From an uncultured Pseudomonadales bacterium (GTDB lineage: Bacteria; Patescibacteriota; Microgenomatia; UBA1400; PJMF01): a DNA stretch of 64,000 nucleotides. Shown here piece after piece: positions 1-64,000 of this stretch. Where the stretch lies: NCBI GenBank assembly GCA_964556485.1, contig CAZKVV010000001.1, forward strand, positions 148,551-212,550. The letters run 5' to 3'. How positions within the stretch are numbered: the first letter of the stretch is position 1; every line of letters begins with the position of its first letter. The notes beneath the pieces were generated by a model. It was not told the DNA's origin, searched no databases, and worked only from the letters and a program-made list of their open reading frames with translations. Position numbers and translations under genes: made by a program.

Positions 1-192
1 GAGTATTCAAGAAAAAGCAGGCTTCTCCGCAGCTTGCGCAAGTTTAAGTACCAAATTGCAGGCTTTTTTTCCTTCGACAACTACAACAGCAACACAAAAC
101 AAAGATACGACACGATACCGAGCCGATATCGTAATTCTGTTGGGCGCAGACATAGTTGAAGCAAAATAGTCAAGAGGTTGAAAACGAGTGTT

Positions 193-933
193 TTACTCGT
201 CGTCTTCATCAGAGTCAAAGTCTTCGATTATGGGTTCAAAATCACTATCCATATTGGTGAGCTGCACAGGAATTTCGTCCTCAAATACAAATCGTTCGTC
301 TATATCATCACTCGAGCCATTGTTGGCGATTTTGTTTGGTGGGAACGAATGAATATCGTGGTTTTCCTTTGACCTAGATTCTTCCCTTAGGTATACCTCG
401 CAGTTTTTTTGATCGCATGATCGAATGGCACACGAGTAGGTGTTGCCAGTTGTAATCAGCCGAGTAAGACGGAATGACAAGTCTTCAGGAAGGGAGCCGA
501 CATACTTTCCATTTGTTTGCACAGAGATGTATCTGTTTTTAATGAGGAGCTCACAACTCATACCAACAGAGATGGCTTGCAGCACTTCTTTGCCAGCAAG
601 GCGGTGAAGTTCAACCGTTTTTGTCTTTCCTGGTTCTTCAATAAAATGCTGTTGCACAAAAGTGGGGGAGGCAATACTGATATTATTCTTGATCTTATCA
701 AGGTGTTTTTTAGCAATTTTATCTGTTTTATCAACAAGCAGAGCCATTTCAAACTGCTTTTTAGCTAACTTGGTATCTCCAAGCTGTTGATAGGCAACAC
801 CCAATCTATTGAGTGCACCTGTATTTTTTGCCTCGATTTCAAGAATGGCAGCATTGTGATGTACGGCTTCTTCCCAATTTCCTTGCTTGGCTGCAAGTAT
901 GGCCTTTTGTACTAAGGTCGCTTTGGTATTCAT
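193..933 (-). CDS. TPR-repeat protein with strongly acidic C-terminal tail (hypothetical)
   Basis: ORF 193..1329 trimmed to the internal Met (MNTKATLVQ..., ATG at 933) because the longer form overlaps the YebC gene. TPR-like AxxQGNWEEA / LGVAYQQLGD helices. C-terminus DSDFEPIIEDFDSDEDDE. Confidence 0.5.
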   Translation of the reverse strand: MNTKATLVQKAILAAKQGNWEEAVHHNAAILEIEAKNTGALNRLGVAYQQLGDTKLAKKQFEMALLVDKTDKIAKKHLDKIKNNISIASPTFVQQHFIEEPGKTKTVELHRLAGKEVLQAISVGMSCELLIKNRYISVQTNGKYVGSLPEDLSFRLTRLITTGNTYSCAIRSCDQKNCEVYLREESRSKENHDIHSFPPNKIANNGSSDDIDERFVFEDEIPVQLTNMDSDFEPIIEDFDSDEDDE

Positions 934-1017
934 GACTGTATATTGTAGCAACCAACCTCGATTTGACAATCCGCTGTTATAAACGGCAATAGGGTATAAT
1001 GGCATCGAAAGGTTAAC

Positions 1018-1587
1018 ATGGCAGGACATAGTAAATGGCATAACATCAAGAATAGAAAAGGTGCTCTCGACGCAAAACGTGGAAAAGTCTTTGGGGAGAT
1101 TTCTAAAGCAATCCGTATTGCGGTACGTGAAGGCAAATCGGATGATCCTAAAAGTAATCCCACTTTGCGAACGGTGCTTGAGAAAGCTCGTGCCGCAAAC
1201 ATGCCTAAAGAGAAAATTACCAAGGCAATTGAACGCGGTATGGGGAGATCGGCTGCAGGAGCAACAATTCAAGAAGTTGCCTATGAAGGCTTTGGACCGG
1301 GCGGCATAGCCATAATTGCGGTTGCGCATACCGATAATGCAAATAGGATGAGTGCTGAGATAAAGTACGCTTTTTCCCGTAATTACGGCTCTCTAGGGGG
1401 ACCTGGCAGTGCGATGTATCTTTTTCAACGTTCTCAAGATGGTGGATACGCACCAACAATATCTATGGAATTGCCTGATTCTCAGACTGAAACACAGTTG
1501 CGACAGCTCGTTGAGGCTCTACAAGAGTTAGACGAAGTCGAAGACGTGTACATGGCTACCTATTTGCCAGAAGTAGAAGAAGAGTAA
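1018..1587 (+). CDS. yebC: YebC/PmpR-family transcriptional regulator (short variant)
   Basis: N-terminus MAGHSKWHNIKNRKGALDAKRGKVFGEISKAIRIAVREG is the YebC signature. 189 aa versus about 245 aa typical; the middle lobe seems to be missing. Confidence 0.85.
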   Translation: MAGHSKWHNIKNRKGALDAKRGKVFGEISKAIRIAVREGKSDDPKSNPTLRTVLEKARAANMPKEKITKAIERGMGRSAAGATIQEVAYEGFGPGGIAIIAVAHTDNANRMSAEIKYAFSRNYGSLGGPGSAMYLFQRSQDGGYAPTISMELPDSQTETQLRQLVEALQELDEVEDVYMATYLPEVEEE

Positions 1588-1600
1588 AAGATTACGCTGT

Positions 1601-2368
1601 ATGCGAAGAAGAGAGAAGTTTGTTATAGCTTCAATACTCCTCAGTTTGGGGTTGCTTGGTGTGCAAGTGACTGCACTAGAGTTTAGGTATGCAAGCGTGG
1701 CATTTTTCACCTGCATTTCCTATTTAGTGTCTGCCTGGGCGCTTCGAGACGATTTGCAAAAGCATGAATGGCTAACTATTTTGCCATTTCCAGCTCTCTA
1801 TGCAATGGCCGTAAGTCTGTTTTATTTTTTGTTACCACCAAACATAACCTCAAGAGCGCTACTGCTAGGATTATTTGGAGTAGGGATGTACGCCTTATAT
1901 CTCACTACCAATATTTATTCAGTAGCAAAGGGGAGAACCATTCAGTTGATACATGCGGCTCAAGCTATTGCGCTCATCATCACTTTGGTGACTTCGCTGT
2001 TTTTTAGTAACACCATTTTTTCGCTCAGATTACCGTTTTATGTCACTGCATTGTTGGTTGGAATTGCTCATTTTCCTTTGGTATTCATTAATTTATGGTC
2101 AGTAAATCTCGAACAACAATTGAGTGAATCAACCAAAGATTTATCGTTGATGCTAACCGCAATTTTGATGCAACTGGCATTGGTATTATGTTTTGTGCCG
2201 TTAACCGTCTGGTATGCAGCTTTATTTGTGATGTCATTTTTATACATTGGACTCGGCATACTGCAGGCTGCGCTGCGAGGTAGATTATTTGCAAGAACGT
2301 TGACGGAATACTCAATTGTGGCGTTATTTATTGGAATTGTTTTTATCCTAGTGGTGCCATTCAAGTGA
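1601..2368 (+). CDS. polytopic integral membrane protein, unknown function
   Basis: 255-aa ORF, highly hydrophobic with about 8 predicted TM segments. No recognisable motif. Confidence 0.5.
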   Translation: MRRREKFVIASILLSLGLLGVQVTALEFRYASVAFFTCISYLVSAWALRDDLQKHEWLTILPFPALYAMAVSLFYFLLPPNITSRALLLGLFGVGMYALYLTTNIYSVAKGRTIQLIHAAQAIALIITLVTSLFFSNTIFSLRLPFYVTALLVGIAHFPLVFINLWSVNLEQQLSESTKDLSLMLTAILMQLALVLCFVPLTVWYAALFVMSFLYIGLGILQAALRGRLFARTLTEYSIVALFIGIVFILVVPFK

Positions 2369-2848
2369 TATTTTTCTAGATATTTGAAACAGAGAAGTGT
2401 GCAATTTTTTATCCATGCCTGGTGGAGGAGTAGGGTGATATAGTTTGATACAGTTAAGTACCCATGAAATATCGTGAAATTATAGGACTTGAGTGTGGAT
2501 AACTTTAAAAGTTATAGGACTTTAACTGTGTCGTTTAGCCTGGTGCACGTTGCTAAATCTGAGTAGAAAATGTCATATTTGTACCTTTGTGTAGTAAAAA
2601 CTAACAACTGGTTTTAGCCCAGCACCACTGGGGAGCAGAAGTGGTTTGCGGGAATAAAAAACCCGAATGCTATTTGGACGTTTTAATCACATACCAAACT
2701 AGATAGCTAAGAGCCTGAAGAGAGCTGAAAGTACCAGATTGCAGTGCATTAATAACGAATTCATACAGGAATATGTTTTGATATGTGTGGAAGAGGGAGA
2801 GGTGCCCCTCTCCTTAGTGCACCTCGGCCAATGTTGCAATCAGTGTTG

Positions 2849-3095
2849 TGTCGCACAATATAACTTTTACGACTAAGACTCAGATTGTGCGAGAGACCTT
2901 TGTTTGTATGCCTGTTTTAACCGTCAGTTATGTTTTGTTCATACTTTTCTTTTTTTGTGTTTGTACTTTTTTTTTTCCTTTGTTTTCCCTGGATATCCAC
3001 TCCCTTGCTGCCCGCCAGTCTCTATCACTTGCTTGAAGCTTATGTTGCTCCTTACTGTCAGCCTGGTTCGACCGTAGACTCTTATATTGTGCGAC
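2849..3095. repeat. perfect 15-bp inverted repeat pair (TGTCGCACAATATAA / TTATATTGTGCGACA) bracketing about 217 bp of T-rich non-coding DNA
   Basis: Read directly: 2849-2863 is the exact reverse complement of 3081-3095. A third partial copy ATTGTGCGAGAGAC lies at about 2887. It sits inside the 1.4 kb non-coding stretch 2369-3752 upstream of the tyrosine recombinase. Confidence 0.55.
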
Positions 3096-3752
3096 ATAAA
3101 AAAATGGTGAAACTGAGTTCGAAGTGGGCGACTATTGCTTCATTTTTTTGGTGTCAGCCTGGTTTCCTCTGTATTCTTGCTGATTGCTGTTTGATTTTTC
3201 AGTCCCCACCAGGCAGCGAACTTACAAGAGCCTTAAAATCGGCTTTTCTTTTTTTAAATGACCATTTATATGGTTGAAAATATCTAAAGTGTTTTGATTT
3301 TATATATTTAGCAACATTTTGAGATATTTCAGTTGTAGATTTTTACATTCACAGAAATGTGAATGATATTGGATTGACGAGAAAGTTTTTTGAGTCAAAT
3401 ATTTAGAACGTACTTTAGTATCATTGGGTCACGAATGCCGCAAGAAGTTGCTAGATTATTTTTTGCGCCAACGCGCAGGTGCAAAGATGCACAACTTCAG
3501 CAACTAAATGCTACGCATTTTTGAAAGTGCGTTTAATTTAGTATTTGACTCTCAATTGTATTCCTGCCTATACTGAAGGTACCAATTTGTCCACAAGTCC
3601 TCTTTCATGATGGGGGATTAGGATTCTTTTTTTCAAAAATGCGTAAATGATGTGCAGTTTTTAATCGATAGATCCATTAAAACAACCTAGTACAACTATT
3701 AGCGCTCTTCCCTTTTCGCTGCCAATAACTTATAGTATTTCCAGAGGAAACT

Positions 3753-4688
3753 ATGTCCATCCCTACCCTACCCCAATCATGCATCATTACTTTTCTAGAA
3801 CATCTAGAAGTTGAACGAAATGTGAGCAGATTAACCATTAGAAATTATAGTCTCTACTTGAGAAGATTTGTGGCGTGGTTAACAGATCATGACTGCACAG
3901 ATATTTGTAAATTGGACCAAGATTTAGTTCGGCAGTACCGTGTGTTTTTATCTCGCTATGAGGATGAGCAAGGTAGAACCTTATCAAAAAAAACGCAGGG
4001 GTACTACATCATTGCGTTGCGTTCTTTGTTGAAATGGTTGGTGAAAAATGATGTGCCAGTCTTGCATCCAGAAAAAGTTGATCTCCCCAAAGGTGAGTCG
4101 CAACACATGAAGTTTTTACCAATTGATAAAGTAGAACAGCTATTGGCGCAACCAATTTTGTCGTCAAAAACAGGGCTTCGTGACAAGGCAATTCTTGAGG
4201 TACTGTTCTCAACAGGACTGCGTGTCAGTGAGTTGGTTTCGCTCAATCGTGATCAAATTGATTTACAGTCTCGAGAGTTTGGAGTGATTGGAAAAGGCAG
4301 ACGACCTCGTGTTGTGTTCTTAAGTCCGCGCGCTGCTGACTGGCTTGATAGATGGTTAGTATCAAGAGCCGATCAATGGCGGCCGGTGTTTGTTCGATTT
4401 GCTGGCGAAAAACCAGAGCTACTTTCTGACGGTGAAGACATGCGATTAACAACGCGGAGTATTCAGCGATTAGTAGATAAGTACTGTAGAAAGGCTCACT
4501 TGCCCATTAGAGTGAGTCCGCATGGGATTAGACACAGCTTCGCCACGGACCTGCTTTCAAATGGTGCAGGGCTGCGTGAAGTACAAGAGATGCTCGGGCA
4601 CAAAAATATTTCTACCACGCAAATTTATACGCACGTCACACGTCCCCAACTTAAAAAAGTTCATGACGAAAAACATACTGATTTATAG
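3753..4688 (+). CDS. tyrosine site-specific recombinase, XerC/XerD family
   Basis: C-terminal catalytic motifs HGIRHSFATDLLSNGAGLREVQEMLGHKNISTTQIYTHV (His-x-x-Arg ... Tyr). N-terminal SAM-like core-binding domain. 311 aa. AGGAAA RBS before the ATG. Confidence 0.85.
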   Translation: MSIPTLPQSCIITFLEHLEVERNVSRLTIRNYSLYLRRFVAWLTDHDCTDICKLDQDLVRQYRVFLSRYEDEQGRTLSKKTQGYYIIALRSLLKWLVKNDVPVLHPEKVDLPKGESQHMKFLPIDKVEQLLAQPILSSKTGLRDKAILEVLFSTGLRVSELVSLNRDQIDLQSREFGVIGKGRRPRVVFLSPRAADWLDRWLVSRADQWRPVFVRFAGEKPELLSDGEDMRLTTRSIQRLVDKYCRKAHLPIRVSPHGIRHSFATDLLSNGAGLREVQEMLGHKNISTTQIYTHVTRPQLKKVHDEKHTDL

Positions 4689-4702
4689 CTTTTAAAATAA
4701 AA

Positions 4703-4733
4703 AGAGCTACAAATAACGAGTACTTGTAGCTCT
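4703..4733. terminator. hairpin between convergent genes (agagctacaa-N11-ttgtagctct)
   Basis: 10-bp perfect stem, A-run on the left, T/G-rich on the right. Lies between the recombinase stop (4688) and the minus-strand gene end (4750). Confidence 0.4.
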
Positions 4734-4749
4734 TGATTGTTGTGTCAAA

Positions 4750-5211
4750 TTACGATTTTTTTACTTTGCTAGCTGTTTTTTTTACCCAAGCCAGCAAGTA
4801 GAGACATAGTAAGCAAGCCAACCAACCCATCAAAGCATCAATAAAATGATTGTCTGGATATGGTGGGTTGATTGATTGGTTGAATTCATACAAGCTGTAC
4901 ACAATTGCAGTTGCAATCGGTACAGAGAATAAGATGTTCATTCCAGCAGGTTTATATGCCAGATTCGGCTCTAAAAACCGGAAAGTAATAACCAATCCAT
5001 TGCCTATTAGTATAAGGCAAACAAAAAATGATGTCATTGAAAGTTGAAATATTCCCAATTCATTAAAAACAGGCTCGAGAAAGTTTTTTTGTCCATACTG
5101 GTTCTCTTGAACAATATAAAAAAATGTTTCGCCAACCACCCCCAACAACTGGCTTAGCATCATTGCAATTATAAAATTGTTCAAGAATGCTTTTTTCTCT
5201 GCATATCTCAT
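4750..5211 (-). CDS. small integral membrane protein, unknown function
   Basis: 153-aa hydrophobic ORF with about 4 TM segments. Preceded (minus sense) by the shared promoter-like module at 5330-5360. Confidence 0.45.
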   Translation of the reverse strand: MRYAEKKAFLNNFIIAMMLSQLLGVVGETFFYIVQENQYGQKNFLEPVFNELGIFQLSMTSFFVCLILIGNGLVITFRFLEPNLAYKPAGMNILFSVPIATAIVYSLYEFNQSINPPYPDNHFIDALMGWLACLLCLYLLAWVKKTASKVKKS

Positions 5212-5403
5212 TTGCTTGTTGCTCCTTGCGCAATTTTCGTGCCAATAATTTCTCTCAAAGGATATATCGAATCCTAAGTGAAAAACGTAATTTGTTAAAA
5301 AACAATGACCTTAATTATAGCAAATAAAACGCTTTTTGTAAAGTTATAGGCTTATTTGCATGCTGGTGGGGAAATTAAGAATATGACTCTTTATCAAAAA
5401 AAA

Positions 5404-5423
5404 AGACGCCCGGGTGGGCGTCT
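5404..5423 (-). terminator. Rho-independent terminator downstream of the lipoprotein gene
   Basis: agacgccc-gggt-gggcgtct hairpin, preceded on the plus strand by A10 (a T-run on the minus strand). Confidence 0.55.
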
Positions 5424-5471
5424 ATCTCTTAAAAATGTCGTGTGAATTTTTTTATACTGCAAAATTAATGG

Positions 5472-6116
5472 TTACTGGCACGTATAAACCACGCCAGTTT
5501 CATTATTTTTACAATAATACGTAATCAAATCTAAGGTAACACCATGGGAGGAAACCCCCGCAAAGGTATACCCTTCTGGTATCGGAACTTCATCTCCGAT
5601 AACACCTTCTTCTGTGCAAATCAAGACATTTTGCGTCTCATTTTTTTTGCAGTACAAGGTGGTATTTTCAAAGAAATTCCCTTTTGAGGAAGCAGCCGCA
5701 AAGGTATACCCTTCTGGGATGTTGAGCTCACGCTCAATTTTTCCCATGAAAATGAGAAATACCTTGTTAGTTCCATCTTGTTGAACATAGTACTCTGTAT
5801 GTTCAAGAGTTTCCATATACGCCAGCGTAGATGCGCTCAGGAAAGTGTATCCATCGGGAATGGAGATCTCTTCCTGGACAGATCCAGACTCACAGGCGTA
5901 GACAGGCTTGAGGCCGGGAAGTTTGCAGTACTCTGTTGTACTCACACTGTGGGCCATGCCGACAGCATATGAATACGAAGAAGCTTCTACAAACTCATAG
6001 CCGTCTGGTAGAGTCACAGGATCTTCAATGACGAGTGCAGTGTTTTGCACACTACCGCAAGCTGAGAATAAAAATGTAAAAATTCCTACCAATATCAAAA
6101 CCCATTTTTTTTCCAT
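5472..6116 (-). CDS. lipoprotein with four tandem repeats of about 45 aa ([IL]P[DE]GY[TE]F...YYC)
   Basis: Start set at MEKKWVLILVGIFTFLFSACGS (lipobox FSAC; AGGAG RBS 8 nt upstream). Repeats LPDGYEFVEAS / IPDGYTFLSAS / IPEGYTFAAAS / IPEGYTFAGVS, each followed by a YYC or YAC motif. Confidence 0.6.
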   Translation of the reverse strand: MEKKWVLILVGIFTFLFSACGSVQNTALVIEDPVTLPDGYEFVEASSYSYAVGMAHSVSTTEYCKLPGLKPVYACESGSVQEEISIPDGYTFLSASTLAYMETLEHTEYYVQQDGTNKVFLIFMGKIERELNIPEGYTFAAASSKGNFFENTTLYCKKNETQNVLICTEEGVIGDEVPIPEGYTFAGVSSHGVTLDLITYYCKNNETGVVYTCQ

Positions 6117-6267
6117 TTTTCTCCTAAATTTGAAAGGCAAAAATATATGAGAAATTAAAAATTTCTCCACATCAACATATTAAAGAACAAGAACGAGTAG
6201 TATATCAAAAAAATGGGAAATGTGAAGTTATAGGCTTATTTTGCAATAGGTGGGTGTACATACAAAA

Positions 6268-6291
6268 AGACGCCCTTCGAAGGGGGCGTCT
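6268..6291. terminator. bidirectional Rho-independent terminator (agacgccc-ttcgaa-gggggcgtct)
   Basis: GC-rich hairpin flanked by an A-run on the left and a T-run on the right. Immediately downstream of the gene ending at 6322. Confidence 0.55.
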
Positions 6292-6321
6292 TATTTTTTG
6301 CATTACTGTTGTGAAAGCGAA

Positions 6322-7017
6322 CTACCCGTTGGTCTTGTGTCGCCAGCTGTTAAGTTGTTGGCCGTGCGTCCAGACCTTCGTCAAGATTGAAGCTGCACAA
6401 GCGAACTGAAAGCCAGTGATGCCTTCAAGGTCGGCTTCTTGAGAAGTTGCTTCTGCGACTTCTTCGATGCTTCGACCATTTGAAATCTCAATCTGCATTA
6501 GGCGCGCCCATCTTTCGGCATAGTTGATGACAGCTCTGCCATATGGTTCTGGATTATTTGCCACAGTAAGCATCCATGCAGCCTTGTCGGCAAGTTCCAT
6601 TTTTGGCTTTAGTCTAAGTTTTTTCTCTACAGCAACACGCCTAGCCTTTTCTTGGGCCTCATAAGCAACACGCCTAGCCTTTTCTTGGGCCTCATATTCA
6701 GCGCGTGCTTTCTGGCGACGAGCTTCTCGTTGAGCCTCGATGCGAGCATCGTTGGCCTTTTCTTCTTGAGTCAGCTCGGGGGCAGGTTCTGGCCCTACCT
6801 TCTTGGGAATGTACCCATAGAATGCTCGCAACCAGTCGCGGTAGATTAATTCAGGACGGGAATTGCTTGTTATAGTTACGACTACCTCGTTGAATTCGAA
6901 CGAGATGGGTCGATTTTCCTGATTCGACAATTTTATCGCCTCATGAATGGTGTGAGTAATGTCAGCTCCTGCCATTACAACAAAAATTCCGTCTTTTTCC
7001 TTCTGCAAAATGTTCAT
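6322..7017 (-). CDS. hypothetical protein with charged coiled-coil repeat region (EAQEKARRVA repeats)
   Basis: Start at MNILQKEKDG (AGGAG RBS). Central region is imperfect 11-aa repeats rich in A, R, E, Q, K. No recognisable enzymatic motif. Confidence 0.55.
   Translation of the reverse strand: MNILQKEKDGIFVVMAGADITHTIHEAIKLSNQENRPISFEFNEVVVTITSNSRPELIYRDWLRAFYGYIPKKVGPEPAPELTQEEKANDARIEAQREARRQKARAEYEAQEKARRVAYEAQEKARRVAVEKKLRLKPKMELADKAAWMLTVANNPEPYGRAVINYAERWARLMQIEISNGRSIEEVAEATSQEADLEGITGFQFACAASILTKVWTHGQQLNSWRHKTNG
6631..6696. repeat. perfect 33-bp tandem duplication (2 copies) inside the CDS
   Basis: agcaacacgcctagccttttcttgggcctcata occurs twice back to back. It encodes a duplicated YEAQEKARRVA and is in frame. 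Confidence 0.85.
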
Positions 7018-7302
7018 TCTATAATCTCCTTTGAATGCAAAAATGCAGGTTTTCACCTGGCTAATCGAATTGATAGCGCTTCATCCCCAAATAATTCGGG
7101 ACAAGGCGCTACCAATTCAGATAGGAGTATCAATTTTTCACAACATATTAATGTGCGAGATAAAGAAGTAGCATTGCCAGGTTTCCCATGCAAATGAGAG
7201 AAACTGCAATCTTACTTAACTTAGCATTGAATTATACTTCAAAAACTGTTTTCAGTCAATTATTATAGGATGATAGGTTGCGATGAGAATGACATTTTTG
7301 CG

Positions 7303-7379
7303 TGGTGGACCTGAGGGGAATCGAACCCCTTACCTCTTGTATGCCATACAAGCGCTCTAGCCAAATGAGCTACAGGCCC
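7303..7379 (-). tRNA. tRNA-Ala (anticodon GGC)
   Basis: Reverse complement is GGGCCTGTAGCTCA...CTTGT-ATGGCAT-ACAAG...GGTTCGATTCCCCTCAGGTCCACCA. Cloverleaf with a G3:U70 Ala identity pair; anticodon loop AUGGCAU; encoded CCA. Confidence 0.85.
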
Positions 7380-7433
7380 ACAAAGTTTGGAGCGAACGCA
7401 AAAGCATCGCTCCAGACGATGGAATTATATCAG

Positions 7434-10355
7434 TTAGTCCAGGTTTTCTACAGATGCAGCGACGTCATTTTGAGCAGCACTAGGGTCTTCGCCAGCGTCT
7501 TCTTCAGTCTCATCCAGCTCGCCCTCAATCTGTTTGAAAGTCAGAGCAACAGCAACCACTTGATCGGTGCTCTTGAGGCGCATGAGGATGACACCTTGTG
7601 TTGGACGTGTGAGGACCGGAATTGACTTTTTGGTTAGTGGAAGCTTAATGGTCTGCCCTTCTTTGGTGGTGATCACAACTTCTTTGTGTTCATCGGCTAC
7701 AACCTTGCGTGCACTTGCGACTTTGCCAGTCTTTTTGGTAATTTCAGCCACCTTAACGCCCATTCCTGATCGTTTCTGAATAGGATACTGATCTAGGTCT
7801 GTGCGTTTGCCCATGCCGTTTTCAGTAATAAGTAGCAGCTGACGTTCGGTTGCTTCTTTAGAAAGATCTGTGGTCCTGCTGAGAACTTCAAACCCAACCA
7901 CATAGTCATTCTTTTGTAAGGTTATGCCTTTAACACCCTTGGTATCACGGTTTGAAGATTTTACTTCTTCTTCAAGGAAGCGAATGGATTTTCCATCATG
8001 ACTGATCAACATGATTTCGTCTGAACCATTCGATAGTTGACTGTTCACCAACGAGTCGCCTTCATTAAGTGTGATAGCAATGATGCCGTTTTGACGAATG
8101 TTGTCATAAAGTTTAACCGCAGTCTTTTTAACCAAACCATGAGTAGTTGCTAAACTGATGAATTTTTCAGAATCTTTTTCTGGATCTACTACCAATAGTG
8201 CTTGGACAGTTTCCTCTGGCTGCAAATTAACTAGATTGACCATTGCAGTGCCCTTGGCTTGACGAGATGACTCTGGAATTTCAAAAGCGCGCAACTTAAA
8301 TACTTTGCCACGATTGGTGAATACCAAGAGAAAGTCATGCGTGTTGACTGTAAGTAGTGTGGTGACCACGTCTTCAGCCTTCATTTTTACGCCAATACTC
8401 CCCTTCCCTCCTCTGGATTGAGTCCTAAATGAACCTGGGCTGAGTCGTTTGATGTAGCCAGTTTCTGTAAGGGTAATCACAGCTTCTTCGTTTGCAATTA
8501 GATCTTCCTCTGAGAACTCGCCAACTTTGCCTTTGACCAACTGAGTGCGACGCTTGTCTCCGTAGAGAGCAATGAGCTCGTCAGTTTCAGTCTTAATGAC
8601 AGACAGAATGTTGGTAGGTTGAGATAACAAAGTAATGAGTTGCTCGAGTGTTTTCTTAACAGTGTCGTACTCATCTTCAATCTTTTGACGTTCGAGCGCA
8701 GCAAGTCGTTTGAGTTGCATTTCAAGAATTGCGGTAGCTTGGATGTGTGACAGACCAAACTTTTTCATCAATGCTTCGCGGGCGGCGTCGGTGTCTGCAG
8801 AGCGACGAATGGTCTCGATCACGTCATCCAGGTTGGCAAGCGCAATGAGCAAGCCTTCAAGAATATGTGCGCGGTCTCGAGCTTGGATCAGCTCTTGTTG
8901 GCTCCGTTTAACAATAACTAACTGACGGTGAGCAATAAACTCCATCAAAATTTGCTTGATGTTCATGAGCTGAGGCGTGCCTTCACTACTGAGGGCAACC
9001 ATGTTCATGGAGAAGTTTGTTTGTAGTTCGGAGTATTTAAAAAGTTTGTTGAGCACCACTTTTGGAATGGCGTCGCGTTTGAGTTCGATCGTAATCTGCA
9101 TACCTTTGCGGTCAGAATCGTCATTAAGATCTTTGATACCAACAATCTTTTTATCGCGAACTAACTGCACAATTTTTTGGAGTAATCGAGCCTTATTAAC
9201 CTGGTATGGTAGTTCTGTGACAATAATTTGGAAGCCACCTTTTTTGGTTTCAACAATGGAAGCCTTGGCTCTAACGACAACTTTACCTTTACCGGTTTTA
9301 TACCCTTCAGTAATGGCTTTGATGTCATACATGATACCGCCGGTTGGAAAGTCAGGACCTTTCACATGAGTCATTATGTCATCGATAGTAGCCGTAGTTT
9401 GGAAAATTCCAGCTAGTTCTTCAGGCTGAGTAGCGAGTAGCAAATCGATTTGCGCATGCATTGTTTGAATAGCATCGGCGGTGTGTTTACCAGTTGCCTT
9501 GGACTCTGTGCGCTCTGGCATCACAAAGGTGCTGGTTTCCGCTCTTGCCGCACTTCCAGCAGCAATAACTGCCATGATTGCGGTGCATACTTCAGTAAGA
9601 TTATGCGGTGGAATTTTGGTGGCCATACCTACAGCAATACCCTCTGCACCCATCAAAAGTAAGTTTGGTAGTTTTGCTGGTAGCACGGTTGGTTCTTGTA
9701 GCGAACCATCAAAGTTATCGGTGAATGGAACCGTGTTTTTGTCGATGTCAGTGAGTAATTCTTTAGTGATTTTAGCCATGCGAGCCTCGGTATAACGCAT
9801 AGCAGCTGGACTGTCACCATCGACAGAACCAAAGTTACCTTGACCATCAATAAGCTCGTAACGCATACTAAAATCTTGGGCTAAGCGGACCAAAGCCATG
9901 TACACGGAAGAATCACCGTGTGGATGGTACTTACCCAAAACGTCTCCAACAATACGAGCCGATTTTTTGTAGGCAGTGTTGTAATGAATACCACTGCGAT
10001 GCATGGAGTACAAAATACGTCTGTGCACTGGTTTAAGTCCGTCACGAACATCAGGAAGTGCGCGAGAAACGATCACGCTCATGGCGTAATCGAGATAACT
10101 TTTTTCCATTTCATCTTTAATGGAAATGTACTTGAGTTTACCAAAACGAGAATCTTCAATAGTGCCAACCATGTCACCACCAACTGCAATTGGCGCAATT
10201 TTTGGAGCCGCAGCTAGATCGGTTTCTTCTGTAATTTCACTTTCCTCTTCCTCACTATCTACTTCAGTGGATTCATCCTCGGTCTCAGATTCATCTTCTG
10301 AATCGAACTCGAGCTCTTCAATTTCTTCTAGTTGGTTCTTTTCCTCGTCTGTCAT
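7434..10355 (-). CDS. gyrA: DNA gyrase subunit A
   Basis: [34 protein letters not shown], the catalytic Tyr region, GyrA-box beta-pinwheel repeats and an acidic C-tail. A 61-aa acidic N-terminal extension precedes an internal Met (alternative start) about 180 nt downstream of the annotated ATG at 10355, so coding from about coordinate 10175 downward. There is an insertion of about 60 aa before GPDFPTGG. Confidence 0.95.
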
Positions 10356-10382
10356 ATCGTGTGTTTTCTAACTATTGTTGGT

Positions 10383-11327
10383 TTAAGCCAGCGCTTTCTC
10401 TATTGCTGGTGCAATTTCTTTTTTACGTGACATCTTGGGACCAATGTCGAGAATATTGTCGGTAACAGTGCCGCCAAACGCTCTGGTTGCAACAACAGCT
10501 TCATCTTCGCCCATGATGAGTAGCTTAGTATTTACCTTGAGGATATCTGTGATGGCAACGAACAAGAGCGGCACTTGCATCTCCGATTTAACGGTTTGCA
10601 TTGCAGCAAGTAATTCTGCTTTTCTTTCAACTACTAGGATATCTTGTTCAACAGTCTCGAGTTGATCGATCATGGTTTTAGTGCCAAAATCGAACACTTT
10701 GTAATCATTCTTTACAATTTGCTCTATTGTGAGTGAGGAAATATTAGACTTGGCTTTGAAGATTTCAAGCGTAAAAGCGTCAATGTCAGTTACTTCAGCA
10801 ATTGTAGCAAGTTCCATGCCGAAATCTTTGTCTGTTTGCGTGGTTGTTGCTGATTTAAAGCCAACGGTGTCAGAAAGAATTGCAGCAAGCATGAGAGACG
10901 CAATTAATTTATCTGGCACAACGGCACACTGCTTCATCATCCAATACACAATGGTTGAACTAGCGCCCCAAGCCTTGAAAGTCATGAAAACTGGCTGAGA
11001 AAGGTTGAGTTTTGCCTTGTGGTGGTCGACGATTTCAACAATGAGACTTTCATCGAGCCCATCCATACGTTGATCTGCCTCGTTGTGGTCCACTAATACG
11101 ACCGTGTCCCCTTCTGCCAGATCTGCTGCTGAAATAATTCGAGGTGGTGTGACGCCAAATTTTTCGAGTAAAAACCTGGTTTCTGGATTAAGTTCCTCGG
11201 TGATAGCTGCCATTGGATTGGTATATCCAAAGCAGTCTTGTTGTTTAAAAAGAAACTCAAGTGCCATAGGGGCAACTACTGCATCTGTATCTGGTTTTTT
11301 GTGGCCTAAAATGTAGGTGGTTGGCAT
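10383..11327 (-). CDS. ppaC: manganese-dependent inorganic pyrophosphatase (family II, DHH-DHHA2)
   Basis: MPTTYILGHKKPDTDAV, VLVDHNE and IVDHH motifs and a C-terminal SRKKEIAP; co-linear with Bacillus PpaC. AAGGAGG RBS. Confidence 0.85.
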   Translation of the reverse strand: MPTTYILGHKKPDTDAVVAPMALEFLFKQQDCFGYTNPMAAITEELNPETRFLLEKFGVTPPRIISAADLAEGDTVVLVDHNEADQRMDGLDESLIVEIVDHHKAKLNLSQPVFMTFKAWGASSTIVYWMMKQCAVVPDKLIASLMLAAILSDTVGFKSATTTQTDKDFGMELATIAEVTDIDAFTLEIFKAKSNISSLTIEQIVKNDYKVFDFGTKTMIDQLETVEQDILVVERKAELLAAMQTVKSEMQVPLLFVAITDILKVNTKLLIMGEDEAVVATRAFGGTVTDNILDIGPKMSRKKEIAPAIEKALA

Positions 11328-11346
11328 GTTCCTCCTTCTGAATGTT

Positions 11347-13362
11347 CTATACGTCAATTTCTGCTAATTTTGCATGCGTCTGGATGAAGCGTTTGCGTGG
11401 AGCCACATCGTCACCCATGAGTGTGGTGAAGGTTGTGTCTGCATGGTGCGCATCTTCAATAGTGACACGTTTAAGCATTCTGGTTTGTGGATTCATGGTT
11501 GTGTCCCAGAGTTGCTCTGGGTTCATTTCTCCCAAACCTTTGTAGCGTTGAATGCCAATGTTTGCAGTTGGATTTTGTGCCTTAATTTCAGCTACTTTGG
11601 TGTTGCGCTCTTCTTCACTATAAACGTAGTGATCGGTCTTTCCGTAGTTCACCTTGAAGAGTGGTGGCATTGCGATATAGAGGTAGCCTTGTTGTACAAC
11701 CTCTGGTAAATGACGGAAAAAGAAAGTCAGACCAAGTGTTGTAATATGCTCACCGTCAACGTCAGCGTCATTCATAAGAATAATGCGATGATAACGAAGT
11801 TTGTCTGGGTCAAAGGTTTCGCCGATACCAGCTCCAAGGGCAATAACCAAGTTTTTGAGTTCTTCGAAAGCCACAATTTTGTCGAGGCGTGCGCGCTCGG
11901 TGTTAAGGATTTTTCCTCTGAGTGGGAAAATAGCTTGGAACTTGCGGTCTCTTCCCTGTTTTGCGGAGCCACCTGCAGAGTCACCCTCTACAATGTAAAT
12001 TTCTGAATCTGCGGCAATTTTACTTTGACAGTCTGCCAATTTTCCTGGCAATGAGCCGGTTTCGAAGACGCCTTTGCGGATAACGGCATCTTTGGCGGCG
12101 CGAGCAGCCATGCGAGCGCGAGCTGAGAGCATCACCTTCTCGATGATAACCTTACCAGCTTGAGGATCTTCTTCGAGGAATGTTTCAAATCCTTCTTTAA
12201 AAATGGAGTACACAGCCGATTGGGCTTCACCATTATTCAATTTTGTTTTGGTTTGAGATTCAAACTGCAAGTCATTTGATGGCATTTTGACAAACACCAC
12301 TGCCGAAAGGCCTTCTTTTAAGTCTTCAGCAGAAAAACTTTCTTTATCTTTTACCAACCCATGATCTTTAGCATATTTTCTCAGCACATTACTCAAAGCT
12401 GTTCTAAAACCATTGACGTGGGCACCGCCATCTGCAGTGTGAATCACGTTTACGTACGATTCGAGTCGTTCAGTGTAGGTGTCGTTGTACTGCACGGCAA
12501 TTTCAACGCCAATCCCCTTCCCTGTGTTTTCATCAACCCATCTGCCTTCGGTGTACATTACTTTATGGAGTGGTTTTTTGCTCATGTTTATATGTTCAAC
12601 CAATGAACGGATACCACCTTCAAAGTAGTAGTGCTCTTCTGTGGCATCGATAGTGTCTATATATTGAAAATAAATGCCAGCCATGAGGTAGGCACGGTCC
12701 TTTATGATGCTGACCAAGGTCCTGTGACTAAAGCCGGTTGTTGAAAAAATGGTAGAGTCAGGAATGAACTGCAGCATTGTGCCATTTTGATATGTTACGA
12801 AACGTTTTGATTCAATTGGAAATAGATCTAACACTTTTTTTTCTGAAATTTTGGCAACTTCAGCTAATGGATTACCTTGTGAGTAGTATTGGTAGTAATA
12901 TGCTTTGTCTCTCTTAACAACAACTTGTAGTAAATTTGAGAGTGCGTTTACTGCCGAAGAACCAACACCATGGAGTCCACCTGAAGCTTGGTAGGCGGTT
13001 TCCTCAAACTTGCCACCAGCATGTAATTTAGTGAGTACTACTTGTAGTGCAGACACACCTGAACTGTGCATATCAACCGGGATACCACGGCCATTATCGA
13101 CAACGGTAATTGCTTCTTTTTCAGTGAGGGTTTTACCTGCCAATTTACTATGGTGTTCGGTGACTGGAGAACGGAATAATTGGATGCCTTTGCCAAAGCC
13201 AGCAATTGCTTCGTCAACAGCGTTATCGAGGATTTCTTTTGCGAGGTGATGTAGCCCACGTGCGTCCGTGGAACCAATGTACATACCCGGTCGCTTGCGC
13301 ACCGGCTCAAGTCCCTCAAGGACCTTGATTTCTGAGGCTTGGTAACTTGCTTGTTTGGACAT
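11347..13362 (-). CDS. gyrB: DNA gyrase subunit B
   Basis: GHKL ATPase N-terminus, TOPRIM domain (EGDSAGGSAKQGRDR) and C-terminal YKGLGEMNPEQLWDTTMNP. Confidence 0.95.
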   Translation of the reverse strand: MSKQASYQASEIKVLEGLEPVRKRPGMYIGSTDARGLHHLAKEILDNAVDEAIAGFGKGIQLFRSPVTEHHSKLAGKTLTEKEAITVVDNGRGIPVDMHSSGVSALQVVLTKLHAGGKFEETAYQASGGLHGVGSSAVNALSNLLQVVVKRDKAYYYQYYSQGNPLAEVAKISEKKVLDLFPIESKRFVTYQNGTMLQFIPDSTIFSTTGFSHRTLVSIIKDRAYLMAGIYFQYIDTIDATEEHYYFEGGIRSLVEHINMSKKPLHKVMYTEGRWVDENTGKGIGVEIAVQYNDTYTERLESYVNVIHTADGGAHVNGFRTALSNVLRKYAKDHGLVKDKESFSAEDLKEGLSAVVFVKMPSNDLQFESQTKTKLNNGEAQSAVYSIFKEGFETFLEEDPQAGKVIIEKVMLSARARMAARAAKDAVIRKGVFETGSLPGKLADCQSKIAADSEIYIVEGDSAGGSAKQGRDRKFQAIFPLRGKILNTERARLDKIVAFEELKNLVIALGAGIGETFDPDKLRYHRIILMNDADVDGEHITTLGLTFFFRHLPEVVQQGYLYIAMPPLFKVNYGKTDHYVYSEEERNTKVAEIKAQNPTANIGIQRYKGLGEMNPEQLWDTTMNPQTRMLKRVTIEDAHHADTTFTTLMGDDVAPRKRFIQTHAKLAEIDV

Positions 13363-13642
13363 ACGACTGCTCTCTTATTAGCTCTATCAGAACCACTTTT
13401 ATACCACAACTAGATAGCAAACACAAAACTAACTTTCTGCCGAAAATCGGCCATTACAGAGGTTGATATTATCACAGTTTTATCTGGCATACTAGATGAG
13501 CAGTTTAAATATGCAATAAACGGTCTGTTTGCGAGTTGAAATGCTGATTCTTCAACGTTATCAATCTATAAGGTACTATATCAAAACATATATGAATGTA
13601 TAAAAATGATTGATGTAGCGCACAGAACAAATAATGCCCTGT

Positions 13643-13671
13643 ATTAGCAGTCAAGTTGATAGACTGCTAAT
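13643..13671. repeat. hairpin element ATTAGCAGTC-N9-GACTGCTAAT (copy 1 of 2)
   Basis: 10-bp perfect stem. The same stem with a different 9-nt loop occurs at 18936-18964. Confidence 0.6.
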
Positions 13672-13710
13672 TGCCTGTTCCATTCTAGTTTCTCTCCAAA
13701 CAGAATGGCG

Positions 13711-14403
13711 CTAACTTGGAAGTGAAAAAAGTGCTGTTTCGACAACGAGTTGAGGGTTGCAGTTGGCAGCTAATCTGCGGTTGAGTGTGAGTAGAATATG
13801 TACCGTTTTTTGTAGCTCTTTTTTGTCTGGATTCTGTTGAACTGCAGCATGAAAAAAACGCAGTGCTTGGTGACAAAATGCAGTTGCTGTCTCTCTTTCT
13901 TTTAGTTGTAGGGCGAGGTCGATTTTTTCAAGTACTGTCAGTGATAAAAGGTTTGAAAGAGCTGGATGTTCTGGGATTGGTGATTGGCCAGTCTTGTCAT
14001 CAGTTTTGCTCGCTTTGTAATACACCAATGTGCACCTTGATTTGAGTGTTTCGAGCAGTGGTGCGGTGGTGGTAGTTACTAGAACTAAGAGTGTGTGAGT
14101 CGGTGGTTCTTCGAGCTGTTTGAGCAGCGCATTTTGTGCAGGAATCGTGGCTGTTTGAAACTGTTCAATTACATACACCTGTGGTTGCGAAGCTACAGCT
14201 GCGAAACTGAGTTGGGTTTGTAGTTTTCGCGCATCTTCAATTTTGAAACCTTCAGCAGAAGCATAGAGAGTGATGACTGGTTTAATCTCGTTCGTTTTGA
14301 AAGTTGCCAGTATTTCTTGGACATGTTGCAACCCTGCGGCTTCGTGATCAACGCTCGGGACATCGGTGACGATTAGTGGTGTAAAAAAGTGTGCGGAACT
14401 CAT
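13711..14403 (-). CDS. holB: DNA polymerase III delta-prime-like subunit (short, no P-loop)
   Basis: ALLKQLEEPP and LKSRC motifs are typical of clamp-loader delta-prime. 230 aa, lacks Walker A. Confidence 0.6.
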   Translation of the reverse strand: MSSAHFFTPLIVTDVPSVDHEAAGLQHVQEILATFKTNEIKPVITLYASAEGFKIEDARKLQTQLSFAAVASQPQVYVIEQFQTATIPAQNALLKQLEEPPTHTLLVLVTTTTAPLLETLKSRCTLVYYKASKTDDKTGQSPIPEHPALSNLLSLTVLEKIDLALQLKERETATAFCHQALRFFHAAVQQNPDKKELQKTVHILLTLNRRLAANCNPQLVVETALFSLPS

Positions 14404-14470
14404 GTGGTTTGTTTATATCATGTGACAGCTATTGTTGCGCTGTAGCTTTTCCATTATAGTAGTATGAGTT

Positions 14471-16570
14471 ATGCAAGATCCTGCCCAAGATCAAAAACCA
14501 CTTGCTATTCCGGAAAACAAACCTGTCAACAGTATGGGTGGCATTGGTGGACCGGTAAATGACGCGGTTACTCCTCAAACAAGTGACCCAATGATGACCG
14601 ATGATGTGACTATGGCAGTGTCAACAGATGCTGATGCCGCGATTGTTCCAGAAATACTGGTAACGCCAGTTGCTGAAGTTGCAGCGGATCCACCTACTTT
14701 TGCTGCTCCCACCCTCGAACCTCCTCTCATGCCTGTTGTTGAACCTGTTCCACTTCCACTTACCCCTGATGCGGCGATTGCTGCGCTTCCGGTTCCCCCA
14801 GTAGCCGACCCAACTGCAACATTGCCCGGTCTGAGTGGTATGCCAAATACCATTTTAGATATTTTGCTTACCAAGGGCAGCATCACCCAAGATGCATTCA
14901 ACCAAATTACTGTTGAGCATATTAGTACCGGTGCACCTGTTGAATTGATTCTTTCAGATAAAAATTACGCTTCTGAAGAAGACATCACCCGCGCGAAGTC
15001 TGAACTCAATAACATTCCATTTGTAAAGATTTCCGAGTCCGGTAACGATCCACAGGCGCTCACCCAACTTCCAGAGAGTGTGGCTCGTACCTATAAAATG
15101 TTGCCGATTTCCTACGATAAGGCCGAAAACCACATGGTTGTGGCGATGATTAACCCGTTGGATTTGGCGGCTATCGACTTTGCTGAGAAGAAATCGGGCG
15201 TTCGCATTGATGCCAGGTATGCCATGCCGAGTGAACTCGAGCGTAGTTTAGCCGAGCACTATTCACAATCGCTTTCAAGTGAAGTTACCGCTGCCTTGGA
15301 GGAAACCACCCAAGTTGCGGATACCAAGCAGCGTAAACAAGATTTTTCCGAACTATCAGGTGAAACCATTCGCCAAGCCCCTATTACCAAGATCGTGCAC
15401 ACTATTGTTGAGTTTGCTATGAAGGCACTCGCTTCAGACATTCACATTGAACCTCAAGATGGTCGAACTCGCGTGCGATATCGTATAGACGGTATTTTGC
15501 AAGAAAAGTTGATTCTCCCCTCCTCTGTGCATGATGCCGTGGTTTCCAGAATTAAAATTTTGTGTAATTTGAAGATAGATGAAAAACGCGTGCCTCAAGA
15601 TGGTCGCTTTAACTTCCGTGAGAATGATCAAGAAGTTGACCTTCGTGTGTCAACGTTGCCAACCATTCATGGTGAGAAGATCGTGATGCGTCTACTAAAG
15701 AAGGATGAGTCGGTCCCTGAGCTCCCAGATCTTGGTTTGACCGGCCTCGCCCTTCGCCAGGTACAAGATGCGAGTAAGGTTCCTCACGGCATTGTCTTAG
15801 TTACTGGTCCTACTGGTTCTGGTAAAACTACGACCCTATATTCGGTACTACATAGAATTAATTCACCAAAAGTGAATATTATGACGCTCGAAGATCCGGT
15901 TGAGTACCAAATGATTGGTGTGAATCAGGTCCAGATTAATCCTCAAGCGGGCCTATCTTTTGCATCTGGTTTGAGATCCTTCCTTCGTCAAGACCCCAAT
16001 GTGATCATGGTGGGAGAAATTCGTGATTCAGAGACTGCCGAGCTGGCTATTCAAGCTGCACTCACTGGTCACTTGGTCTTTTCTACCCTACACACGTCTT
16101 CGGCAGCCGGTGCGTTGCCTCGTTTACTTGACATGGGTGCTGAGCCATTCTTGTTAGCTTCATCTATGACTTTGGTGATGGCCCAGCGTGTGGTTCGAAA
16201 AATTCATGCTGATTACAAAGAGGAATATGTTCCCGAGAAAGCCGTTCTTGATGATATCAGAAAGGTGTTAGGTGAAAAATTCGATCAATGGTGCAAGACC
16301 AAGGGAGTGAAGCCAGAAGAAATAAAGTTATACCGTGCTAAGAAAGATCGGCCACAAACTGAGCCAGAATATAAGGGGCGTATTGCTATTTTTGAGGTCA
16401 TGCAAATCACTGAAGGTATTGCAAAGCTTATTTTGGAACGACAGCCTGCATCTGAAATGGAGAAACTTGCAATGAAAGATGGTATGCTGTTAATGAAACA
16501 AGACGGCTATATCAAGGCTCTTGAAGGTATGACTACTATTGAAGAAGTACTGCGTGTAGCTCAGATTTAA
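14471..16570 (+). CDS. pilB: type IV pilus assembly ATPase PilB/GspE with a 130-aa Pro/Ala-rich N-terminal extension
   Basis: GSPII_E N-domain, Walker A (LVTGPTGSGKTTTLYS), Asp box, Walker B, His box, and a tetracysteine-less C-terminus typical of the PilB family. Confidence 0.9.
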   Translation: MQDPAQDQKPLAIPENKPVNSMGGIGGPVNDAVTPQTSDPMMTDDVTMAVSTDADAAIVPEILVTPVAEVAADPPTFAAPTLEPPLMPVVEPVPLPLTPDAAIAALPVPPVADPTATLPGLSGMPNTILDILLTKGSITQDAFNQITVEHISTGAPVELILSDKNYASEEDITRAKSELNNIPFVKISESGNDPQALTQLPESVARTYKMLPISYDKAENHMVVAMINPLDLAAIDFAEKKSGVRIDARYAMPSELERSLAEHYSQSLSSEVTAALEETTQVADTKQRKQDFSELSGETIRQAPITKIVHTIVEFAMKALASDIHIEPQDGRTRVRYRIDGILQEKLILPSSVHDAVVSRIKILCNLKIDEKRVPQDGRFNFRENDQEVDLRVSTLPTIHGEKIVMRLLKKDESVPELPDLGLTGLALRQVQDASKVPHGIVLVTGPTGSGKTTTLYSVLHRINSPKVNIMTLEDPVEYQMIGVNQVQINPQAGLSFASGLRSFLRQDPNVIMVGEIRDSETAELAIQAALTGHLVFSTLHTSSAAGALPRLLDMGAEPFLLASSMTLVMAQRVVRKIHADYKEEYVPEKAVLDDIRKVLGEKFDQWCKTKGVKPEEIKLYRAKKDRPQTEPEYKGRIAIFEVMQITEGIAKLILERQPASEMEKLAMKDGMLLMKQDGYIKALEGMTTIEEVLRVAQI

Positions 16571-16578
16571 GGAGAATT

Positions 16579-17640
16579 ATGAATATAATGGATATTTTGC
16601 AGCAGCTCGTAGACATGGAAGGCTCTGATGTCCACTTGGTGGTTGGTACACCACCGATGCTGCGTGTGCATGGCAAGTTGTTTCCGGTTGAAGGTGCGCC
16701 CGTCTTGGGTAAAGCTGAAGCCGAAGCGCTCATCCATCCACTCCTTACTCAAGAACAAAAAGATTACATTGGGGTTAATAAAGAACTTGACTTTGGCTAT
16801 CAGTTTAAAGATCATGGTCGGTTTAGAATTAACGTCTACCACGCTAAAAATGCGGTTGCCGCCGCCCTACGTTTAATTCCAAGTAAAATAAAATCATTAG
16901 AAGATCTCCAGCTTCCTTCAATTTTTCAAGATTTTACCAACTACAGACAGGGACTCGTTTTGATTACGGGTCCAACTGGTGAAGGAAAGTCCACTTCTCT
17001 TGCTGCGATGATTCAGCGCATCAATGAGACTCGTGCTGAGCATATTGTTACGATCGAAGATCCAGTTGAGTTTCTTTATACGCCAGTAAAGAGTGTGATC
17101 TCACAGCGCGAAATTAACCAAGATACGCATGGTTGGGACATAGCACTCAAATCGGTGCTTCGTGAAGATCCAGATGTGGTATTGATTGGTGAAATGCGTG
17201 ACTATGAAACAATTGCAGCTGCAGTTACTATTGCTGAAACAGGCCACTTAGTTTTTGCCACCTTGCATACCGCAACCGCTGCCCAAACGATCGACCGTAT
17301 CATTGACGTTTTTCCTGGTCATCAACAGGGACAAATTCGCCAACAACTTGCTGCTACACTGGTAGCCATTGCTTCTCAGCGCTTGTTGCCAAATACCAGC
17401 GGCGGACGCATTGCGGCACTTGAGATCATGGTTGCTAACCCTGCTATTCGAAATCTCATTCGTGAGGCTAAGACGCATCAGATCGATAATGTCATGCAAA
17501 CTTCAGCCGGTGCCGGAATGGTGCTGATGGAACATCACCTGCAACAGCTGGTTCAACGAGGCTCTGTGAGCAGAGACGTTGCTAAGGAGTATGCATTCAG
17601 AAAAGAAGATATTGATAGACTCTTAGGTATATCTGGATAA
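16579..17640 (+). CDS. pilT: twitching-motility / pilus retraction ATPase PilT
   Basis: MNIMDILQQLVDMEGSDVHLVVG, Walker A (ITGPTGEGKST) and AIRNLIRE motifs. 353 aa. Confidence 0.9.
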   Translation: MNIMDILQQLVDMEGSDVHLVVGTPPMLRVHGKLFPVEGAPVLGKAEAEALIHPLLTQEQKDYIGVNKELDFGYQFKDHGRFRINVYHAKNAVAAALRLIPSKIKSLEDLQLPSIFQDFTNYRQGLVLITGPTGEGKSTSLAAMIQRINETRAEHIVTIEDPVEFLYTPVKSVISQREINQDTHGWDIALKSVLREDPDVVLIGEMRDYETIAAAVTIAETGHLVFATLHTATAAQTIDRIIDVFPGHQQGQIRQQLAATLVAIASQRLLPNTSGGRIAALEIMVANPAIRNLIREAKTHQIDNVMQTSAGAGMVLMEHHLQQLVQRGSVSRDVAKEYAFRKEDIDRLLGISG

Positions 17641-17653
17641 ATAAAGTAGCATT

Positions 17654-18856
17654 ATGCCATTTTTCAAATACAGTGCAAAAAACAGGTTTTCAGAAAATGT
17701 CACGGGAAAAGTAGAAGCTCAGAGTATTGATCAAGCCGCTTCTCTACTTCAAAGTCGTGATTTGTTGGTAATTAAGTTATCGCCATTGACCGAAGAATCT
17801 TTTGCAGCTATCCGCTCAATGTTGTTTGGAGTGAAGTATGACGATATTGTCAACTTTACTCGTCAGTTAGCGACAATGATTACGGCTGGATTACCACTAG
17901 CAAATGGACTGTCAATTTTGGTTCGTCAAAGCAAGCCAGAAATGTCAAAAATGGTTGCAGTCTTGTTGCAAGATGTTGAAGGTGGAAATACTTTTGCAAC
18001 CTCACTAGAAAAGCATCGCAAACAGTTTAGTACTATCTATATTCAGTTGGTGCGCGCAGGTGAAACCGGCGGTGTTTTAGATGAAGTGCTCAACCGTCTT
18101 GCTGACAATATGGAGAAAGAAAAAGAGTTCCGTGGCAAAACCAAAGGTGCCATGATTTATCCTACCATCGTGATTATGGCTATGTTTGCCGTCGGAATTA
18201 TCATGATGATTTTTGTGATTCCAAAGCTTACCGAAATGTACAAAGATTTTGGTGCTCAGTTGCCGTTACCTACATTAATACTCATGGGTATCTCAGATTT
18301 TATGGTCAAATTTTGGTATATTATGCTTGTCGGTGGCATTGGTGGTAGTGTGCTTTTTGGCAGATGGCGAAAGACAAAAATTGGTCGATTAAAGTGGGAC
18401 CGATTTATGTTGCGCATCCCTATCTTTGGCGTCCTTCGTCAAAAAGTAGTACTGACTGAATTTGCTCGTACGCTCTCACTTTTGCTAGGTGCTGGCATCT
18501 CACTTTTACAAGCAATGCAAATCGTGACTGATGGTGTTGATAATGTGATTTATCACAATGCACTTGCAGACGCTACAAAAGAAATTGAAAAAGGTGTATC
18601 ACTTTCACAGGCGTTAGCACGCCACGATGACTTTCCTCCTATTCTGCATCAAATGATGAGTGTGGGTGAGGAAACAGGTAAGCTTGATGATGTGCTGTTT
18701 AAACTTTCTCGTTACTTTGAATCTGAAGCTGAGCAGGCTGTCAAAAATTTAACAGCTGCTATGGAGCCACTGATTATGGTGGTGCTTGGTGTAGGTGTCG
18801 GAGCCATGGTTATAGCCGTGATTATGCCAATCTATAACTTAACATCTCAATTCTAA
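17654..18856 (+). CDS. pilC: type IV pilus inner-membrane platform protein PilC (GspF family)
   Basis: Two GspF repeats and 3 TM segments. 400 aa. Follows pilB-pilT. Confidence 0.9.
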   Translation: MPFFKYSAKNRFSENVTGKVEAQSIDQAASLLQSRDLLVIKLSPLTEESFAAIRSMLFGVKYDDIVNFTRQLATMITAGLPLANGLSILVRQSKPEMSKMVAVLLQDVEGGNTFATSLEKHRKQFSTIYIQLVRAGETGGVLDEVLNRLADNMEKEKEFRGKTKGAMIYPTIVIMAMFAVGIIMMIFVIPKLTEMYKDFGAQLPLPTLILMGISDFMVKFWYIMLVGGIGGSVLFGRWRKTKIGRLKWDRFMLRIPIFGVLRQKVVLTEFARTLSLLLGAGISLLQAMQIVTDGVDNVIYHNALADATKEIEKGVSLSQALARHDDFPPILHQMMSVGEETGKLDDVLFKLSRYFESEAEQAVKNLTAAMEPLIMVVLGVGVGAMVIAVIMPIYNLTSQF

Positions 18857-18935
18857 GTAACGCTCCCGAAACAAATACGAATAAAATAGGTCAGAAAAAA
18901 GATTGATTTATAGCGTAAAACTAAAAGAGGTCAAA

Positions 18936-18964
18936 ATTAGCAGTCTGGCACTGAGACTGCTAAA
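18936..18964. repeat. hairpin element ATTAGCAGTC-N9-GACTGCTAA (copy 2 of 2), downstream of pilC
   Basis: Stem identical to the 13643-13671 copy; loop tggcactga. Confidence 0.6.
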
Positions 18965-19074
18965 AGCTTATAGCATACTTGATAGCCAAGTTCCCTACTT
19001 GCTAAGCAACCTCGATATGTTATACAGTGGAGACATACCAAAAAGTGCCTACGTAATAAGTACTAATTGAAAAG

Positions 19075-19752
19075 GTGCCAAATATGAGACTGTCTAAACA
19101 TTCTTTGTTATCAATACCAAAAAGTATGAGTGGTTTTACCATGATCGAACTACTGATCGTGATTGCCATTCTTGGTATTTTAGCTGTAGCCGTGCTTTCG
19201 GCCATTAATCCTGTCGAACAGATTAATAGAGGTAGAGACACTGGTTCACGTTCAGATGCTGAACAGCTCCTCAGTGCTGTAGATAGATTTAACGCTTTCC
19301 AAGGGTACTTCCCATGGGTCTCAGCCCCAGCAGACGATTCTACATTAGATGATGGTGCTGCTGGTCCATTAGTTGTCGACGATGCTTGGTTTGCGTATGA
19401 CGGTGGTACTCTAACAGACTGTCAAGTTCTAGACAGACTTGCTGAAGGTGCTGTCGGTGGTACTGATCCATGTACTGGTTCGCAAGAACTTAAGATTTCA
19501 TTCACGCAAAGAGTCACTGGCGGTTCGTATAATCCATTATTCATTTACAACCGAGGTGGTCAAGGTGACAGTACTTATGTATGTTTTGTACCTCAATCTG
19601 GAGCCTTTATTCAGGAAGCTGAAAACAGATGTGGCGATGAAGCTGGCGCTAATCTTCCAGGTGACTTAGCCCCAATTGCTGCTTCAGTATGTGGCGGTCA
19701 CTCAGCAGGTGCAGCACCTAATCCTGACAACATGATGGTTTGTTTACCATAA
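19075..19752 (+). CDS. type IV major pilin (prepilin-type N-terminal cleavage/methylation domain)
   Basis: G|FTMIELLIVIAILGILAVAV class III signal. Internal Mets at 19084 and 19126 are alternative starts. Cys-containing C-terminal region. Strong terminator immediately downstream. Confidence 0.8.
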   Translation: MPNMRLSKHSLLSIPKSMSGFTMIELLIVIAILGILAVAVLSAINPVEQINRGRDTGSRSDAEQLLSAVDRFNAFQGYFPWVSAPADDSTLDDGAAGPLVVDDAWFAYDGGTLTDCQVLDRLAEGAVGGTDPCTGSQELKISFTQRVTGGSYNPLFIYNRGGQGDSTYVCFVPQSGAFIQEAENRCGDEAGANLPGDLAPIAASVCGGHSAGAAPNPDNMMVCLP

Positions 19753-19776
19753 CAAACCTGTTCGTTTCGAAATTGA

Positions 19777-19806
19777 AACCAGCCGGTACTTCCCGGCTGG
19801 TTTTGT
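19777..19806 (+). terminator. Rho-independent terminator after the major pilin gene
   Basis: aaccagccgg-tacttc-ccggctggtt followed by TTTTG. Confidence 0.65.
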
Positions 19807-19831
19807 AGTATAAATGCTATACTAATAACCC

Positions 19832-20650
19832 ATGCTTTTTGCACCCTTTTTACTAGCATTACTCTTTTTCTTAGTCCTTGGTGCTGTGATTGGGAGTTTT
19901 ATCAATGTGGTAATAATTCGCACAATTGAAGGTGAGTCCTGGGTTGCTGGTAGGTCGCGGTGCGACCATTGCCGTAAAAACATTGCTTGGTTTGACAACG
20001 TCCCTTTGATTTCTTTTTTCCTGCTGAAAGGAAAATGCCGCTATTGTAAAAAAAATATCGCCCTTTCGCACCCCGTTGTAGAGGCACTCACCGCCCTCCT
20101 CTTTGTGTGGTGGTACATTGGTTTGTTTTTTTTCTTTAAACTTACGCAAGAACCATTTGTGGTTTTGCAGCCTCTCTTTTGGTTAACTGTCGCTGTGATT
20201 CTATTAATCATTTTTTTCACCGACTTGTTAGTCCTGCTTATTCCAGACAAGTTGGTTTTGGCGCTGTCTGTGCTAGTGGTGGTATATCGCATAGCTCTTA
20301 TCTATTCCGGCATCATGCAGCCACGAGATTTTTTCTTGGCTTTGATTGGTATGGTTGTGTTAGTACTGTTTTTCTTTGCACTGTGGTTTTTCTCTGGTGG
20401 TCGAGGTCTTGGTTTTGGCGATGTAAAACTGATTGCGCCGTTGTCACTGCTGATGGGTTGGCCTGAAATGATTGTAGGTGTATTCACTGCGTTTTGTACT
20501 GGTGCAGTCGTTGGCTTATTCCTCGTTGCAACAAAGAGACACGCCCTTAAACAACCACTGCCATTTGGTCCGTTTTTAATCATTGGAACGATTGTTGCCT
20601 TGGTTTGGGGAAATGAGGTTATTGCTTGGTATTTACAGCTTTTTAGCTAG
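19832..20650 (+). CDS. pilD: prepilin peptidase / N-methyltransferase (A24 family)
   Basis: N-terminal CxxC...CxxC zinc motif (CDHCRKNIAWFDNVPLISFFLLKGKCRYCKKNI), polytopic membrane protein, and a GFGDVKL catalytic-Asp region. Confidence 0.85.
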   Translation: MLFAPFLLALLFFLVLGAVIGSFINVVIIRTIEGESWVAGRSRCDHCRKNIAWFDNVPLISFFLLKGKCRYCKKNIALSHPVVEALTALLFVWWYIGLFFFFKLTQEPFVVLQPLFWLTVAVILLIIFFTDLLVLLIPDKLVLALSVLVVVYRIALIYSGIMQPRDFFLALIGMVVLVLFFFALWFFSGGRGLGFGDVKLIAPLSLLMGWPEMIVGVFTAFCTGAVVGLFLVATKRHALKQPLPFGPFLIIGTIVALVWGNEVIAWYLQLFS

Positions 20651-20700
20651 TTTCTGTTGCGGGGGTGACAACTGCCTTATAACTCGCTACTATAGTATGT

Positions 20701-21651
20701 ATGCGGATTTTGTTGTCCATGCTGAAAGTTTTTTTTGCACTGCTAGTGTTAGCTGCTGTGGTTTTGTTAATATCAAGAGAGGCATTACTGATTTCTGCCA
20801 CACACGTAATTACCAGCTCACTGGGAGAGTTGCAGCGTGCAGGCACAAAAGGTACACACATTGGTCAATGTCAGAATCGTGGCTTTGGTTTTATTGATGG
20901 CTCGGAAGCAGTGATGCAACTTCGCTTTTTGAGTGACACCGAGTTTGTTCTAGAAGTAAAGTGTTCTGAAAATTCAACTGAAGCAATTTTAATTTCGAGA
21001 AAGAATTTGCCCCCATTTGTTACGAAAGTGCAAGGCGGCTCTGGATTTCCACTGTTTGGCAGAAGTGCGATTAAGATTGAGGTATTTAGATCGTTTGAAA
21101 CGATGTTAAAGTCGGTGCTCTTTTTTGAGCCGACCTTTTTGCTTCGCAGTAAAACAATTGCTGCTGAAGATGGCTTTATAATTGAAGACTTCTCCCCTTT
21201 TGATTTTGAAAATGGTCCGATTACTTCTTGTAGTGGATATGGTTATTTTTGTTGTGACGCAGTGGCAGAAAAAGGTGCTGGTGAACAAATCATAGGATTA
21301 AATGGTTGCGAAGAACGCTGTTATGCCAGTTGTGTGGCTCGACCTCTAGTTCTTTCATTTACAACCAATCCGTTTTTTGACTTCAAAACAAGAAAATTGT
21401 CTCTGAGAAATGGTGAAACTGTTGAGTTCTCGTATGTAGTTGATACTCCAGCAGGGACTACAGCGACGGCAACATTTGATTTTGGAGATGGTGAAACTAG
21501 CACTGCCGAAGGTGAAAATGGAACAGTTAGTCATACCTATTCATGTCCTAATACCACATGTGAGTATCCAGCATCAATACAGGTTATTGATAATTGGGGC
21601 ATAGAGTCGATCATTTCAGATGTTAGCAAGCTGATGGTGGTTGTAGAATAA
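20701..21651 (+). CDS. secreted/membrane-anchored protein with C-terminal PKD domain
   Basis: N-terminal signal/anchor. C-terminal ATFDFGDGETSTAEGENGTVSHTYSCP is a PKD-domain signature. Confidence 0.6.
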   Translation: MRILLSMLKVFFALLVLAAVVLLISREALLISATHVITSSLGELQRAGTKGTHIGQCQNRGFGFIDGSEAVMQLRFLSDTEFVLEVKCSENSTEAILISRKNLPPFVTKVQGGSGFPLFGRSAIKIEVFRSFETMLKSVLFFEPTFLLRSKTIAAEDGFIIEDFSPFDFENGPITSCSGYGYFCCDAVAEKGAGEQIIGLNGCEERCYASCVARPLVLSFTTNPFFDFKTRKLSLRNGETVEFSYVVDTPAGTTATATFDFGDGETSTAEGENGTVSHTYSCPNTTCEYPASIQVIDNWGIESIISDVSKLMVVVE

Positions 21652-21727
21652 CTCATAACCCACTCCCCTTGCTTTTTGCCTGCATTTCTGCCTAGAATGA
21701 AGCTATATATATCAAGGGACAAGATAC

Positions 21728-22183
21728 ATGCACAAACTACTTCAAAAAAGAAATCGTGGTTTTACTTTACTCGAGCTATTAGTAGTTATTTCGATCATTG
21801 GTATTCTTATTGCAATCAGTGCTGCAGCATTCACAACAGCACAGCAAAAAGCTCGTAATGCAAAACGACAAGGTGATGTTAACGCAATGGCAAAGGCTTT
21901 TGAACAGTATTACGCTATAAACGGTAGTAGCTATGCCGCTACTTGTGGGGCAATGGCTGGTGCATTGCAAGGTGGCATCATACCCTCCGATCCCAAGACC
22001 GGTGTCCGATACGATGTTGGTGGTTCATGCGTATCTGACACTGTAGCAAATACCTACTGTGTTTGTGCTACTCTAGAGCCCACAGGCACAACTGCGGGCA
22101 ACAGTAATGCTACCGCAAATGCCACTTGCTCTGGCCTCTCAGCGGGGAGTGGGCAGTATTTCTGTATAAAGAATCAACAATAG
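21728..22183 (+). CDS. type IV pilin-like protein (prepilin N-terminal domain)
   Basis: RG|FTLLELLVVISIIGILIAIS. Confidence 0.8.
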   Translation: MHKLLQKRNRGFTLLELLVVISIIGILIAISAAAFTTAQQKARNAKRQGDVNAMAKAFEQYYAINGSSYAATCGAMAGALQGGIIPSDPKTGVRYDVGGSCVSDTVANTYCVCATLEPTGTTAGNSNATANATCSGLSAGSGQYFCIKNQQ

Positions 22184-22191
22184 GAGTATTC

Positions 22192-22647
22192 ATGAAACGC
22201 AAGAACACGCAAAAAGGGTTTAGTTTGATAGAACTCCTGGTGGTTTCAACAGTGATTATTGTGATTACAACTATTGGTTTAGTGAGTTTTACTAGCGCTG
22301 GCAAAGGTGCGCGTGATGGCAAGCGTAAAGCCGATTTGGAGGCAGTACGACAAGCCTTGGTGCTCTATAAAGCAGATGGCAACGCCTATCCAACTGGGGC
22401 TGGAACAAATGGTAGTTATGTTACTGTTTCTGCTTCTCTCATAAGTGCGGGCTATCTTAGCAATCCTCGTCCTGATGATCCAAAAAATACGGCTCCCTAT
22501 CAATATTCATACTATGCTCCTGCGACTGGCGATAGCTTTTGTTTATGTGCTTATGCGGAAGATGATGATATAGCCAACCAAAGTGCTACAAACTGCCCAC
22601 TGCTTGGTTTGAGCACGCCAGCATACTACTGTGTGCAGAATCCATAA
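22192..22647 (+). CDS. type IV pilin-like protein
   Basis: Start at MKRKNTQKG|FSLIELLVV (AGGAG RBS). Paralog of the preceding pilin. Confidence 0.8.
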   Translation: MKRKNTQKGFSLIELLVVSTVIIVITTIGLVSFTSAGKGARDGKRKADLEAVRQALVLYKADGNAYPTGAGTNGSYVTVSASLISAGYLSNPRPDDPKNTAPYQYSYYAPATGDSFCLCAYAEDDDIANQSATNCPLLGLSTPAYYCVQNP

Positions 22648-22650
22648 CGT

Positions 22651-23178
22651 ATGAGACTGCCCAAACTCAACACACGAGGATTTTCACTCTTAGAAATGAT
22701 TATTACTGTTTCGATAGTGTTGATTGTATTTGGTGGAGGTCTAGCAGCTTTTATTCGTTTTAACGACCGACAGCGCGTGCAAGCCACAGCCAATGATATT
22801 AAGCAGTTTATAAAAAGTGCTCAGACCAGAGCACGTGTTCGAGATAACCCCGATCAGGCTGGTTGTAACCAGTTGCAGGGCTATCGAGTGACAACAACTG
22901 GTTCGTTAGCAATCATGAATTTGTTATGTGGTGCCACAAAGTTTTCGAATGCACCAGGGATTCAGAGAGCAACGTATACCGTTCAAAGCGGTATTACTGT
23001 CACAAGCATGTCAATCAACTTTTACACTCTCGAAGGTTCTGCAAATGTTATTACACCAGCAGATAATAAGATTAGGGTGAATGGCACCAATGCCTACTAC
23101 TTGTTTAGAGTTGAAGAATCTGGAGAGATTACAGAGGGTTGTTTTGTGACTACAGCAACCAGTGATACGTGTCTGTAA
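22651..23178 (+). CDS. pseudopilin / minor pilin
   Basis: RG|FSLLEMIITVSIVLIVFGGG prepilin signal. Confidence 0.75.
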   Translation: MRLPKLNTRGFSLLEMIITVSIVLIVFGGGLAAFIRFNDRQRVQATANDIKQFIKSAQTRARVRDNPDQAGCNQLQGYRVTTTGSLAIMNLLCGATKFSNAPGIQRATYTVQSGITVTSMSINFYTLEGSANVITPADNKIRVNGTNAYYLFRVEESGEITEGCFVTTATSDTCL

Positions 23179-23191
23179 GAATATGGTGCAT

Positions 23192-23659
23192 ATGAAAAAG
23201 ATAAAGCGACTCAGGTTTCAAATGGGCTCCACACTGGTGGAGTTACTCATTGCCATGATGATTGTTGGCACCATTGTAACGGCTGTTGCAGCAGGAGTTA
23301 CTTCTTCAGTTAAGAACAATGCTGAAGCGAGATATCGTGAAGTTGCAACTAATCTCGGTCAAGAGGTATTGGAAGTGATGCGCAAAGAACGTTCTCAACT
23401 TGGATGGGTGCACTTTTATCAAGCCCTCTCTGGTACGCAGTACTGTGTACCAGCAGGAGTGCGAGATGTAACTGGTTTTCTATCCGGATCAAGTTGCACT
23501 GTTACAGAAGCAAATACTACTTTTAGTCGAATACTGAGCATTACTAAAACTGGAGGCAATGAGCTTTCCGCTACGGTGACAGTGACCTGGGTTAGATCAC
23601 CTGGTAACACGAGTCAAATTACACTTACACAAGAATTCAGGGAAGCAAGTAGAAACTAA
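23192..23659 (+). CDS. pseudopilin / minor pilin
   Basis: MG|STLVELLIAMMIVGTIV prepilin-like N-terminus. An alternative start lies at 23183. Confidence 0.65.
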   Translation: MKKIKRLRFQMGSTLVELLIAMMIVGTIVTAVAAGVTSSVKNNAEARYREVATNLGQEVLEVMRKERSQLGWVHFYQALSGTQYCVPAGVRDVTGFLSGSSCTVTEANTTFSRILSITKTGGNELSATVTVTWVRSPGNTSQITLTQEFREASRN

Positions 23660-23671
23660 CCATTTCTGTTG

Positions 23672-24208
23672 TTAATTTCTCAACACAACCGTGGCAGCAA
23701 AGCTTTCCGTGCTAGCAGGCGTGGCTGCGGTTTGATTAATCGTTGGCGCAACTTTATCTAATTGAAAAGATATATCAACATAGCGAGAGCCATCAGCATT
23801 CTCGTAACAATCAAAAACTAATTGTCGTGCGGCAACGGCATTTGAAGTCAGGAAGGCGCTGTTAGAGGCAATTTTACCAGTTACGTCTAACTGAAGTTCT
23901 GTAGTGCCGCCATTGATCGCATCGAAGGCAATGCTGTCCATACCTGTTTGGCAAATTTGTCCAGTTGCATTGTCAACGAGAGTGTATGAGTTTCTAAGTA
24001 AAAATTCCATTTGTCCGAGGGCATAACTGCCTTCAACCTTAAGTGTGTTTTTGGTATTCGTTTTAGCATTACTGATTAAAAAAGTCATGAACATTGACGA
24101 CACAGTGAGGATGAGAATCACCATTAGCGAAGTAACAATCATCAATTCTATCAGTGTAAAACCATGCTGCTTAGTAATATGGTTGGAGAACTGGGCAATT
24201 TTTGGCAT
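23672..24208 (-). CDS. pseudopilin / minor pilin (translationally coupled to the giant protein upstream)
   Basis: HG|FTLIELMIVTSLMVILIL prepilin signal. Its start abuts the stop of the 24209..27823 gene. Confidence 0.7.
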   Translation of the reverse strand: MPKIAQFSNHITKQHGFTLIELMIVTSLMVILILTVSSMFMTFLISNAKTNTKNTLKVEGSYALGQMEFLLRNSYTLVDNATGQICQTGMDSIAFDAINGGTTELQLDVTGKIASNSAFLTSNAVAARQLVFDCYENADGSRYVDISFQLDKVAPTINQTAATPASTESFAATVVLRN

Positions 24209-27200
24209 CTAGTTTACTTCCTGCCAGATTAGTCCTGGGGCCATGAGGAGTTCGGGCGTCGTTTCTACAAAGTCAGGTCGATATACAAATACAGAGATTG
24301 GATTGAGGTTATTTAGTGCTGCGGAGAGCGCGTTTGATGTATTCGCATAATCGCGCGTGAGAGCAATCCCACTCCAACCTACAAATGTGCCAGCACCAAT
24401 GAATTTACGGTTCTGAATTGCTGGACTCACGTGTGATGCCACGGAAATACTACCATCTGCGACATAGACACCTTCAATATTGGTAACATCAGAAACTGGA
24501 GTAGTAGGATCTAAAAAGCCGACAGTTTCACTAATGGTGATATTTCCGCCAACAATAAATGCTACGTAGCCACCTTGTTCGACCTTGATTAACTCATCAA
24601 GATTATTGGTGTTAGAGATAGTAAGGTCATCACGAACAAAGATAATTCTTCTCTCCCCCGTAGCAATGCTTATTGTAGAAGCAACGTTTGGATCAATTGT
24701 TAAGCTGCCTTCACGATATGAGACTTGTGTGCCGTCGTTAGTATCAGTGAAGCCAACGGTGAGTTGCGTCTTGGTGTTAATGGTAGCGCTAGCAATCTTT
24801 GTCATGCCTGCAAGATCGAAATTGCGCGCAAAGTATGTGTAATCTTGCCTGAGTGCTCTCGAGAAATCAGCCCCTTCTGCTTTGTAGTTTGTCGAAGGTG
24901 GTGTGGCGCCTACATCTGATTCACGGTAATATCCAGCATTACTACTACCGCTACTAATAGTGCCAGAAGCTGCAATAGCTATTCCAGCAGTTTTGTTTGC
25001 ATTTGTCACATCCCTGATTGTAATGTAAGGCGTGCAGATTCCCGTGCCATCTGCAACACATTGATCGGTGATATTTGATACAACTCCGTTGTTGGTTGCA
25101 TAGATGAGCCCTCCAACTCCTTGCCACCATGGACCGTTACTAAGGTCGTATTGTTCGGCATAAAAAGTTACGCCGGTGCGTGGATTTGCTAGTCCTGTGT
25201 ATTGACAGGTAAAAGGATCTGCACCAGGAGCTGGACAAGCGCAGGCTGCGGTGTTAGTAATGTCTGAATTAGTGAAGGTTGAGCTAACAGTCACTGTCCC
25301 CCAGTTGCTCGTGGGTGTGTACGCAGCACCAGTGATGGTGTATGCAAAAGCTGCTCCATTGAAGTTTACATTTGCAGTTATTGGAGTAAAACCACCAGAA
25401 ACGGTACCAGTGACGACGGCAGTAACACCAGGAGCTGGGATTACTGCTGAGCCTCCATTACTACAGATTCCACCAACTATGCTATAACTACCATCTCCAA
25501 GGTAGATGCTCCCAGTCAGATTGGCGATTAAACTAAAGTCAGTAGCTGTTGCCCAGTTTCCATTCTGTGTACCGCATGACGTATTGCGAGCTCTGACGGA
25601 AAAACTGAGATCTCTGCCAGTAGCATACTCGTTTTGAACGTTCGAAATGGTGCGGTTGAGTGTTGAGAAAGTTACTGTGTCGTAGAACATTACATCAGCG
25701 CTGGTTGTACGAACTGCCCAGGCAGCTGTTGGGTTGGCAAAGTCGCCAGTATCCCAGACAATCACATCATATTCATCAACATAGCTAGCTCCAGTTGTAG
25801 GCGCACCCCAACCTAGTGTGATTTGGTTGGCAGTATTGGTCATATTGTATGCTCCTGAGGGAGTTAGATTTGTTGGTGTACCTGGAGTACCAGTTGGACA
25901 AGAAGTGATTTGAACAGGGATTGAACAAGTAGAGCAGTTATTGCTTGGATAGCACATTGCAACACTTGGGTTACCGCTACACCACTCGCCATCTTCGCCA
26001 TAAATATTGGCAGTTACCATATAATTCCCCGCACTCAGTCCGGAAATATCCCAACCGTGAGTGCCATTTGCACTGTATAAATAGTTAGAGTTGCTGGCGT
26101 TGTTCGCGGGTTGCCATGCTGGGGTTGGAGCACAGTAGTTGCCTTGCTGTGAAGTATAGAAAAAGCGGACGTTGGCAACGTCGGTTGTCCAATTTTTATA
26201 AAGCCTCACGTTATCATAATATACTGGCCAAGTAGTGCCGTTTGATGGAGGTCTAAGTATTACTCGTATTTGAGATTCATTGTAGCCCGGATAGTTGGTT
26301 AGACTGAAAGTATGTTCAAACTCCTGCCATTCAGAAGCAGATAGTGTAATTGGTGTTGTATACAAAGTTGAAGGCGGATTTGTCCAGTCTCCACCACTTG
26401 GGTAGGCTTGTATCTGCATGTTAACTGTATTAGCCGTTGAAGAGTGTGCTTTAGCCATGAATTTGAGAGTGAATGATCTGCCGTTTATGTTTTCACCAAC
26501 ATCAATAAAGTTGCTTGCTGCATATGAGTCTCCGGCTGCAGCCCTGGCCATAGCAAAATAATAGCGCCCGTCTGCCGGTGGGCCGTTTAGAAGTGAATCA
26601 GGAGTCCAAAATGCACCTAAGTTATGTTGTATCCACCCATTTGTATTAGCTAATTCGAATGAGTGATTGCCATCGCCAATAATGTAGCCATAGTTTGCGC
26701 CTTCGTAAAAAGAATCGACTGTAATTGGAATGGTGCCAGCGCTCACGTCATAGGTGCCTTGTGGAATGCTAAATCCTTCACAAATAGGGATGGTTGGCAT
26801 TGGATCGCCAGGATCTGGAATTGGTGGGCCTGTGACTTCTATTGTTGATGTGGCGCTACCTGCCATGTAGGTGCCAGGAGTGAGATTCATTTCGCAGCTG
26901 GCTGTGATGATTGCGGTTCCAGTGCTGATTGGAGAAATAACGGTTTGATATGGGGTTGTTGCATCGGAAGGAGATAGGACGCTAGCAACTCCTCCGTTGC
27001 TGTTTGTAAAATTAACTCTACTAACCGAGCCGCCTGTTGAAGTAACACTTGCAGTTAGCGTTGTGCTTGAGCCACCAACTGTGAGGCCAGCAGTTGTTGG
27101 TGAGAGAGTGACTGAGCAACTATTATTTGAATTACATGTGTTTCCACAGTCAACTGGACAGTTGCAGTCTGTTTCTTGTCTGCAAACTGCTGTTCCTTGT

Positions 27201-27823
27201 TCACAAATGCCATTTCCGCACCAGCCACAAGAGCCGCAAGTGCCGCAGTCTTGTCCACAACTTGAGCAGGTCTCCGGAGCCAAGCATAAGAGGTCGCCAC
27301 AGTATCCAGGTGGTTGTGGCGTGTTTGGAGGATTGCTTGGAGTTGGGGTTGGGGTTGGTTGGGGATTTGGAGGGTAATTGCAGCAACTGAGATCTCCACC
27401 CTGAGGTGAGAGAGTACTACAGTCTCCTTGAGTGCCAAGGCAAGTGCCTGTATAAGGCGCGGAGGGACCGCAGTTGCCGCCAACATTTGTACATGCTAAT
27501 CCACCGGCACTGCAGTTACCCGATCCTCCAGGGATGGTATACATGTTGCATCCATTTTTTCCTGGGGCATAGCTGTAACAAGTTCCCGATCCTCCATTTG
27601 TTGAGCATGTGTGAGGGTAATATTGTTGGTCGGTAGTATCATCATTGAGACAATGAGTCGTGCCATTTGTACAATCACGAATTCTCCAGTAGGTATTCGT
27701 ACCTGTGCAGGTTCCACCGTCGCCACATTGAGTGTCTGCCAATGTTTTACTTGGTACTAAAAAAAAGCTCGCTGCTAATAAAATGGCAATTAGTTGATGT
27801 AAAATGGCGCCTTTAGTTTTCAT
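24209..27823 (-). CDS. 1204-aa secreted Cys-rich multidomain surface protein, putative pilus-associated adhesin
   Basis: Signal peptide; Cys/Gly-rich N-terminal modules; PT-rich linker (PNPQPTPTPTPSNPPNTPQPP); Big-like beta-sandwich segment; jelly-roll/CBM-like and FN3-like stretches. No antisense alternative is credible. Confidence 0.8.
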   Translation of the reverse strand: MKTKGAILHQLIAILLAASFFLVPSKTLADTQCGDGGTCTGTNTYWRIRDCTNGTTHCLNDDTTDQQYYPHTCSTNGGSGTCYSYAPGKNGCNMYTIPGGSGNCSAGGLACTNVGGNCGPSAPYTGTCLGTQGDCSTLSPQGGDLSCCNYPPNPQPTPTPTPSNPPNTPQPPGYCGDLLCLAPETCSSCGQDCGTCGSCGWCGNGICEQGTAVCRQETDCNCPVDCGNTCNSNNSCSVTLSPTTAGLTVGGSSTTLTASVTSTGGSVSRVNFTNSNGGVASVLSPSDATTPYQTVISPISTGTAIITASCEMNLTPGTYMAGSATSTIEVTGPPIPDPGDPMPTIPICEGFSIPQGTYDVSAGTIPITVDSFYEGANYGYIIGDGNHSFELANTNGWIQHNLGAFWTPDSLLNGPPADGRYYFAMARAAAGDSYAASNFIDVGENINGRSFTLKFMAKAHSSTANTVNMQIQAYPSGGDWTNPPSTLYTTPITLSASEWQEFEHTFSLTNYPGYNESQIRVILRPPSNGTTWPVYYDNVRLYKNWTTDVANVRFFYTSQQGNYCAPTPAWQPANNASNSNYLYSANGTHGWDISGLSAGNYMVTANIYGEDGEWCSGNPSVAMCYPSNNCSTCSIPVQITSCPTGTPGTPTNLTPSGAYNMTNTANQITLGWGAPTTGASYVDEYDVIVWDTGDFANPTAAWAVRTTSADVMFYDTVTFSTLNRTISNVQNEYATGRDLSFSVRARNTSCGTQNGNWATATDFSLIANLTGSIYLGDGSYSIVGGICSNGGSAVIPAPGVTAVVTGTVSGGFTPITANVNFNGAAFAYTITGAAYTPTSNWGTVTVSSTFTNSDITNTAACACPAPGADPFTCQYTGLANPRTGVTFYAEQYDLSNGPWWQGVGGLIYATNNGVVSNITDQCVADGTGICTPYITIRDVTNANKTAGIAIAASGTISSGSSNAGYYRESDVGATPPSTNYKAEGADFSRALRQDYTYFARNFDLAGMTKIASATINTKTQLTVGFTDTNDGTQVSYREGSLTIDPNVASTISIATGERRIIFVRDDLTISNTNNLDELIKVEQGGYVAFIVGGNITISETVGFLDPTTPVSDVTNIEGVYVADGSISVASHVSPAIQNRKFIGAGTFVGWSGIALTRDYANTSNALSAALNNLNPISVFVYRPDFVETTPELLMAPGLIWQEVN

Positions 27824-28535
27824 GCAAACGAACTCTCAATGGAATAACTACTTTTTCATCAGAAAGAATGGAACTGACTTCTCCTGATTGAGAAAATTGC
27901 GAAGCATTTAGGTTGTAGTTTTTGAGTAGCTGGTGCATAAACTCATAGCCAGGTTGCAATTTATCAACTTCGGTGAGATCTTGGGTTGGATCAATCAAGA
28001 GTGTAACAAATGCTAGGTTTAATGGTCTAGTGTTGATAACACTATCAATGAGATTGTTGACACCTGCATCATCAAATGTGCCCTCAGGGTAGAATGCTTT
28101 TCCATATATCAGTGTTGATGTTTCATTTTCAATGTACTGAGGCACTTTATATCGTTCTACAAAGCCAAGGTTATTTTTATGGTTGCAATTCATCACCGAT
28201 CTGACTCTCCAGCCACCCTTGAGTTCGATTGTTTTCTTCTCAAAGCCAGTTATACGACATGGAAAGGTAACTTTATTTTCTGAAACATCCTTAATGAAGC
28301 TGCTTGAATCGTTTATATCAGAAATGTCAGGAAGTGTGTGCAAGTTGAGCGAGATGCTTGAAAGTCTATTGCTTAAATACGCAGAAACTAAATAGAAAAC
28401 CAAACCAAATAGTAGGATTAAAACAAACGGCAAAGTATACTTCACTTGATTTTTCACTCTACAAGTAATAGTACACCAAGTGACTAGAGACGACAAGCTA
28501 GTTTTTTTTGAGTCGTCTTTAGTGAACCGAAGCAT
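27813..28535 (-). CDS. membrane-anchored protein of the pilus-locus operon, unknown function
   Basis: Single N-terminal TM (YTLPFVLILLFGLVFYLVSAYL). Overlaps neighbouring genes by 11 to 17 nt, consistent with translational coupling. Confidence 0.5.
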   Translation of the reverse strand: MLRFTKDDSKKTSLSSLVTWCTITCRVKNQVKYTLPFVLILLFGLVFYLVSAYLSNRLSSISLNLHTLPDISDINDSSSFIKDVSENKVTFPCRITGFEKKTIELKGGWRVRSVMNCNHKNNLGFVERYKVPQYIENETSTLIYGKAFYPEGTFDDAGVNNLIDSVINTRPLNLAFVTLLIDPTQDLTEVDKLQPGYEFMHQLLKNYNLNASQFSQSGEVSSILSDEKVVIPLRVRLHEN

Positions 28536-30321
28536 TAACTAGCATTGGAAACATAAAGCGATACGAGAGGTCATCAATGACAACTTCAACTAACACTGAA
28601 TTATCACCTGTCTCAACAAAACTGCTGACGTCAGCGTCATATGCGGCTATCAAAGATGCGTAGATTTCCTCTTGCTCTGGGGTTATAGCACTATTTACAC
28701 TCGACTGGTTGAACGAAAGAAAGCTTACACTGAAAAACTCATTTTTTCCGGGAGTCAATGCGCTATTTACCATATTTTGCACAGCTGCATCATCAAAGGT
28801 AACTCCTTCTGGAAGATTAAATGAAAAATATCCGCCACCATCTTTAATTGCGATAACTTTGATTGTTCCGTCGTTCATTGTTTTTTCCATCCATGCTGGA
28901 ATAGAAATTGTTCGCTGATCACCGTTGCTGTCAAAATAGTTTGCATCAATTCGTGCTCGTACGGAAATATCTTGCAAATTGAAGCGCTCAAATGAGGTTC
29001 CCGCATGTTCTAAAATCATTCCATAGAATGTTGATTTTTCGAGTGGACCATTTGCAAACTGCTCTAAGAATAGTTCCATGATTCTTGCTTCATCGGCGTT
29101 TGCAGGTGTTCGCTCGTAAGTGTCTCTGGTTTCTTGAATTTGAGTTGATGTTATATCTACAGTTGGGGTCGCTGTTGGAGATTCTGGAGGGGTAACTTCA
29201 GTTGGTTCAATAGCCGGTTCAGTAGGCTCAACTTCTGGTGCTGGTAAACCTAGCATCGCTGCTCTTTCTGTCTCGTATTGTTCTTTGGTTACAAATACAT
29301 AGACACCTTTGTCTGGATCATATAATAAATAGTATTTTCCGGAAGTGTCTGTATTCGTCCATGTAAGTCCAAACATTCCTGGAACATCAAAAATTTCTTC
29401 GATGGTTGTTTCTCCATCAGGATCAAAAATTTCGTATTGAATATCTAGGTTGGATGGAGTGAGTACGCTACCCTCTTGATCACCTTGCACTTCGAGGCCT
29501 GTTACAACTGCACCTGAAGGGTGGGTGAAGATTAGGTATTGTGCTTGACCACCATCATCAAAACCACAGAGTAGTGCGTCATGCGAACCATATTCCGCAT
29601 CAGCAAAATTAGCATACTCATCTGTTCCTGGTAAGTTTCTAAATCTGAAAAATGGGTTTGCATCCCCTCCGAAGTGTGATAAAAATGCAGGATTTGAGAT
29701 GACTGCCTCGCTGGGTTTCCCTCCGGTAATACCAGTTTCAGCAAAGCACATCTCATAATACTCTTTTAATTCTGGGCTTAGTTCAGTCCAATCACCGCCA
29801 ATTACACCATCTGGAATTCTTGTTAATGCAACTTCTGCAGTTATGCTGGCAGGAGCTTCAAAAGTTGGTGTAGGGGTTAGAGGTATTGCTGTCTGAGCTT
29901 CAAAAGGAGTGGGAGACTCTTCTATTTGGACTGTTTGTGTTGGAAATGAAGTTACGCCAGGTTCAAGTGGTATTGTTGCGCAGGCTGCAAAAAAAACAAT
30001 AGTAATAATAATGAGTGCGAGAATCACTGCGAATCGAGATTCAGCATGACCATTTTCACTTTTTTTCTTAAGATCTATAAATTGAGTCGGATCACCTTTT
30101 AACAAATCGCCTATTGCTTCTTGTGCAGTTTCATTAATTGCTTCAATTTTCTCTGGTGTTAACCCTTGTTCAATAAGAGCTGCCTCAGCAGTTGCCGCAG
30201 CAGCTTCGAGAGAAGTAATAGCTGGTATTCCCGCAATACCTGCAAGGTCCGCAATGTCTACGGGGTGTGATTCTTGGCCTTCCAAGCCATTAATTGCAGC
30301 GAATTCAGCAGGTTGTGCCAT
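28519..30321 (-). CDS. bitopic membrane protein (about 115-aa cytoplasmic N-domain, TM, about 480-aa extracytoplasmic domain), unknown function
   Basis: Start set at MAQPAEFAAING. TM segment FAVILALIIITIVFFAACA. PT/PE-rich linker segments. Confidence 0.5.
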   Translation of the reverse strand: MAQPAEFAAINGLEGQESHPVDIADLAGIAGIPAITSLEAAAATAEAALIEQGLTPEKIEAINETAQEAIGDLLKGDPTQFIDLKKKSENGHAESRFAVILALIIITIVFFAACATIPLEPGVTSFPTQTVQIEESPTPFEAQTAIPLTPTPTFEAPASITAEVALTRIPDGVIGGDWTELSPELKEYYEMCFAETGITGGKPSEAVISNPAFLSHFGGDANPFFRFRNLPGTDEYANFADAEYGSHDALLCGFDDGGQAQYLIFTHPSGAVVTGLEVQGDQEGSVLTPSNLDIQYEIFDPDGETTIEEIFDVPGMFGLTWTNTDTSGKYYLLYDPDKGVYVFVTKEQYETERAAMLGLPAPEVEPTEPAIEPTEVTPPESPTATPTVDITSTQIQETRDTYERTPANADEARIMELFLEQFANGPLEKSTFYGMILEHAGTSFERFNLQDISVRARIDANYFDSNGDQRTISIPAWMEKTMNDGTIKVIAIKDGGGYFSFNLPEGVTFDDAAVQNMVNSALTPGKNEFFSVSFLSFNQSSVNSAITPEQEEIYASLIAAYDADVSSFVETGDNSVLVEVVIDDLSYRFMFPMLVNASVH

Positions 30322-30497
30322 TATTGCTTTCTGTTGGGAGTAAACCACATATTGTTTTATTAAATAGTGGTGTGGTAAACTTCCCTCTTCTTGCACTTAC
30401 TCTACCAGTTTTTGCGTGGTATTTGTATTGTACAAATCGTTCAGTATTTTACCACTGAGTCTTATAATATTGCAATGCGTAGCAGATGTGTAGGGAA

Positions 30498-31067
30498 TTA
30501 GTTAATGACGTTTTCCATCGAATCTAAAATTAGTCTTCTCACGAAATCTGATTTGGATGTATTTCTTTTTTTAGACTCAGTTATAAGAAAAGTGTTCAAT
30601 TTGGAAGATAGTACCATATTAAACCGAATCTCATTGGCTAAGTTCATCTCGAGTAAATAATATTCGACAAGCTCTTTTAATTCAGAATCAGATGAATATT
30701 CACAGAAGAAAACTTTGTTAAGTTTTTCCAAGGTGGGGATGAGATTTGGTTTCGGCTTACCTTTTTTAAAAAAAATTACAACCGGTTTTCCAATGCTTAC
30801 TGCATGAGAAAGGAGGAATCCAACACTCAGGCTTTGTTTGCTGCTTTCTGATATGACAACGTCAGTGCTGGAAATATTTTTAAGTAATTTGAGATGAAAT
30901 GCTGTGTTTTCCAACTCATTTTGCAGGTCAATTTTTTCTTGCGAGTAAGTAGTTACATGGTCACAAATTAAAGTGATTTTGTTGTTATCGCAGACATTCT
31001 TAATGACCTCAATGCTTTTAGCATAAAAATCTTTTTCACGAATTGATCCAATAAAAACTACTTTCAT
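30498..31067 (-). CDS. NDT-like (nucleoside 2-deoxyribosyltransferase/SLOG-like) domain fused to a C-terminal ribbon-helix-helix domain; catalytic Glu replaced by Leu
   Basis: MKVVFIGS start and an SVGFLLSHAVSIGKPVV segment that aligns with the NDT GxGMELGYAxxxGKxV motif but has L in place of the nucleophile E. C-terminal RFNMVLSSKLNTFLITESKKRNTSKSDFVRRLILDSME is a CopG/Arc-like RHH. AT-rich codon usage. Confidence 0.55.
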   Translation of the reverse strand: MKVVFIGSIREKDFYAKSIEVIKNVCDNNKITLICDHVTTYSQEKIDLQNELENTAFHLKLLKNISSTDVVISESSKQSLSVGFLLSHAVSIGKPVVIFFKKGKPKPNLIPTLEKLNKVFFCEYSSDSELKELVEYYLLEMNLANEIRFNMVLSSKLNTFLITESKKRNTSKSDFVRRLILDSMENVIN

Positions 31068-31087
31068 TATTGTTTTGATAGTATATC

Positions 31088-31104
31088 ATACTTACTCAGT
31101 AAGT
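31088..31104. promoter_or_regulatory. 17-bp perfect palindrome TACTTACTcAGTAAGTA in the divergent promoter, candidate RHH operator
   Basis: Read directly. Centred about 26 nt upstream of the 30498..31067 start and about 50 nt upstream of the 31145 start. Confidence 0.5.
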
Positions 31105-31144
31105 AGCTTTGCTGCAAAAAGTGATACAATAACACTCACTAATA

Positions 31145-32188
31145 ATGTCAAAAATGAATAATAACAAATCAGGATTGGTTGAAATTAAACCGTTTATAGT
31201 TAAATCTGTAGGCGAACACAGTATGGGCGCCCCAGTATTGAAATACTTAGAGATAAAGATGCATGATTATCTCAGAGATCACAGTAGAAATTTTAAAAAG
31301 ATTTTAGTTATCGGTGAGTATGATAGAACGTGCTCGATATCTTCATTTGAAAAAGATGGCAAAACATCTAACTGGCAACGTCCAACCGCAGAAATCATCA
31401 ATGATGAGCTAATAATAAAATGTTTTCCTGGAAAGGATTATGTTAGGCATTATGCATCATTAATTGCCTCATATTTGTATTTAACTGATCGAAAGTGGTC
31501 GCATGTTCGATATGTCTTGCCAACAGAAGCGAAATGTGAGGCAGCAGTTGACGACTTATTCCTTGAAAATATTCCCGTTGGAGATGTGTTAATCATTGGA
31601 AGTGGTTTGCCTGCAATCGCAGGCGAAGATCGATGGGAAGGGAATAATCATTATTTATATAAGTCAGTCTCAATTAATAATCAAACGGTAGTATTTTTAA
31701 TTTTTCAGTTTAGTTTTTGGGGTGATATTCTTTACAGAATTATAAAAAAGATGGGTTCATCATTTAAAAAAATTCTCTTCACAGCAAAGGTTGGTGGAAT
31801 TAGATCAGATTTAATTCCTAATGAAACATTAGCAACAGGCAGTCAATCATTTATAGATGGAGAATTTGTAAGTTGGAAAGGTCTTTTCGAAGATGTAACT
31901 TCTCCATTTTTGGTAAAAGGTCGGCATATTAACTCACCTTCAGTACTGTTGGAGACTAAAGCTTGGGTAAAATCATTTTCTGGAATAGAGTTTGTTGACT
32001 CAGAAATTGGCTACTTTATTAAGTCTACTAGAGATATTGGTGTTAACTCTGGATATTTGCACTTTATTTCAAACAATCTTACGAACCCACACGCTGAGGA
32101 TCTCTCAAATGAGAGGGAAAAAAGTGTTATTCTCAAGCGAAGTAAATTGAATGAAGAAATCAGAAGAATAATTTACGAGATTATCTGA
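31145..32188 (+). CDS. hypothetical protein; C-terminal two-thirds resemble the PNP/UDP phosphorylase / nucleosidase fold (low confidence)
   Basis: By-eye motif resemblance only: DVLIIGSGLP, KILFTAKVGGIRSD and FVDSEIGYFI resemble the G-rich phosphate/ribose loops and the (D/E)MEGAA-like segment of MTA/AMP nucleosidases. The 130-aa N-terminal domain is unknown. Very AT-rich. Confidence 0.45.
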   Translation: MSKMNNNKSGLVEIKPFIVKSVGEHSMGAPVLKYLEIKMHDYLRDHSRNFKKILVIGEYDRTCSISSFEKDGKTSNWQRPTAEIINDELIIKCFPGKDYVRHYASLIASYLYLTDRKWSHVRYVLPTEAKCEAAVDDLFLENIPVGDVLIIGSGLPAIAGEDRWEGNNHYLYKSVSINNQTVVFLIFQFSFWGDILYRIIKKMGSSFKKILFTAKVGGIRSDLIPNETLATGSQSFIDGEFVSWKGLFEDVTSPFLVKGRHINSPSVLLETKAWVKSFSGIEFVDSEIGYFIKSTRDIGVNSGYLHFISNNLTNPHAEDLSNEREKSVILKRSKLNEEIRRIIYEII

Positions 32189-32235
32189 TAGAATTCCAGG
32201 TATATGTTATCCAATTTAATAAGGAATGCGAGATT

Positions 32236-32799
32236 ATGAAAGTGCACTTTATTGCTGATGTTGATGGAGATAAAACTGATTATAAAAAGATAATTTCAAC
32301 AATTGAATCACTTAATCATACGATTGTTACAAGGCATTACTTAGAAAGAAAAATTGAGGAAATTGTTCAGGAGTCTCCAGCTGAATCTGAACTATATGCT
32401 AAGAGGTCAATGAGATGGTTGAAAAATGCAGATGTGGTAATTTTTGAAACAACCAAGCCAGATGTGAGTGTGGGGTATGAGCTTGCCGTTGCAGTTAATT
32501 TGAATAATCCTGTGATAGTTATGTATCACAATACAAAAGGTACGCCCCCGAATAGCATAAAGGGTGTAGAATCAGAAAAACTTCAGATCATTGGATACGA
32601 CGACAGCACCTTAGTGGAAATTCTTGAGATTGCACTTGAAAATGCGCATGATTCAACTGATGTCCGCTTCAACTTCTTCATCTCCCCTTCTATTGGTAGC
32701 TATCTCGACTGGATTTCTAAGAATAAGAAAGTCCCACGCTCAGTGTATCTTCGTAATCTCATTCAAAGAGACATGGAAGAGAATGAAGAATATCGATAA
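32236..32799 (+). CDS. NDT-like (nucleoside 2-deoxyribosyltransferase/SLOG-like) domain fused to a C-terminal ribbon-helix-helix domain; catalytic Glu retained
   Basis: Paralog of 30498..31067 (about 30 percent identity, co-linear). SVGYELAVAVNLNNPVIV matches the NDT GxGMELGYA..GKxV motif including the Glu. C-terminal VRFNFFISPSIGSYLDWISKNKKVPRSVYLRNLIQRDME is an RHH. Confidence 0.55.
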   Translation: MKVHFIADVDGDKTDYKKIISTIESLNHTIVTRHYLERKIEEIVQESPAESELYAKRSMRWLKNADVVIFETTKPDVSVGYELAVAVNLNNPVIVMYHNTKGTPPNSIKGVESEKLQIIGYDDSTLVEILEIALENAHDSTDVRFNFFISPSIGSYLDWISKNKKVPRSVYLRNLIQRDMEENEEYR

Positions 32800-32947
32800 G
32801 TTGTCAATCATAACACGATATCTTTATCGATCATGCTTAGCTCAATTTTTCCCACCCTCCTCTTGCGGTTTCTCTGTCTAGTACGCTATAGTAATAAAAG
32901 GTTTATGAGCACGACGCAAAAGTAGTGTATAAATCAGGTAGTACTGC

Positions 32948-33763
32948 ATGTCCAAAACACACCAAACTAATCGACTACAACACGCAAACGTAGTGTGTTG
33001 CGGCAACTCCCAATCTGGTCAAGTTGCTGTGGTTGTATTGCTTATCATGGTGGTATTACTCACCATTGGTCTGTCTCTCGCGGCCAGAACCACCCAAGAA
33101 GTCTTCCTTTCTCAACAACAATCAGATAGTGCTAGAGTATTTAATGCTGCAGAATCTGGCGTTGAAGAGGCTCTGAGTCAAAGTTTTGCTACCGGTGCCA
33201 CAAACGGTAGTCTCGTAGTGGACGGTATTGATGTTAATTACACGGTTAATACTCAAAGTCGACTCGACACACTCATTACTGAGGGTATGAGTGCTCACAT
33301 ACAATTAAATGGTTATGCTGGAAACATTACCATAGACTGGGCGCAAGAAGCCAACTGTGCAGACAGGGCATCGTTCATTGCGACAATTTTTTATGACGAT
33401 GCAGGAGTACTGAGATCTCAACACCTAGCCTTTGGACCACCAACAACTTGCGTCAATCATAACGATAACTTCCTCCAGGGTTCCAACTTGGCAGGAAATC
33501 CGTTCTATCACCGCTACATCATTAGTGGCGCTACGCTCCCAGCCAATTCACAATTTATTCGCCTCAAGCCGGTGTATGCAGATGCTGACATTTTAGTAAC
33601 TGGTAGTACTGGATTCCCAAGTCAACACAATACCATTCGTTCAACTGCTACTTACTCAGGTGGGGATGAACAGCGTAGTATAGAAGTATCGCGTAGTCTA
33701 CCTGCTGCACCAGCATTTATGGATTACGCACTGTATTCAGGAGGAAGCATTACAACGCCATAG
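32948..33763 (+). CDS. PilX-like minor pilin / pilus assembly protein
   Basis: N-terminus QSGQVAVVVLLIMVVLLTIGLSLAARTTQE resembles the PilX N-terminal domain; the rest is secreted. Confidence 0.6.
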   Translation: MSKTHQTNRLQHANVVCCGNSQSGQVAVVVLLIMVVLLTIGLSLAARTTQEVFLSQQQSDSARVFNAAESGVEEALSQSFATGATNGSLVVDGIDVNYTVNTQSRLDTLITEGMSAHIQLNGYAGNITIDWAQEANCADRASFIATIFYDDAGVLRSQHLAFGPPTTCVNHNDNFLQGSNLAGNPFYHRYIISGATLPANSQFIRLKPVYADADILVTGSTGFPSQHNTIRSTATYSGGDEQRSIEVSRSLPAAPAFMDYALYSGGSITTP

Positions 33764-33796
33764 CAAAAATACGTGTAGTATAAGAAAGCCTGCCCT

Positions 33797-34804
33797 ATGT
33801 CCACACTCGCCATCGATATCGGTTCCTATAGTATAAAAGCAGTCAGCGGTAAAGCTGGGGTCTCACCTCATGTTGATCGTGTTGTTGAAGTTTTTAATAC
33901 CACTGGACTTGCGGTCCCTACCGATGATCCAGCTCAAGAAAAACTAGCTGGTTTACTTGAATCTATCCTTGCAGACAATGACTTACCTCGCACAGATGTG
34001 AGACTCTCACTTCCAGAAACAGTTATTTCAACCAAGGTTATCAGCATTCCACCACTCAGTGATGCTGAGCTTGCTTCTGCCATTGGTTGGCAAGCGGAAC
34101 AACACATTCCGATTCCTCCAGAAGAATTGTCTCTCGAATATCAAGTCTTGTACCGTCCTGTCAAAAAAGACAAAGAAATGATGCGTATTCTCCTTGTGGG
34201 TGCTCGCAAACAAGTAGTTGAGCGCTATGTGGAAATGTTCCACATGTTGGGTATTGAACCATCATTGGTAGAAACACAGATTATTTCTATCATCCGCTCT
34301 TTGGTTTTCACCCCACAGGATCCTACAACTTTGGTCGTACACATGGGTGCTTCTTCTATGAATATGGCAATGGTTGCTGGCGGCGAACTTCAGTTTGTGA
34401 CGACTCACATGAATGGTGGTCAGTTGCTCTCTAAAGCACTCGAACAAACCATTGGTTTAGATCGAACACAGGCAGAAAAATACAAGCGCACCTATGGTTT
34501 AGATGAATCTCAGTTCCAAGGTAAAGTGAAGGCAGCATTACTTCCAGCAGTAAACGTACTCACTACCGAGGTAAAAAAGGCTGTGCAGTTTTATATTCAT
34601 GAGCATCCTCAAGATTCTGTCCATCGCGTTGTTTTATCTGGTGGGACTGCCGCACTGCCTCATTTTGTCCAACACATCACTCAAGAATTGGGTACTGAAG
34701 TACTTGTTGCTGCCCCACTTACTAATGTCGGTGGGACGCTTCCAGCAAATATCAATCCTCCTGCACTCGGCGTGTGTATGGGGCTGTTGATGAGAGAAGA
34801 TTAG
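33797..34804 (+). CDS. pilM: type IV pilus assembly protein PilM (actin-like ATPase fold)
   Basis: MSTLAIDIGSYSIKAV start and an ASKHA-fold pattern throughout. 335 aa. Confidence 0.85.
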   Translation: MSTLAIDIGSYSIKAVSGKAGVSPHVDRVVEVFNTTGLAVPTDDPAQEKLAGLLESILADNDLPRTDVRLSLPETVISTKVISIPPLSDAELASAIGWQAEQHIPIPPEELSLEYQVLYRPVKKDKEMMRILLVGARKQVVERYVEMFHMLGIEPSLVETQIISIIRSLVFTPQDPTTLVVHMGASSMNMAMVAGGELQFVTTHMNGGQLLSKALEQTIGLDRTQAEKYKRTYGLDESQFQGKVKAALLPAVNVLTTEVKKAVQFYIHEHPQDSVHRVVLSGGTAALPHFVQHITQELGTEVLVAAPLTNVGGTLPANINPPALGVCMGLLMRED

Positions 34805-34807
34805 CGT

Positions 34808-35386
34808 ATGTCAAGAGATATCAACTTTGTTGCTATTCGGCGCAAAAAGCTTACATCTGAGCAAAAGCGGGATAAAGTTTATTTTAGGTATGCCACATGG
34901 GGCGTCTTGGTTACTTTTGGAGTGATGCTGCTTATCGTTGGCGTGAGATTGTTTGCGGTTATACAAGTCAAGAAACTTACGGATACTCAAGCTTCAACAA
35001 AAAAAGCGATAATGGCGCAAGAGCAAGTCGAGAAAGATTACAATATTTTTGCTCACAAGTTAAAAGCGCTCTCAGAACTTTTTGGCCGACGTTTAGATAA
35101 ACAAGAAGCAATGGTGTTCTTTAGCCAGGCTTTTGGCCAGCATATTATCATTAGTGAGATTGATTATAGTGCTGAAGCTGACGATATTGTAACGTTTACC
35201 CTTACCGCCCCAAGTGTCTTTGATCTAGAAAATGTGTTTGCCATTTTGGAACGTCCCGATGTTTCTGAAAAGTACACTTCAATAGTAAAAAGTGGATTAA
35301 GTCGAGGCGGAGATGGGTTTTACAATATTAAACTTACCATTGCCTTGGGGAAACACAAGTTGCCTGAACCAGAAGTAACGGAATAA
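34808..35386 (+). CDS. pilN: PilN-like pilus assembly protein
   Basis: INFVAIRRKK N-terminus followed by a single TM. Follows pilM. Confidence 0.65.
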   Translation: MSRDINFVAIRRKKLTSEQKRDKVYFRYATWGVLVTFGVMLLIVGVRLFAVIQVKKLTDTQASTKKAIMAQEQVEKDYNIFAHKLKALSELFGRRLDKQEAMVFFSQAFGQHIIISEIDYSAEADDIVTFTLTAPSVFDLENVFAILERPDVSEKYTSIVKSGLSRGGDGFYNIKLTIALGKHKLPEPEVTE

Positions 35387-35392
35387 TACACC

Positions 35393-36193
35393 ATGCTAGA
35401 ACCTAAAGATAAATCACAAATTAATTTTAAAGTTATCTGGACAACCAGAAAATACATGGTGTTTACAGTGGGCATTGTTGCTTTGATAGTGTGTTTAGTT
35501 GCTTTTGGAATGTATCCACAAGTTGCAGCTGTTCTCAAACTAAGAGCTGAGTATCAAAATGAAAAGCCAAAATTAGATAAACTTCAGGCAAAATTGGCAG
35601 AATTACAAAATGTTTTGTTTACTGAAGAGTTTGTTCACGCACCACTAGTCAATGAGGCTCTGCCTTCAAATAAGCCATTGCTAGAGTTTTTAACCAGTTT
35701 AAATACTATTGCGGTAGTCAACGAGATTGCGGTTACCAACTTTGAAATTAATCCGGGAATCATTGCTACTGATGCTTCTCAAGTGAATCAGGCAAGTAAA
35801 GCTAAGGGTTCGGTTGATTCTCTTGAGCTCAGTCTAGAAATTGAAGGTAGTTTTGATCAACTGCAGGCATTTTTATTGGATATCGAGAGAATTTCTCCGT
35901 TTACTACCATCACTACGTTATCACTCGGTAAAGGCGCCTCAGCTGCAGATAGAGGGACTGATAGACTTATTTCCGCATCACTCACAACTAAAACATATTT
36001 CTTTGTTCAAACAATAAAAGCCACTGTCGAAGCGCCATTGCCAAAGTTGGGTGCAAATGATCGAAATGTGTTGAATGCTCTGGCAGAGTTTCAGGCTTCT
36101 GATTTGCCTGAGCAAACAGAGATCATTGGTGGAGGCGTTGAAGATCCATTTGGCGTGGGAAAACTAGAGATACTAAACCAGTTTAAAAACTAA
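35393..36193 (+). CDS. pilO: PilO-like pilus assembly protein
   Basis: N-terminal TM, then coiled coil (LKLRAEYQNEKPKLDKLQAKLAELQN). Position after pilM and pilN. Confidence 0.55.
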   Translation: MLEPKDKSQINFKVIWTTRKYMVFTVGIVALIVCLVAFGMYPQVAAVLKLRAEYQNEKPKLDKLQAKLAELQNVLFTEEFVHAPLVNEALPSNKPLLEFLTSLNTIAVVNEIAVTNFEINPGIIATDASQVNQASKAKGSVDSLELSLEIEGSFDQLQAFLLDIERISPFTTITTLSLGKGASAADRGTDRLISASLTTKTYFFVQTIKATVEAPLPKLGANDRNVLNALAEFQASDLPEQTEIIGGGVEDPFGVGKLEILNQFKN

Positions 36194-36214
36194 GAGATTA
36201 TATAGTTTTTTTGT

Positions 36215-36445
36215 TTATTCAGCGAGAGTGATATGGGCGCGAATGCCCTCTTTTACGGCTCTTATCTTGCCAATATTGCGGATTGATTGAATAACTGAAC
36301 CACCTTTGCCAATCACGCGACCAATGTCATCTTTGTGAACGTGAATGGTATAAAGTAATCCCTGCTCATCTTCAGTTTCAACTACAGATACATCTTCTGG
36401 ATGTTCTACTAGGTGAATGAGGATGTATTCAATAAGATTTTTCAT
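36215..36445 (-). CDS. khpA: KH-domain RNA-binding protein (KhpA/YlqC family)
   Basis: 76 aa with GRVIGKGGSVIQSIRNIG (KH GXXG loop). Immediately downstream of rpsP, as in many bacteria. Confidence 0.75.
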   Translation of the reverse strand: MKNLIEYILIHLVEHPEDVSVVETEDEQGLLYTIHVHKDDIGRVIGKGGSVIQSIRNIGKIRAVKEGIRAHITLAE

Positions 36446-36447
36446 GC

Positions 36448-36843
36448 TTATGCTTGCGTCTTTTCGGTTGTTACTTCTACTGCTTCAACGACTGGGGTTG
36501 GTTCTTCAACTGGTGCTTCTACAGGTTTTGCAGCTTCTAGAGCAGCAGCTGTAGCCTTAGCTTTTGCTTTTTTTGACAAACTTGGCTTCTTTGGTGGGAA
36601 TGGATTGCCAGATTCCAAGCGTTTGGCAAGTCCTGCAACAGTTGGAGTTGGTTGTGCGCCTTTAGTAAGCCACTCTTTGTATAATTCTAGATCAAGATCG
36701 AGAATTTTAGGTGTAGATGTTGGAGCATAATGACCGAGAATTGCGGTATATTTACCATCACGTTTTGTTTTTGCTTCGTTTAGCACAATACGGAAATGTG
36801 GTTGATTTTTCTTACCGAATCGAGCGAGTTTAATTTTGAGCAT
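36448..36843 (-). CDS. rpsP: 30S ribosomal protein S16 with Ala/Lys/Pro-rich C-terminal extension
   Basis: MLKIKLARFGKKNQPHFRIVLNEAKTKRDGKY. Confidence 0.9.
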   Translation of the reverse strand: MLKIKLARFGKKNQPHFRIVLNEAKTKRDGKYTAILGHYAPTSTPKILDLDLELYKEWLTKGAQPTPTVAGLAKRLESGNPFPPKKPSLSKKAKAKATAAALEAAKPVEAPVEEPTPVVEAVEVTTEKTQA

Positions 36844-36924
36844 ACTAGTTTCTTTGCTATATGTTAGTTTTGGTCTGACTACAGAGTTGAAATTATACTC
36901 CAGGAACCGGCGATTCTCAAGTAA

Positions 36925-37596
36925 CTAAATAGTGTTTGTATCAGGATACTTCTGGAGTGCTTTTTCGGCTGCCGCTTGTTGCGCTCGCTGCTTGCTTTTT
37001 CCTACACCAGTGCCTATGGTTTTGCCATCCACAACAGCATTAACTGTAAATTGTTTGTCGTGGTCTGGGCCTTCAGCCGCGATAACTTCATAGGTTGGTG
37101 TGTCAAATCCAAGCGACTGCACAATTTCTTGCAAGTGACTCTTGGCATCCTTATAGAGTTTATTAGTCAAAATGTCATCTATTTCGACGAAAAGCTCGGT
37201 ATGCAAGAAGGTTCTAACGACTTCAATGCCTTGGTCTAAGTACAGAGCTCCAATAATGGCTTCCATGGTGTCTGCAAGCAGGCTGCTATTAGTGCGTCCT
37301 CCGGTAGCTTCCTCTCCTTTGCTCATGTAGAGTTTATTTCCTAGGTCTAGTTGCGCGGCAATTTTTGCCAATGTGTTTGTTTTTACTAAAGCACTCCGGT
37401 AGGCAGTTAATATGCCCTCAGGTTGTTCAGGAAATTTTTCGTATAAGAACTCGGTTGCGATTAGTTCGAGTACCGCATCGCCAAGAAACTCAAGTCTCTC
37501 ATTACTCTCATTTGAGAGGGTACCAACTTCATTAAGGGCGCTGCGGTGCGTGAGCGCGGTAGTAAGTAGTGAGGTGTTGGTGAATTGAGGAATCAT
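36925..37596 (-). CDS. rnc: ribonuclease III
   Basis: ERLEFLGDAVLELIATEFLYEKFP signature and a C-terminal dsRBD. Confidence 0.9.
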   Translation of the reverse strand: MIPQFTNTSLLTTALTHRSALNEVGTLSNESNERLEFLGDAVLELIATEFLYEKFPEQPEGILTAYRSALVKTNTLAKIAAQLDLGNKLYMSKGEEATGGRTNSSLLADTMEAIIGALYLDQGIEVVRTFLHTELFVEIDDILTNKLYKDAKSHLQEIVQSLGFDTPTYEVIAAEGPDHDKQFTVNAVVDGKTIGTGVGKSKQRAQQAAAEKALQKYPDTNTI

Positions 37597-37599
37597 ACC

Positions 37600-37869
37600 T
37601 TAGCCAAGTTCAACTTCTTCACAAGCCACAGCAGCTAATCCTCGCACTGTTGTTACGCTCTCCTCTGCCGCGAGTTCTTTAGCGTTAAGATTAATTTGGA
37701 GCTCGTCATTTACTGCTGCAACAATGCGCAAAAAATCGGTTGGGCCAATTTCGAGTTCTTCATCAAGGATTGAATCGGGCGTGATTTCTTCAAAATCAGT
37801 GCCGGTTTCATCAGAAATAATGGTTCGAACTTGCTCAAGTATTGTTTCGTAGAGTTCTTGGTTAGTCAT
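37600..37869 (-). CDS. acyl-carrier-protein-like protein lacking the canonical phosphopantetheine Ser
   Basis: ACP-like helical pattern, but ITPDSILDEELEIGPTDFLRIV has Thr where the DSL Ser is expected. Lies upstream of rnc as acpP does in Firmicutes. The ORF could start at 37905, which would give a Lys-rich leader. Confidence 0.55.
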   Translation of the reverse strand: MTNQELYETILEQVRTIISDETGTDFEEITPDSILDEELEIGPTDFLRIVAAVNDELQINLNAKELAAEESVTTVRGLAAVACEEVELG

Positions 37870-38284
37870 GCTGATATTCCTCTTCTTTTTCTGTTGTTTC
37901 TTCATTAGTAGCTTCTTCTCCTTCTGGAAGAAGTAATGTGGCTAGCGCGCCATTAATAAACCTTGACGATGATTCGCTACCAAACTCTTTTGCCATCTCA
38001 ATAGCTTCATTGATTAACACTTTTTTTGGCGTATCTTTATGTTTTGATTCAAACACAATGCTACGTAGGATTGCAAGGTCCACTTGGTTAATTTCAGAAA
38101 GAGGTCTCTCTGGTGCTACAACCTGGATTTCAGCGTCTAGTTCTGTGAGTGAGGTTAGAATCTTGTAAATCGTAGAATCTGGCTCTCGCTCTTCCAAGCA
38201 AATAGCTGTATTTTGATCATTAAAAGTACAAGCAAATAAATCTTGCATTACTTTAATTCGTTTATCGTGTCGATAATCGGACAT
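37862..38284 (-). CDS. nusB: NusB-like transcription antitermination factor with acidic C-terminal tail
   Basis: RHDKRIKVMQDLFA N-terminus and an FINGAL (FVNGVL-like) motif. 140 aa. Confidence 0.65.
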   Translation of the reverse strand: MSDYRHDKRIKVMQDLFACTFNDQNTAICLEEREPDSTIYKILTSLTELDAEIQVVAPERPLSEINQVDLAILRSIVFESKHKDTPKKVLINEAIEMAKEFGSESSSRFINGALATLLLPEGEEATNEETTEKEEEYQHD

Positions 38285-38358
38285 ACAGTGACCCTATCCA
38301 CGCATTGAGGCTCACCTTCTAAAGGCGAGGACTGCGCTTAGTGTGTAACGAGAATTCG

Positions 38359-38520
38359 TTACTGTTTGATACCTACTTTTTTAAGGATATCATTAACTAG
38401 AGACTGTTTGTGAAGAGGAACCTTAGCAACGTTCGCATCTTTAGTTACTGTTGGTGTATTGCCTCGGCGTCTTTTACCTCGTTCAACACTTGTTATCTTA
38501 TTTTTTGGTAGTGCTCCCAT
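38359..38520 (-). CDS. rpmF: 50S ribosomal protein L32 (small ORF absent from the ORF track)
   Basis: Manual translation of the minus strand: MGALPKNKITSVERGKRRRGNTPTVTKDANVAKVPLHKQSLVNDILKKVGIKQ. The N-terminus matches the L32 pattern MAVPKRKTSKSRRDKRR. 53 aa. Confidence 0.5.
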   Translation of the reverse strand: MGALPKNKITSVERGKRRRGNTPTVTKDANVAKVPLHKQSLVNDILKKVGIKQ

Positions 38521-38623
38521 GGGGCCTTTCTTATCTTTTCGGTGGTAATTTTTGTGTTAGGTGTGCAGTATAGCACTTACATATACAAGAATCCCAGAGC
38601 CTAGAATAGTATCACTAGAGTAG

Positions 38624-40618
38624 TTAGTTGGCAAGTGGAATACTCTTGGTGGGTGTAGTGGTAAAAAGTGCCGACTCCCAGTGGGGTGGTAGGGTTTCTG
38701 AAACTGCCTTTGCGGTGGTAATGAGTTCAAGATTTGCCCAGTCTGCAAACTGCAAGGTTGAAAAGCCATGCTGACTGGTCCCGAAGATATCACCAGACCC
38801 TCTATTTTGGAGGTCTAATTCTGCAAGCTCTAGGCCTTTTTGAAGTTTGGTAAATGCTGACAAACGATTTTTGCTGGCAAGCGAATGACTGTTATTGAAC
38901 AGTATACAGTAGCCTTGTTGGCCAGCACGCCCGACTCTTCCCCGGAGTTGATGTAAGCTTGCAAGACCAAATCTTTCTGCGGCTTCGATAACAATAATGC
39001 TGGCTTTTGGTAAATCGAGACCAACTTCAACCATTGGTGTGGTGACCAAGACTTGAATCTCGCCTGCATACAGCTTTTTTATGACTGCGTTTTTCTCCGT
39101 TTTTTTCTGTCTACCATGCAGCAGGCCTAGTTTAAGCTCTGGAAATTGAGTTGTATATTCTTCCTGTAGTTTTGCAAATGTCTCCTCTGCCGCAGCAACA
39201 TTTTCTAGCGCTTCATACTCAGAAGGGTCAATAAAGGGACAAACAACGATTGCTTGTTGATCATTTGTTAGCACTTGCTGGGCTAGCCAAATCAGGGAGT
39301 CATGTCTTTTTGCCTCTGGAATTAACCACGTCTTGGTTTGTAGTCTGCCTTTGGGAAGTTCGTCAATAACGCTGACTCCTAGGTGAGAAAATAAGGTCAG
39401 GAGTAAGGTTCGAGGTATTGGAGTTGCTGTCATAGTTAACACATGAGGCATATATCCTAAAAACATCGCCTCAGAGCGATGAGAAACGCCAAAGCGGTGT
39501 TGCTCGTCGTAGACGATCAATGCTGGCTGAATTTTTTCCAAAGCGTTAATAACTGCATGTGTTCCCACATAGAAACTTGGTTTTGAGAAATCCTTTATTT
39601 TTACGGTACCGGTAAACAATTCTACTGGCATTTGGGGAAAAAGTTTTCGAAGTGTTTGGACGTGTTGTGCTGCCAAAATCGCCGTAGGTGCAATCAGTGC
39701 ACAACTGTGGCGCTTGGTAACGCACGCACTTGCAGCGAGTCCTGCTACTACCGTTTTTCCTGAGCCAACATCCCCAATGAGTAGTCGGTTCATAGGAGTA
39801 GTGCTGGTTAGTTCTGAAAGTATCGTTTTAGCAGCCGCTTGTTGTGATTGTGTCAATTCAAACGGAATAGCATTGGGAATGCCTTGGAGAATTGTTTGCC
39901 AATTGCCGGTCGGGATCTCAAAAGCTGGCGCAGAGTGCAACTGCTTCCACTCTTCTTTAATTTTGCTTGAAGTAGCAATGAGTGCCAAAAGTTCTTCTAA
40001 TGCTAGGCGATTTCTTGCGGCAACAATTGCTTCTTCAGAATCTGGAAAGTGAATCTGGGCTAGTGCAGTAGTGAGAAGCAATTGAGAAATAGATTGCTTC
40101 TCCCCCTGGACTAAGGTGAAGTTGTCGGTAATTTCCTTGAGAATCCGGCGCAAACTACCTTCTTTAATGGGAATAGTACTACTATAATGCGGCACTAATC
40201 GATTGGTGTGGATGGTATTTTCTGAAACTTTTTCAATAACTGGTTGGGTCATTGATTTATACTTTGAGCTTACTTTTCCACTGATAAAGTATTCTCTGCC
40301 TTCAGTAATATTGCTGATGACATGTGGATTGTTAAACCACATCAGCTTAACAGAACCAGTCGCATCGATTGCCTTTGCAGATTGGATGCTTTTTCTTCCT
40401 TTATAGAATGTTTTTGGAGCAGAAATGATTGCTTTAATGGTGACAATTTCATCAACTGGAGCTTCAGCAATAAATACCTGCAGCGAACGGTCTTCATAGC
40501 GGAGTGGAACTGCTAACAGTAAATCTTTGACAGTGAAATAGTCATTTTTGTGTAGCAGTGCAACGAGTTTCTCCCCTATGCCTTTGACGGCGACAAGAGG
40601 TGTAGAAAAAGTGTACAT
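38624..40618 (-). CDS. recG: ATP-dependent DNA helicase RecG
   Basis: Start at MYTFSTPLVAVKGIGEKL (wedge domain), helicase motifs I to VI (GDVGSGKT, DEQHRFG), and a TRG motif. Confidence 0.9.
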   Translation of the reverse strand: MYTFSTPLVAVKGIGEKLVALLHKNDYFTVKDLLLAVPLRYEDRSLQVFIAEAPVDEIVTIKAIISAPKTFYKGRKSIQSAKAIDATGSVKLMWFNNPHVISNITEGREYFISGKVSSKYKSMTQPVIEKVSENTIHTNRLVPHYSSTIPIKEGSLRRILKEITDNFTLVQGEKQSISQLLLTTALAQIHFPDSEEAIVAARNRLALEELLALIATSSKIKEEWKQLHSAPAFEIPTGNWQTILQGIPNAIPFELTQSQQAAAKTILSELTSTTPMNRLLIGDVGSGKTVVAGLAASACVTKRHSCALIAPTAILAAQHVQTLRKLFPQMPVELFTGTVKIKDFSKPSFYVGTHAVINALEKIQPALIVYDEQHRFGVSHRSEAMFLGYMPHVLTMTATPIPRTLLLTLFSHLGVSVIDELPKGRLQTKTWLIPEAKRHDSLIWLAQQVLTNDQQAIVVCPFIDPSEYEALENVAAAEETFAKLQEEYTTQFPELKLGLLHGRQKKTEKNAVIKKLYAGEIQVLVTTPMVEVGLDLPKASIIVIEAAERFGLASLHQLRGRVGRAGQQGYCILFNNSHSLASKNRLSAFTKLQKGLELAELDLQNRGSGDIFGTSQHGFSTLQFADWANLELITTAKAVSETLPPHWESALFTTTPTKSIPLAN

Positions 40619-40736
40619 GGTATTACAACAAGAATAAGCCACTTGCAAGACTACTGAGCACCAGGACTAAGATAATCATGATCACAAAAACATTGAGTAT
40701 TTTCTTCTTGACTGCCTTTTTCATGTTCTCCTTACG

Positions 40737-41960
40737 TTACGCTAGTGATAGTGCAAAATAGGCACGTTTACCAATTCGCAGATGGGTTACTGTTTTTGTT
40801 GGTTGCGTGATGGTTATCACGTATTGAGGATCACTAGGACGTTCACTACTGTGATCACTGTAAAAAATTTCGACTGCTCCCTGCATGATTAATCTACGCA
40901 AATTGGAGCTGCTTTCTTCTGACATGCACAGTTTAACGCATTCAAGCAGACTGATGAGGTCTTGGTTAATTTGCACTGTCGGCATGTCGACTGGCAGCTC
41001 TTTGTTTTGAACCGTTTTTTCGAAATGTTCTTGAGCCGATGTAGCAGCTTTGGTGTCGTGATACATTTCTGTAATACAAAAAGCTAGTTGCTTTTTAAAC
41101 TGCATGGGGTTTCCCCCCGCTCCTATGGCTGCCTGCATCGTTTCAATTTCATCACTCGATACTGAAGTAAGCACTAAAAAGTACTCGATTACCATTGAGT
41201 CAGCAATTGACATCAACTTTCCATACATATCAATAGGATTTTCGGTAAGCGCAATAAAATTATCGTACGACTTACTCATTTTTCGACCGTCAGTGCCATT
41301 AATTATTGGTGTGGTGAGCACCCACTTCTCTTTGTTGTGGTACTGTTTTTGCAAAGATCGACCCATCATCATGTTGAAGGTTTGGTCTGTTCCACCAATT
41401 TCTAAATCAACGTCCATGACAACTGAATCATAACCTTGTAGCAGTGGGTACATAATTTCATGTCCATGAATAGGTAGATTTTTAGACATTCTTTCCTGAA
41501 ACATGTCTCGCTCTAACAATTGCTGCACCGTGGTTTTAGCCATTAGTTTAACAATGTCTGAGTAGGTGAGTTTATCTAGCCAGTCGCCGTTGTATTTAAT
41601 TTCAATTTTAGAAAAATCGAGAACTTTGCTAGCCTGCTCCTTCCATGTTTGAAAATTCTCAATAATTTTTTCATTGGTGAGTTCGGGACGTGTAGAGTCT
41701 CTGCCCGTTGGGTCACCAATTTTTACGGTACCGTTGCCGATAAGTAAAATGACCTCGTGTCCTAGTTCTGCAAATTGCTGAAGTTTCCGTAGAACCACGC
41801 TGTGACCCAGGGTAAGGAGTGATCCAGTAGGATCTATGCCTAAGTATAATTTTAGACGTCTGCTTTGTAAGGCTTTTTTAAGTTCCTCAGTACTTGGAAG
41901 TACTTCTGCAACTCCGCGAGTTAGTACTTCATCAATTGAAAACGTTGTTTGATCTGTCAT
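40737..41960 (-). CDS. tyrS: tyrosine--tRNA ligase
   Basis: Class I Rossmann fold (LYLGIDPTGSLLTLGH), KMSKS motif, and a C-terminal S4-like anticodon-binding region. Confidence 0.9.
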   Translation of the reverse strand: MTDQTTFSIDEVLTRGVAEVLPSTEELKKALQSRRLKLYLGIDPTGSLLTLGHSVVLRKLQQFAELGHEVILLIGNGTVKIGDPTGRDSTRPELTNEKIIENFQTWKEQASKVLDFSKIEIKYNGDWLDKLTYSDIVKLMAKTTVQQLLERDMFQERMSKNLPIHGHEIMYPLLQGYDSVVMDVDLEIGGTDQTFNMMMGRSLQKQYHNKEKWVLTTPIINGTDGRKMSKSYDNFIALTENPIDMYGKLMSIADSMVIEYFLVLTSVSSDEIETMQAAIGAGGNPMQFKKQLAFCITEMYHDTKAATSAQEHFEKTVQNKELPVDMPTVQINQDLISLLECVKLCMSEESSSNLRRLIMQGAVEIFYSDHSSERPSDPQYVITITQPTKTVTHLRIGKRAYFALSLA

Positions 41961-41978
41961 ACCAGTGTATTGTACAGC

Positions 41979-42248
41979 TTACCGCTGCACCTTTCTTGAT
42001 GCTTTCATAATGAGTTCAAAGATTTGTTCAACATATTCTTGCGGAAGTTCTTGCAGCTTTGCTCGTTCTCGCATATTTGAAATAACTTGGTGTTCGCGTT
42101 CGTAGTCTCTCACCTTTAGCCCAAGCTCCTTTTTGAGCTCCCCAACTTTTTTAGTGATCTCCATACGCTTTCCCAGCAGATCTATGATTTGATTGTTTAG
42201 CGTATCGATCTCTACTCGAAAATATTCAATTTGTTTCATGCTTGCCAT
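41979..42248 (-). CDS. chorismate mutase, AroQ class (CM_2)
   Basis: Start at MASMKQ with an AAGGAG RBS. IEYFRVEIDTLNNQIIDLLGKRMEITKKVGELKKE matches the AroQ helix-1 RxxIDxxDxxLxxLLxxR pattern. 18 nt upstream of tyrS. Confidence 0.7.
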   Translation of the reverse strand: MASMKQIEYFRVEIDTLNNQIIDLLGKRMEITKKVGELKKELGLKVRDYEREHQVISNMRERAKLQELPQEYVEQIFELIMKASRKVQR

Positions 42249-42270
42249 TTTTACTCCTTTATTTTTCATA

Positions 42271-42330
42271 AAAAAAGCCCCTATTTATTTGGGGCTGTCG
42301 GAAGATGTTGTCGTACTGATTGAGCCCCTA
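42271..42330 (-). promoter_or_regulatory. candidate leader attenuator: terminator hairpin GCCCC-N9-GGGGC plus U7, with a competing upstream AGGGGCU segment
   Basis: On the minus strand the hairpin at 42277-42295 is followed by T7 and sits about 25 nt upstream of the chorismate mutase start. Upstream AGGGGCT (plus 42323-42329) could pair with the 5' arm as an antiterminator. Confidence 0.35.
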
Positions 42331-42592
42331 GCTGTTACTAAGATTGTAAGAATAGCTGGAGAATTGAGTGTACGTTCTCATAACAATACTTATTGTAACA
42401 TGTGCATTTTTTGTTTGCAGCTTAGATCAATGGTAAAATGGCAGAATGAAACCAACTGTGCAAAAGCTTGTGGTGCAATTCAAACAAGCAATTCATACAC
42501 TCGACGCTCGGCTCACTACTCGATTTGTGTGGTATCCTCAACTTAAAGGCAGACTACAGCAAAAGAGCCAAGTAGTGTTTAATGAAGTTACT

Positions 42593-45268
42593 ATGTTCAT
42601 GCGTCGCAAACAACGAGCTCGATCAAGAAAAGCTGGAGCAATAAATCCAGATCAAATGAAGCTTCGATACCTCAAGCTGTTTCGCTTTGGCGCCATAGCC
42701 TCTGTAGGTGGTGCTCTTGCAATGATTGTGTTGTTTTTTGTCGCAGTGGCATGGTTCTCTCGAGAACTGCCAAAACCAGGAGAAGTTGTTCGTCGTGAAG
42801 GATACAGTACTAAGATTTATGATCGCAATGGTGGACTCCTGTATGATCTTTTTGATGAAGAACGCAGAAATCCAGTCAAAACTGAAGATATACCAGAGCA
42901 TCTCAAACAAGCTGTTGTTGCAATCGAAGATAAAGATTTTTACAAGCACAGTGGGTTCGACTATTTAACTATATTGCGTATTCCATACAATTTTATTTTC
43001 AAACAACGCGTAGTTGGTGGTTCAACACTTACCCAACAGTTGGTCAAGAATGCTCTACTCACCAATGAACGAAGTATTTCAAGAAAATTTAAAGAATTTG
43101 TGTTGTCTTTGCAGTTAGAGCGCAAATTTTCTAAAGACGAAATTTTAACAATGTATCTTAATGAAGCTCCATATGGCGGCACTGCTTGGGGTGTTGGTAC
43201 TGCATCAGAAATTTATTTCAACAAAAAAGTAAATGAATTGAATTTAGTAGAATCAGCAATTTTGGCCGGACTTCCTCAACGACCTTCAGCCTACTCTCCC
43301 TACATTGGCAAAACAGATGATGATGGCGAACCACTTTGGAAGCTCCGCACCAGAGGTGTCTTGCGCAGAATGCAAGAGGATAACTACATTACCGACTTGG
43401 CGTATGAGCAATCTCTCGTAGATTTAGATAAGGTTGTGTTTGAACGCGGCTCGGTAGACATTAAAGCCCCTCATTTTGTTTTCTATGTTCAGGATCAGTT
43501 GGAAGAATTACTAGGTGAAGATGTGGTAAATGCCGGTGGATTTAAAGTTACTACTACTCTAGATTGGATCCTGCAGGAAGAAGCGCAAGCTATTGTGAAA
43601 GAGGAGATAGATGATGTAGCTCGTTTGAATATTACCAATGGCGCCGCAGTTATGATTGCACCTTCTAATGGTGAAATTATTGCCATGGTTGGAAGTAGAG
43701 ACTACAACGAATCGAGCATGAGTGGTCAGTTTAACGTTGTTGTAGATGGACTTCGACAGCCAGGATCTGCAATTAAACCAATCACCTATTTAGCTATGTT
43801 CCAACGAGGTTTTGCCCCATCAACAATGCTTGCTGACGTACAGACAACTTTCACACAGAATGACCAAATCGATCCATATGAACCAAAAAACTATGACGGT
43901 AAGTTTCGGGGTCCGGTTTCAATTCGTAATAGTTTGGGGAGTTCGCTCAATATTCCTGCGGTGAAGTCGCTAGCAACTGTTGGTGTTGGCTCGTTTTTAC
44001 AGCTCGCATATGACATGGGACTCAATACTTTTGAACCTACAGAAGCAAACATGAAGCGCTTTGGTTTAGCTGTTACGCTTGGTGGTGCAGAAGTGCACAT
44101 GCTAGATTTAGCTTCGGCATACAGTGCCTTTGCAAATGGTGGCAGCAGGGTTGCGCCAGTTTCAATTTTGAAAGTTGAAGATGCAAATGGTCGTACCGTG
44201 TACGCTCATAAACAGGTTTCAGGCAAAAAGGTCATGACGCCTCAAGAGGCATTTTTGATTAATCACATTTTGTCCGACAACGTTGCTCGTTACACTGCCT
44301 TTGGTTCTAACTCTCTCTTAAACTTGGGTGCCGGAGTAGCGGTCAAAACAGGTACTACTAATGATCAACGTGATAACTGGGCTATTGGTTGGAGCAGAGA
44401 TGTGCTCGTTACCGCATGGGTTGGAAATAATGATAATAGTGCAATGAAGCAAGTCGCCTCCGGTGTTTCTGGTGCAACTCCTATATGGAGACGCATCATG
44501 CAGGCTGCGCTAGAAAAGGATGGCATAGAGGCACCAGCCTGGGAGCCGCCACAAGGTGTGGAAAAAGTGAAAGTTGATGCAATTTCTGGGTATCCAGAAC
44601 ACGATTCTTTCCCGGCTCTAGAAGATTATTTTATTGCAGGTACTGTTCCAGAACTTCCAGATCCAGTTCATAGCAACTTAAAATTGTGTAAAGGTGAACG
44701 AAAATTAGCAACAGACGCTAAAATTGCCGCAAATGATTTTGATCTTTCTGAATTCATTATCTTAAATGAAAAAGATCCCTACAGTGAAGATGGCACTAAT
44801 AGATGGCAGCTGGGTATTAATTCTTGGATAAGTGGTCAAGAAGATAGTAGATACAAGGTGCCAACTGAGTACTGTGGAGACCAAGGTGAAGTTTTCGTGG
44901 ATGTGCGTGAACCACAAAATGAAAAGAATTTTGATGGCGAGTCGATTAAAATAGTTATTGAAGCTGAATCGCCAGAAGGAATTGAGAAAGTTGAGTTATA
45001 TGTTGATGGTCAATTGCGTGAAACTATTACTAATCGCAGGTACGAAGGAAATATTAGTTTGCCAAAAGGTAAGCACGAAATTTACGCTAAAGCATTTGAT
45101 AAAAAAGGCAAAGAACGTACTAGTAGCAAGAAGAAAATTGGAACGGGTGGTGTTACATGGAACCAAGCAGATCCAAGCCCTACCCCTACTCCTTCTCCTT
45201 CACCTACACCAGTACTTTCACCAATTCCAAGCGTGTTACCAAGTCTCACTCCTTCGCCCACACCATAA
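42593..45268 (+). CDS. bifunctional penicillin-binding protein 1A (GT51 transglycosylase + transpeptidase) with about 200-aa C-terminal extension ending in a PT-rich tail
   Basis: Start at MFMRRKQ, TM segment, GT51 motifs (EDKDFYKHSGFD, GGSTLTQQL), TPase SxxK/SxN/KTG motifs, and a C-terminal PSPTPTPSPSPTP tail. A sigma70-like promoter TTGTTT-N17-TGgTAAAAT lies at about 42406-42440. Confidence 0.9.
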   Translation: MFMRRKQRARSRKAGAINPDQMKLRYLKLFRFGAIASVGGALAMIVLFFVAVAWFSRELPKPGEVVRREGYSTKIYDRNGGLLYDLFDEERRNPVKTEDIPEHLKQAVVAIEDKDFYKHSGFDYLTILRIPYNFIFKQRVVGGSTLTQQLVKNALLTNERSISRKFKEFVLSLQLERKFSKDEILTMYLNEAPYGGTAWGVGTASEIYFNKKVNELNLVESAILAGLPQRPSAYSPYIGKTDDDGEPLWKLRTRGVLRRMQEDNYITDLAYEQSLVDLDKVVFERGSVDIKAPHFVFYVQDQLEELLGEDVVNAGGFKVTTTLDWILQEEAQAIVKEEIDDVARLNITNGAAVMIAPSNGEIIAMVGSRDYNESSMSGQFNVVVDGLRQPGSAIKPITYLAMFQRGFAPSTMLADVQTTFTQNDQIDPYEPKNYDGKFRGPVSIRNSLGSSLNIPAVKSLATVGVGSFLQLAYDMGLNTFEPTEANMKRFGLAVTLGGAEVHMLDLASAYSAFANGGSRVAPVSILKVEDANGRTVYAHKQVSGKKVMTPQEAFLINHILSDNVARYTAFGSNSLLNLGAGVAVKTGTTNDQRDNWAIGWSRDVLVTAWVGNNDNSAMKQVASGVSGATPIWRRIMQAALEKDGIEAPAWEPPQGVEKVKVDAISGYPEHDSFPALEDYFIAGTVPELPDPVHSNLKLCKGERKLATDAKIAANDFDLSEFIILNEKDPYSEDGTNRWQLGINSWISGQEDSRYKVPTEYCGDQGEVFVDVREPQNEKNFDGESIKIVIEAESPEGIEKVELYVDGQLRETITNRRYEGNISLPKGKHEIYAKAFDKKGKERTSSKKKIGTGGVTWNQADPSPTPTPSPSPTPVLSPIPSVLPSLTPSPTP

Positions 45269-46504
45269 CAGCAAAATCACAAGTAGAAGTTGGCCTGATT
45301 GCAACGTGTACACGTAGTGATCTAACACAAGCAGCGGCAGGGAAAGTAACGCGGCATATCCTAAAGTCTGCAGCAAAAAATGGTGCGTTTTTTTTGAGTA
45401 CAATTTGTAAACAATTGTAACAATTGTCAGTATCCCTACTAGACCTATTTCTGCCAAGAGTAAGATACCTACATGATGTGCAGGTTGGACAAATCGTACC
45501 ACTTCTTTTGTAGGACTATATTTTTCAACTTGGCTTGTGAACGCACCAACCCCTACTCCTGCAACTGGGTTAGCTACAAACATTTGCCAACCAGCAACAG
45601 ATAAGTATCCTCTTCGAGTAATCGAAGCATTTGAAGTTTTCCAGAATGGCAGCAGGAGTGGCACCACGAGTAATGCCGTCACATACAGTGCGACAATTAG
45701 TTTTCTGGCAGGTTTGTTTTGTAAAAAGAGCCACAACAGGCCAAACATAAAAACGAGCAACGCTGAGAACGATTGAGTGAGGAGTAAACAGCACAAACCT
45801 AGGCCAAGTACTGCGCTATTTGGTTTTGTGCTCAGTTGCAGGTAGATCAACAGATACACTGCAAGGACTCCACCGAGTACGTTGGGATGTGCGGTGGTTC
45901 CGTATGGCAATACTTTTTCTATTCCGCCATGAGTTGTTTTTGCGAGACCTGCAAAGCTGGAAATGTTTGTTTCTCCTAAAAACCAGTAGCCCGCCAGTGA
46001 TTTTTGCATTCCAAATTGGTATATACCTACCAAACTTTGAAGCATGATAGTTGCGGCAACTGCAAAGATCGATACTTTTGATGGTATTTTGGTTTTTAGT
46101 TGCCAAGCTACAGCAAAAAACAGAGTAAATAGTAGTAATTTAGCTAAGAGCCAAACTGACAAAATGGGTATCTGCAGGGTTAGCTGGAATACGCTAAACA
46201 GTACAAAAAAGACTCCACTGATTTGAAATGTTTGATTTTTTAAGAGTCGTTTAAAAGCTGGAATCAGTGTTTTTTTATACACCACCAATCCAACTACAGT
46301 AGCTGCGCCGATCAGAATGTCGGAAAGATACAACTTGGGAAGGAGATAGTCTACTCGAAGTCCATGCACTCGACTATTAACTTCAGTTAGCACTAAAAAT
46401 AAGTTGGTTGGAACCAAAAAAATGACAACGGCTAACAAAATCTCAAAGAATTTTTTCACACCATCAGTATACTGCGCATGCCAAGATTTGCTATACTGTG
46501 CCAA
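45236..46504 (-). CDS. polytopic membrane protein, O-antigen ligase/polymerase-like (Wzy_C-like)
   Basis: 422 aa with about 11 TM segments and a large periplasmic loop. By-eye family assignment only. Confidence 0.45.
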   Translation of the reverse strand: MAQYSKSWHAQYTDGVKKFFEILLAVVIFLVPTNLFLVLTEVNSRVHGLRVDYLLPKLYLSDILIGAATVVGLVVYKKTLIPAFKRLLKNQTFQISGVFFVLFSVFQLTLQIPILSVWLLAKLLLFTLFFAVAWQLKTKIPSKVSIFAVAATIMLQSLVGIYQFGMQKSLAGYWFLGETNISSFAGLAKTTHGGIEKVLPYGTTAHPNVLGGVLAVYLLIYLQLSTKPNSAVLGLGLCCLLLTQSFSALLVFMFGLLWLFLQNKPARKLIVALYVTALLVVPLLLPFWKTSNASITRRGYLSVAGWQMFVANPVAGVGVGAFTSQVEKYSPTKEVVRFVQPAHHVGILLLAEIGLVGILTIVTIVYKLYSKKTHHFLLQTLGYAALLSLPLLVLDHYVYTLQSGQLLLVILLLWCGRRSETW

Positions 46505-48473
46505 CTAAGCTGGCATTGTGTGCAGTTTGGACTGCAGATACGACGGCTTTGCGAATGGTTTCAATTTCAGCGGCGGTAAGTGATTTTTCTGCATGCCAAT
46601 ACGTAAGTGAAAAAGTATAGTTCTGATTATATACACTTGCAAGTCGTACTCCAGTAATCTGTGAGTCTGCGCCCCTCAGAGTTGCTAGAACCGGTCCAAC
46701 GGGGATTTGCTCGGGCAGTGTGAAGGTGAGATCTTCTTTTACTTCTGGAGTCTTTGGAATGCTTTTGTATGAAGGATGAGATTTGGCAACTTGTTGCAAA
46801 GCAGCGAGTGAAAGCTCAATTGCTGCTTGTCCACCTCGCAAAAAGTGGATGGTACCCAGGATTGTTGTATCAACCCATACTTCACCAGATTGACTTGCCA
46901 GCCTGGTACTTTCTTGCAGCGGCACAATACGCAGCTGCTCTGGGGTAATAAAGAACTGACTAAGCAGTGACTCGAGGGTTCCGCGCACCTCTCGATATGG
47001 TTTGGCACTCAAAAGTGTGAGATAGAGTTCCTGTGCAGGTAATTCTCCAGCAATTGGATGGTACGCATGAGCTAACTCAAAAAATTGTAAGCCTGCAGTT
47101 CCTGAATTCTGTTCAAGAATTTCGAGCAATGAAGGAATCAGTGATCGGCGAAGGTAGACGCGATCTTCAGTAAGTGGATTTTGCAATTTGAGGTGACTTT
47201 CGAGTGTGTGACCAGATTGTTGTGCAATAATATCACTCACCATCGAGTAGGAATAGAGTTCTTGCCACCCAAGGTCAACCAAAAAGTGCTTAATGCGACC
47301 TTCAAATACAAAGTCTGTAGTAGATTGTCGAATAATAGGAATTGCCGTATCCATTAGCTTACTCGGCAAATTGTGATAGCCATAAATGCGTGCAATTTCT
47401 TCGATAATGTCAGCAGCAATGGCAATATCTGGACGAAACGTTGGTGGTGTGACAACTAGTGTTTCGCCATTTAATTCAACCGCGCACTCAAGAGTTCCAA
47501 GAATAGTTTTAATCTGTTGTTTTTCTAATAAAATTCCGAGGTAATCTGATACTCTTTGCAGAGTTACTGTAACGGGTTGTGGTGCCGTGTTACCTGGAAA
47601 ATCATCATAGAGTTTGCTCGCAATGGTCGCGTGGCACAGTTCTCGGTAGAGTTCTGCCCCACGTTTTATGACAAGTTCTGCTAAGTTGGCATCAACATTT
47701 TTTTCACTTAGTTGGGCTGCAACGGTACGAATCGCATGAGTCATACTGGCGTACCTCACCTTTTGCGCATCGAGTGTTTCCGCCCATAGCAGTACATTTT
47801 TAGTTGTCTCAGAGATTGATGTGTTTGCTGTTCCCTTAATTGCTGGTAGGTCGATAATAGCACCAACTGGATTTTTAAAGACTACTTCTCCGCCAACTGT
47901 TTGGTACTCTGTGCCATCGAGCGTGGTAAATGTTTCACCTGGGCGGGCTTCAGTCACTGTAATTTCACCGCCTAGTTCCATGACTTTGTCATAGTCAAAA
48001 GCGTGACAGGGATGGCCAAGCTCATGAGTGATGTAGTTGGTAATATCGATAACACTATCGTGAACATTCTGGTCGGTTTGTGTTAGTCGCGCAGCCATCC
48101 AGCTTGGAGTTGGTGTGCGTTGTACATCTTTTAGTACGATACAGACTACTCGTTTACACAGTGCTGCATTTTGGACAATTGTGGGCAATGGCAGCTCAGT
48201 GGTCATCGAAACATCGTACTGTGGTAATGGTTTGAGTGATGATGGTAGTCCAGCTTGTGTCAAAATCACTGCTGCCTCTCTGGCAATGCCACGCACGGAC
48301 ATGCTGTCAACGCGGTTGGTTGTGACTTCGATATCGTAGACAGACTCGCCTTCTCTGTCGTAAATTCGTTCGACCGAGGGTCCAGAAAGTGATAGCTGTT
48401 TTTGAATTTCATCTGGTGTTGCTGCAGTATCTAGGTGTTCGAGGAGCCATGAGTGTGGAATAAGTATGTTCAT
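46491..48473 (-). CDS. pheT: phenylalanine--tRNA ligase beta subunit
   Basis: MNILIPHSWLLEHLDTAATPDEIQKQLSLSGPSVE N-terminus, B3/B4 and catalytic-like domains. 660 aa. Confidence 0.9.
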   Translation of the reverse strand: MNILIPHSWLLEHLDTAATPDEIQKQLSLSGPSVERIYDREGESVYDIEVTTNRVDSMSVRGIAREAAVILTQAGLPSSLKPLPQYDVSMTTELPLPTIVQNAALCKRVVCIVLKDVQRTPTPSWMAARLTQTDQNVHDSVIDITNYITHELGHPCHAFDYDKVMELGGEITVTEARPGETFTTLDGTEYQTVGGEVVFKNPVGAIIDLPAIKGTANTSISETTKNVLLWAETLDAQKVRYASMTHAIRTVAAQLSEKNVDANLAELVIKRGAELYRELCHATIASKLYDDFPGNTAPQPVTVTLQRVSDYLGILLEKQQIKTILGTLECAVELNGETLVVTPPTFRPDIAIAADIIEEIARIYGYHNLPSKLMDTAIPIIRQSTTDFVFEGRIKHFLVDLGWQELYSYSMVSDIIAQQSGHTLESHLKLQNPLTEDRVYLRRSLIPSLLEILEQNSGTAGLQFFELAHAYHPIAGELPAQELYLTLLSAKPYREVRGTLESLLSQFFITPEQLRIVPLQESTRLASQSGEVWVDTTILGTIHFLRGGQAAIELSLAALQQVAKSHPSYKSIPKTPEVKEDLTFTLPEQIPVGPVLATLRGADSQITGVRLASVYNQNYTFSLTYWHAEKSLTAAEIETIRKAVVSAVQTAHNASLVGTV

Positions 48474-48492
48474 AGGTATCTTTCAGAATGCA

Positions 48493-49557
48493 TTAAAATT
48501 GTCGTAAGAATCGTAAATCTCCACTATAGAGTAGTCTAATGTCGTCGAGATTGAGGCCTTCTTTGAGAGTGTAGGTTCTTTCAACTCCCCAACCAAACGC
48601 AAATCCGGTGTATTCTTCTGGGTCTATTCCTCCAGCTTTGAGAACATTTGGGTGTACCATGCCGGCGCCACCAACTTCATGCCATCCTGACTTGCAGAAA
48701 CGACACTTGGTTTTTTCAGTCTCAAGATATCCTGTTCCATTGCAGATATGACAGGAAAAGTCGACTTCGAATGAAGGTTCGGTAAATTGAAAATGAAAAG
48801 GTCTGATACGAGATTTGGTGCCGGGACCATAAAATTGTTCCGCAAAGTAATCTAATGTTCCCTTGAGATGTTGAATAGTAATGCCTTTGTCGACAACTAG
48901 GCCTTCGAACTGATGAAACATTTGTGTGTGTGTCGCGTCTTGTTGCCTTCGATAGCAGCGAGCGATGTTAATCATGCGAATGGGTGGCGTGGCATTGAGT
49001 CGCTCCATTTCACGAACTTGGCCATTTGAGGTGTGAGTAGTGAGGACCATTTTGCCTTTATCACTAGATTCTGGAGCATCAATAAAGAATGTTTCCCATT
49101 CATCACGGGCTGGATGACTTTTTGGCATATTTAAAGATTCGAATACATACCAATCCCAGTCGACTTCAGGATAGCGGACGCGGGTAAAGCCAATTTGTTC
49201 AAAAATATGTGTAATTTCTTCCATGGCTTGTGAGACAGGATGCATGTGACCAACCTCAGGCTGAATTCCGGGAATAGTAAGATCTACCCAGGTTTGTGTT
49301 TGCGCAAGCTGGTTTGATTTTTCAGCTACAAGAGTCTCAAGTTGCTGTTTAGTGGTGTTGAGAACAGCGCCAGCTTCTTTTCTGTCTTGAACTTCTAAAT
49401 CAGTAATTTGTTTAGATAGTACCGTAAAGCTGCCTTTTTTTCCTAGAAATGAAACACTGCATTTCTCTACATCTGCACTTGAAAGACATGTGCTGAGTAT
49501 AGATGTTAATGTACTGACGAGTATTTGGAGCTGTTGGGTGTATTCCTGAAGTGTCAT
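48493..49557 (-). CDS. pheS: phenylalanine--tRNA ligase alpha subunit
   Basis: Class II motifs (FRPSYFPFTEPS-like: RIRPFHFQFTEPSFEVD) and GWGVERTY (motif 3). Confidence 0.9.
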   Translation of the reverse strand: MTLQEYTQQLQILVSTLTSILSTCLSSADVEKCSVSFLGKKGSFTVLSKQITDLEVQDRKEAGAVLNTTKQQLETLVAEKSNQLAQTQTWVDLTIPGIQPEVGHMHPVSQAMEEITHIFEQIGFTRVRYPEVDWDWYVFESLNMPKSHPARDEWETFFIDAPESSDKGKMVLTTHTSNGQVREMERLNATPPIRMINIARCYRRQQDATHTQMFHQFEGLVVDKGITIQHLKGTLDYFAEQFYGPGTKSRIRPFHFQFTEPSFEVDFSCHICNGTGYLETEKTKCRFCKSGWHEVGGAGMVHPNVLKAGGIDPEEYTGFAFGWGVERTYTLKEGLNLDDIRLLYSGDLRFLRQF

Positions 49558-49612
49558 GGTAAGTCCTTATTCTACCTCTTTTTTATTTCCTATGTTAGTT
49601 GTGCGCCTGATA

Positions 49613-49637
49613 TTAAAAAACCCCGCATGGTGCGGGG
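49613..49637 (-). terminator. Rho-independent terminator between rplT and pheS
   Basis: Minus strand reads CCCCGCA-CCA-TGCGGGG followed by TTTTTT. Confidence 0.6.
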
Positions 49638-49666
49638 TCTTTCGTTTTCATTTGTTAGATGTTCGT

Positions 49667-50023
49667 TTAGTTTCCACGCACTTTTGATACGATGGTTTTA
49701 AACGAAGCAAAGTCTGCAATTGCAATTTCAGATAACATCTTGCGGTTAAGCTGAACGTTAGCTTTCTTCATTGCATTGAGGAATCTTGAATAGTTGAGTG
49801 TTGCATCAACTTCTTTAAGAGCAGCACTGATACGGACAATCCATAACTGGCGCATGTCTCTCTTACGAAGTTTGCGACCAATATAGGCATACTCACCTGC
49901 GTGCAATAATGCTTCTTTTGCGCGCTTGTATAGTCTGCTATTAGCACCTCTAAAGCCTTTGGTAAGTCCCAAAACTTTTTTGTGCCTTCTTTTTCTAGTG
50001 AAACCTGATTTTACTCTGGACAT
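49667..50023 (-). CDS. rplT: 50S ribosomal protein L20
   Basis: MSRVKSGFTRKRRHKKVLGLTKGFRGANSRLYKRAKEA. Confidence 0.95.
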   Translation of the reverse strand: MSRVKSGFTRKRRHKKVLGLTKGFRGANSRLYKRAKEALLHAGEYAYIGRKLRKRDMRQLWIVRISAALKEVDATLNYSRFLNAMKKANVQLNRKMLSEIAIADFASFKTIVSKVRGN

Positions 50024-50045
50024 TGTATCTTTCTACTTTTTGGTG

Positions 50046-50249
50046 TTAAGCCATTCCAAGCATACGCTTGATCTTGCGGGCCCACTTGCCAGTTACTTCA
50101 ATTGGAATACCATAAGCTCTAATAGTTTTTTTACTTTTAATTCTTCGACGGTGTCGCATGTTTTGTGAACGTCTAAGAACTTTACCGGTAGCGGTAATTT
50201 TAAAACGTTTTTCAACACCAGATCTAGTTTTTTGTTTTATCTTTTTCAT
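50046..50249 (-). CDS. rpmI: 50S ribosomal protein L35
   Basis: MKKIKQKTRSGVEKRFKITATGKVLRRSQNMRHRRR. Confidence 0.9.
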   Translation of the reverse strand: MKKIKQKTRSGVEKRFKITATGKVLRRSQNMRHRRRIKSKKTIRAYGIPIEVTGKWARKIKRMLGMA

Positions 50250-50261
50250 GAGCGCCTCTCT

Positions 50262-50801
50262 TTATTTTTTCACCGGCATTAACTGAGCCATAAGTTTTTT
50301 GCCCAGTAACTTTGGTGCCACTTCGACTGTGGATCTATCAGCTGTTCTGCTAATTACCTTTTCGAAGATGTCATATCCAAACTCTTTTTTTGTAATTGCT
50401 CTACCTTTAAACTGCAAGGAAAGCCTGACCTTATCTCCTTTTTCAAGGAATTTAAATACTTTGTTTAAACGAGCCTCGAAGTCACCATCGCCCATAAAGG
50501 GAGAAAAACGAACTTCTTTAATATCCTGTATCTTAGCGTTTTTGCGATTTTGTGCTTCACGCTGTTGTAGCTGATATTTGTATTTTGCGAGTTCAATAAT
50601 CTTAACAATCGGTGGTGCAGCATTACCACTCACCATTACTAAGTCTTTATCCTCAGCTCGGGCAAGACGAAGTGCTTCTTCTCTACTCATTATCCCAAGC
50701 ATCTCTTTGTGTTCGGATAAGACTCTGACTTCTGAAGCGAAAATGCGCTCGTTAGCAACAATACGTTGCTTAGTTTGTTGATTCGAGTTGTATTTATTCA
50801 C
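50262..50801 (-). CDS. infC: translation initiation factor IF-3
   Basis: IF-3 N and C domains (RIVANERIFASEVRVL...; KEVRFSPFMGDGDFEARLNKVFKFLEKGDKV). Classic infC-rpmI-rplT-pheST order. Confidence 0.9.
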   Translation of the reverse strand: MNKYNSNQQTKQRIVANERIFASEVRVLSEHKEMLGIMSREEALRLARAEDKDLVMVSGNAAPPIVKIIELAKYKYQLQQREAQNRKNAKIQDIKEVRFSPFMGDGDFEARLNKVFKFLEKGDKVRLSLQFKGRAITKKEFGYDIFEKVISRTADRSTVEVAPKLLGKKLMAQLMPVKK

Positions 50802-50869
50802 GAGTCTTAGTACTTATCTTTCCACAAATAGATTTGTATTCTACAACAGCAGTTGAAAAAACAAAAGGG

Positions 50870-50943
50870 TGAACTCGAGAGGACTCGAACCTCTGACCTC
50901 TTCGATGTCAACGAAGCGCTCTAACCAACTGAGCTACGAGTTC
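50870..50943 (-). tRNA. tRNA-Val (anticodon GAC)
   Basis: Reverse complement is GAACTCGTAGCTCAGTTGGTTAGAGCGCTTCGTTGACATCGAAGAGGTCAGAGGTTCGAGTCCTCTCGAGTTCA. Anticodon loop UUGACAU. CCA not fully encoded. Confidence 0.8.
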
Positions 50944-50981
50944 AAGATTGTCTCAACTAGGCAGGAGGATTATATCAGAAC

Positions 50982-51653
50982 TTAGCCGCCAGAGTAAGTG
51001 CTTGATCGCTCATGGTGCATCATGTCAAACACTGTCTTGGTTTGTTCATGTGCTTGGCCCACGATTTGTAATCCAGCACCGCTGCGCTTTTGTTTTTTGC
51101 TTTGTTTAGTATGAAATTGTGTTGCCCAGGTGCGAGCACTATGAATTTTTTGTCTGAGCAACATGATGAAGTGACGAAGTTCTCTGAAAAAAGTAAGGTA
51201 ATATTTACCAGTTTGACCTGGATGTGCAACTTCAGATTGCAGAGTAACTTCAATTTCTTTATGGAATGCTCCTACTTCTTTTGAAAGTAATTTTAGTTCC
51301 GCTCTTAGCTGATCGATTTCTCTTTTAACCTGTTTTTCTCTCGCATCATACACTGCGTGCATATCAACCGGATTAACTTGATCATGCAATTTTTTGCGTA
51401 GCATCTCTTTTTTTTGCTGTTTTTCAAGTAACGCTCGCTGCTGTTCTTGCCACTCGGTATTTGTTGTTGTGTCTTGGGGTAATTGACCGCCTGTGCGCGC
51501 CAAGGCTTCACTAAATGGATTTAGAGGGGTTTCGGCAAGTTGTTGTGAACCGCTATACGTTTTTTCAGTTTCAGCCAATGCACGAGCGAACGGATTAACG
51601 CTGCCGCTTGTACTTGTAGAACCCTGTGGTGTTTTTTTATGTCCTGCTTGCAT
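50982..51653 (-). CDS. hypothetical protein (NPF-x-ALA repeats at the N-terminus, coiled-coil centre)
   Basis: 223-aa ORF with no recognisable motif. Promoter region carries two CCTATAA(C/T)T motifs. Confidence 0.45.
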   Translation of the reverse strand: MQAGHKKTPQGSTSTSGSVNPFARALAETEKTYSGSQQLAETPLNPFSEALARTGGQLPQDTTTNTEWQEQQRALLEKQQKKEMLRKKLHDQVNPVDMHAVYDAREKQVKREIDQLRAELKLLSKEVGAFHKEIEVTLQSEVAHPGQTGKYYLTFFRELRHFIMLLRQKIHSARTWATQFHTKQSKKQKRSGAGLQIVGQAHEQTKTVFDMMHHERSSTYSGG

Positions 51654-51761
51654 TTCTTATGTTGCATCTTTCTCAAGATGAGAAATTTTCTAATTATAGG
51701 ACCTATATGTCGAAAAGTCAACAAGATTTTCTCAAGTGATCAGAGTTTGCAAAAAATGCAG

Positions 51762-52685
51762 TTATAGGCTCAGAAGATAGTCGGCCACTTTTTGCCTGAG
51801 CAATGTTTCGGTAAGCATTGATTGATAGCGAGGATCTGCCATTTGTTGTGATTTGAGCTTTTCATCAGTTGTTTTTTCAATCACAGCTTCGATTTCTTTG
51901 TTAGTAACTGTTAGTTTTTGTTCTTCGGCTACTGCGCTTATGATGAATGTTGCTTGTAATCGAGCTAAAGCGCCAGCTGCTAACTCAGTTGAAAGTTGGT
52001 CAAAAGTCATCTTTCTACCTTCAAGAAACTTTTCAAAGGTAATATTGAGCTGTTGCAGTCTGCGGGCGATGTTATCTAGGTCGTATCGGGTTTCTTCTTT
52101 CACTAACAACTCTGCTATTTGAGGTTTGACAGTGGTAATTAACTCTTGATAGATGGTTTGCAATACATGCTCTCGCTTTTGTGGTTCGGTAATTTCATGA
52201 GGATGATCGTGCTTTTCACCATTCTTTATTGCTTCTTCGACATGTTTTTTCATTTCAACTTGTTGTTTTTCAAGTTCTGCTGCAGCTTTTTTCTTTGCAT
52301 CTTTTACAGTTTTCGTGTAGTTGCCAAGCTTTATTTCTGGCTTTTCGGCAATATGCACTTCAAGTTTCCAATCTTCTTCTTTGTTCAAAGATACTGGTTT
52401 AAATTCTGGGTAAGTTAGAGGATGTTTTTTTTCGGATTCAATGAGTCTTTGATACAAATCTGGAACTACTTGTTGGAGTGCTTCTTCAATAATCTTTTCT
52501 GATCCTAGTAGCTCTTCTGCAACCTGCGTAGGCACTTTGCCTTTTCTAAATCCAGCGGTTTTAACACCAACACTCAGCTTTGCCAAACTTTTCTTGTAAG
52601 CTTTGGTAGCTTGCTCTTTTGGGATGATGAGAGTCAAAATGGTGTTAGGAATAATGAGGGGTTGATCTTGTTTCTTTTCTGTCAT
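51762..52685 (-). CDS. tig: trigger factor (short form)
   Basis: GFRKGKVP ribosome-binding signature in the N-domain. 307 aa versus about 430 typical; the PPIase domain is probably reduced. Confidence 0.65.
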   Translation of the reverse strand: MTEKKQDQPLIIPNTILTLIIPKEQATKAYKKSLAKLSVGVKTAGFRKGKVPTQVAEELLGSEKIIEEALQQVVPDLYQRLIESEKKHPLTYPEFKPVSLNKEEDWKLEVHIAEKPEIKLGNYTKTVKDAKKKAAAELEKQQVEMKKHVEEAIKNGEKHDHPHEITEPQKREHVLQTIYQELITTVKPQIAELLVKEETRYDLDNIARRLQQLNITFEKFLEGRKMTFDQLSTELAAGALARLQATFIISAVAEEQKLTVTNKEIEAVIEKTTDEKLKSQQMADPRYQSMLTETLLRQKVADYLLSL

Positions 52686-52781
52686 AGGGGTGCATTATAC
52701 CTCAGACTCTTTGATCTACAAAAGCTTAAGTGAAAATGCTATACTCACACCTTGTTACAACTACAAAATAAGGAACGTTAC

Positions 52782-53600
52782 ATGCCTCAAAAAGTACTAT
52801 TACACCACATTGATGATTACGCTCCAGGAGGACTTGAGTTTGCAGAAATTGACACACGTTTATATAGCAAATTAGCACAACCACATGAGGTGCTCATCCA
52901 TGATGTTTCGGTTCCCTCTCTAGATACGGTTGCTTTGGGGTTCGTCACCTCACAGCTTGCATATGCGGATTTTGATGGCAGAATGGTGATTTATGGCAAT
53001 TGTGCCCCAAGAAGAAGTTCTGAGCGCGCGCAACTTAATAATATTGATCATGGGATTAAGTACGCTAAGTTAAAAAATGGTGTTGAGATTATTAATGTGT
53101 GGTCCGAGCATGCTTTTGGCTTTGTAAAGCAGGATATTGTGGAATTTAGAGATTTAAACTGTCCAAACTCTGGTTCTCAATTTCGATCGCGTGATTTTTT
53201 CCCCATTGTGGTAGCTCAAATTGTAAATGGGGATTACTCGGCTTTTGGTAAGGAATTACATGTGGATGATATTCCAGAGATTCCAAATAATATCGTTGCT
53301 TGGACTGATGGCTTTGGAAATATCAAAACTACAATGCGAATGTCAGATCTTAAGGAAATGGGTCTTAACCCAGGAGACAAAGTACAGGTAATCATGAATG
53401 GCGTTTCGATGATTGGAGTGATGTCTATAGGTGGCTTTCAGGTCGATCGAGGGGTGTTGGCAGTTAATGCTGGCTCTTCTGGTTATGCTAATCCCTTTAT
53501 TGAATTGTTCTTACGTGTGCATAAAATTTCTGAGAGAACTGCTGCTGTGCGATTTGACTACCCAGTTGGTGGCACCGAGTTTGTGATTAAGCAGTTGTAA
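52782..53600 (+). CDS. SAM hydroxide adenosyltransferase family protein (DUF62, chlorinase/fluorinase-like SAM hydrolase)
   Basis: Start at MPQKVLLHHIDDYAPGG (AAGGA RBS). C-terminal WTDGFGNIKTTM matches the IDxFGNxITN signature. Confidence 0.65.
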   Translation: MPQKVLLHHIDDYAPGGLEFAEIDTRLYSKLAQPHEVLIHDVSVPSLDTVALGFVTSQLAYADFDGRMVIYGNCAPRRSSERAQLNNIDHGIKYAKLKNGVEIINVWSEHAFGFVKQDIVEFRDLNCPNSGSQFRSRDFFPIVVAQIVNGDYSAFGKELHVDDIPEIPNNIVAWTDGFGNIKTTMRMSDLKEMGLNPGDKVQVIMNGVSMIGVMSIGGFQVDRGVLAVNAGSSGYANPFIELFLRVHKISERTAAVRFDYPVGGTEFVIKQL

Positions 53601-53756
53601 GATTGAGGCAAAATTGGATATCACCTTGCTTGAACAATAATTGGCTGTAAATTTATTGCTATAGGATATTATAGCTTACTGTTTTACTACCTCTCATTGG
53701 GAGAGGTTTAGGATTTTGGGATTTACGTTGATAATCCTAGGCTTTTTTCGTTTGTG

Positions 53757-53830
53757 AGGCACGAACGGGATTCGAACCCGTGAACGAAGGTTTTGCAGAC
53801 CTTGCCATTAGACCGCTCTGGTATCGTGCC
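53757..53830 (-). tRNA. tRNA-Cys (anticodon GCA)
   Basis: Reverse complement is GGCACGATACCAGAGCGGTCTAATGGCAAGGTCTGCAAAACCTTCGTTCACGGGTTCGAATCCCGTTCGTGCCT. Loop CUGCAAA. Discriminator U73, typical of tRNA-Cys. Confidence 0.8.
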
Positions 53831-53912
53831 ATGTACGGTGCAATTATACAGTACCTTGGTAGTGTTTCATCAACAATTTGTAATTAGTTTTGTCTGGTAT
53901 ACTATACACTCC

Positions 53913-55073
53913 ATGAAAAAGAAGAAAACCTATTATATCCATACTTTTGGTTGTCAGTCTAACAAATCTGATTCGGAGCGTATTGCTGGCGATTATGCAG
54001 CACGAGGATATGAAGAAGCTAAGAATTGGAAAAATTGTGACGAGCTAGTCATTAATACATGTGCAGTAAGACAACGTGCCGAAGATAGAGCGCGTGGATT
54101 TTTACACGCGGTGGTGGTGTACTTTCACGAGAATAGTCTGCCCAGACCAAAGCTTATCCTCACTGGATGTATGGTTCATCATGGCAATGAACAACTCTAC
54201 AAAATGATGCCGATGATTGATGAGATTCTCCCGATTAATGAGGTGGGGTTTAATCAGTCGACAGTTCGAAAAGATCAAAACCATGCTTGGATTCCTATTT
54301 CTGTAGGTTGTAACTCATTTTGTACCTACTGTATTGTCCCCTATTCTCGAGGTCGCGAAAAATCTCGAGCATTTGATGACATCATGACTGAAGTGACTGA
54401 TTTAGTTTCAAAAGGATACACAGAAATTACGCTCCTCGGCATGAATGTGAATTCTTGGGGACTTGAAAAGCTGGGAATTGGATTTAGAAAACTCTTGATG
54501 GAAAAGAAAGAGTTTACTAGAGAAGATTTGCCAGATAACCAGTCGCAGTATTTAACACCAACGGGCATCCCACCGTTTGTAAAACTATTGCAAGCAGTGA
54601 CTGACTTTCCTGAAATTAAAAAAGTACGTTTTATGAGTAGTAATCCATGGGATTTCCATGACGAACTTATTGCAGAAATTGGCGTCAATAAAAAAATTGA
54701 TCGCTATATTCATTTACCCATCCAATCTGGAAGTGATGCAGTTTTGTATCGAATGAACCGTGGGTACACGATTAAGCGATATCAAGAGGTTGTTGAAAAA
54801 CTACGTGCTGCTGACCCCAAAATTGTGATCGGTACCGACATAGTAGTGGGATTTGCGGGTGAAACAGAGGCTGAGTTTAATGAAACCGTCGAGTTTGCCC
54901 AAAAAATTGATTGGAAAGTTGGGTTTGTCGCCATTTACTCTCCTCGCCCTGGCACGGCGAGTTGGAGAATCTACCCTGATGACATTCCGCATGCAGAAAA
55001 AAAACGTCGTTGGGAAGTGTTGGATCAAATCATTAATAAGGACAATTTGTCTGTTCGTCCATATGTTGTGTAA
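53913..55073 (+). CDS. miaB: tRNA-i6A37 methylthiotransferase MiaB (apparently lacking the C-terminal TRAM domain)
   Basis: Start at MKKKKTYYIHTFGCQSNKSDSE (MTTase N-domain Cys); radical-SAM CxxxCxxC (CNSFCTYC). Ends about 50 aa earlier than typical MiaB. Confidence 0.85.
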   Translation: MKKKKTYYIHTFGCQSNKSDSERIAGDYAARGYEEAKNWKNCDELVINTCAVRQRAEDRARGFLHAVVVYFHENSLPRPKLILTGCMVHHGNEQLYKMMPMIDEILPINEVGFNQSTVRKDQNHAWIPISVGCNSFCTYCIVPYSRGREKSRAFDDIMTEVTDLVSKGYTEITLLGMNVNSWGLEKLGIGFRKLLMEKKEFTREDLPDNQSQYLTPTGIPPFVKLLQAVTDFPEIKKVRFMSSNPWDFHDELIAEIGVNKKIDRYIHLPIQSGSDAVLYRMNRGYTIKRYQEVVEKLRAADPKIVIGTDIVVGFAGETEAEFNETVEFAQKIDWKVGFVAIYSPRPGTASWRIYPDDIPHAEKKRRWEVLDQIINKDNLSVRPYVV

Positions 55074-55996
55074 TGCATAAAATCCCCTGTATTTCTATAG
55101 TTGGTATGACGGCATCGGGAAAAACTGCAGTGGCATTAATGTTGGCGGAAGAAATCGCAAGGCTTGGTCGTGGTGTAACACTAATTTCAGCAGATTCACG
55201 CCAAGTATATAAAGATATTCCCATTCTATCTGGTGCAGATGTACCCGCTGATTTTTTTAAAACGAACGACTCAGTTTTTGAGCACCCCTTTTTTCAGAAT
55301 CAAACAGGGACCATCCAACTACATGGATGTAGCATGCTGGCAAGTTCGGTAGAATGGTCTTTGGGACTTTTTAGGCAGTTTGCGTTAGATGTCATGATGC
55401 AGGCTATTGCAGATGGTCGCGTGGTACTTATTGTTGGTGGTACCGGTTTGTATCAGACTAAATTGTTTACAACTGATACTCAGGTTAATGTCAAACCCGA
55501 CCCAGCATGGAGAAAAGAAGCAAGCATCATGACTCTTTTAGAACTCCAAAAGCAATTGGAAGCTATTGATCCAAACAGACTGACAGCAATGAATAATTCA
55601 GATAGTAATAATCCCCGTAGATTGCAGCGTGCAATTGAAATTGCTAGAGCGCCAAAATTGCTGGTGACTAACAAATACCAAGATCTGTTGCAACATGTCC
55701 AACAACAAATTATTGGTTTGCAAGGATCTGCTAAGAGTAACGAAATAATTAAAGATCGCGTAATTGCGAGAATTAATGCTGGCGCAATTTTTGAAGTAGA
55801 AAAATGTCTACAGCTAGAAAATGTTGCCTCTCATCTACAAACCACCTTGGGTTTCTTAGAAATTTCTCAATACCTTGAGGGAAAATACACTAAAGCAGAG
55901 CTTATCGATATGTGGGCGTTGCATGAGTGCCAATATGCAAAAAGACAGATGACTTGGTGGAAGGCGCAGCCGTCAGTTGCATGGTATGATGTTTAG
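55073..55996 (+). CDS. miaA: tRNA dimethylallyltransferase
   Basis: P-loop ISIVGMTASGKTAVAL, then ISADSRQVYKDIPILSG. Confidence 0.85.
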   Translation: MHKIPCISIVGMTASGKTAVALMLAEEIARLGRGVTLISADSRQVYKDIPILSGADVPADFFKTNDSVFEHPFFQNQTGTIQLHGCSMLASSVEWSLGLFRQFALDVMMQAIADGRVVLIVGGTGLYQTKLFTTDTQVNVKPDPAWRKEASIMTLLELQKQLEAIDPNRLTAMNNSDSNNPRRLQRAIEIARAPKLLVTNKYQDLLQHVQQQIIGLQGSAKSNEIIKDRVIARINAGAIFEVEKCLQLENVASHLQTTLGFLEISQYLEGKYTKAELIDMWALHECQYAKRQMTWWKAQPSVAWYDV

Positions 55997-55999
55997 TAT

Positions 56000-57031
56000 A
56001 TGTTTTCGTACTTCAAAAACCGCCACTCTGTTACCATAGATCCGCTCTCGTTTTTATTTTTATCGATGATGGTGCTCGTTGCCTATTTTTTGTTTCTGAT
56101 CACCGACATTTTAATACTACTTTTTATGTCGTTTATCCTAATGGTTGCAATCAATCCCATTGTTTCATTTTTCCAACGAAAAGTTGGAATGCCGAGAATC
56201 ATTGCTATTGTATCGGCTTACCTTACTTTGGTTAGTTGTGTTGTCTTGTTCATTGGTTTGGTTGTTCCACCTTTAACGCAACAGTTTATTGGTTTTGTGC
56301 AAAAACTATCATTACCAGGCCTCAATGGCTACTTCAAAGACATTAACTTTACATTACAAGAAGTGAGCGCTTTAGTTGGCAGAGTGGGAGAATCAGCCTC
56401 AATGGTTGCTGCTGCTATTACTTCTGCATTCAGTAGTGTTTTTACGTTTGTAACATTATTTGTTTTATCATTTTATTTTATGCTCGAGCGGGAAAAATTA
56501 CACACTAAAGTTGGTTGGTTTACAAAAGATAAAAATGTTTTTTTGTTGTTTGAAAAATTTCTTGCAGATGCTGAAGTGCAACTGGGTGGTTGGGTAAGGG
56601 CTCAAATTTTATTAATGCTTGTAATCGGAGTCGTCACCTTCATTGGACTGTCTTTGTTGCAAATACCTTATGCACTCGCACTTGCACTTGTTGCAGGTTT
56701 GCTTGAAGTTTTACCCAATCTTGGTCCACTCATTGCCGCTGTACCCGCAATAATTATTGCATATGTCACCTTTGGTCCAATCAGTGCGGGAATAGTGTTG
56801 CTTTTTTATATTATAGTTCAACAGCTCGAAAATAATATTCTTGTGCCTAAAATCATTGCTGCAAGCGCAAATGTGAGTCCGCTCATATCTATAGTTGTTA
56901 TTCTCATTGGTCTTAAGTTGGGCGGAGTGATTGGTGCACTTTTGGCTGTTCCAATTTATATTATTTTTAGACTTACTTACTCGACTTTTGTAATGCACAA
57001 CATTACTAATACACCGGAGCAGGATAGATAG
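56000..57031 (+). CDS. AI-2E family transporter (UPF0118/PerM-like)
   Basis: 8 TM segments. Conserved LLEVLPNLGPLIAAVPAIIIA segment. Confidence 0.8.
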   Translation: MFSYFKNRHSVTIDPLSFLFLSMMVLVAYFLFLITDILILLFMSFILMVAINPIVSFFQRKVGMPRIIAIVSAYLTLVSCVVLFIGLVVPPLTQQFIGFVQKLSLPGLNGYFKDINFTLQEVSALVGRVGESASMVAAAITSAFSSVFTFVTLFVLSFYFMLEREKLHTKVGWFTKDKNVFLLFEKFLADAEVQLGGWVRAQILLMLVIGVVTFIGLSLLQIPYALALALVAGLLEVLPNLGPLIAAVPAIIIAYVTFGPISAGIVLLFYIIVQQLENNILVPKIIAASANVSPLISIVVILIGLKLGGVIGALLAVPIYIIFRLTYSTFVMHNITNTPEQDR

Positions 57032-57066
57032 AGCTTCGCTTGCTTGTCTGCTGTATACTATTAAAG

Positions 57067-57412
57067 CTGCAAAGATCGGATAGTGGCCGTAAACCTTTTG
57101 GTTTATGGAGGAAAGTCCGGACAGCTGAATAGAGGGTGCCACATGGAGTTCAAGTAATTGAAGTAAGTGTGGGACTTGGCTAGCAATAGCTAAGGACAGT
57201 TAGAGCAACAGTGACGAATCGGGTAGCGCCGAGTGAAACGACCAAGCGGTGTGCCAAGGCTTGCAAGGGTCTTGGAGCGGCAATCCTCCCTGCTGCAACT
57301 GGCGAGCTTCACCATTGGACCTATTCCCGAGCTCTGCAAGGAGCTGGTGATAATGCCCCAGGCATAGATAGATCACTATCAAATACAGAATCCGGCTTAT
57401 GATCTTTGCAGC
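57067..57412 (+). ncRNA. rnpB: RNase P RNA (bacterial type A-like)
   Basis: P1 pairing GCTGCAAAGATC (57067) with GATCTTTGCAGC (57401). P4 halves GGAGGAAAGTCCGGAC and ACAGAATCCGGCTTA are present. About 346 nt. Confidence 0.8.
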
Positions 57413-57500
57413 GCTGTGGCTTAGTCAAGAAATGCTTGCCTGGTGTTTCTCAAGTGAAAACATGATAGTATAGTTGTGATGGTAGTTCGTAATAAAAAAG

Positions 57501-58196
57501 GTGAACATGAACACTTCTCTCATGAATTCTAGCGCGCTTCTAGTTGAAGAAACAACCAAAACGATTGCTGACTTTTTGCCAGCCATTTTGGGAGCGTTAT
57601 TTTTATTGGTAGTTGGTGGCATTATTGCCAAAGCAGCTCGTGGGTTGGTAATTAAGCTCTTTGAGTCTCTCAACCTGAGCAAAGCAGTTAAAAAAACCCC
57701 GATTGAACATTTTTTAGAGAACGCAGAACTTGGTTCCAAGATTGAAGTGATTATTGGTAACGTAGCTTATTGGCTGATTATGTTGGTAGTGGTTCAGTCT
57801 GCAGTGTCTGTTTTGGGATTACATTCTCTGGTTCAACTGTTAGATAGAGTGCTAGGGTACTTGCCAAGAATTCTTGCAGCTATTTTTGTTTTATTCTTTG
57901 GTGTGTTATTGGCAGGTTTGGTAGAGGCACTTATAAAAGGTGCGCTCAAAACCATTGATGCCAGCAGCTCTCGCCTGTTTGGTAAAGTTGCAAGTTACTT
58001 AGTAGTCACCATTTCAGTTATGGCAGCTATCTCAGAATTAGGTATAGCTAATGAATTTATACTTATTTTATTTGTCGGCTTAGTTACCGCAATGTCATTA
58101 GGATTTGGATTAGCACTTGGTTTGGGTGGTAAAGATTTAATTCAAAAATTGCTTGATAAGTGGTATAAAAATTTACAAAAACAGGTTACTGAATAA
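57501..58196 (+). CDS. membrane protein with repeated conserved TM-helix modules, unknown function
   Basis: 231 aa with 4 to 5 TM segments. No catalytic motif. Confidence 0.5.
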   Translation: MNMNTSLMNSSALLVEETTKTIADFLPAILGALFLLVVGGIIAKAARGLVIKLFESLNLSKAVKKTPIEHFLENAELGSKIEVIIGNVAYWLIMLVVVQSAVSVLGLHSLVQLLDRVLGYLPRILAAIFVLFFGVLLAGLVEALIKGALKTIDASSSRLFGKVASYLVVTISVMAAISELGIANEFILILFVGLVTAMSLGFGLALGLGGKDLIQKLLDKWYKNLQKQVTE

Positions 58197-58206
58197 CCGA
58201 TCTTCG

Positions 58207-58836
58207 CTACTCTTTCCCAAAGTGAGCTACAACAATGCATTTGTATTCTGGGTCCTCGATGCTGTCGCAGTCGATTGCAATTCCCACATCTGTGTACAGA
58301 GGATGTAGCATTTCTTTGTTGTGCGTTTCACTCTCTTTCCATGCAGTAAAAATATCCCACTCCGAGCCGATATTAAAGGCAAGGTTTTCACCTGCAATTG
58401 AGTAGTGGTAGCCAGCTAATTGTATAAACTCCCAAGTTGTTTGCTTATTTTCATCCTCGTGCTGATAATACCCTTTTGAGATCATATCGTTTAGTTTTAG
58501 TTGTGCGGAGGCAATCAGCTTTGGATGCAAGCGCACTTTGGGAATGTGATGTTCATCACGATGCGCATTAATGAGCAAAAATAGTTTTTCTATTGCGAGC
58601 AGTTGTTCATTTGTTGTTGCAGTAGCCCTTCCAAGAACTTCTGTTGTACTTGGTTGTGTTGTGACAGTTGCGGATGGTGATGCTAGTGGTGAAGGCATGC
58701 TCGTTTGAATTTTGGAAGTTAGATCGGTTGTTTTTGAAATAGACGCGGTCAAAAAGCCAAGAAACAGAATGATTGAGACTATTCCGAATGGGAGAAAGAA
58801 GAACAATGCACTGCGGACACGAAGTGAAAGCGCCAT
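58207..58836 (-). CDS. secreted CAP/SCP-domain protein (cysteine-rich secretory protein family)
   Basis: N-terminal TM/signal, ST-rich linker, then NAHRDEHH...HYSIAGENLAFN and a C-terminal YKCIVVAHFG. Typical CAP-domain motifs. Confidence 0.65.
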   Translation of the reverse strand: MALSLRVRSALFFFLPFGIVSIILFLGFLTASISKTTDLTSKIQTSMPSPLASPSATVTTQPSTTEVLGRATATTNEQLLAIEKLFLLINAHRDEHHIPKVRLHPKLIASAQLKLNDMISKGYYQHEDENKQTTWEFIQLAGYHYSIAGENLAFNIGSEWDIFTAWKESETHNKEMLHPLYTDVGIAIDCDSIEDPEYKCIVVAHFGKE

Positions 58837-58853
58837 ACTACTATTTTCTATTG

Positions 58854-60368
58854 TTAGAGCGATTGTATGCGATACTGTAGTGCTTCTGCAATGTGATCGG
58901 CAGAAATATGATCAGAATCATCAAGATCTGCAATTGTTTGGGCAGTGGCAATCGTTTTGTAGTAACTTCTAGCAGATAGCAACAGTTTTGTTGTGGCTTT
59001 TCCAAGTAGTATACGCGCCGAGGCTGTAAGTGAGCAAAATTGGTCAACTGTTTGGGAAGTAAGTGCAGCATTGCACGTGAGTTGTGTGTTTTGGTATCTT
59101 TTTTGTTGTTTTTGGTAGGCTAGTGACACTGCTCCAGCAGCTTGCTGGGTGGACATGCCGCTGTGTGCTTCTGGATGCTTGATGAGCGTGCTGCTTGGCA
59201 AGTCAAAAACTTTGACGCTTAAGTCCACTCTATCTAGCAATGGACCACTTATTTTTTTTCGGTATCGTTGCTTAACTGCCGGACTACAGGTGCATGGCTT
59301 TGTGAGGGAGTACGCTTGACCACAGGCACACGGATTGAGTGCCAGTATGACCGAGCAATGTGCTGGATAGGTAACACTACCTTGGGCGTTCGTAATCGTA
59401 ATTAAGCCACTTTCCAGTGGTTGGCGGAGGGTTTCTAATACTGATGCTTTAAATTCGGTACATTCATCGAGAAACAGTACTCCACAATGCGCAAGTGAAA
59501 TTTCACCAGGTTGCAAGAGTATACCACCGCCAACTAGACCTCGATTAGTAATGGTGTGATGCGGTGAGCGAAATGGTCTTTGAGTAATTAGCGAACCAGA
59601 AAGTTTGCCTGCAACAGAGTAAATCGTAGAAACGTCCCTACTCTCTTGCAACGTGAGTGGTGGGAGAAAGCCCTGCACTGCTTGTGCAAGTAAGGTTTTG
59701 CCCGATCCTGGTGAGCCAGAAAGCATGAGATTATGTCTTCCTGCAGCTGCAATGAGTGCGGCTCGTTTGGCAACTGACTGTCCTTGAATATGTTCTAGCA
59801 TCACCCCGTAAGCTAGTGATTGCGAAAGTGATGGAGCTGGTTTCCATACTGGTGGCAGTTGTGACTGACGATAATAAGAAAAAAGAGTTTGAATGTTTGC
59901 TACTGGGTATGCGCAAACCGCTAAACCATCTGGAATTTCCGTTCTGTTTTCATATGGTATAACTAGTGAAGTAAAACCTAATTGGGCTGCAGAAAGTGCC
60001 AGCGGCAGTACGCCTTTACAAGCTTTTAATTGACCGTCGAGCGACAGTTCACCCAAGAAAAGTGTTGTGGCACCATTTGGTATGTGCATCCCCTGTAGTT
60101 GTGCCAGACTTACGGCAATCGCTAATTCAAGGTTGCTACCTTTCTTGTGCAAATCTGCGGGCGCTAAGTTAACGACGGTTCGTTTGGTCTTAAGCCGAAT
60201 ACCACTATGAGTAAGCGAAGAGGTAATTCTTTCCCTTGATTCTTCGACCGACTTTGAAGCAAGTCCAATAAATACGAGAGTGGGTATTCCGGATGTAGTT
60301 TCAGTTTCAATCTGAATTTTGATGGGAGTAAGTCCTACCATAGTGGCGCTGAATGTACGAGAAACCAT
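58854..60368 (-). CDS. comM: YifB/ComM-family Mg-chelatase-like AAA+ ATPase
   Basis: Lon-like N-domain, Walker A LMLSGSPGSGKTLLAQ, Walker B VLFLDE, and C-terminal ChlI/HTH. Confidence 0.85.
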   Translation of the reverse strand: MVSRTFSATMVGLTPIKIQIETETTSGIPTLVFIGLASKSVEESRERITSSLTHSGIRLKTKRTVVNLAPADLHKKGSNLELAIAVSLAQLQGMHIPNGATTLFLGELSLDGQLKACKGVLPLALSAAQLGFTSLVIPYENRTEIPDGLAVCAYPVANIQTLFSYYRQSQLPPVWKPAPSLSQSLAYGVMLEHIQGQSVAKRAALIAAAGRHNLMLSGSPGSGKTLLAQAVQGFLPPLTLQESRDVSTIYSVAGKLSGSLITQRPFRSPHHTITNRGLVGGGILLQPGEISLAHCGVLFLDECTEFKASVLETLRQPLESGLITITNAQGSVTYPAHCSVILALNPCACGQAYSLTKPCTCSPAVKQRYRKKISGPLLDRVDLSVKVFDLPSSTLIKHPEAHSGMSTQQAAGAVSLAYQKQQKRYQNTQLTCNAALTSQTVDQFCSLTASARILLGKATTKLLLSARSYYKTIATAQTIADLDDSDHISADHIAEALQYRIQSL

Positions 60369-60430
60369 TCGATAACTATAGCGTTAGTTTCTTACACCAA
60401 CTGTGATACTAGAATAGTTTTTGAACTGGG

Positions 60431-61474
60431 CTAGCCTACTTTGCTAACTTGCTCAACCAGGCGGTTGCAGTAACCCCATTCGTTGTCGTACCAGCTAATC
60501 ACCTTGAGGAGATTGCCTCCCACCACATTGGTGAGTGATAAGTCGACAATTGAGGATTCAGCTCTGCCCACGATGTCGGAGGAAACGACTGGATCATGAG
60601 TAACTGCGAGAATGCCTTGCCACTCACTTTTTTGGCTTTCTGCTTCGAGCATGGTATTTACTTCTTCAATAGTGATATCTCGGGAAGTGACCATAACAAT
60701 GTCAGAAAGTGAGCCAACAGGTGTTGGTACGCGAATAGCAAGTCCATCGAATTTATTCTTTAGTTCAGGAATAATTTCGGTTGTAGCAATCGCTGCTCCA
60801 GTGCTGGTAGGGATAATATTTTCAGCTGCACTGCGAGCTCTGCGCATATCTTTGTGTGAATTATCTTGCACATTTTGGTCGTCAGTATATGAGTGAATGG
60901 TGCTGAGTAAGGCTTTTTCAATTCCAAAGTGTTGTTGTACCAACTTTACGACTGGAGCCACGCAGTTTGTTGTACAGGAAGCATTAGAGAAGATGTGAAT
61001 GTTGGTATCAAAGGTATTCACTCCAAGGACGCTGGTACTTACATGACCACCAGTGGCTGGTGCACTAATAATGACATTTTTGGCACCGCCTACAAAATGT
61101 TGTGCTGCTTTTTCTTCAGTAGTAAAGACTCCAGTACTATCAATCACCGTGTTAACGCCAAATTTTCCCCAAGGAATGAGGGTTGGATTTTTTTGGGCAG
61201 TCACCACAATGGTTTTGTCTCCAACTTTAAGATTTCCTAAAATTGGATTGGCATCGGTAACATCTTTTTTTGATTGAATTCTCTCAACGGTAATGGACTC
61301 CGAAAAAACCCCATAGTTTGAGTCATACTTCAGCAAATGAGCCCACTGCTCAATTTCCATTGAGCCAGAAGTGTTGATTAGTTTTAAATCTGTTTGCTCT
61401 TGTAAGTTTTCCCACCAGACGCGGAAACTCGTTCTACCAATTCTGCCGAAGCCATTAATGCCAAACGTATTCAT
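60431..61474 (-). CDS. gap: glyceraldehyde-3-phosphate dehydrogenase
   Basis: MNTFGINGFGRIGR and active-site SNASCTTNCVAP. Confidence 0.95.
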   Translation of the reverse strand: MNTFGINGFGRIGRTSFRVWWENLQEQTDLKLINTSGSMEIEQWAHLLKYDSNYGVFSESITVERIQSKKDVTDANPILGNLKVGDKTIVVTAQKNPTLIPWGKFGVNTVIDSTGVFTTEEKAAQHFVGGAKNVIISAPATGGHVSTSVLGVNTFDTNIHIFSNASCTTNCVAPVVKLVQQHFGIEKALLSTIHSYTDDQNVQDNSHKDMRRARSAAENIIPTSTGAAIATTEIIPELKNKFDGLAIRVPTPVGSLSDIVMVTSRDITIEEVNTMLEAESQKSEWQGILAVTHDPVVSSDIVGRAESSIVDLSLTNVVGGNLLKVISWYDNEWGYCNRLVEQVSKVG

Positions 61475-61577
61475 ATGATCCTTTCAAATACAAACAAGTG
61501 CATGTAACGAGACGCACTCTCAGTATAGACTAGAATCATTTCGGGTAAAAGTAACGGTGTAAAGAGCGCCGTGAACG

Positions 61578-62318
61578 TTATGATAGTTGAGTCGTGACTT
61601 CGTTTGAAACGTAGGTGCCGATATCTTCGCCATCGACTGCTCGAATGAGATTCTCACCCTTGAAGAGCTCAAAGACCATTAGCGGCATGTCGTTTTCCTT
61701 TGACATAGCAAGGGCTGCAGTGTCCATAACTTGGACATCATCCATTTCAATCGCATCTTTAAAGCTAATGGTGCGGTAGCGTTTTGCATCAGGGAATTGT
61801 TCTGGATCTTTGTCAAATATGCCATCAACTTTGGTGGCTTTCATAAGCACGTCACATTGTAACTCGAGGGCATGAAGTGAGGCGCCTGTGTCGGTGGTTA
61901 CATATGGTACGCCGGTACCCGCTCCTAAAATTACCACTCTTCCCTTTTCCATATGGCGTATGGCTTTGCGGCGAACAAAACTTTCCGCGACAGCTGGCAT
62001 TTGTAAGGCAGATTGAAGGCGGGTTGGAACACCAACTTTCTCAAGAGCATCTTGCAATGCTAACCCGTTCATGACAGTTGCCATCATTCCGATGTAGTCT
62101 GCGGTTGCTCGATCAATACCATTTTTAGACCCTGCAACCCCTCGAAAAATATTGCCGCCGCCGATGACGACTGCAATTTCCACATGCTTTGTATATACCT
62201 GTTTGATTTTTTCAGCAACTTCTAATGCTGCTTTAGGATCAATGCCATATGGTCTGTCTCCCATTATCGATTCTCCGCCTACCTTGAGTAGAATTCTTTT
62301 AAATCGTGGTGCAGCCAT
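61578..62318 (-). CDS. pyrH: UMP kinase
   Basis: RILLKVGGESIMG, VIGGGNIFRG and a carbamate/amino-acid kinase fold. Confidence 0.95.
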   Translation of the reverse strand: MAAPRFKRILLKVGGESIMGDRPYGIDPKAALEVAEKIKQVYTKHVEIAVVIGGGNIFRGVAGSKNGIDRATADYIGMMATVMNGLALQDALEKVGVPTRLQSALQMPAVAESFVRRKAIRHMEKGRVVILGAGTGVPYVTTDTGASLHALELQCDVLMKATKVDGIFDKDPEQFPDAKRYRTISFKDAIEMDDVQVMDTAALAMSKENDMPLMVFELFKGENLIRAVDGEDIGTYVSNEVTTQLS

Positions 62319-62363
62319 ATCGGTTCCTTTCGAGCTAAAGCCAACGCATTTGCTGGCTACGTA

Positions 62364-63395
62364 TTATAAATGCAATTTTGCCTTTAGTCTAAGCCACTTC
62401 CAGCGTAGATCATCGGTCACTTTAAAAATGCCATACATGCTTGGGTTTGTGACAAGGTCATATGTTCCTAGGAATTCAACCAAATCACCACCATATCCTT
62501 TTTTGAAGCGATGAAAACCAAACCATGGATCACTTTGGTTTGGCTCTGGTCCGAGCGATCCCCACATGTCGAAAACATGGCAGCCTTGAGCCTTTCCAAA
62601 TCGAATCATTTCCCACATCAATAAGTTGCTGGCCATGACGTCTCTATGCTCACGACGACTCGCACCATATGGGTAGTACAAAACACCGTTATGAATAAAA
62701 AGAATCCAGGAAACCAGCACCTTTCCTTCATAAACGGCCGTAAAGATTCTCATTATCCCAGATGGAGCTAGATGATCAAACATCTTAGTGAAGTACTCAG
62801 TGTTGTGTGCATAGAAGCCCTGGCGTTTAGTTGTTTCTGCCAAGATATCTACATATTGTTGCATGCCTTCTTTTGTAGTATTCTCAAAAATTTGCACGCC
62901 TTTTTTGTGTGCGAGATTGACGTTGTATCGAGTTTTGCTTTCGAGTCTCTCAAATAATTCTTCTTCTGAATGATCAAGATTGAGTTGAAAGGTGTATTTG
63001 GTAAAGAGTGGCCTGCCAGCAACTGCGCCGTGTTTTTCTAGGAAATCAACGATATGACTATGGGCAGAAGGAGTACCAACTTTTTGAGCAATGTTGGGTT
63101 CAAGTTTAACAAACAATGCGTTTCTATTACTGGCCAGCTCTTTGAGTGCGGCAATTTGTTCATCGTCAGGCATATCGCCCTTGGGAAAGTAGCCAACATT
63201 TTGACCAAACACTGGTATTGGATGGAAGGTCACCTGCAATCCGCGCTGCAGTATGCCATTTTCAAAAAAACCAAGCCGATCGACAGTCACACCGGTTGTT
63301 TTACGAAACTCGCCCCATTCCCAGGTTTGCAAGGGATGACGGACGACAGTATTAAATGCTTCTTTTTCTTCTGGGCGAACTTCTCGTATCAACAT
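62364..63395 (-). CDS. FemAB-family aminoacyl-tRNA-dependent peptidoglycan branch transferase
   Basis: 343 aa. Acyl-CoA N-acyltransferase-like double domain, with a FemAB-like HxF...YGG pattern (HRFKKGYGG). Confidence 0.7.
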   Translation of the reverse strand: MLIREVRPEEKEAFNTVVRHPLQTWEWGEFRKTTGVTVDRLGFFENGILQRGLQVTFHPIPVFGQNVGYFPKGDMPDDEQIAALKELASNRNALFVKLEPNIAQKVGTPSAHSHIVDFLEKHGAVAGRPLFTKYTFQLNLDHSEEELFERLESKTRYNVNLAHKKGVQIFENTTKEGMQQYVDILAETTKRQGFYAHNTEYFTKMFDHLAPSGIMRIFTAVYEGKVLVSWILFIHNGVLYYPYGASRREHRDVMASNLLMWEMIRFGKAQGCHVFDMWGSLGPEPNQSDPWFGFHRFKKGYGGDLVEFLGTYDLVTNPSMYGIFKVTDDLRWKWLRLKAKLHL

Positions 63396-63426
63396 GGTGG
63401 CATCATTATAGGCAAAACAAGTAACT

Positions 63427-64000
63427 TTAGCTATCTATGAAACTATCAATATCAAATTCGCCTGAAAGTACACCTTCAGCCATGTCTTCATCAACTGGAA
63501 TATAACGGCGTTTGTCGCTATATGCAGGCGTTTTATTTTGTTGATAGCGAGGTTGATAATGACTTGATCCACCTCCTAAAAGTTCGAGTAGTTGTGGTGA
63601 GATATCACCAACAAAGCGACTACGAATGGCACCAGTTGTGGTGCCAAACTGGAATCGTGTCCGTGCGTGTGTGAGATAGAGTTTTGATTTGGCTCGAGTT
63701 ATTCCCACATAACAAAGTCGGCGTTCTTCTTCCATTTGATCGGGATCAAACAACGAGCGATTATGAGGTAATAATCCATCTTCCATTCCCACCATACACA
63801 CCACACTAAACTCTAAGCCCTTAGCTGCGTGGAAGCTCATCAGATTGACGGCATTGGTTTGTTCTTGCTGCCCATCCATGAGGTAATCATTTTGAATCAG
63901 GGCAACATTTTCCAAAAACTGATGCGGTGTTTGAAATTGAGCCGCAACGTTTAGCAACTCTTGGACGTTACTGGTTCGTTGTAAGTTTTCTTCAGAATCA
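63427..64000 (-). CDS. UvrD/PcrA-family helicase, C-terminal part (5' end beyond the window)
   Basis: Helicase motifs V and VI (MSFHAAKGLEFSVVCMVGMEDGLLPH; RRLCYVGITRAKSKLYL). The ORF runs off the right edge. Confidence 0.7.
   Translation of the reverse strand, partial: DSEENLQRTSNVQELLNVAAQFQTPHQFLENVALIQNDYLMDGQQEQTNAVNLMSFHAAKGLEFSVVCMVGMEDGLLPHNRSLFDPDQMEEERRLCYVGITRAKSKLYLTHARTRFQFGTTTGAIRSRFVGDISPQLLELLGGGSSHYQPRYQQNKTPAYSDKRRYIPVDEDMAEGVLSGEFDIDSFIDS

Follow-up and report, generated by a model that had tools for sequence, protein, structure and literature searches.

DNPH1-like proteins with a ribbon-helix-helix domain in Patescibacteria: nucleophile-retaining and nucleophile-less paralogs as candidate regulators of nucleoside salvage

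Genes A and C belong to a previously undescribed protein family of candidate phyla (Microgenomates) that joins an N-terminal DNPH1/Rcl-like domain to a C-terminal ribbon-helix-helix (RHH) domain. Its members are ~190 aa long, largely specific to Patescibacteria and found mainly in the Microgenomates group. Judged from their sequences, A and C are ancient paralogs, and A, which has leucine in place of the nucleophile glutamate that C keeps, is a maintained pseudoenzyme. Taken as a whole, the data are best explained if both proteins are ligand-responsive RHH regulators of nucleoside salvage, A serving as a sensor and C as a second sensor or a trigger enzyme. We give this explanation about an even chance of being correct.

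The two genes flank a third, B, in a 64,000-nucleotide stretch of DNA, hereafter the window (Table 1). BLASTP aligns A and C as full-length paralogs from end to end, with 30% identity and an E-value of 3e-20. The original prediction had located both open reading frames exactly, and its pairing of SVGFLLSHA in A with SVGYELAVA in C was reproduced by the same alignment. A search of A, B and C against NCBIfam gave no meaningful match, and a PHROGs search returned nothing significant. Relatives had to be collected by an exhaustive HMMER search, as a word-indexed homolog search with A returned A alone. Gene A has the lowest GC among the window's ORFs of at least 180 aa.

Table 1. Features of the A/B/C block and its surroundings, in window coordinates
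Feature	Position	Strand	Basis
Gene A, Glu-less DNPH1-like + RHH paralog, pseudoenzyme type	30498..31067	-	189 aa ORF; paralogy to C
A, C-terminal ribbon-helix-helix, aa 147-185, IRFNMVLSS...FVRRLILDSM	30513..30629	-	Aligned with family RHH
A, DNPH1/NDT-like domain, aa 1-141	30645..31067	-	Rcl/DNPH1 alignment
A, Leu85 codon CTC at the nucleophile-Glu position	30813..30815	-	BLASTP, phmmer, hmmalign
A, phosphate-loop codons S8-I9-R10	31038-31046	-	Family-wide alignment
Perfect 8+1+8 palindrome TACTTACTcAGTAAGTA, putative RHH operator	31089..31105	.	A/B divergent promoter region
Gene B, NP-I fold with N-terminal extension	31145..32188	+	347 aa; PF01048 matches of homologs, AF2/Foldseek
Gene C, Glu-retaining DNPH1-like + RHH paralog	32236..32799	+	187 aa ORF; phmmer, AF2, Foldseek
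C, DNPH1/NDT-like domain, aa 1-139: H4, D8, D10, S58, W61, D76, E82	32236..32652	+	AF2, Foldseek, family alignment
C, Glu82 codon GAG, counterpart of the DNPH1 nucleophile	32479..32481	+	phmmer, hmmalign
C, C-terminal ribbon-helix-helix, aa 143-182, VRFNFFISPSIGSYLDWISKNKKVPRSVYLRNLIQRDM	32662..32781	+	AF2 helices, family conservation
pilX-like, pilM, pilN and pilO-like genes (context, outside the pair)	32948..36193	+	ORFs; conserved synteny

Both proteins have the Rossmann-like NDT/DNPH1 fold, and the closest solved relative of the family is DNPH1/Rcl (2'-deoxynucleoside 5'-phosphate N-hydrolase 1, of the NDT superfamily, PF05014). In phmmer searches C matched DNPH1/Rcl at E 7e-13 and A matched it at E 1.4e-5 over residues 3-102. 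An AF2 model of C (pLDDT 90.5) retrieved DNPH1 structures in Foldseek at E 1e-8, with a target TM score of ~0.8 and an rmsd of ~2 Å. Against the Pfam model PF05014, C scored 27.6 bits, just below the gathering cut-off of 28.8, and A scored 12.8, far below it. The original prediction had used Lactobacillus NDT as its comparator. That enzyme does belong to the same superfamily and shares the nucleophile-Glu logic of C, but it is much more distant than DNPH1, as the family profile matches DNPH1 at E 9e-25 and Lactobacillus-type NDT at only E 0.03 to 0.6. The family and DNPH1 have the core motif E-x(4)-PS-x-GVG-Y-E-L in common as well as the fold; unlike DNPH1, the family is bacterial (Patescibacteria), occurs in several copies per locus and carries a C-terminal RHH, as A and C each do. 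No relevant paper on a fusion of DNPH1/NDT with an RHH, or on patescibacterial DNPH1, came up in literature searches.

The two pockets differ at the residue on which the chemistry of this fold depends. The nucleophile Glu in the GVGYELG motif of rat Rcl/DNPH1 (E93 in rat, E104 in human) aligns with Glu82 in C and with Leu85 in A, both by phmmer and in a family-wide hmmalign alignment. The column that had been proposed as catalytic is thus the nucleophile position of the fold, as phmmer, the family profile and Foldseek with the C model all indicate. In human DNPH1, Y24, D80 and E104 form a catalytic triad in which D80 is the general acid/base (PMC12751057, PMC10483697), the active site takes residues from both subunits (PMC10483697), and an E104Q mutant still binds substrate but loses activity (PMC12751057). 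The position of Y24, which hydrogen-bonds the Glu, holds His4 in C and Val4 in A. Among 200 members of the Glu clade this column holds Tyr in 111 and His in 69, and His4 of C is a possible hydrogen-bond donor in place of Tyr. The general-acid Asp of DNPH1 is absent from both copies (Ser58 in C, Leu61 in A) and indeed from the whole family, where the D80 column (D69 of the alignment) holds L, M, V, S, A, T or I in Glu and non-Glu clades alike.

The two copies also differ at the 5'-phosphate site. In DNPH1 it is formed by a Ser-Ile-Arg-Gly loop, a Ser before GxG and a Ser' of the neighbouring subunit. A keeps S8-I9-R10 of a GSIR loop and S79, with E11 in place of Gly and Pro in place of Ser', whereas C does not keep the site and has Asp at three phosphate-contact positions, D8, D10 and D76. 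Pocket residues divide the family as well. In the family alignment the 169 non-Glu members have S17 in 139, R19 in 109 and S87 in 157, and the 200 Glu members have Tyr or His at position 13 in 180 and W72 in 147; C itself retains the Trp. Glu-less clades lack the Tyr, Trp and Glu of the pocket but still have the 5'-phosphate elements, a Ser-x-Arg loop and the Ser that precedes GxG. On its residues, A cannot use the covalent double-displacement chemistry of DNPH1 and NDT; since it retains the phosphate-loop residues, a ligand-binding but non-catalytic role is plausible. The original prediction of an active copy beside a dead one is supported for A, which lacks the nucleophile; C is not clearly active, as it has no general-acid Asp, His for Tyr, and Asp at the phosphate site.

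Family-wide data place the Glu/Leu difference deep in the history of these proteins. The family comprises 470 representatives at 50% identity, and 170 genomic loci were collected. Among 369 distinct members the nucleophile column holds Glu in 200 and another residue in 169 (L 101, I 21, V 14, others 33). The state tracks deep clades, with ~11 changes among the 369 and the same state in the nearest neighbour of 351 of them; together with the column counts, this argues that the Glu/Leu difference is not a chance substitution. A lies within an all-Leu cluster of 14 and C in a cluster where 70 of 71 members have Glu. Since the Glu-less clades are old and stable and keep the phosphate loop, A appears to be a maintained pseudoenzyme and not a decayed copy; recent decay was rejected on the strength of these deep clades and of the 13 fellow all-Leu sequences, at 36-44% identity. 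The pairing of an active with a dead copy, which the original prediction had treated as an arrangement, is not a rule of the family. The 49 adjacent family pairs comprise 14 Glu-Glu, 19 mixed and 16 non-Glu pairs, and mixed pairs are not enriched over the ~24 expected at random.

Both copies end in a CopG/MetJ/Arc-type strand-helix-helix of ~45 aa, a domain overlooked in the original prediction. The AF2 model of C shows a coil at residues 140-150 and helices at 151-164 and 168-182. A profile of the family's C-termini matched CopG (1b01/2cpg) over its full length at E 0.006, other RHH proteins ranked next, and the CopG match covers the strand Arg and the Asn/Thr positions. When 39 diverse family C-termini were searched against Pfam, six matched RHH_1, five RHH_3 and five a NikA-like family, and an ortholog at the A position scored 21.3 bits against RHH_1, over the gathering cut-off of 20.5. 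The tail of C alone reached RHH_3 only at E 0.12, and the C-terminal segment of A alone had no significant Pfam match. The RHH of A has diverged from the family consensus, yet aligns with it, while that of C (VRFNFFISPSIGSYLDWISKNKKVPRSVYLRNLIQRDM) is the near-invariant consensus; across paralogs the domain is extremely conserved whatever the pocket type. The family differs from CopG-type repressors in having its RHH at the C-terminus, behind a nucleotide domain of enzyme origin, and no operator was found. NikR is an example of a ligand-binding domain joined to an RHH, and the family shares this logic.

Gene B encodes a divergent NP-I (PNP_UDP_1 superfamily) protein, predicted to be nucleoside phosphorylase/hydrolase-like, an identity likewise overlooked in the original prediction. 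Although the window protein itself had no Pfam match, 26 of 91 homologs matched PF01048 (best E 1e-6), and an AF2 model of B (pLDDT 95) retrieved MTAP, MTAN, PNP and futalosine hydrolase in Foldseek at E ~1e-10 with target TM scores of 0.5-0.66. Invariant motifs of the B family are NWQRPT, FWGD, GKxG, PN..LATG, VD(P/S)E, HxxS(D/N)N and EDLSNER. The D/N position of HxxS(D/N)N, a candidate for the catalytic Asp/Asn, is D in 57 of the 91 homologs and N in the other 34, and the window protein has N; from motif resemblance, it may correspond to PNP D204, MTAN D197 or human PNP N243. B and C are separated by 47 bp and are probably co-transcribed. With the RHH on both copies, the identity of B shifts the picture of the block towards regulators or trigger enzymes of nucleoside salvage.

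Family genes occupy conserved positions. They occur in one to five copies at two housekeeping slots, the first upstream of pilX-pilMNO and the second after dnaX-ybaB-recR (...cysS), and tandem copies overlap by 4 or 1 nt, i.e. are often translationally coupled. Salvage genes are often interleaved with them, namely PfkB kinases, thymidine kinase, dCMP/cytidine deaminase, a PRT-like gene and the NP-I gene, and roughly one locus in three, no more, has a salvage gene directly next to a family gene. Further common neighbours are radical SAM, RmlC-like and methyltransferase genes, which have no obvious fit with salvage regulation. An Rfam search over the window found three tRNAs only and no riboswitch near the A/B/C block, and no intrinsic terminator was predicted within 30300-33000.

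These neighbourhoods bear on the analogy with toxin/antitoxin or sensor/effector pairs that had been drawn for A and C. On such a reading the Glu copy would be a toxic, nucleotide-depleting glycosidase, with neutralisation or sensing left to the Leu copy or to the RHH. Antitoxins typically carry RHH domains; NDT, TIR and PNP-like domains serve as effectors in some defence systems; and the GC of A (0.325) and B (0.342) is atypically low for the window (median 0.428). HicB-type antitoxins even share the domain order, an N-terminal alpha/beta domain followed by a C-terminal RHH. Unlike HicB, A and C have no partner toxin gene, sit in a housekeeping context and match no defence or toxin/antitoxin model: PADLOC returned nothing for A or B and, for C, only a sub-threshold ThsB TIR-like match (E 0.03). 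Both copies have the identical two-domain architecture, Glu-only and Glu-less-only loci are common, ~60 of 82 loci hold family genes among core genes and not in variable islands, and no mobile-element genes adjoin the block. We rejected this reading on the lack of significant PADLOC and PHROGs matches and on genomic context, and regard it as extremely improbable. That about half of the sampled family is Glu-less also favours nucleotide-sensing regulators over an enzyme/decoy or toxin/antitoxin pair.

In the regulatory reading, the A/C family would comprise ligand-responsive RHH DNA-binding regulators of nucleoside and nucleotide salvage, and possibly of the adjoining DNA-uptake pilus genes too. 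A, as a pseudoenzyme sensor, would bind but not cleave a (deoxy)nucleoside monophosphate, and its probable site of action would be the palindrome in the promoter region between A and the divergent B-C genes. C would either sense another ligand, one without a phosphate, or be a 'trigger enzyme', converting its ligand as well as binding DNA. Homo- or heterodimers formed at the RHH and at the DNPH1-like dimer interface would couple the two.

C may instead be primarily an enzyme, going by its pocket residues. A clade of ~200 members conserves the Glu at 100%, along with a Tyr/His partner, which argues that at least this clade is still catalytic. C could then be a working N-glycosidase or deoxyribosyl-transferase in a metabolic module with B, with A a non-catalytic heterodimer partner or paralog and the RHH-like tail serving only to oligomerise. 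The conserved Trp of the Glu clade, the short B-C spacing (9 bp at locus L002), the translational coupling of tandem copies, the salvage enzymes interspersed among family genes and the dimer-spanning active sites of DNPH1 and NDT are all consistent with such a module (for DNPH1, PMC10483697). However, the family has no general-acid Asp, Asp replaces phosphate-binding residues in C, and the nucleophile is missing from nearly half of the family, although Glu and non-Glu kinds share the same syntenic slots. Glu-less copies moreover often stand alone or together, with 13 loci carrying a single non-Glu copy besides the 16 non-Glu pairs, and the tail resembles DNA-binding RHH repressors over its full length, down to the strand Arg and Asn/Thr. 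We therefore hold a purely metabolic role to be rather unlikely; were these proteins only enzymes, the gain would be a modest one, in the annotation of hundreds of 'hypothetical proteins'.

The hosts of the family must scavenge nucleotides: candidate-phyla bacteria lack de novo nucleotide synthesis and are believed to subsist on scavenged DNA (PMC6744442). Their small genomes have few recognised regulators, and the family is a concrete candidate for sensing nucleotide supply, being lineage-wide and multi-copy, combining a hydrolase-derived pocket with an RHH, and lying beside pilus, dnaX-recR and salvage genes. Precedents for the concept exist. PurR of B. subtilis is an inactive PRT-fold sensor with a DNA-binding domain, PyrR is a UPRTase that also regulates, and NadR and NrdR are likewise nucleotide regulators. 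In each, salvage or biosynthesis genes are controlled through a nucleotide that a (pseudo)enzyme domain senses; the PurR-like case would have its counterpart in the Glu-less paralogs, the PyrR/NadR-like cases in the Glu-retaining ones. The folds and DNA-binding domains of those proteins are, however, unrelated to the family's, for which regulation is a proposal. In its boldest form, which we consider unlikely, the proposal would make the family the chief system of nucleotide-sensing transcription factors in Microgenomates-group Patescibacteria. Differently tuned paralogs would (hetero)dimerise through the near-invariant RHH, Glu-less pockets would bind (d)NMP, and Glu pockets would be trigger enzymes or covalent ribosyl-enzyme-adduct sensors, the adduct being proposed in view of the absent general acid/base Asp; uptake of DNA by the type IV pilus, replication/recombination and salvage would thereby be tied to the scavenged nucleotide pool. 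The Glu/non-Glu split and its correlated phosphate-loop changes would form a clean evolutionary case of an enzyme fold repurposed as a pseudoenzyme sensor, and the pocket split could guide the engineering of ligand specificity in DNPH1-like proteins.

The search for operators weighs against regulation. The 77-bp A/B intergenic region holds a 17-bp palindrome (Table 1) that is unique in the window even with three mismatches allowed. It is not conserved in the orthologous loci L002, L005 and L006, and is thus a local candidate only. K-mer enrichment upstream of 134 family genes revealed no shared operator, nor did dyads, direct repeats and k-mers compared between 111 family-adjacent and 270 other intergenic regions. 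If each regulator served only its own neighbour, near-identical RHH domains beside very different pockets would also be unexpected; a shared DNA target, obligatory heterodimerisation and non-specific DNA tethering would account for them equally well. Under tethering, the RHH would anchor the DNPH1-like domain to DNA, at a shared site or without specificity, so that DNA ends or modified nucleotides could be processed or sensed during uptake, recombination or replication, which would explain the slots by pilus assembly genes and dnaX-ybaB-recR as well as an RHH conserved irrespective of pocket type and the failure to find gene-specific operators. DNPH1-fold enzymes, however, act on free mononucleotides, with no known precedent for polymeric substrates, many of the neighbouring genes encode ordinary salvage enzymes for small molecules, and housekeeping synteny by itself is weak functional evidence; this explanation seems very unlikely to us. 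The operator searches brought out nothing beyond -10 elements of promoters and the start codons of the genes themselves, and the intergenic region ahead of pilX contains a conserved promoter.

Two DNPH1-like paralogs, the Glu-less A and the Glu-retaining C, flank a nucleoside-phosphorylase-like gene, B. A and B diverge from a 77 bp spacer, and B is separated from C by 47 bp. The alignment of A with C spans both proteins in full (30% identity, E 3e-20) and pairs SVGFLLSHA of A with SVGYELAVA of C. This alignment and the codons at Leu85 of A (CTC) and Glu82 of C (GAG) thus confirm the Glu/Leu difference on which the original prediction was built.

The best solved relative of both proteins is DNPH1/Rcl (E 7e-13 for C, E 1.4e-5 for A), and the Glu of GVGYELG in that enzyme stands opposite their Glu/Leu column. 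A profile of 142 family members matches DNPH1 over residues 3-137 at E 9e-25, whereas trypanosomal or lactobacillar NDTs reach only E 0.03-0.6, making DNPH1 a closer comparator than the Lactobacillus NDT first invoked. The AlphaFold model of C (pLDDT 90.5) and crystal structures of DNPH1 superimpose with an rmsd of ~2 Å (Foldseek E 1e-8, TM ~0.8 normalised to target). Alignments and superposition alike put the Glu/Leu position at the catalytic nucleophile of the DNPH1 fold, so the structural check proposed for the original prediction favours the observation. In human DNPH1 the nucleophile is Glu104, within a Tyr24-Asp80-Glu104 triad, and the 5′-phosphate is contacted by the backbone NH groups of Ile29, Arg30, Gly31 and Gly100, by Ser98, and by Ser128′ of the other subunit (PMC10483697). 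The E104Q variant keeps substrate binding and loses activity (PMC12751057).

The NDT-like reading captured this fold and missed a second domain. A and C each carry ~45 additional C-terminal residues (IRFNMVLSSKLNTFLITESKKRNTSKSDFVRRLILDSM in A, VRFNFFISPSIGSYLDWISKNKKVPRSVYLRNLIQRDM in C), which the model of C shows as two helices preceded by an unpaired segment. This is the appearance of a ribbon-helix-helix (RHH) domain as a monomer. A profile built from 39 diverse C-termini of the family matches the CopG repressor (1b01/2cpg) full-length at E 0.006, with other RHH proteins ranking next, and individual members match Pfam RHH_1, RHH_3, NikA-like and TraY; the ortholog in A's position at another locus, L002, exceeds the RHH_1 gathering threshold. 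No part of the family is better conserved than this tail, with RFNFFISPxIGNYLDWISKNKKIPRSVYLRNLI almost unchanged among paralogs whose N-domains are only ~40% identical. The tail of A has diverged from this consensus.

These proteins belong to a multi-copy DNPH1-like/RHH family in Microgenomates, which is the broader result of the analysis. Sources name its members only as 'hypothetical protein' or NDT/DNPH1, and no published description of the fusion was found in the literature. Searching with C returned 174 homologs, every one 185-195 aa long and from a Patescibacteria metagenome genome, and an exhaustive search with A gave 470 representatives at 50% identity. A genome scan located 170 family loci (80 were fetched), mostly in Woesebacteria, Collierbacteria, Chisholmbacteria, Beckwithbacteria, Pacebacteria and other Microgenomates-group genomes. 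The nucleophile column of 369 distinct, full-length members reads E in 200, L in 101, I in 21, V in 14 and Y/Q/M/W/C/other in 33, counts that are not population frequencies because both queries bias the sample. With this column masked, a UPGMA tree of the N-domain needs ~11 state changes to account for all 369 tips, and the nearest neighbour shares the Glu/non-Glu state for 351 sequences. By this tree, the state is phylogenetically deep. A's cluster is all Leu (14 sequences), and C's has Glu in 70 of 71. A is thus a member of a maintained Glu-less lineage and a genuine pseudoenzyme, as predicted; decay of a duplicate was rejected on the same grounds. In the same sequence space, the 401-aa protein P0261 joins a related NDT/DNPH1-like domain (PF05014, E 7e-12; weak SLOG and ThsB-TIR matches) to ~270 more residues, which shows that this domain also occurs in other architectures.

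Pocket columns (rat DNPH1 numbering) separate the 169 Glu-less members from the 200 of the Glu clade. Ser17 is Ser in 139/169 of the former, and Ser (108) or Ala (67) in the latter; Arg19 is Arg in 109/169 against Ser, Asp or Thr. Position Ser87 holds Ser in 157/169, compared with Ser in 127 and Asp in 43 of the Glu clade, and Tyr13 is Phe (70) or Tyr (57) against Tyr or His (180/200). Trp72 is lost from Glu-less members and kept in 147/200 others. Both clades lack the general-acid Asp (rat D69, human D80), this column being hydrophobic or small. A (V4, S8-I9-R10, L61, S79, L85) fits the Glu-less pattern and resembles a binder of phosphate ligands that performs no chemistry. C (H4, D8, D10, S58, W61, D76, E82) fits the Glu-clade pattern: it retains the Glu and a possible hydrogen-bonding partner, lacks the Asp, and has three acidic residues at the expected phosphate position. 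Judged from these residues, C can hardly be a DNPH1-type dNMP hydrolase, and its proposed role as the active partner is not supported. A purely enzymatic heteromer, a rival to the regulator reading given below, is possible but unlikely.

Coordinates of features in the window and at other family loci
Feature	Position	Strand	Remark
Gene A	30498..31067	minus	189 aa
Gene B	31145..32188	plus	347 aa
Gene C	32236..32799	plus	187 aa
Leu85 codon of A	30813-30815	minus	CTC
Glu82 codon of C	32479-32481	plus	GAG
Palindrome TACTTACTcAGTAAGTA	31089-31105		perfect 8+1+8, A/B spacer
Inverted repeat ATCGATAA-N24-TTATCGAT	32792-32831		overlaps C stop codon
Promoter-like element before pilX	32860-32905		also L002, L021, L026, L027, L031, L038, L040, others
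PilB	14471		5′ of block
PilT	16579		5′ of block
PilC	17654		5′ of block
Pilin	19075		5′ of block
PilX-like	32948		3′ of block; then PilM, PilN, PilO-like
Three genes upstream of A	24209-30396	minus	overlapping or abutting
L005, gene in A's position	4176-4760		Glu form
L086, coupled pair	3420-4585		one shared nucleotide
L021, paralog array	3211-7109		I, L, M, E, L at nucleophile column

The A-B-C block sits within the type IV pilus locus. Two slots for family genes are conserved in a set of 82 non-redundant loci, each at ~30 loci: 1-5 copies immediately upstream of pilX-pilM-pilN-pilO, and 1-3 copies between dnaX-ybaB-recR and cysS. A further rival to the regulator reading, DNA-tethered nucleotide processing tied to uptake or recombination, we regard as distinctly improbable. 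Either slot can hold either state, and tandem copies frequently overlap by 4 nt or 1 nt. Adjacent pairs are Glu-Glu in 14 cases, mixed in 19 and non-Glu in both members in 16. Random pairing would give ~24 mixed pairs, so the family does not follow a rule of 'one active plus one dead'. The position of A is occupied by different subfamilies in different genomes: it holds a Glu form in L005, and in L086 an A-type Leu form is translationally coupled to another Glu-less paralog. The original interpretation is supported in part: the pseudoenzyme stands, the active partner and the toxin/antitoxin-like analogy are not supported, and a toxin/antitoxin or defence role is highly improbable. The largest array seen has five paralogs beside pilX-pilMNO (L021). 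Neighbouring or sandwiched genes include those for PfkB-family kinases (18 loci), thymidine kinase (5 loci), dCMP/cytidine deaminase, a PRT-like protein, SAM methyltransferases, a radical-SAM protein and an RmlC-like protein.

The B window protein has no sequence match in Pfam or PDB, and 26 of 91 homologs match PNP_UDP_1. Its model (pLDDT 95) matches MTAP, MTAN, PNP and futalosine hydrolase at E ~1e-10. Invariant motifs of its own mark the B family, in which HxxS(D/N)N is dimorphic (D or N), with N in the window protein. B occurs in 7 loci, each time with a divergent family copy on one side and a C ortholog on the other; homologs come from Patescibacteria, an 'archaeon' bin and several fungi (Mycena, Aspergillus, Caloplaca, Chaetomidium). 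Two homologs of ~600 aa (P0137 and P0144, one labelled 'archaeon') are fused to a ~260-aa N-terminal domain with motifs LDNSAPY, VLPD, AVPQG, GISY and HLLGxGN and no Pfam match. The GC contents of A (0.325) and B (0.342) lie below every other window ORF of at least 180 aa (0.369-0.472, median 0.428; C, 0.371). A's closest relatives, a 99% copy aside, reach ≤44% identity, against 78% for C orthologs. Together these values suggest that A and B, in a conserved slot, were laterally replaced or have evolved fast.

The analyses establish the fold, the place of the nucleophile, the RHH, the structure of the family, the pocket signatures and the synteny; the function proposed from them is inferred. 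We put at about even odds that A and C respond to ligands and bind DNA through their RHH, with a nucleotide pocket derived from an enzyme. In this reading A would sense a (d)NMP without catalysis, with the divergent A/B-C promoter as its possible target, C would be a second sensor or trigger enzyme with a different ligand, and B the salvage enzyme that they control. NikR couples a ligand domain to an RHH, and PurR, PyrR and NadR use a pseudoenzyme or enzyme as a nucleotide sensor; the logic of the family proteins would resemble that of both. The main weaknesses of this regulator reading are that searches of family-adjacent intergenic regions found no common operator, and that the RHH is puzzlingly near-invariant across paralogs. 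The palindrome in the A/B spacer, flanked, on inspection of the sequence, by two extended -10-like elements, one per direction, occurs once in the window and is not conserved in the orthologous loci L002, L005 and L006. The spacer before pilX contains a conserved promoter, CCC(A/C)TTGCA-N17-GGTATTAT; in distant Microgenomates genomes the pilX-pilMNO operon is preceded by the conserved, pyrimidine-rich, promoter-like element CCC(A/C)TTGC(A/G)-N17-GGTAT(T/G)AT.

The inverted repeat at the end of C contains nested ATCGAT and GATATC palindromes and could be a hairpin or binding site. The three minus-strand genes, which lie in the pilus locus immediately upstream of A, encode a Cys/Gly/Thr-rich protein of 1204 aa, of surface type and with Pro-Thr linkers, then proteins of 240 aa and 625 aa that have no Pfam match. 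Many contigs among L006-L083 have clear Patescibacteria gene content and synteny under titles such as 'uncultured Pseudomonadales', 'Methylococcaceae', 'Limisphaerales', 'Treponemataceae' and 'Bathyarchaeia', which have the appearance of mislabelled taxa or of contaminants from binning in public records.
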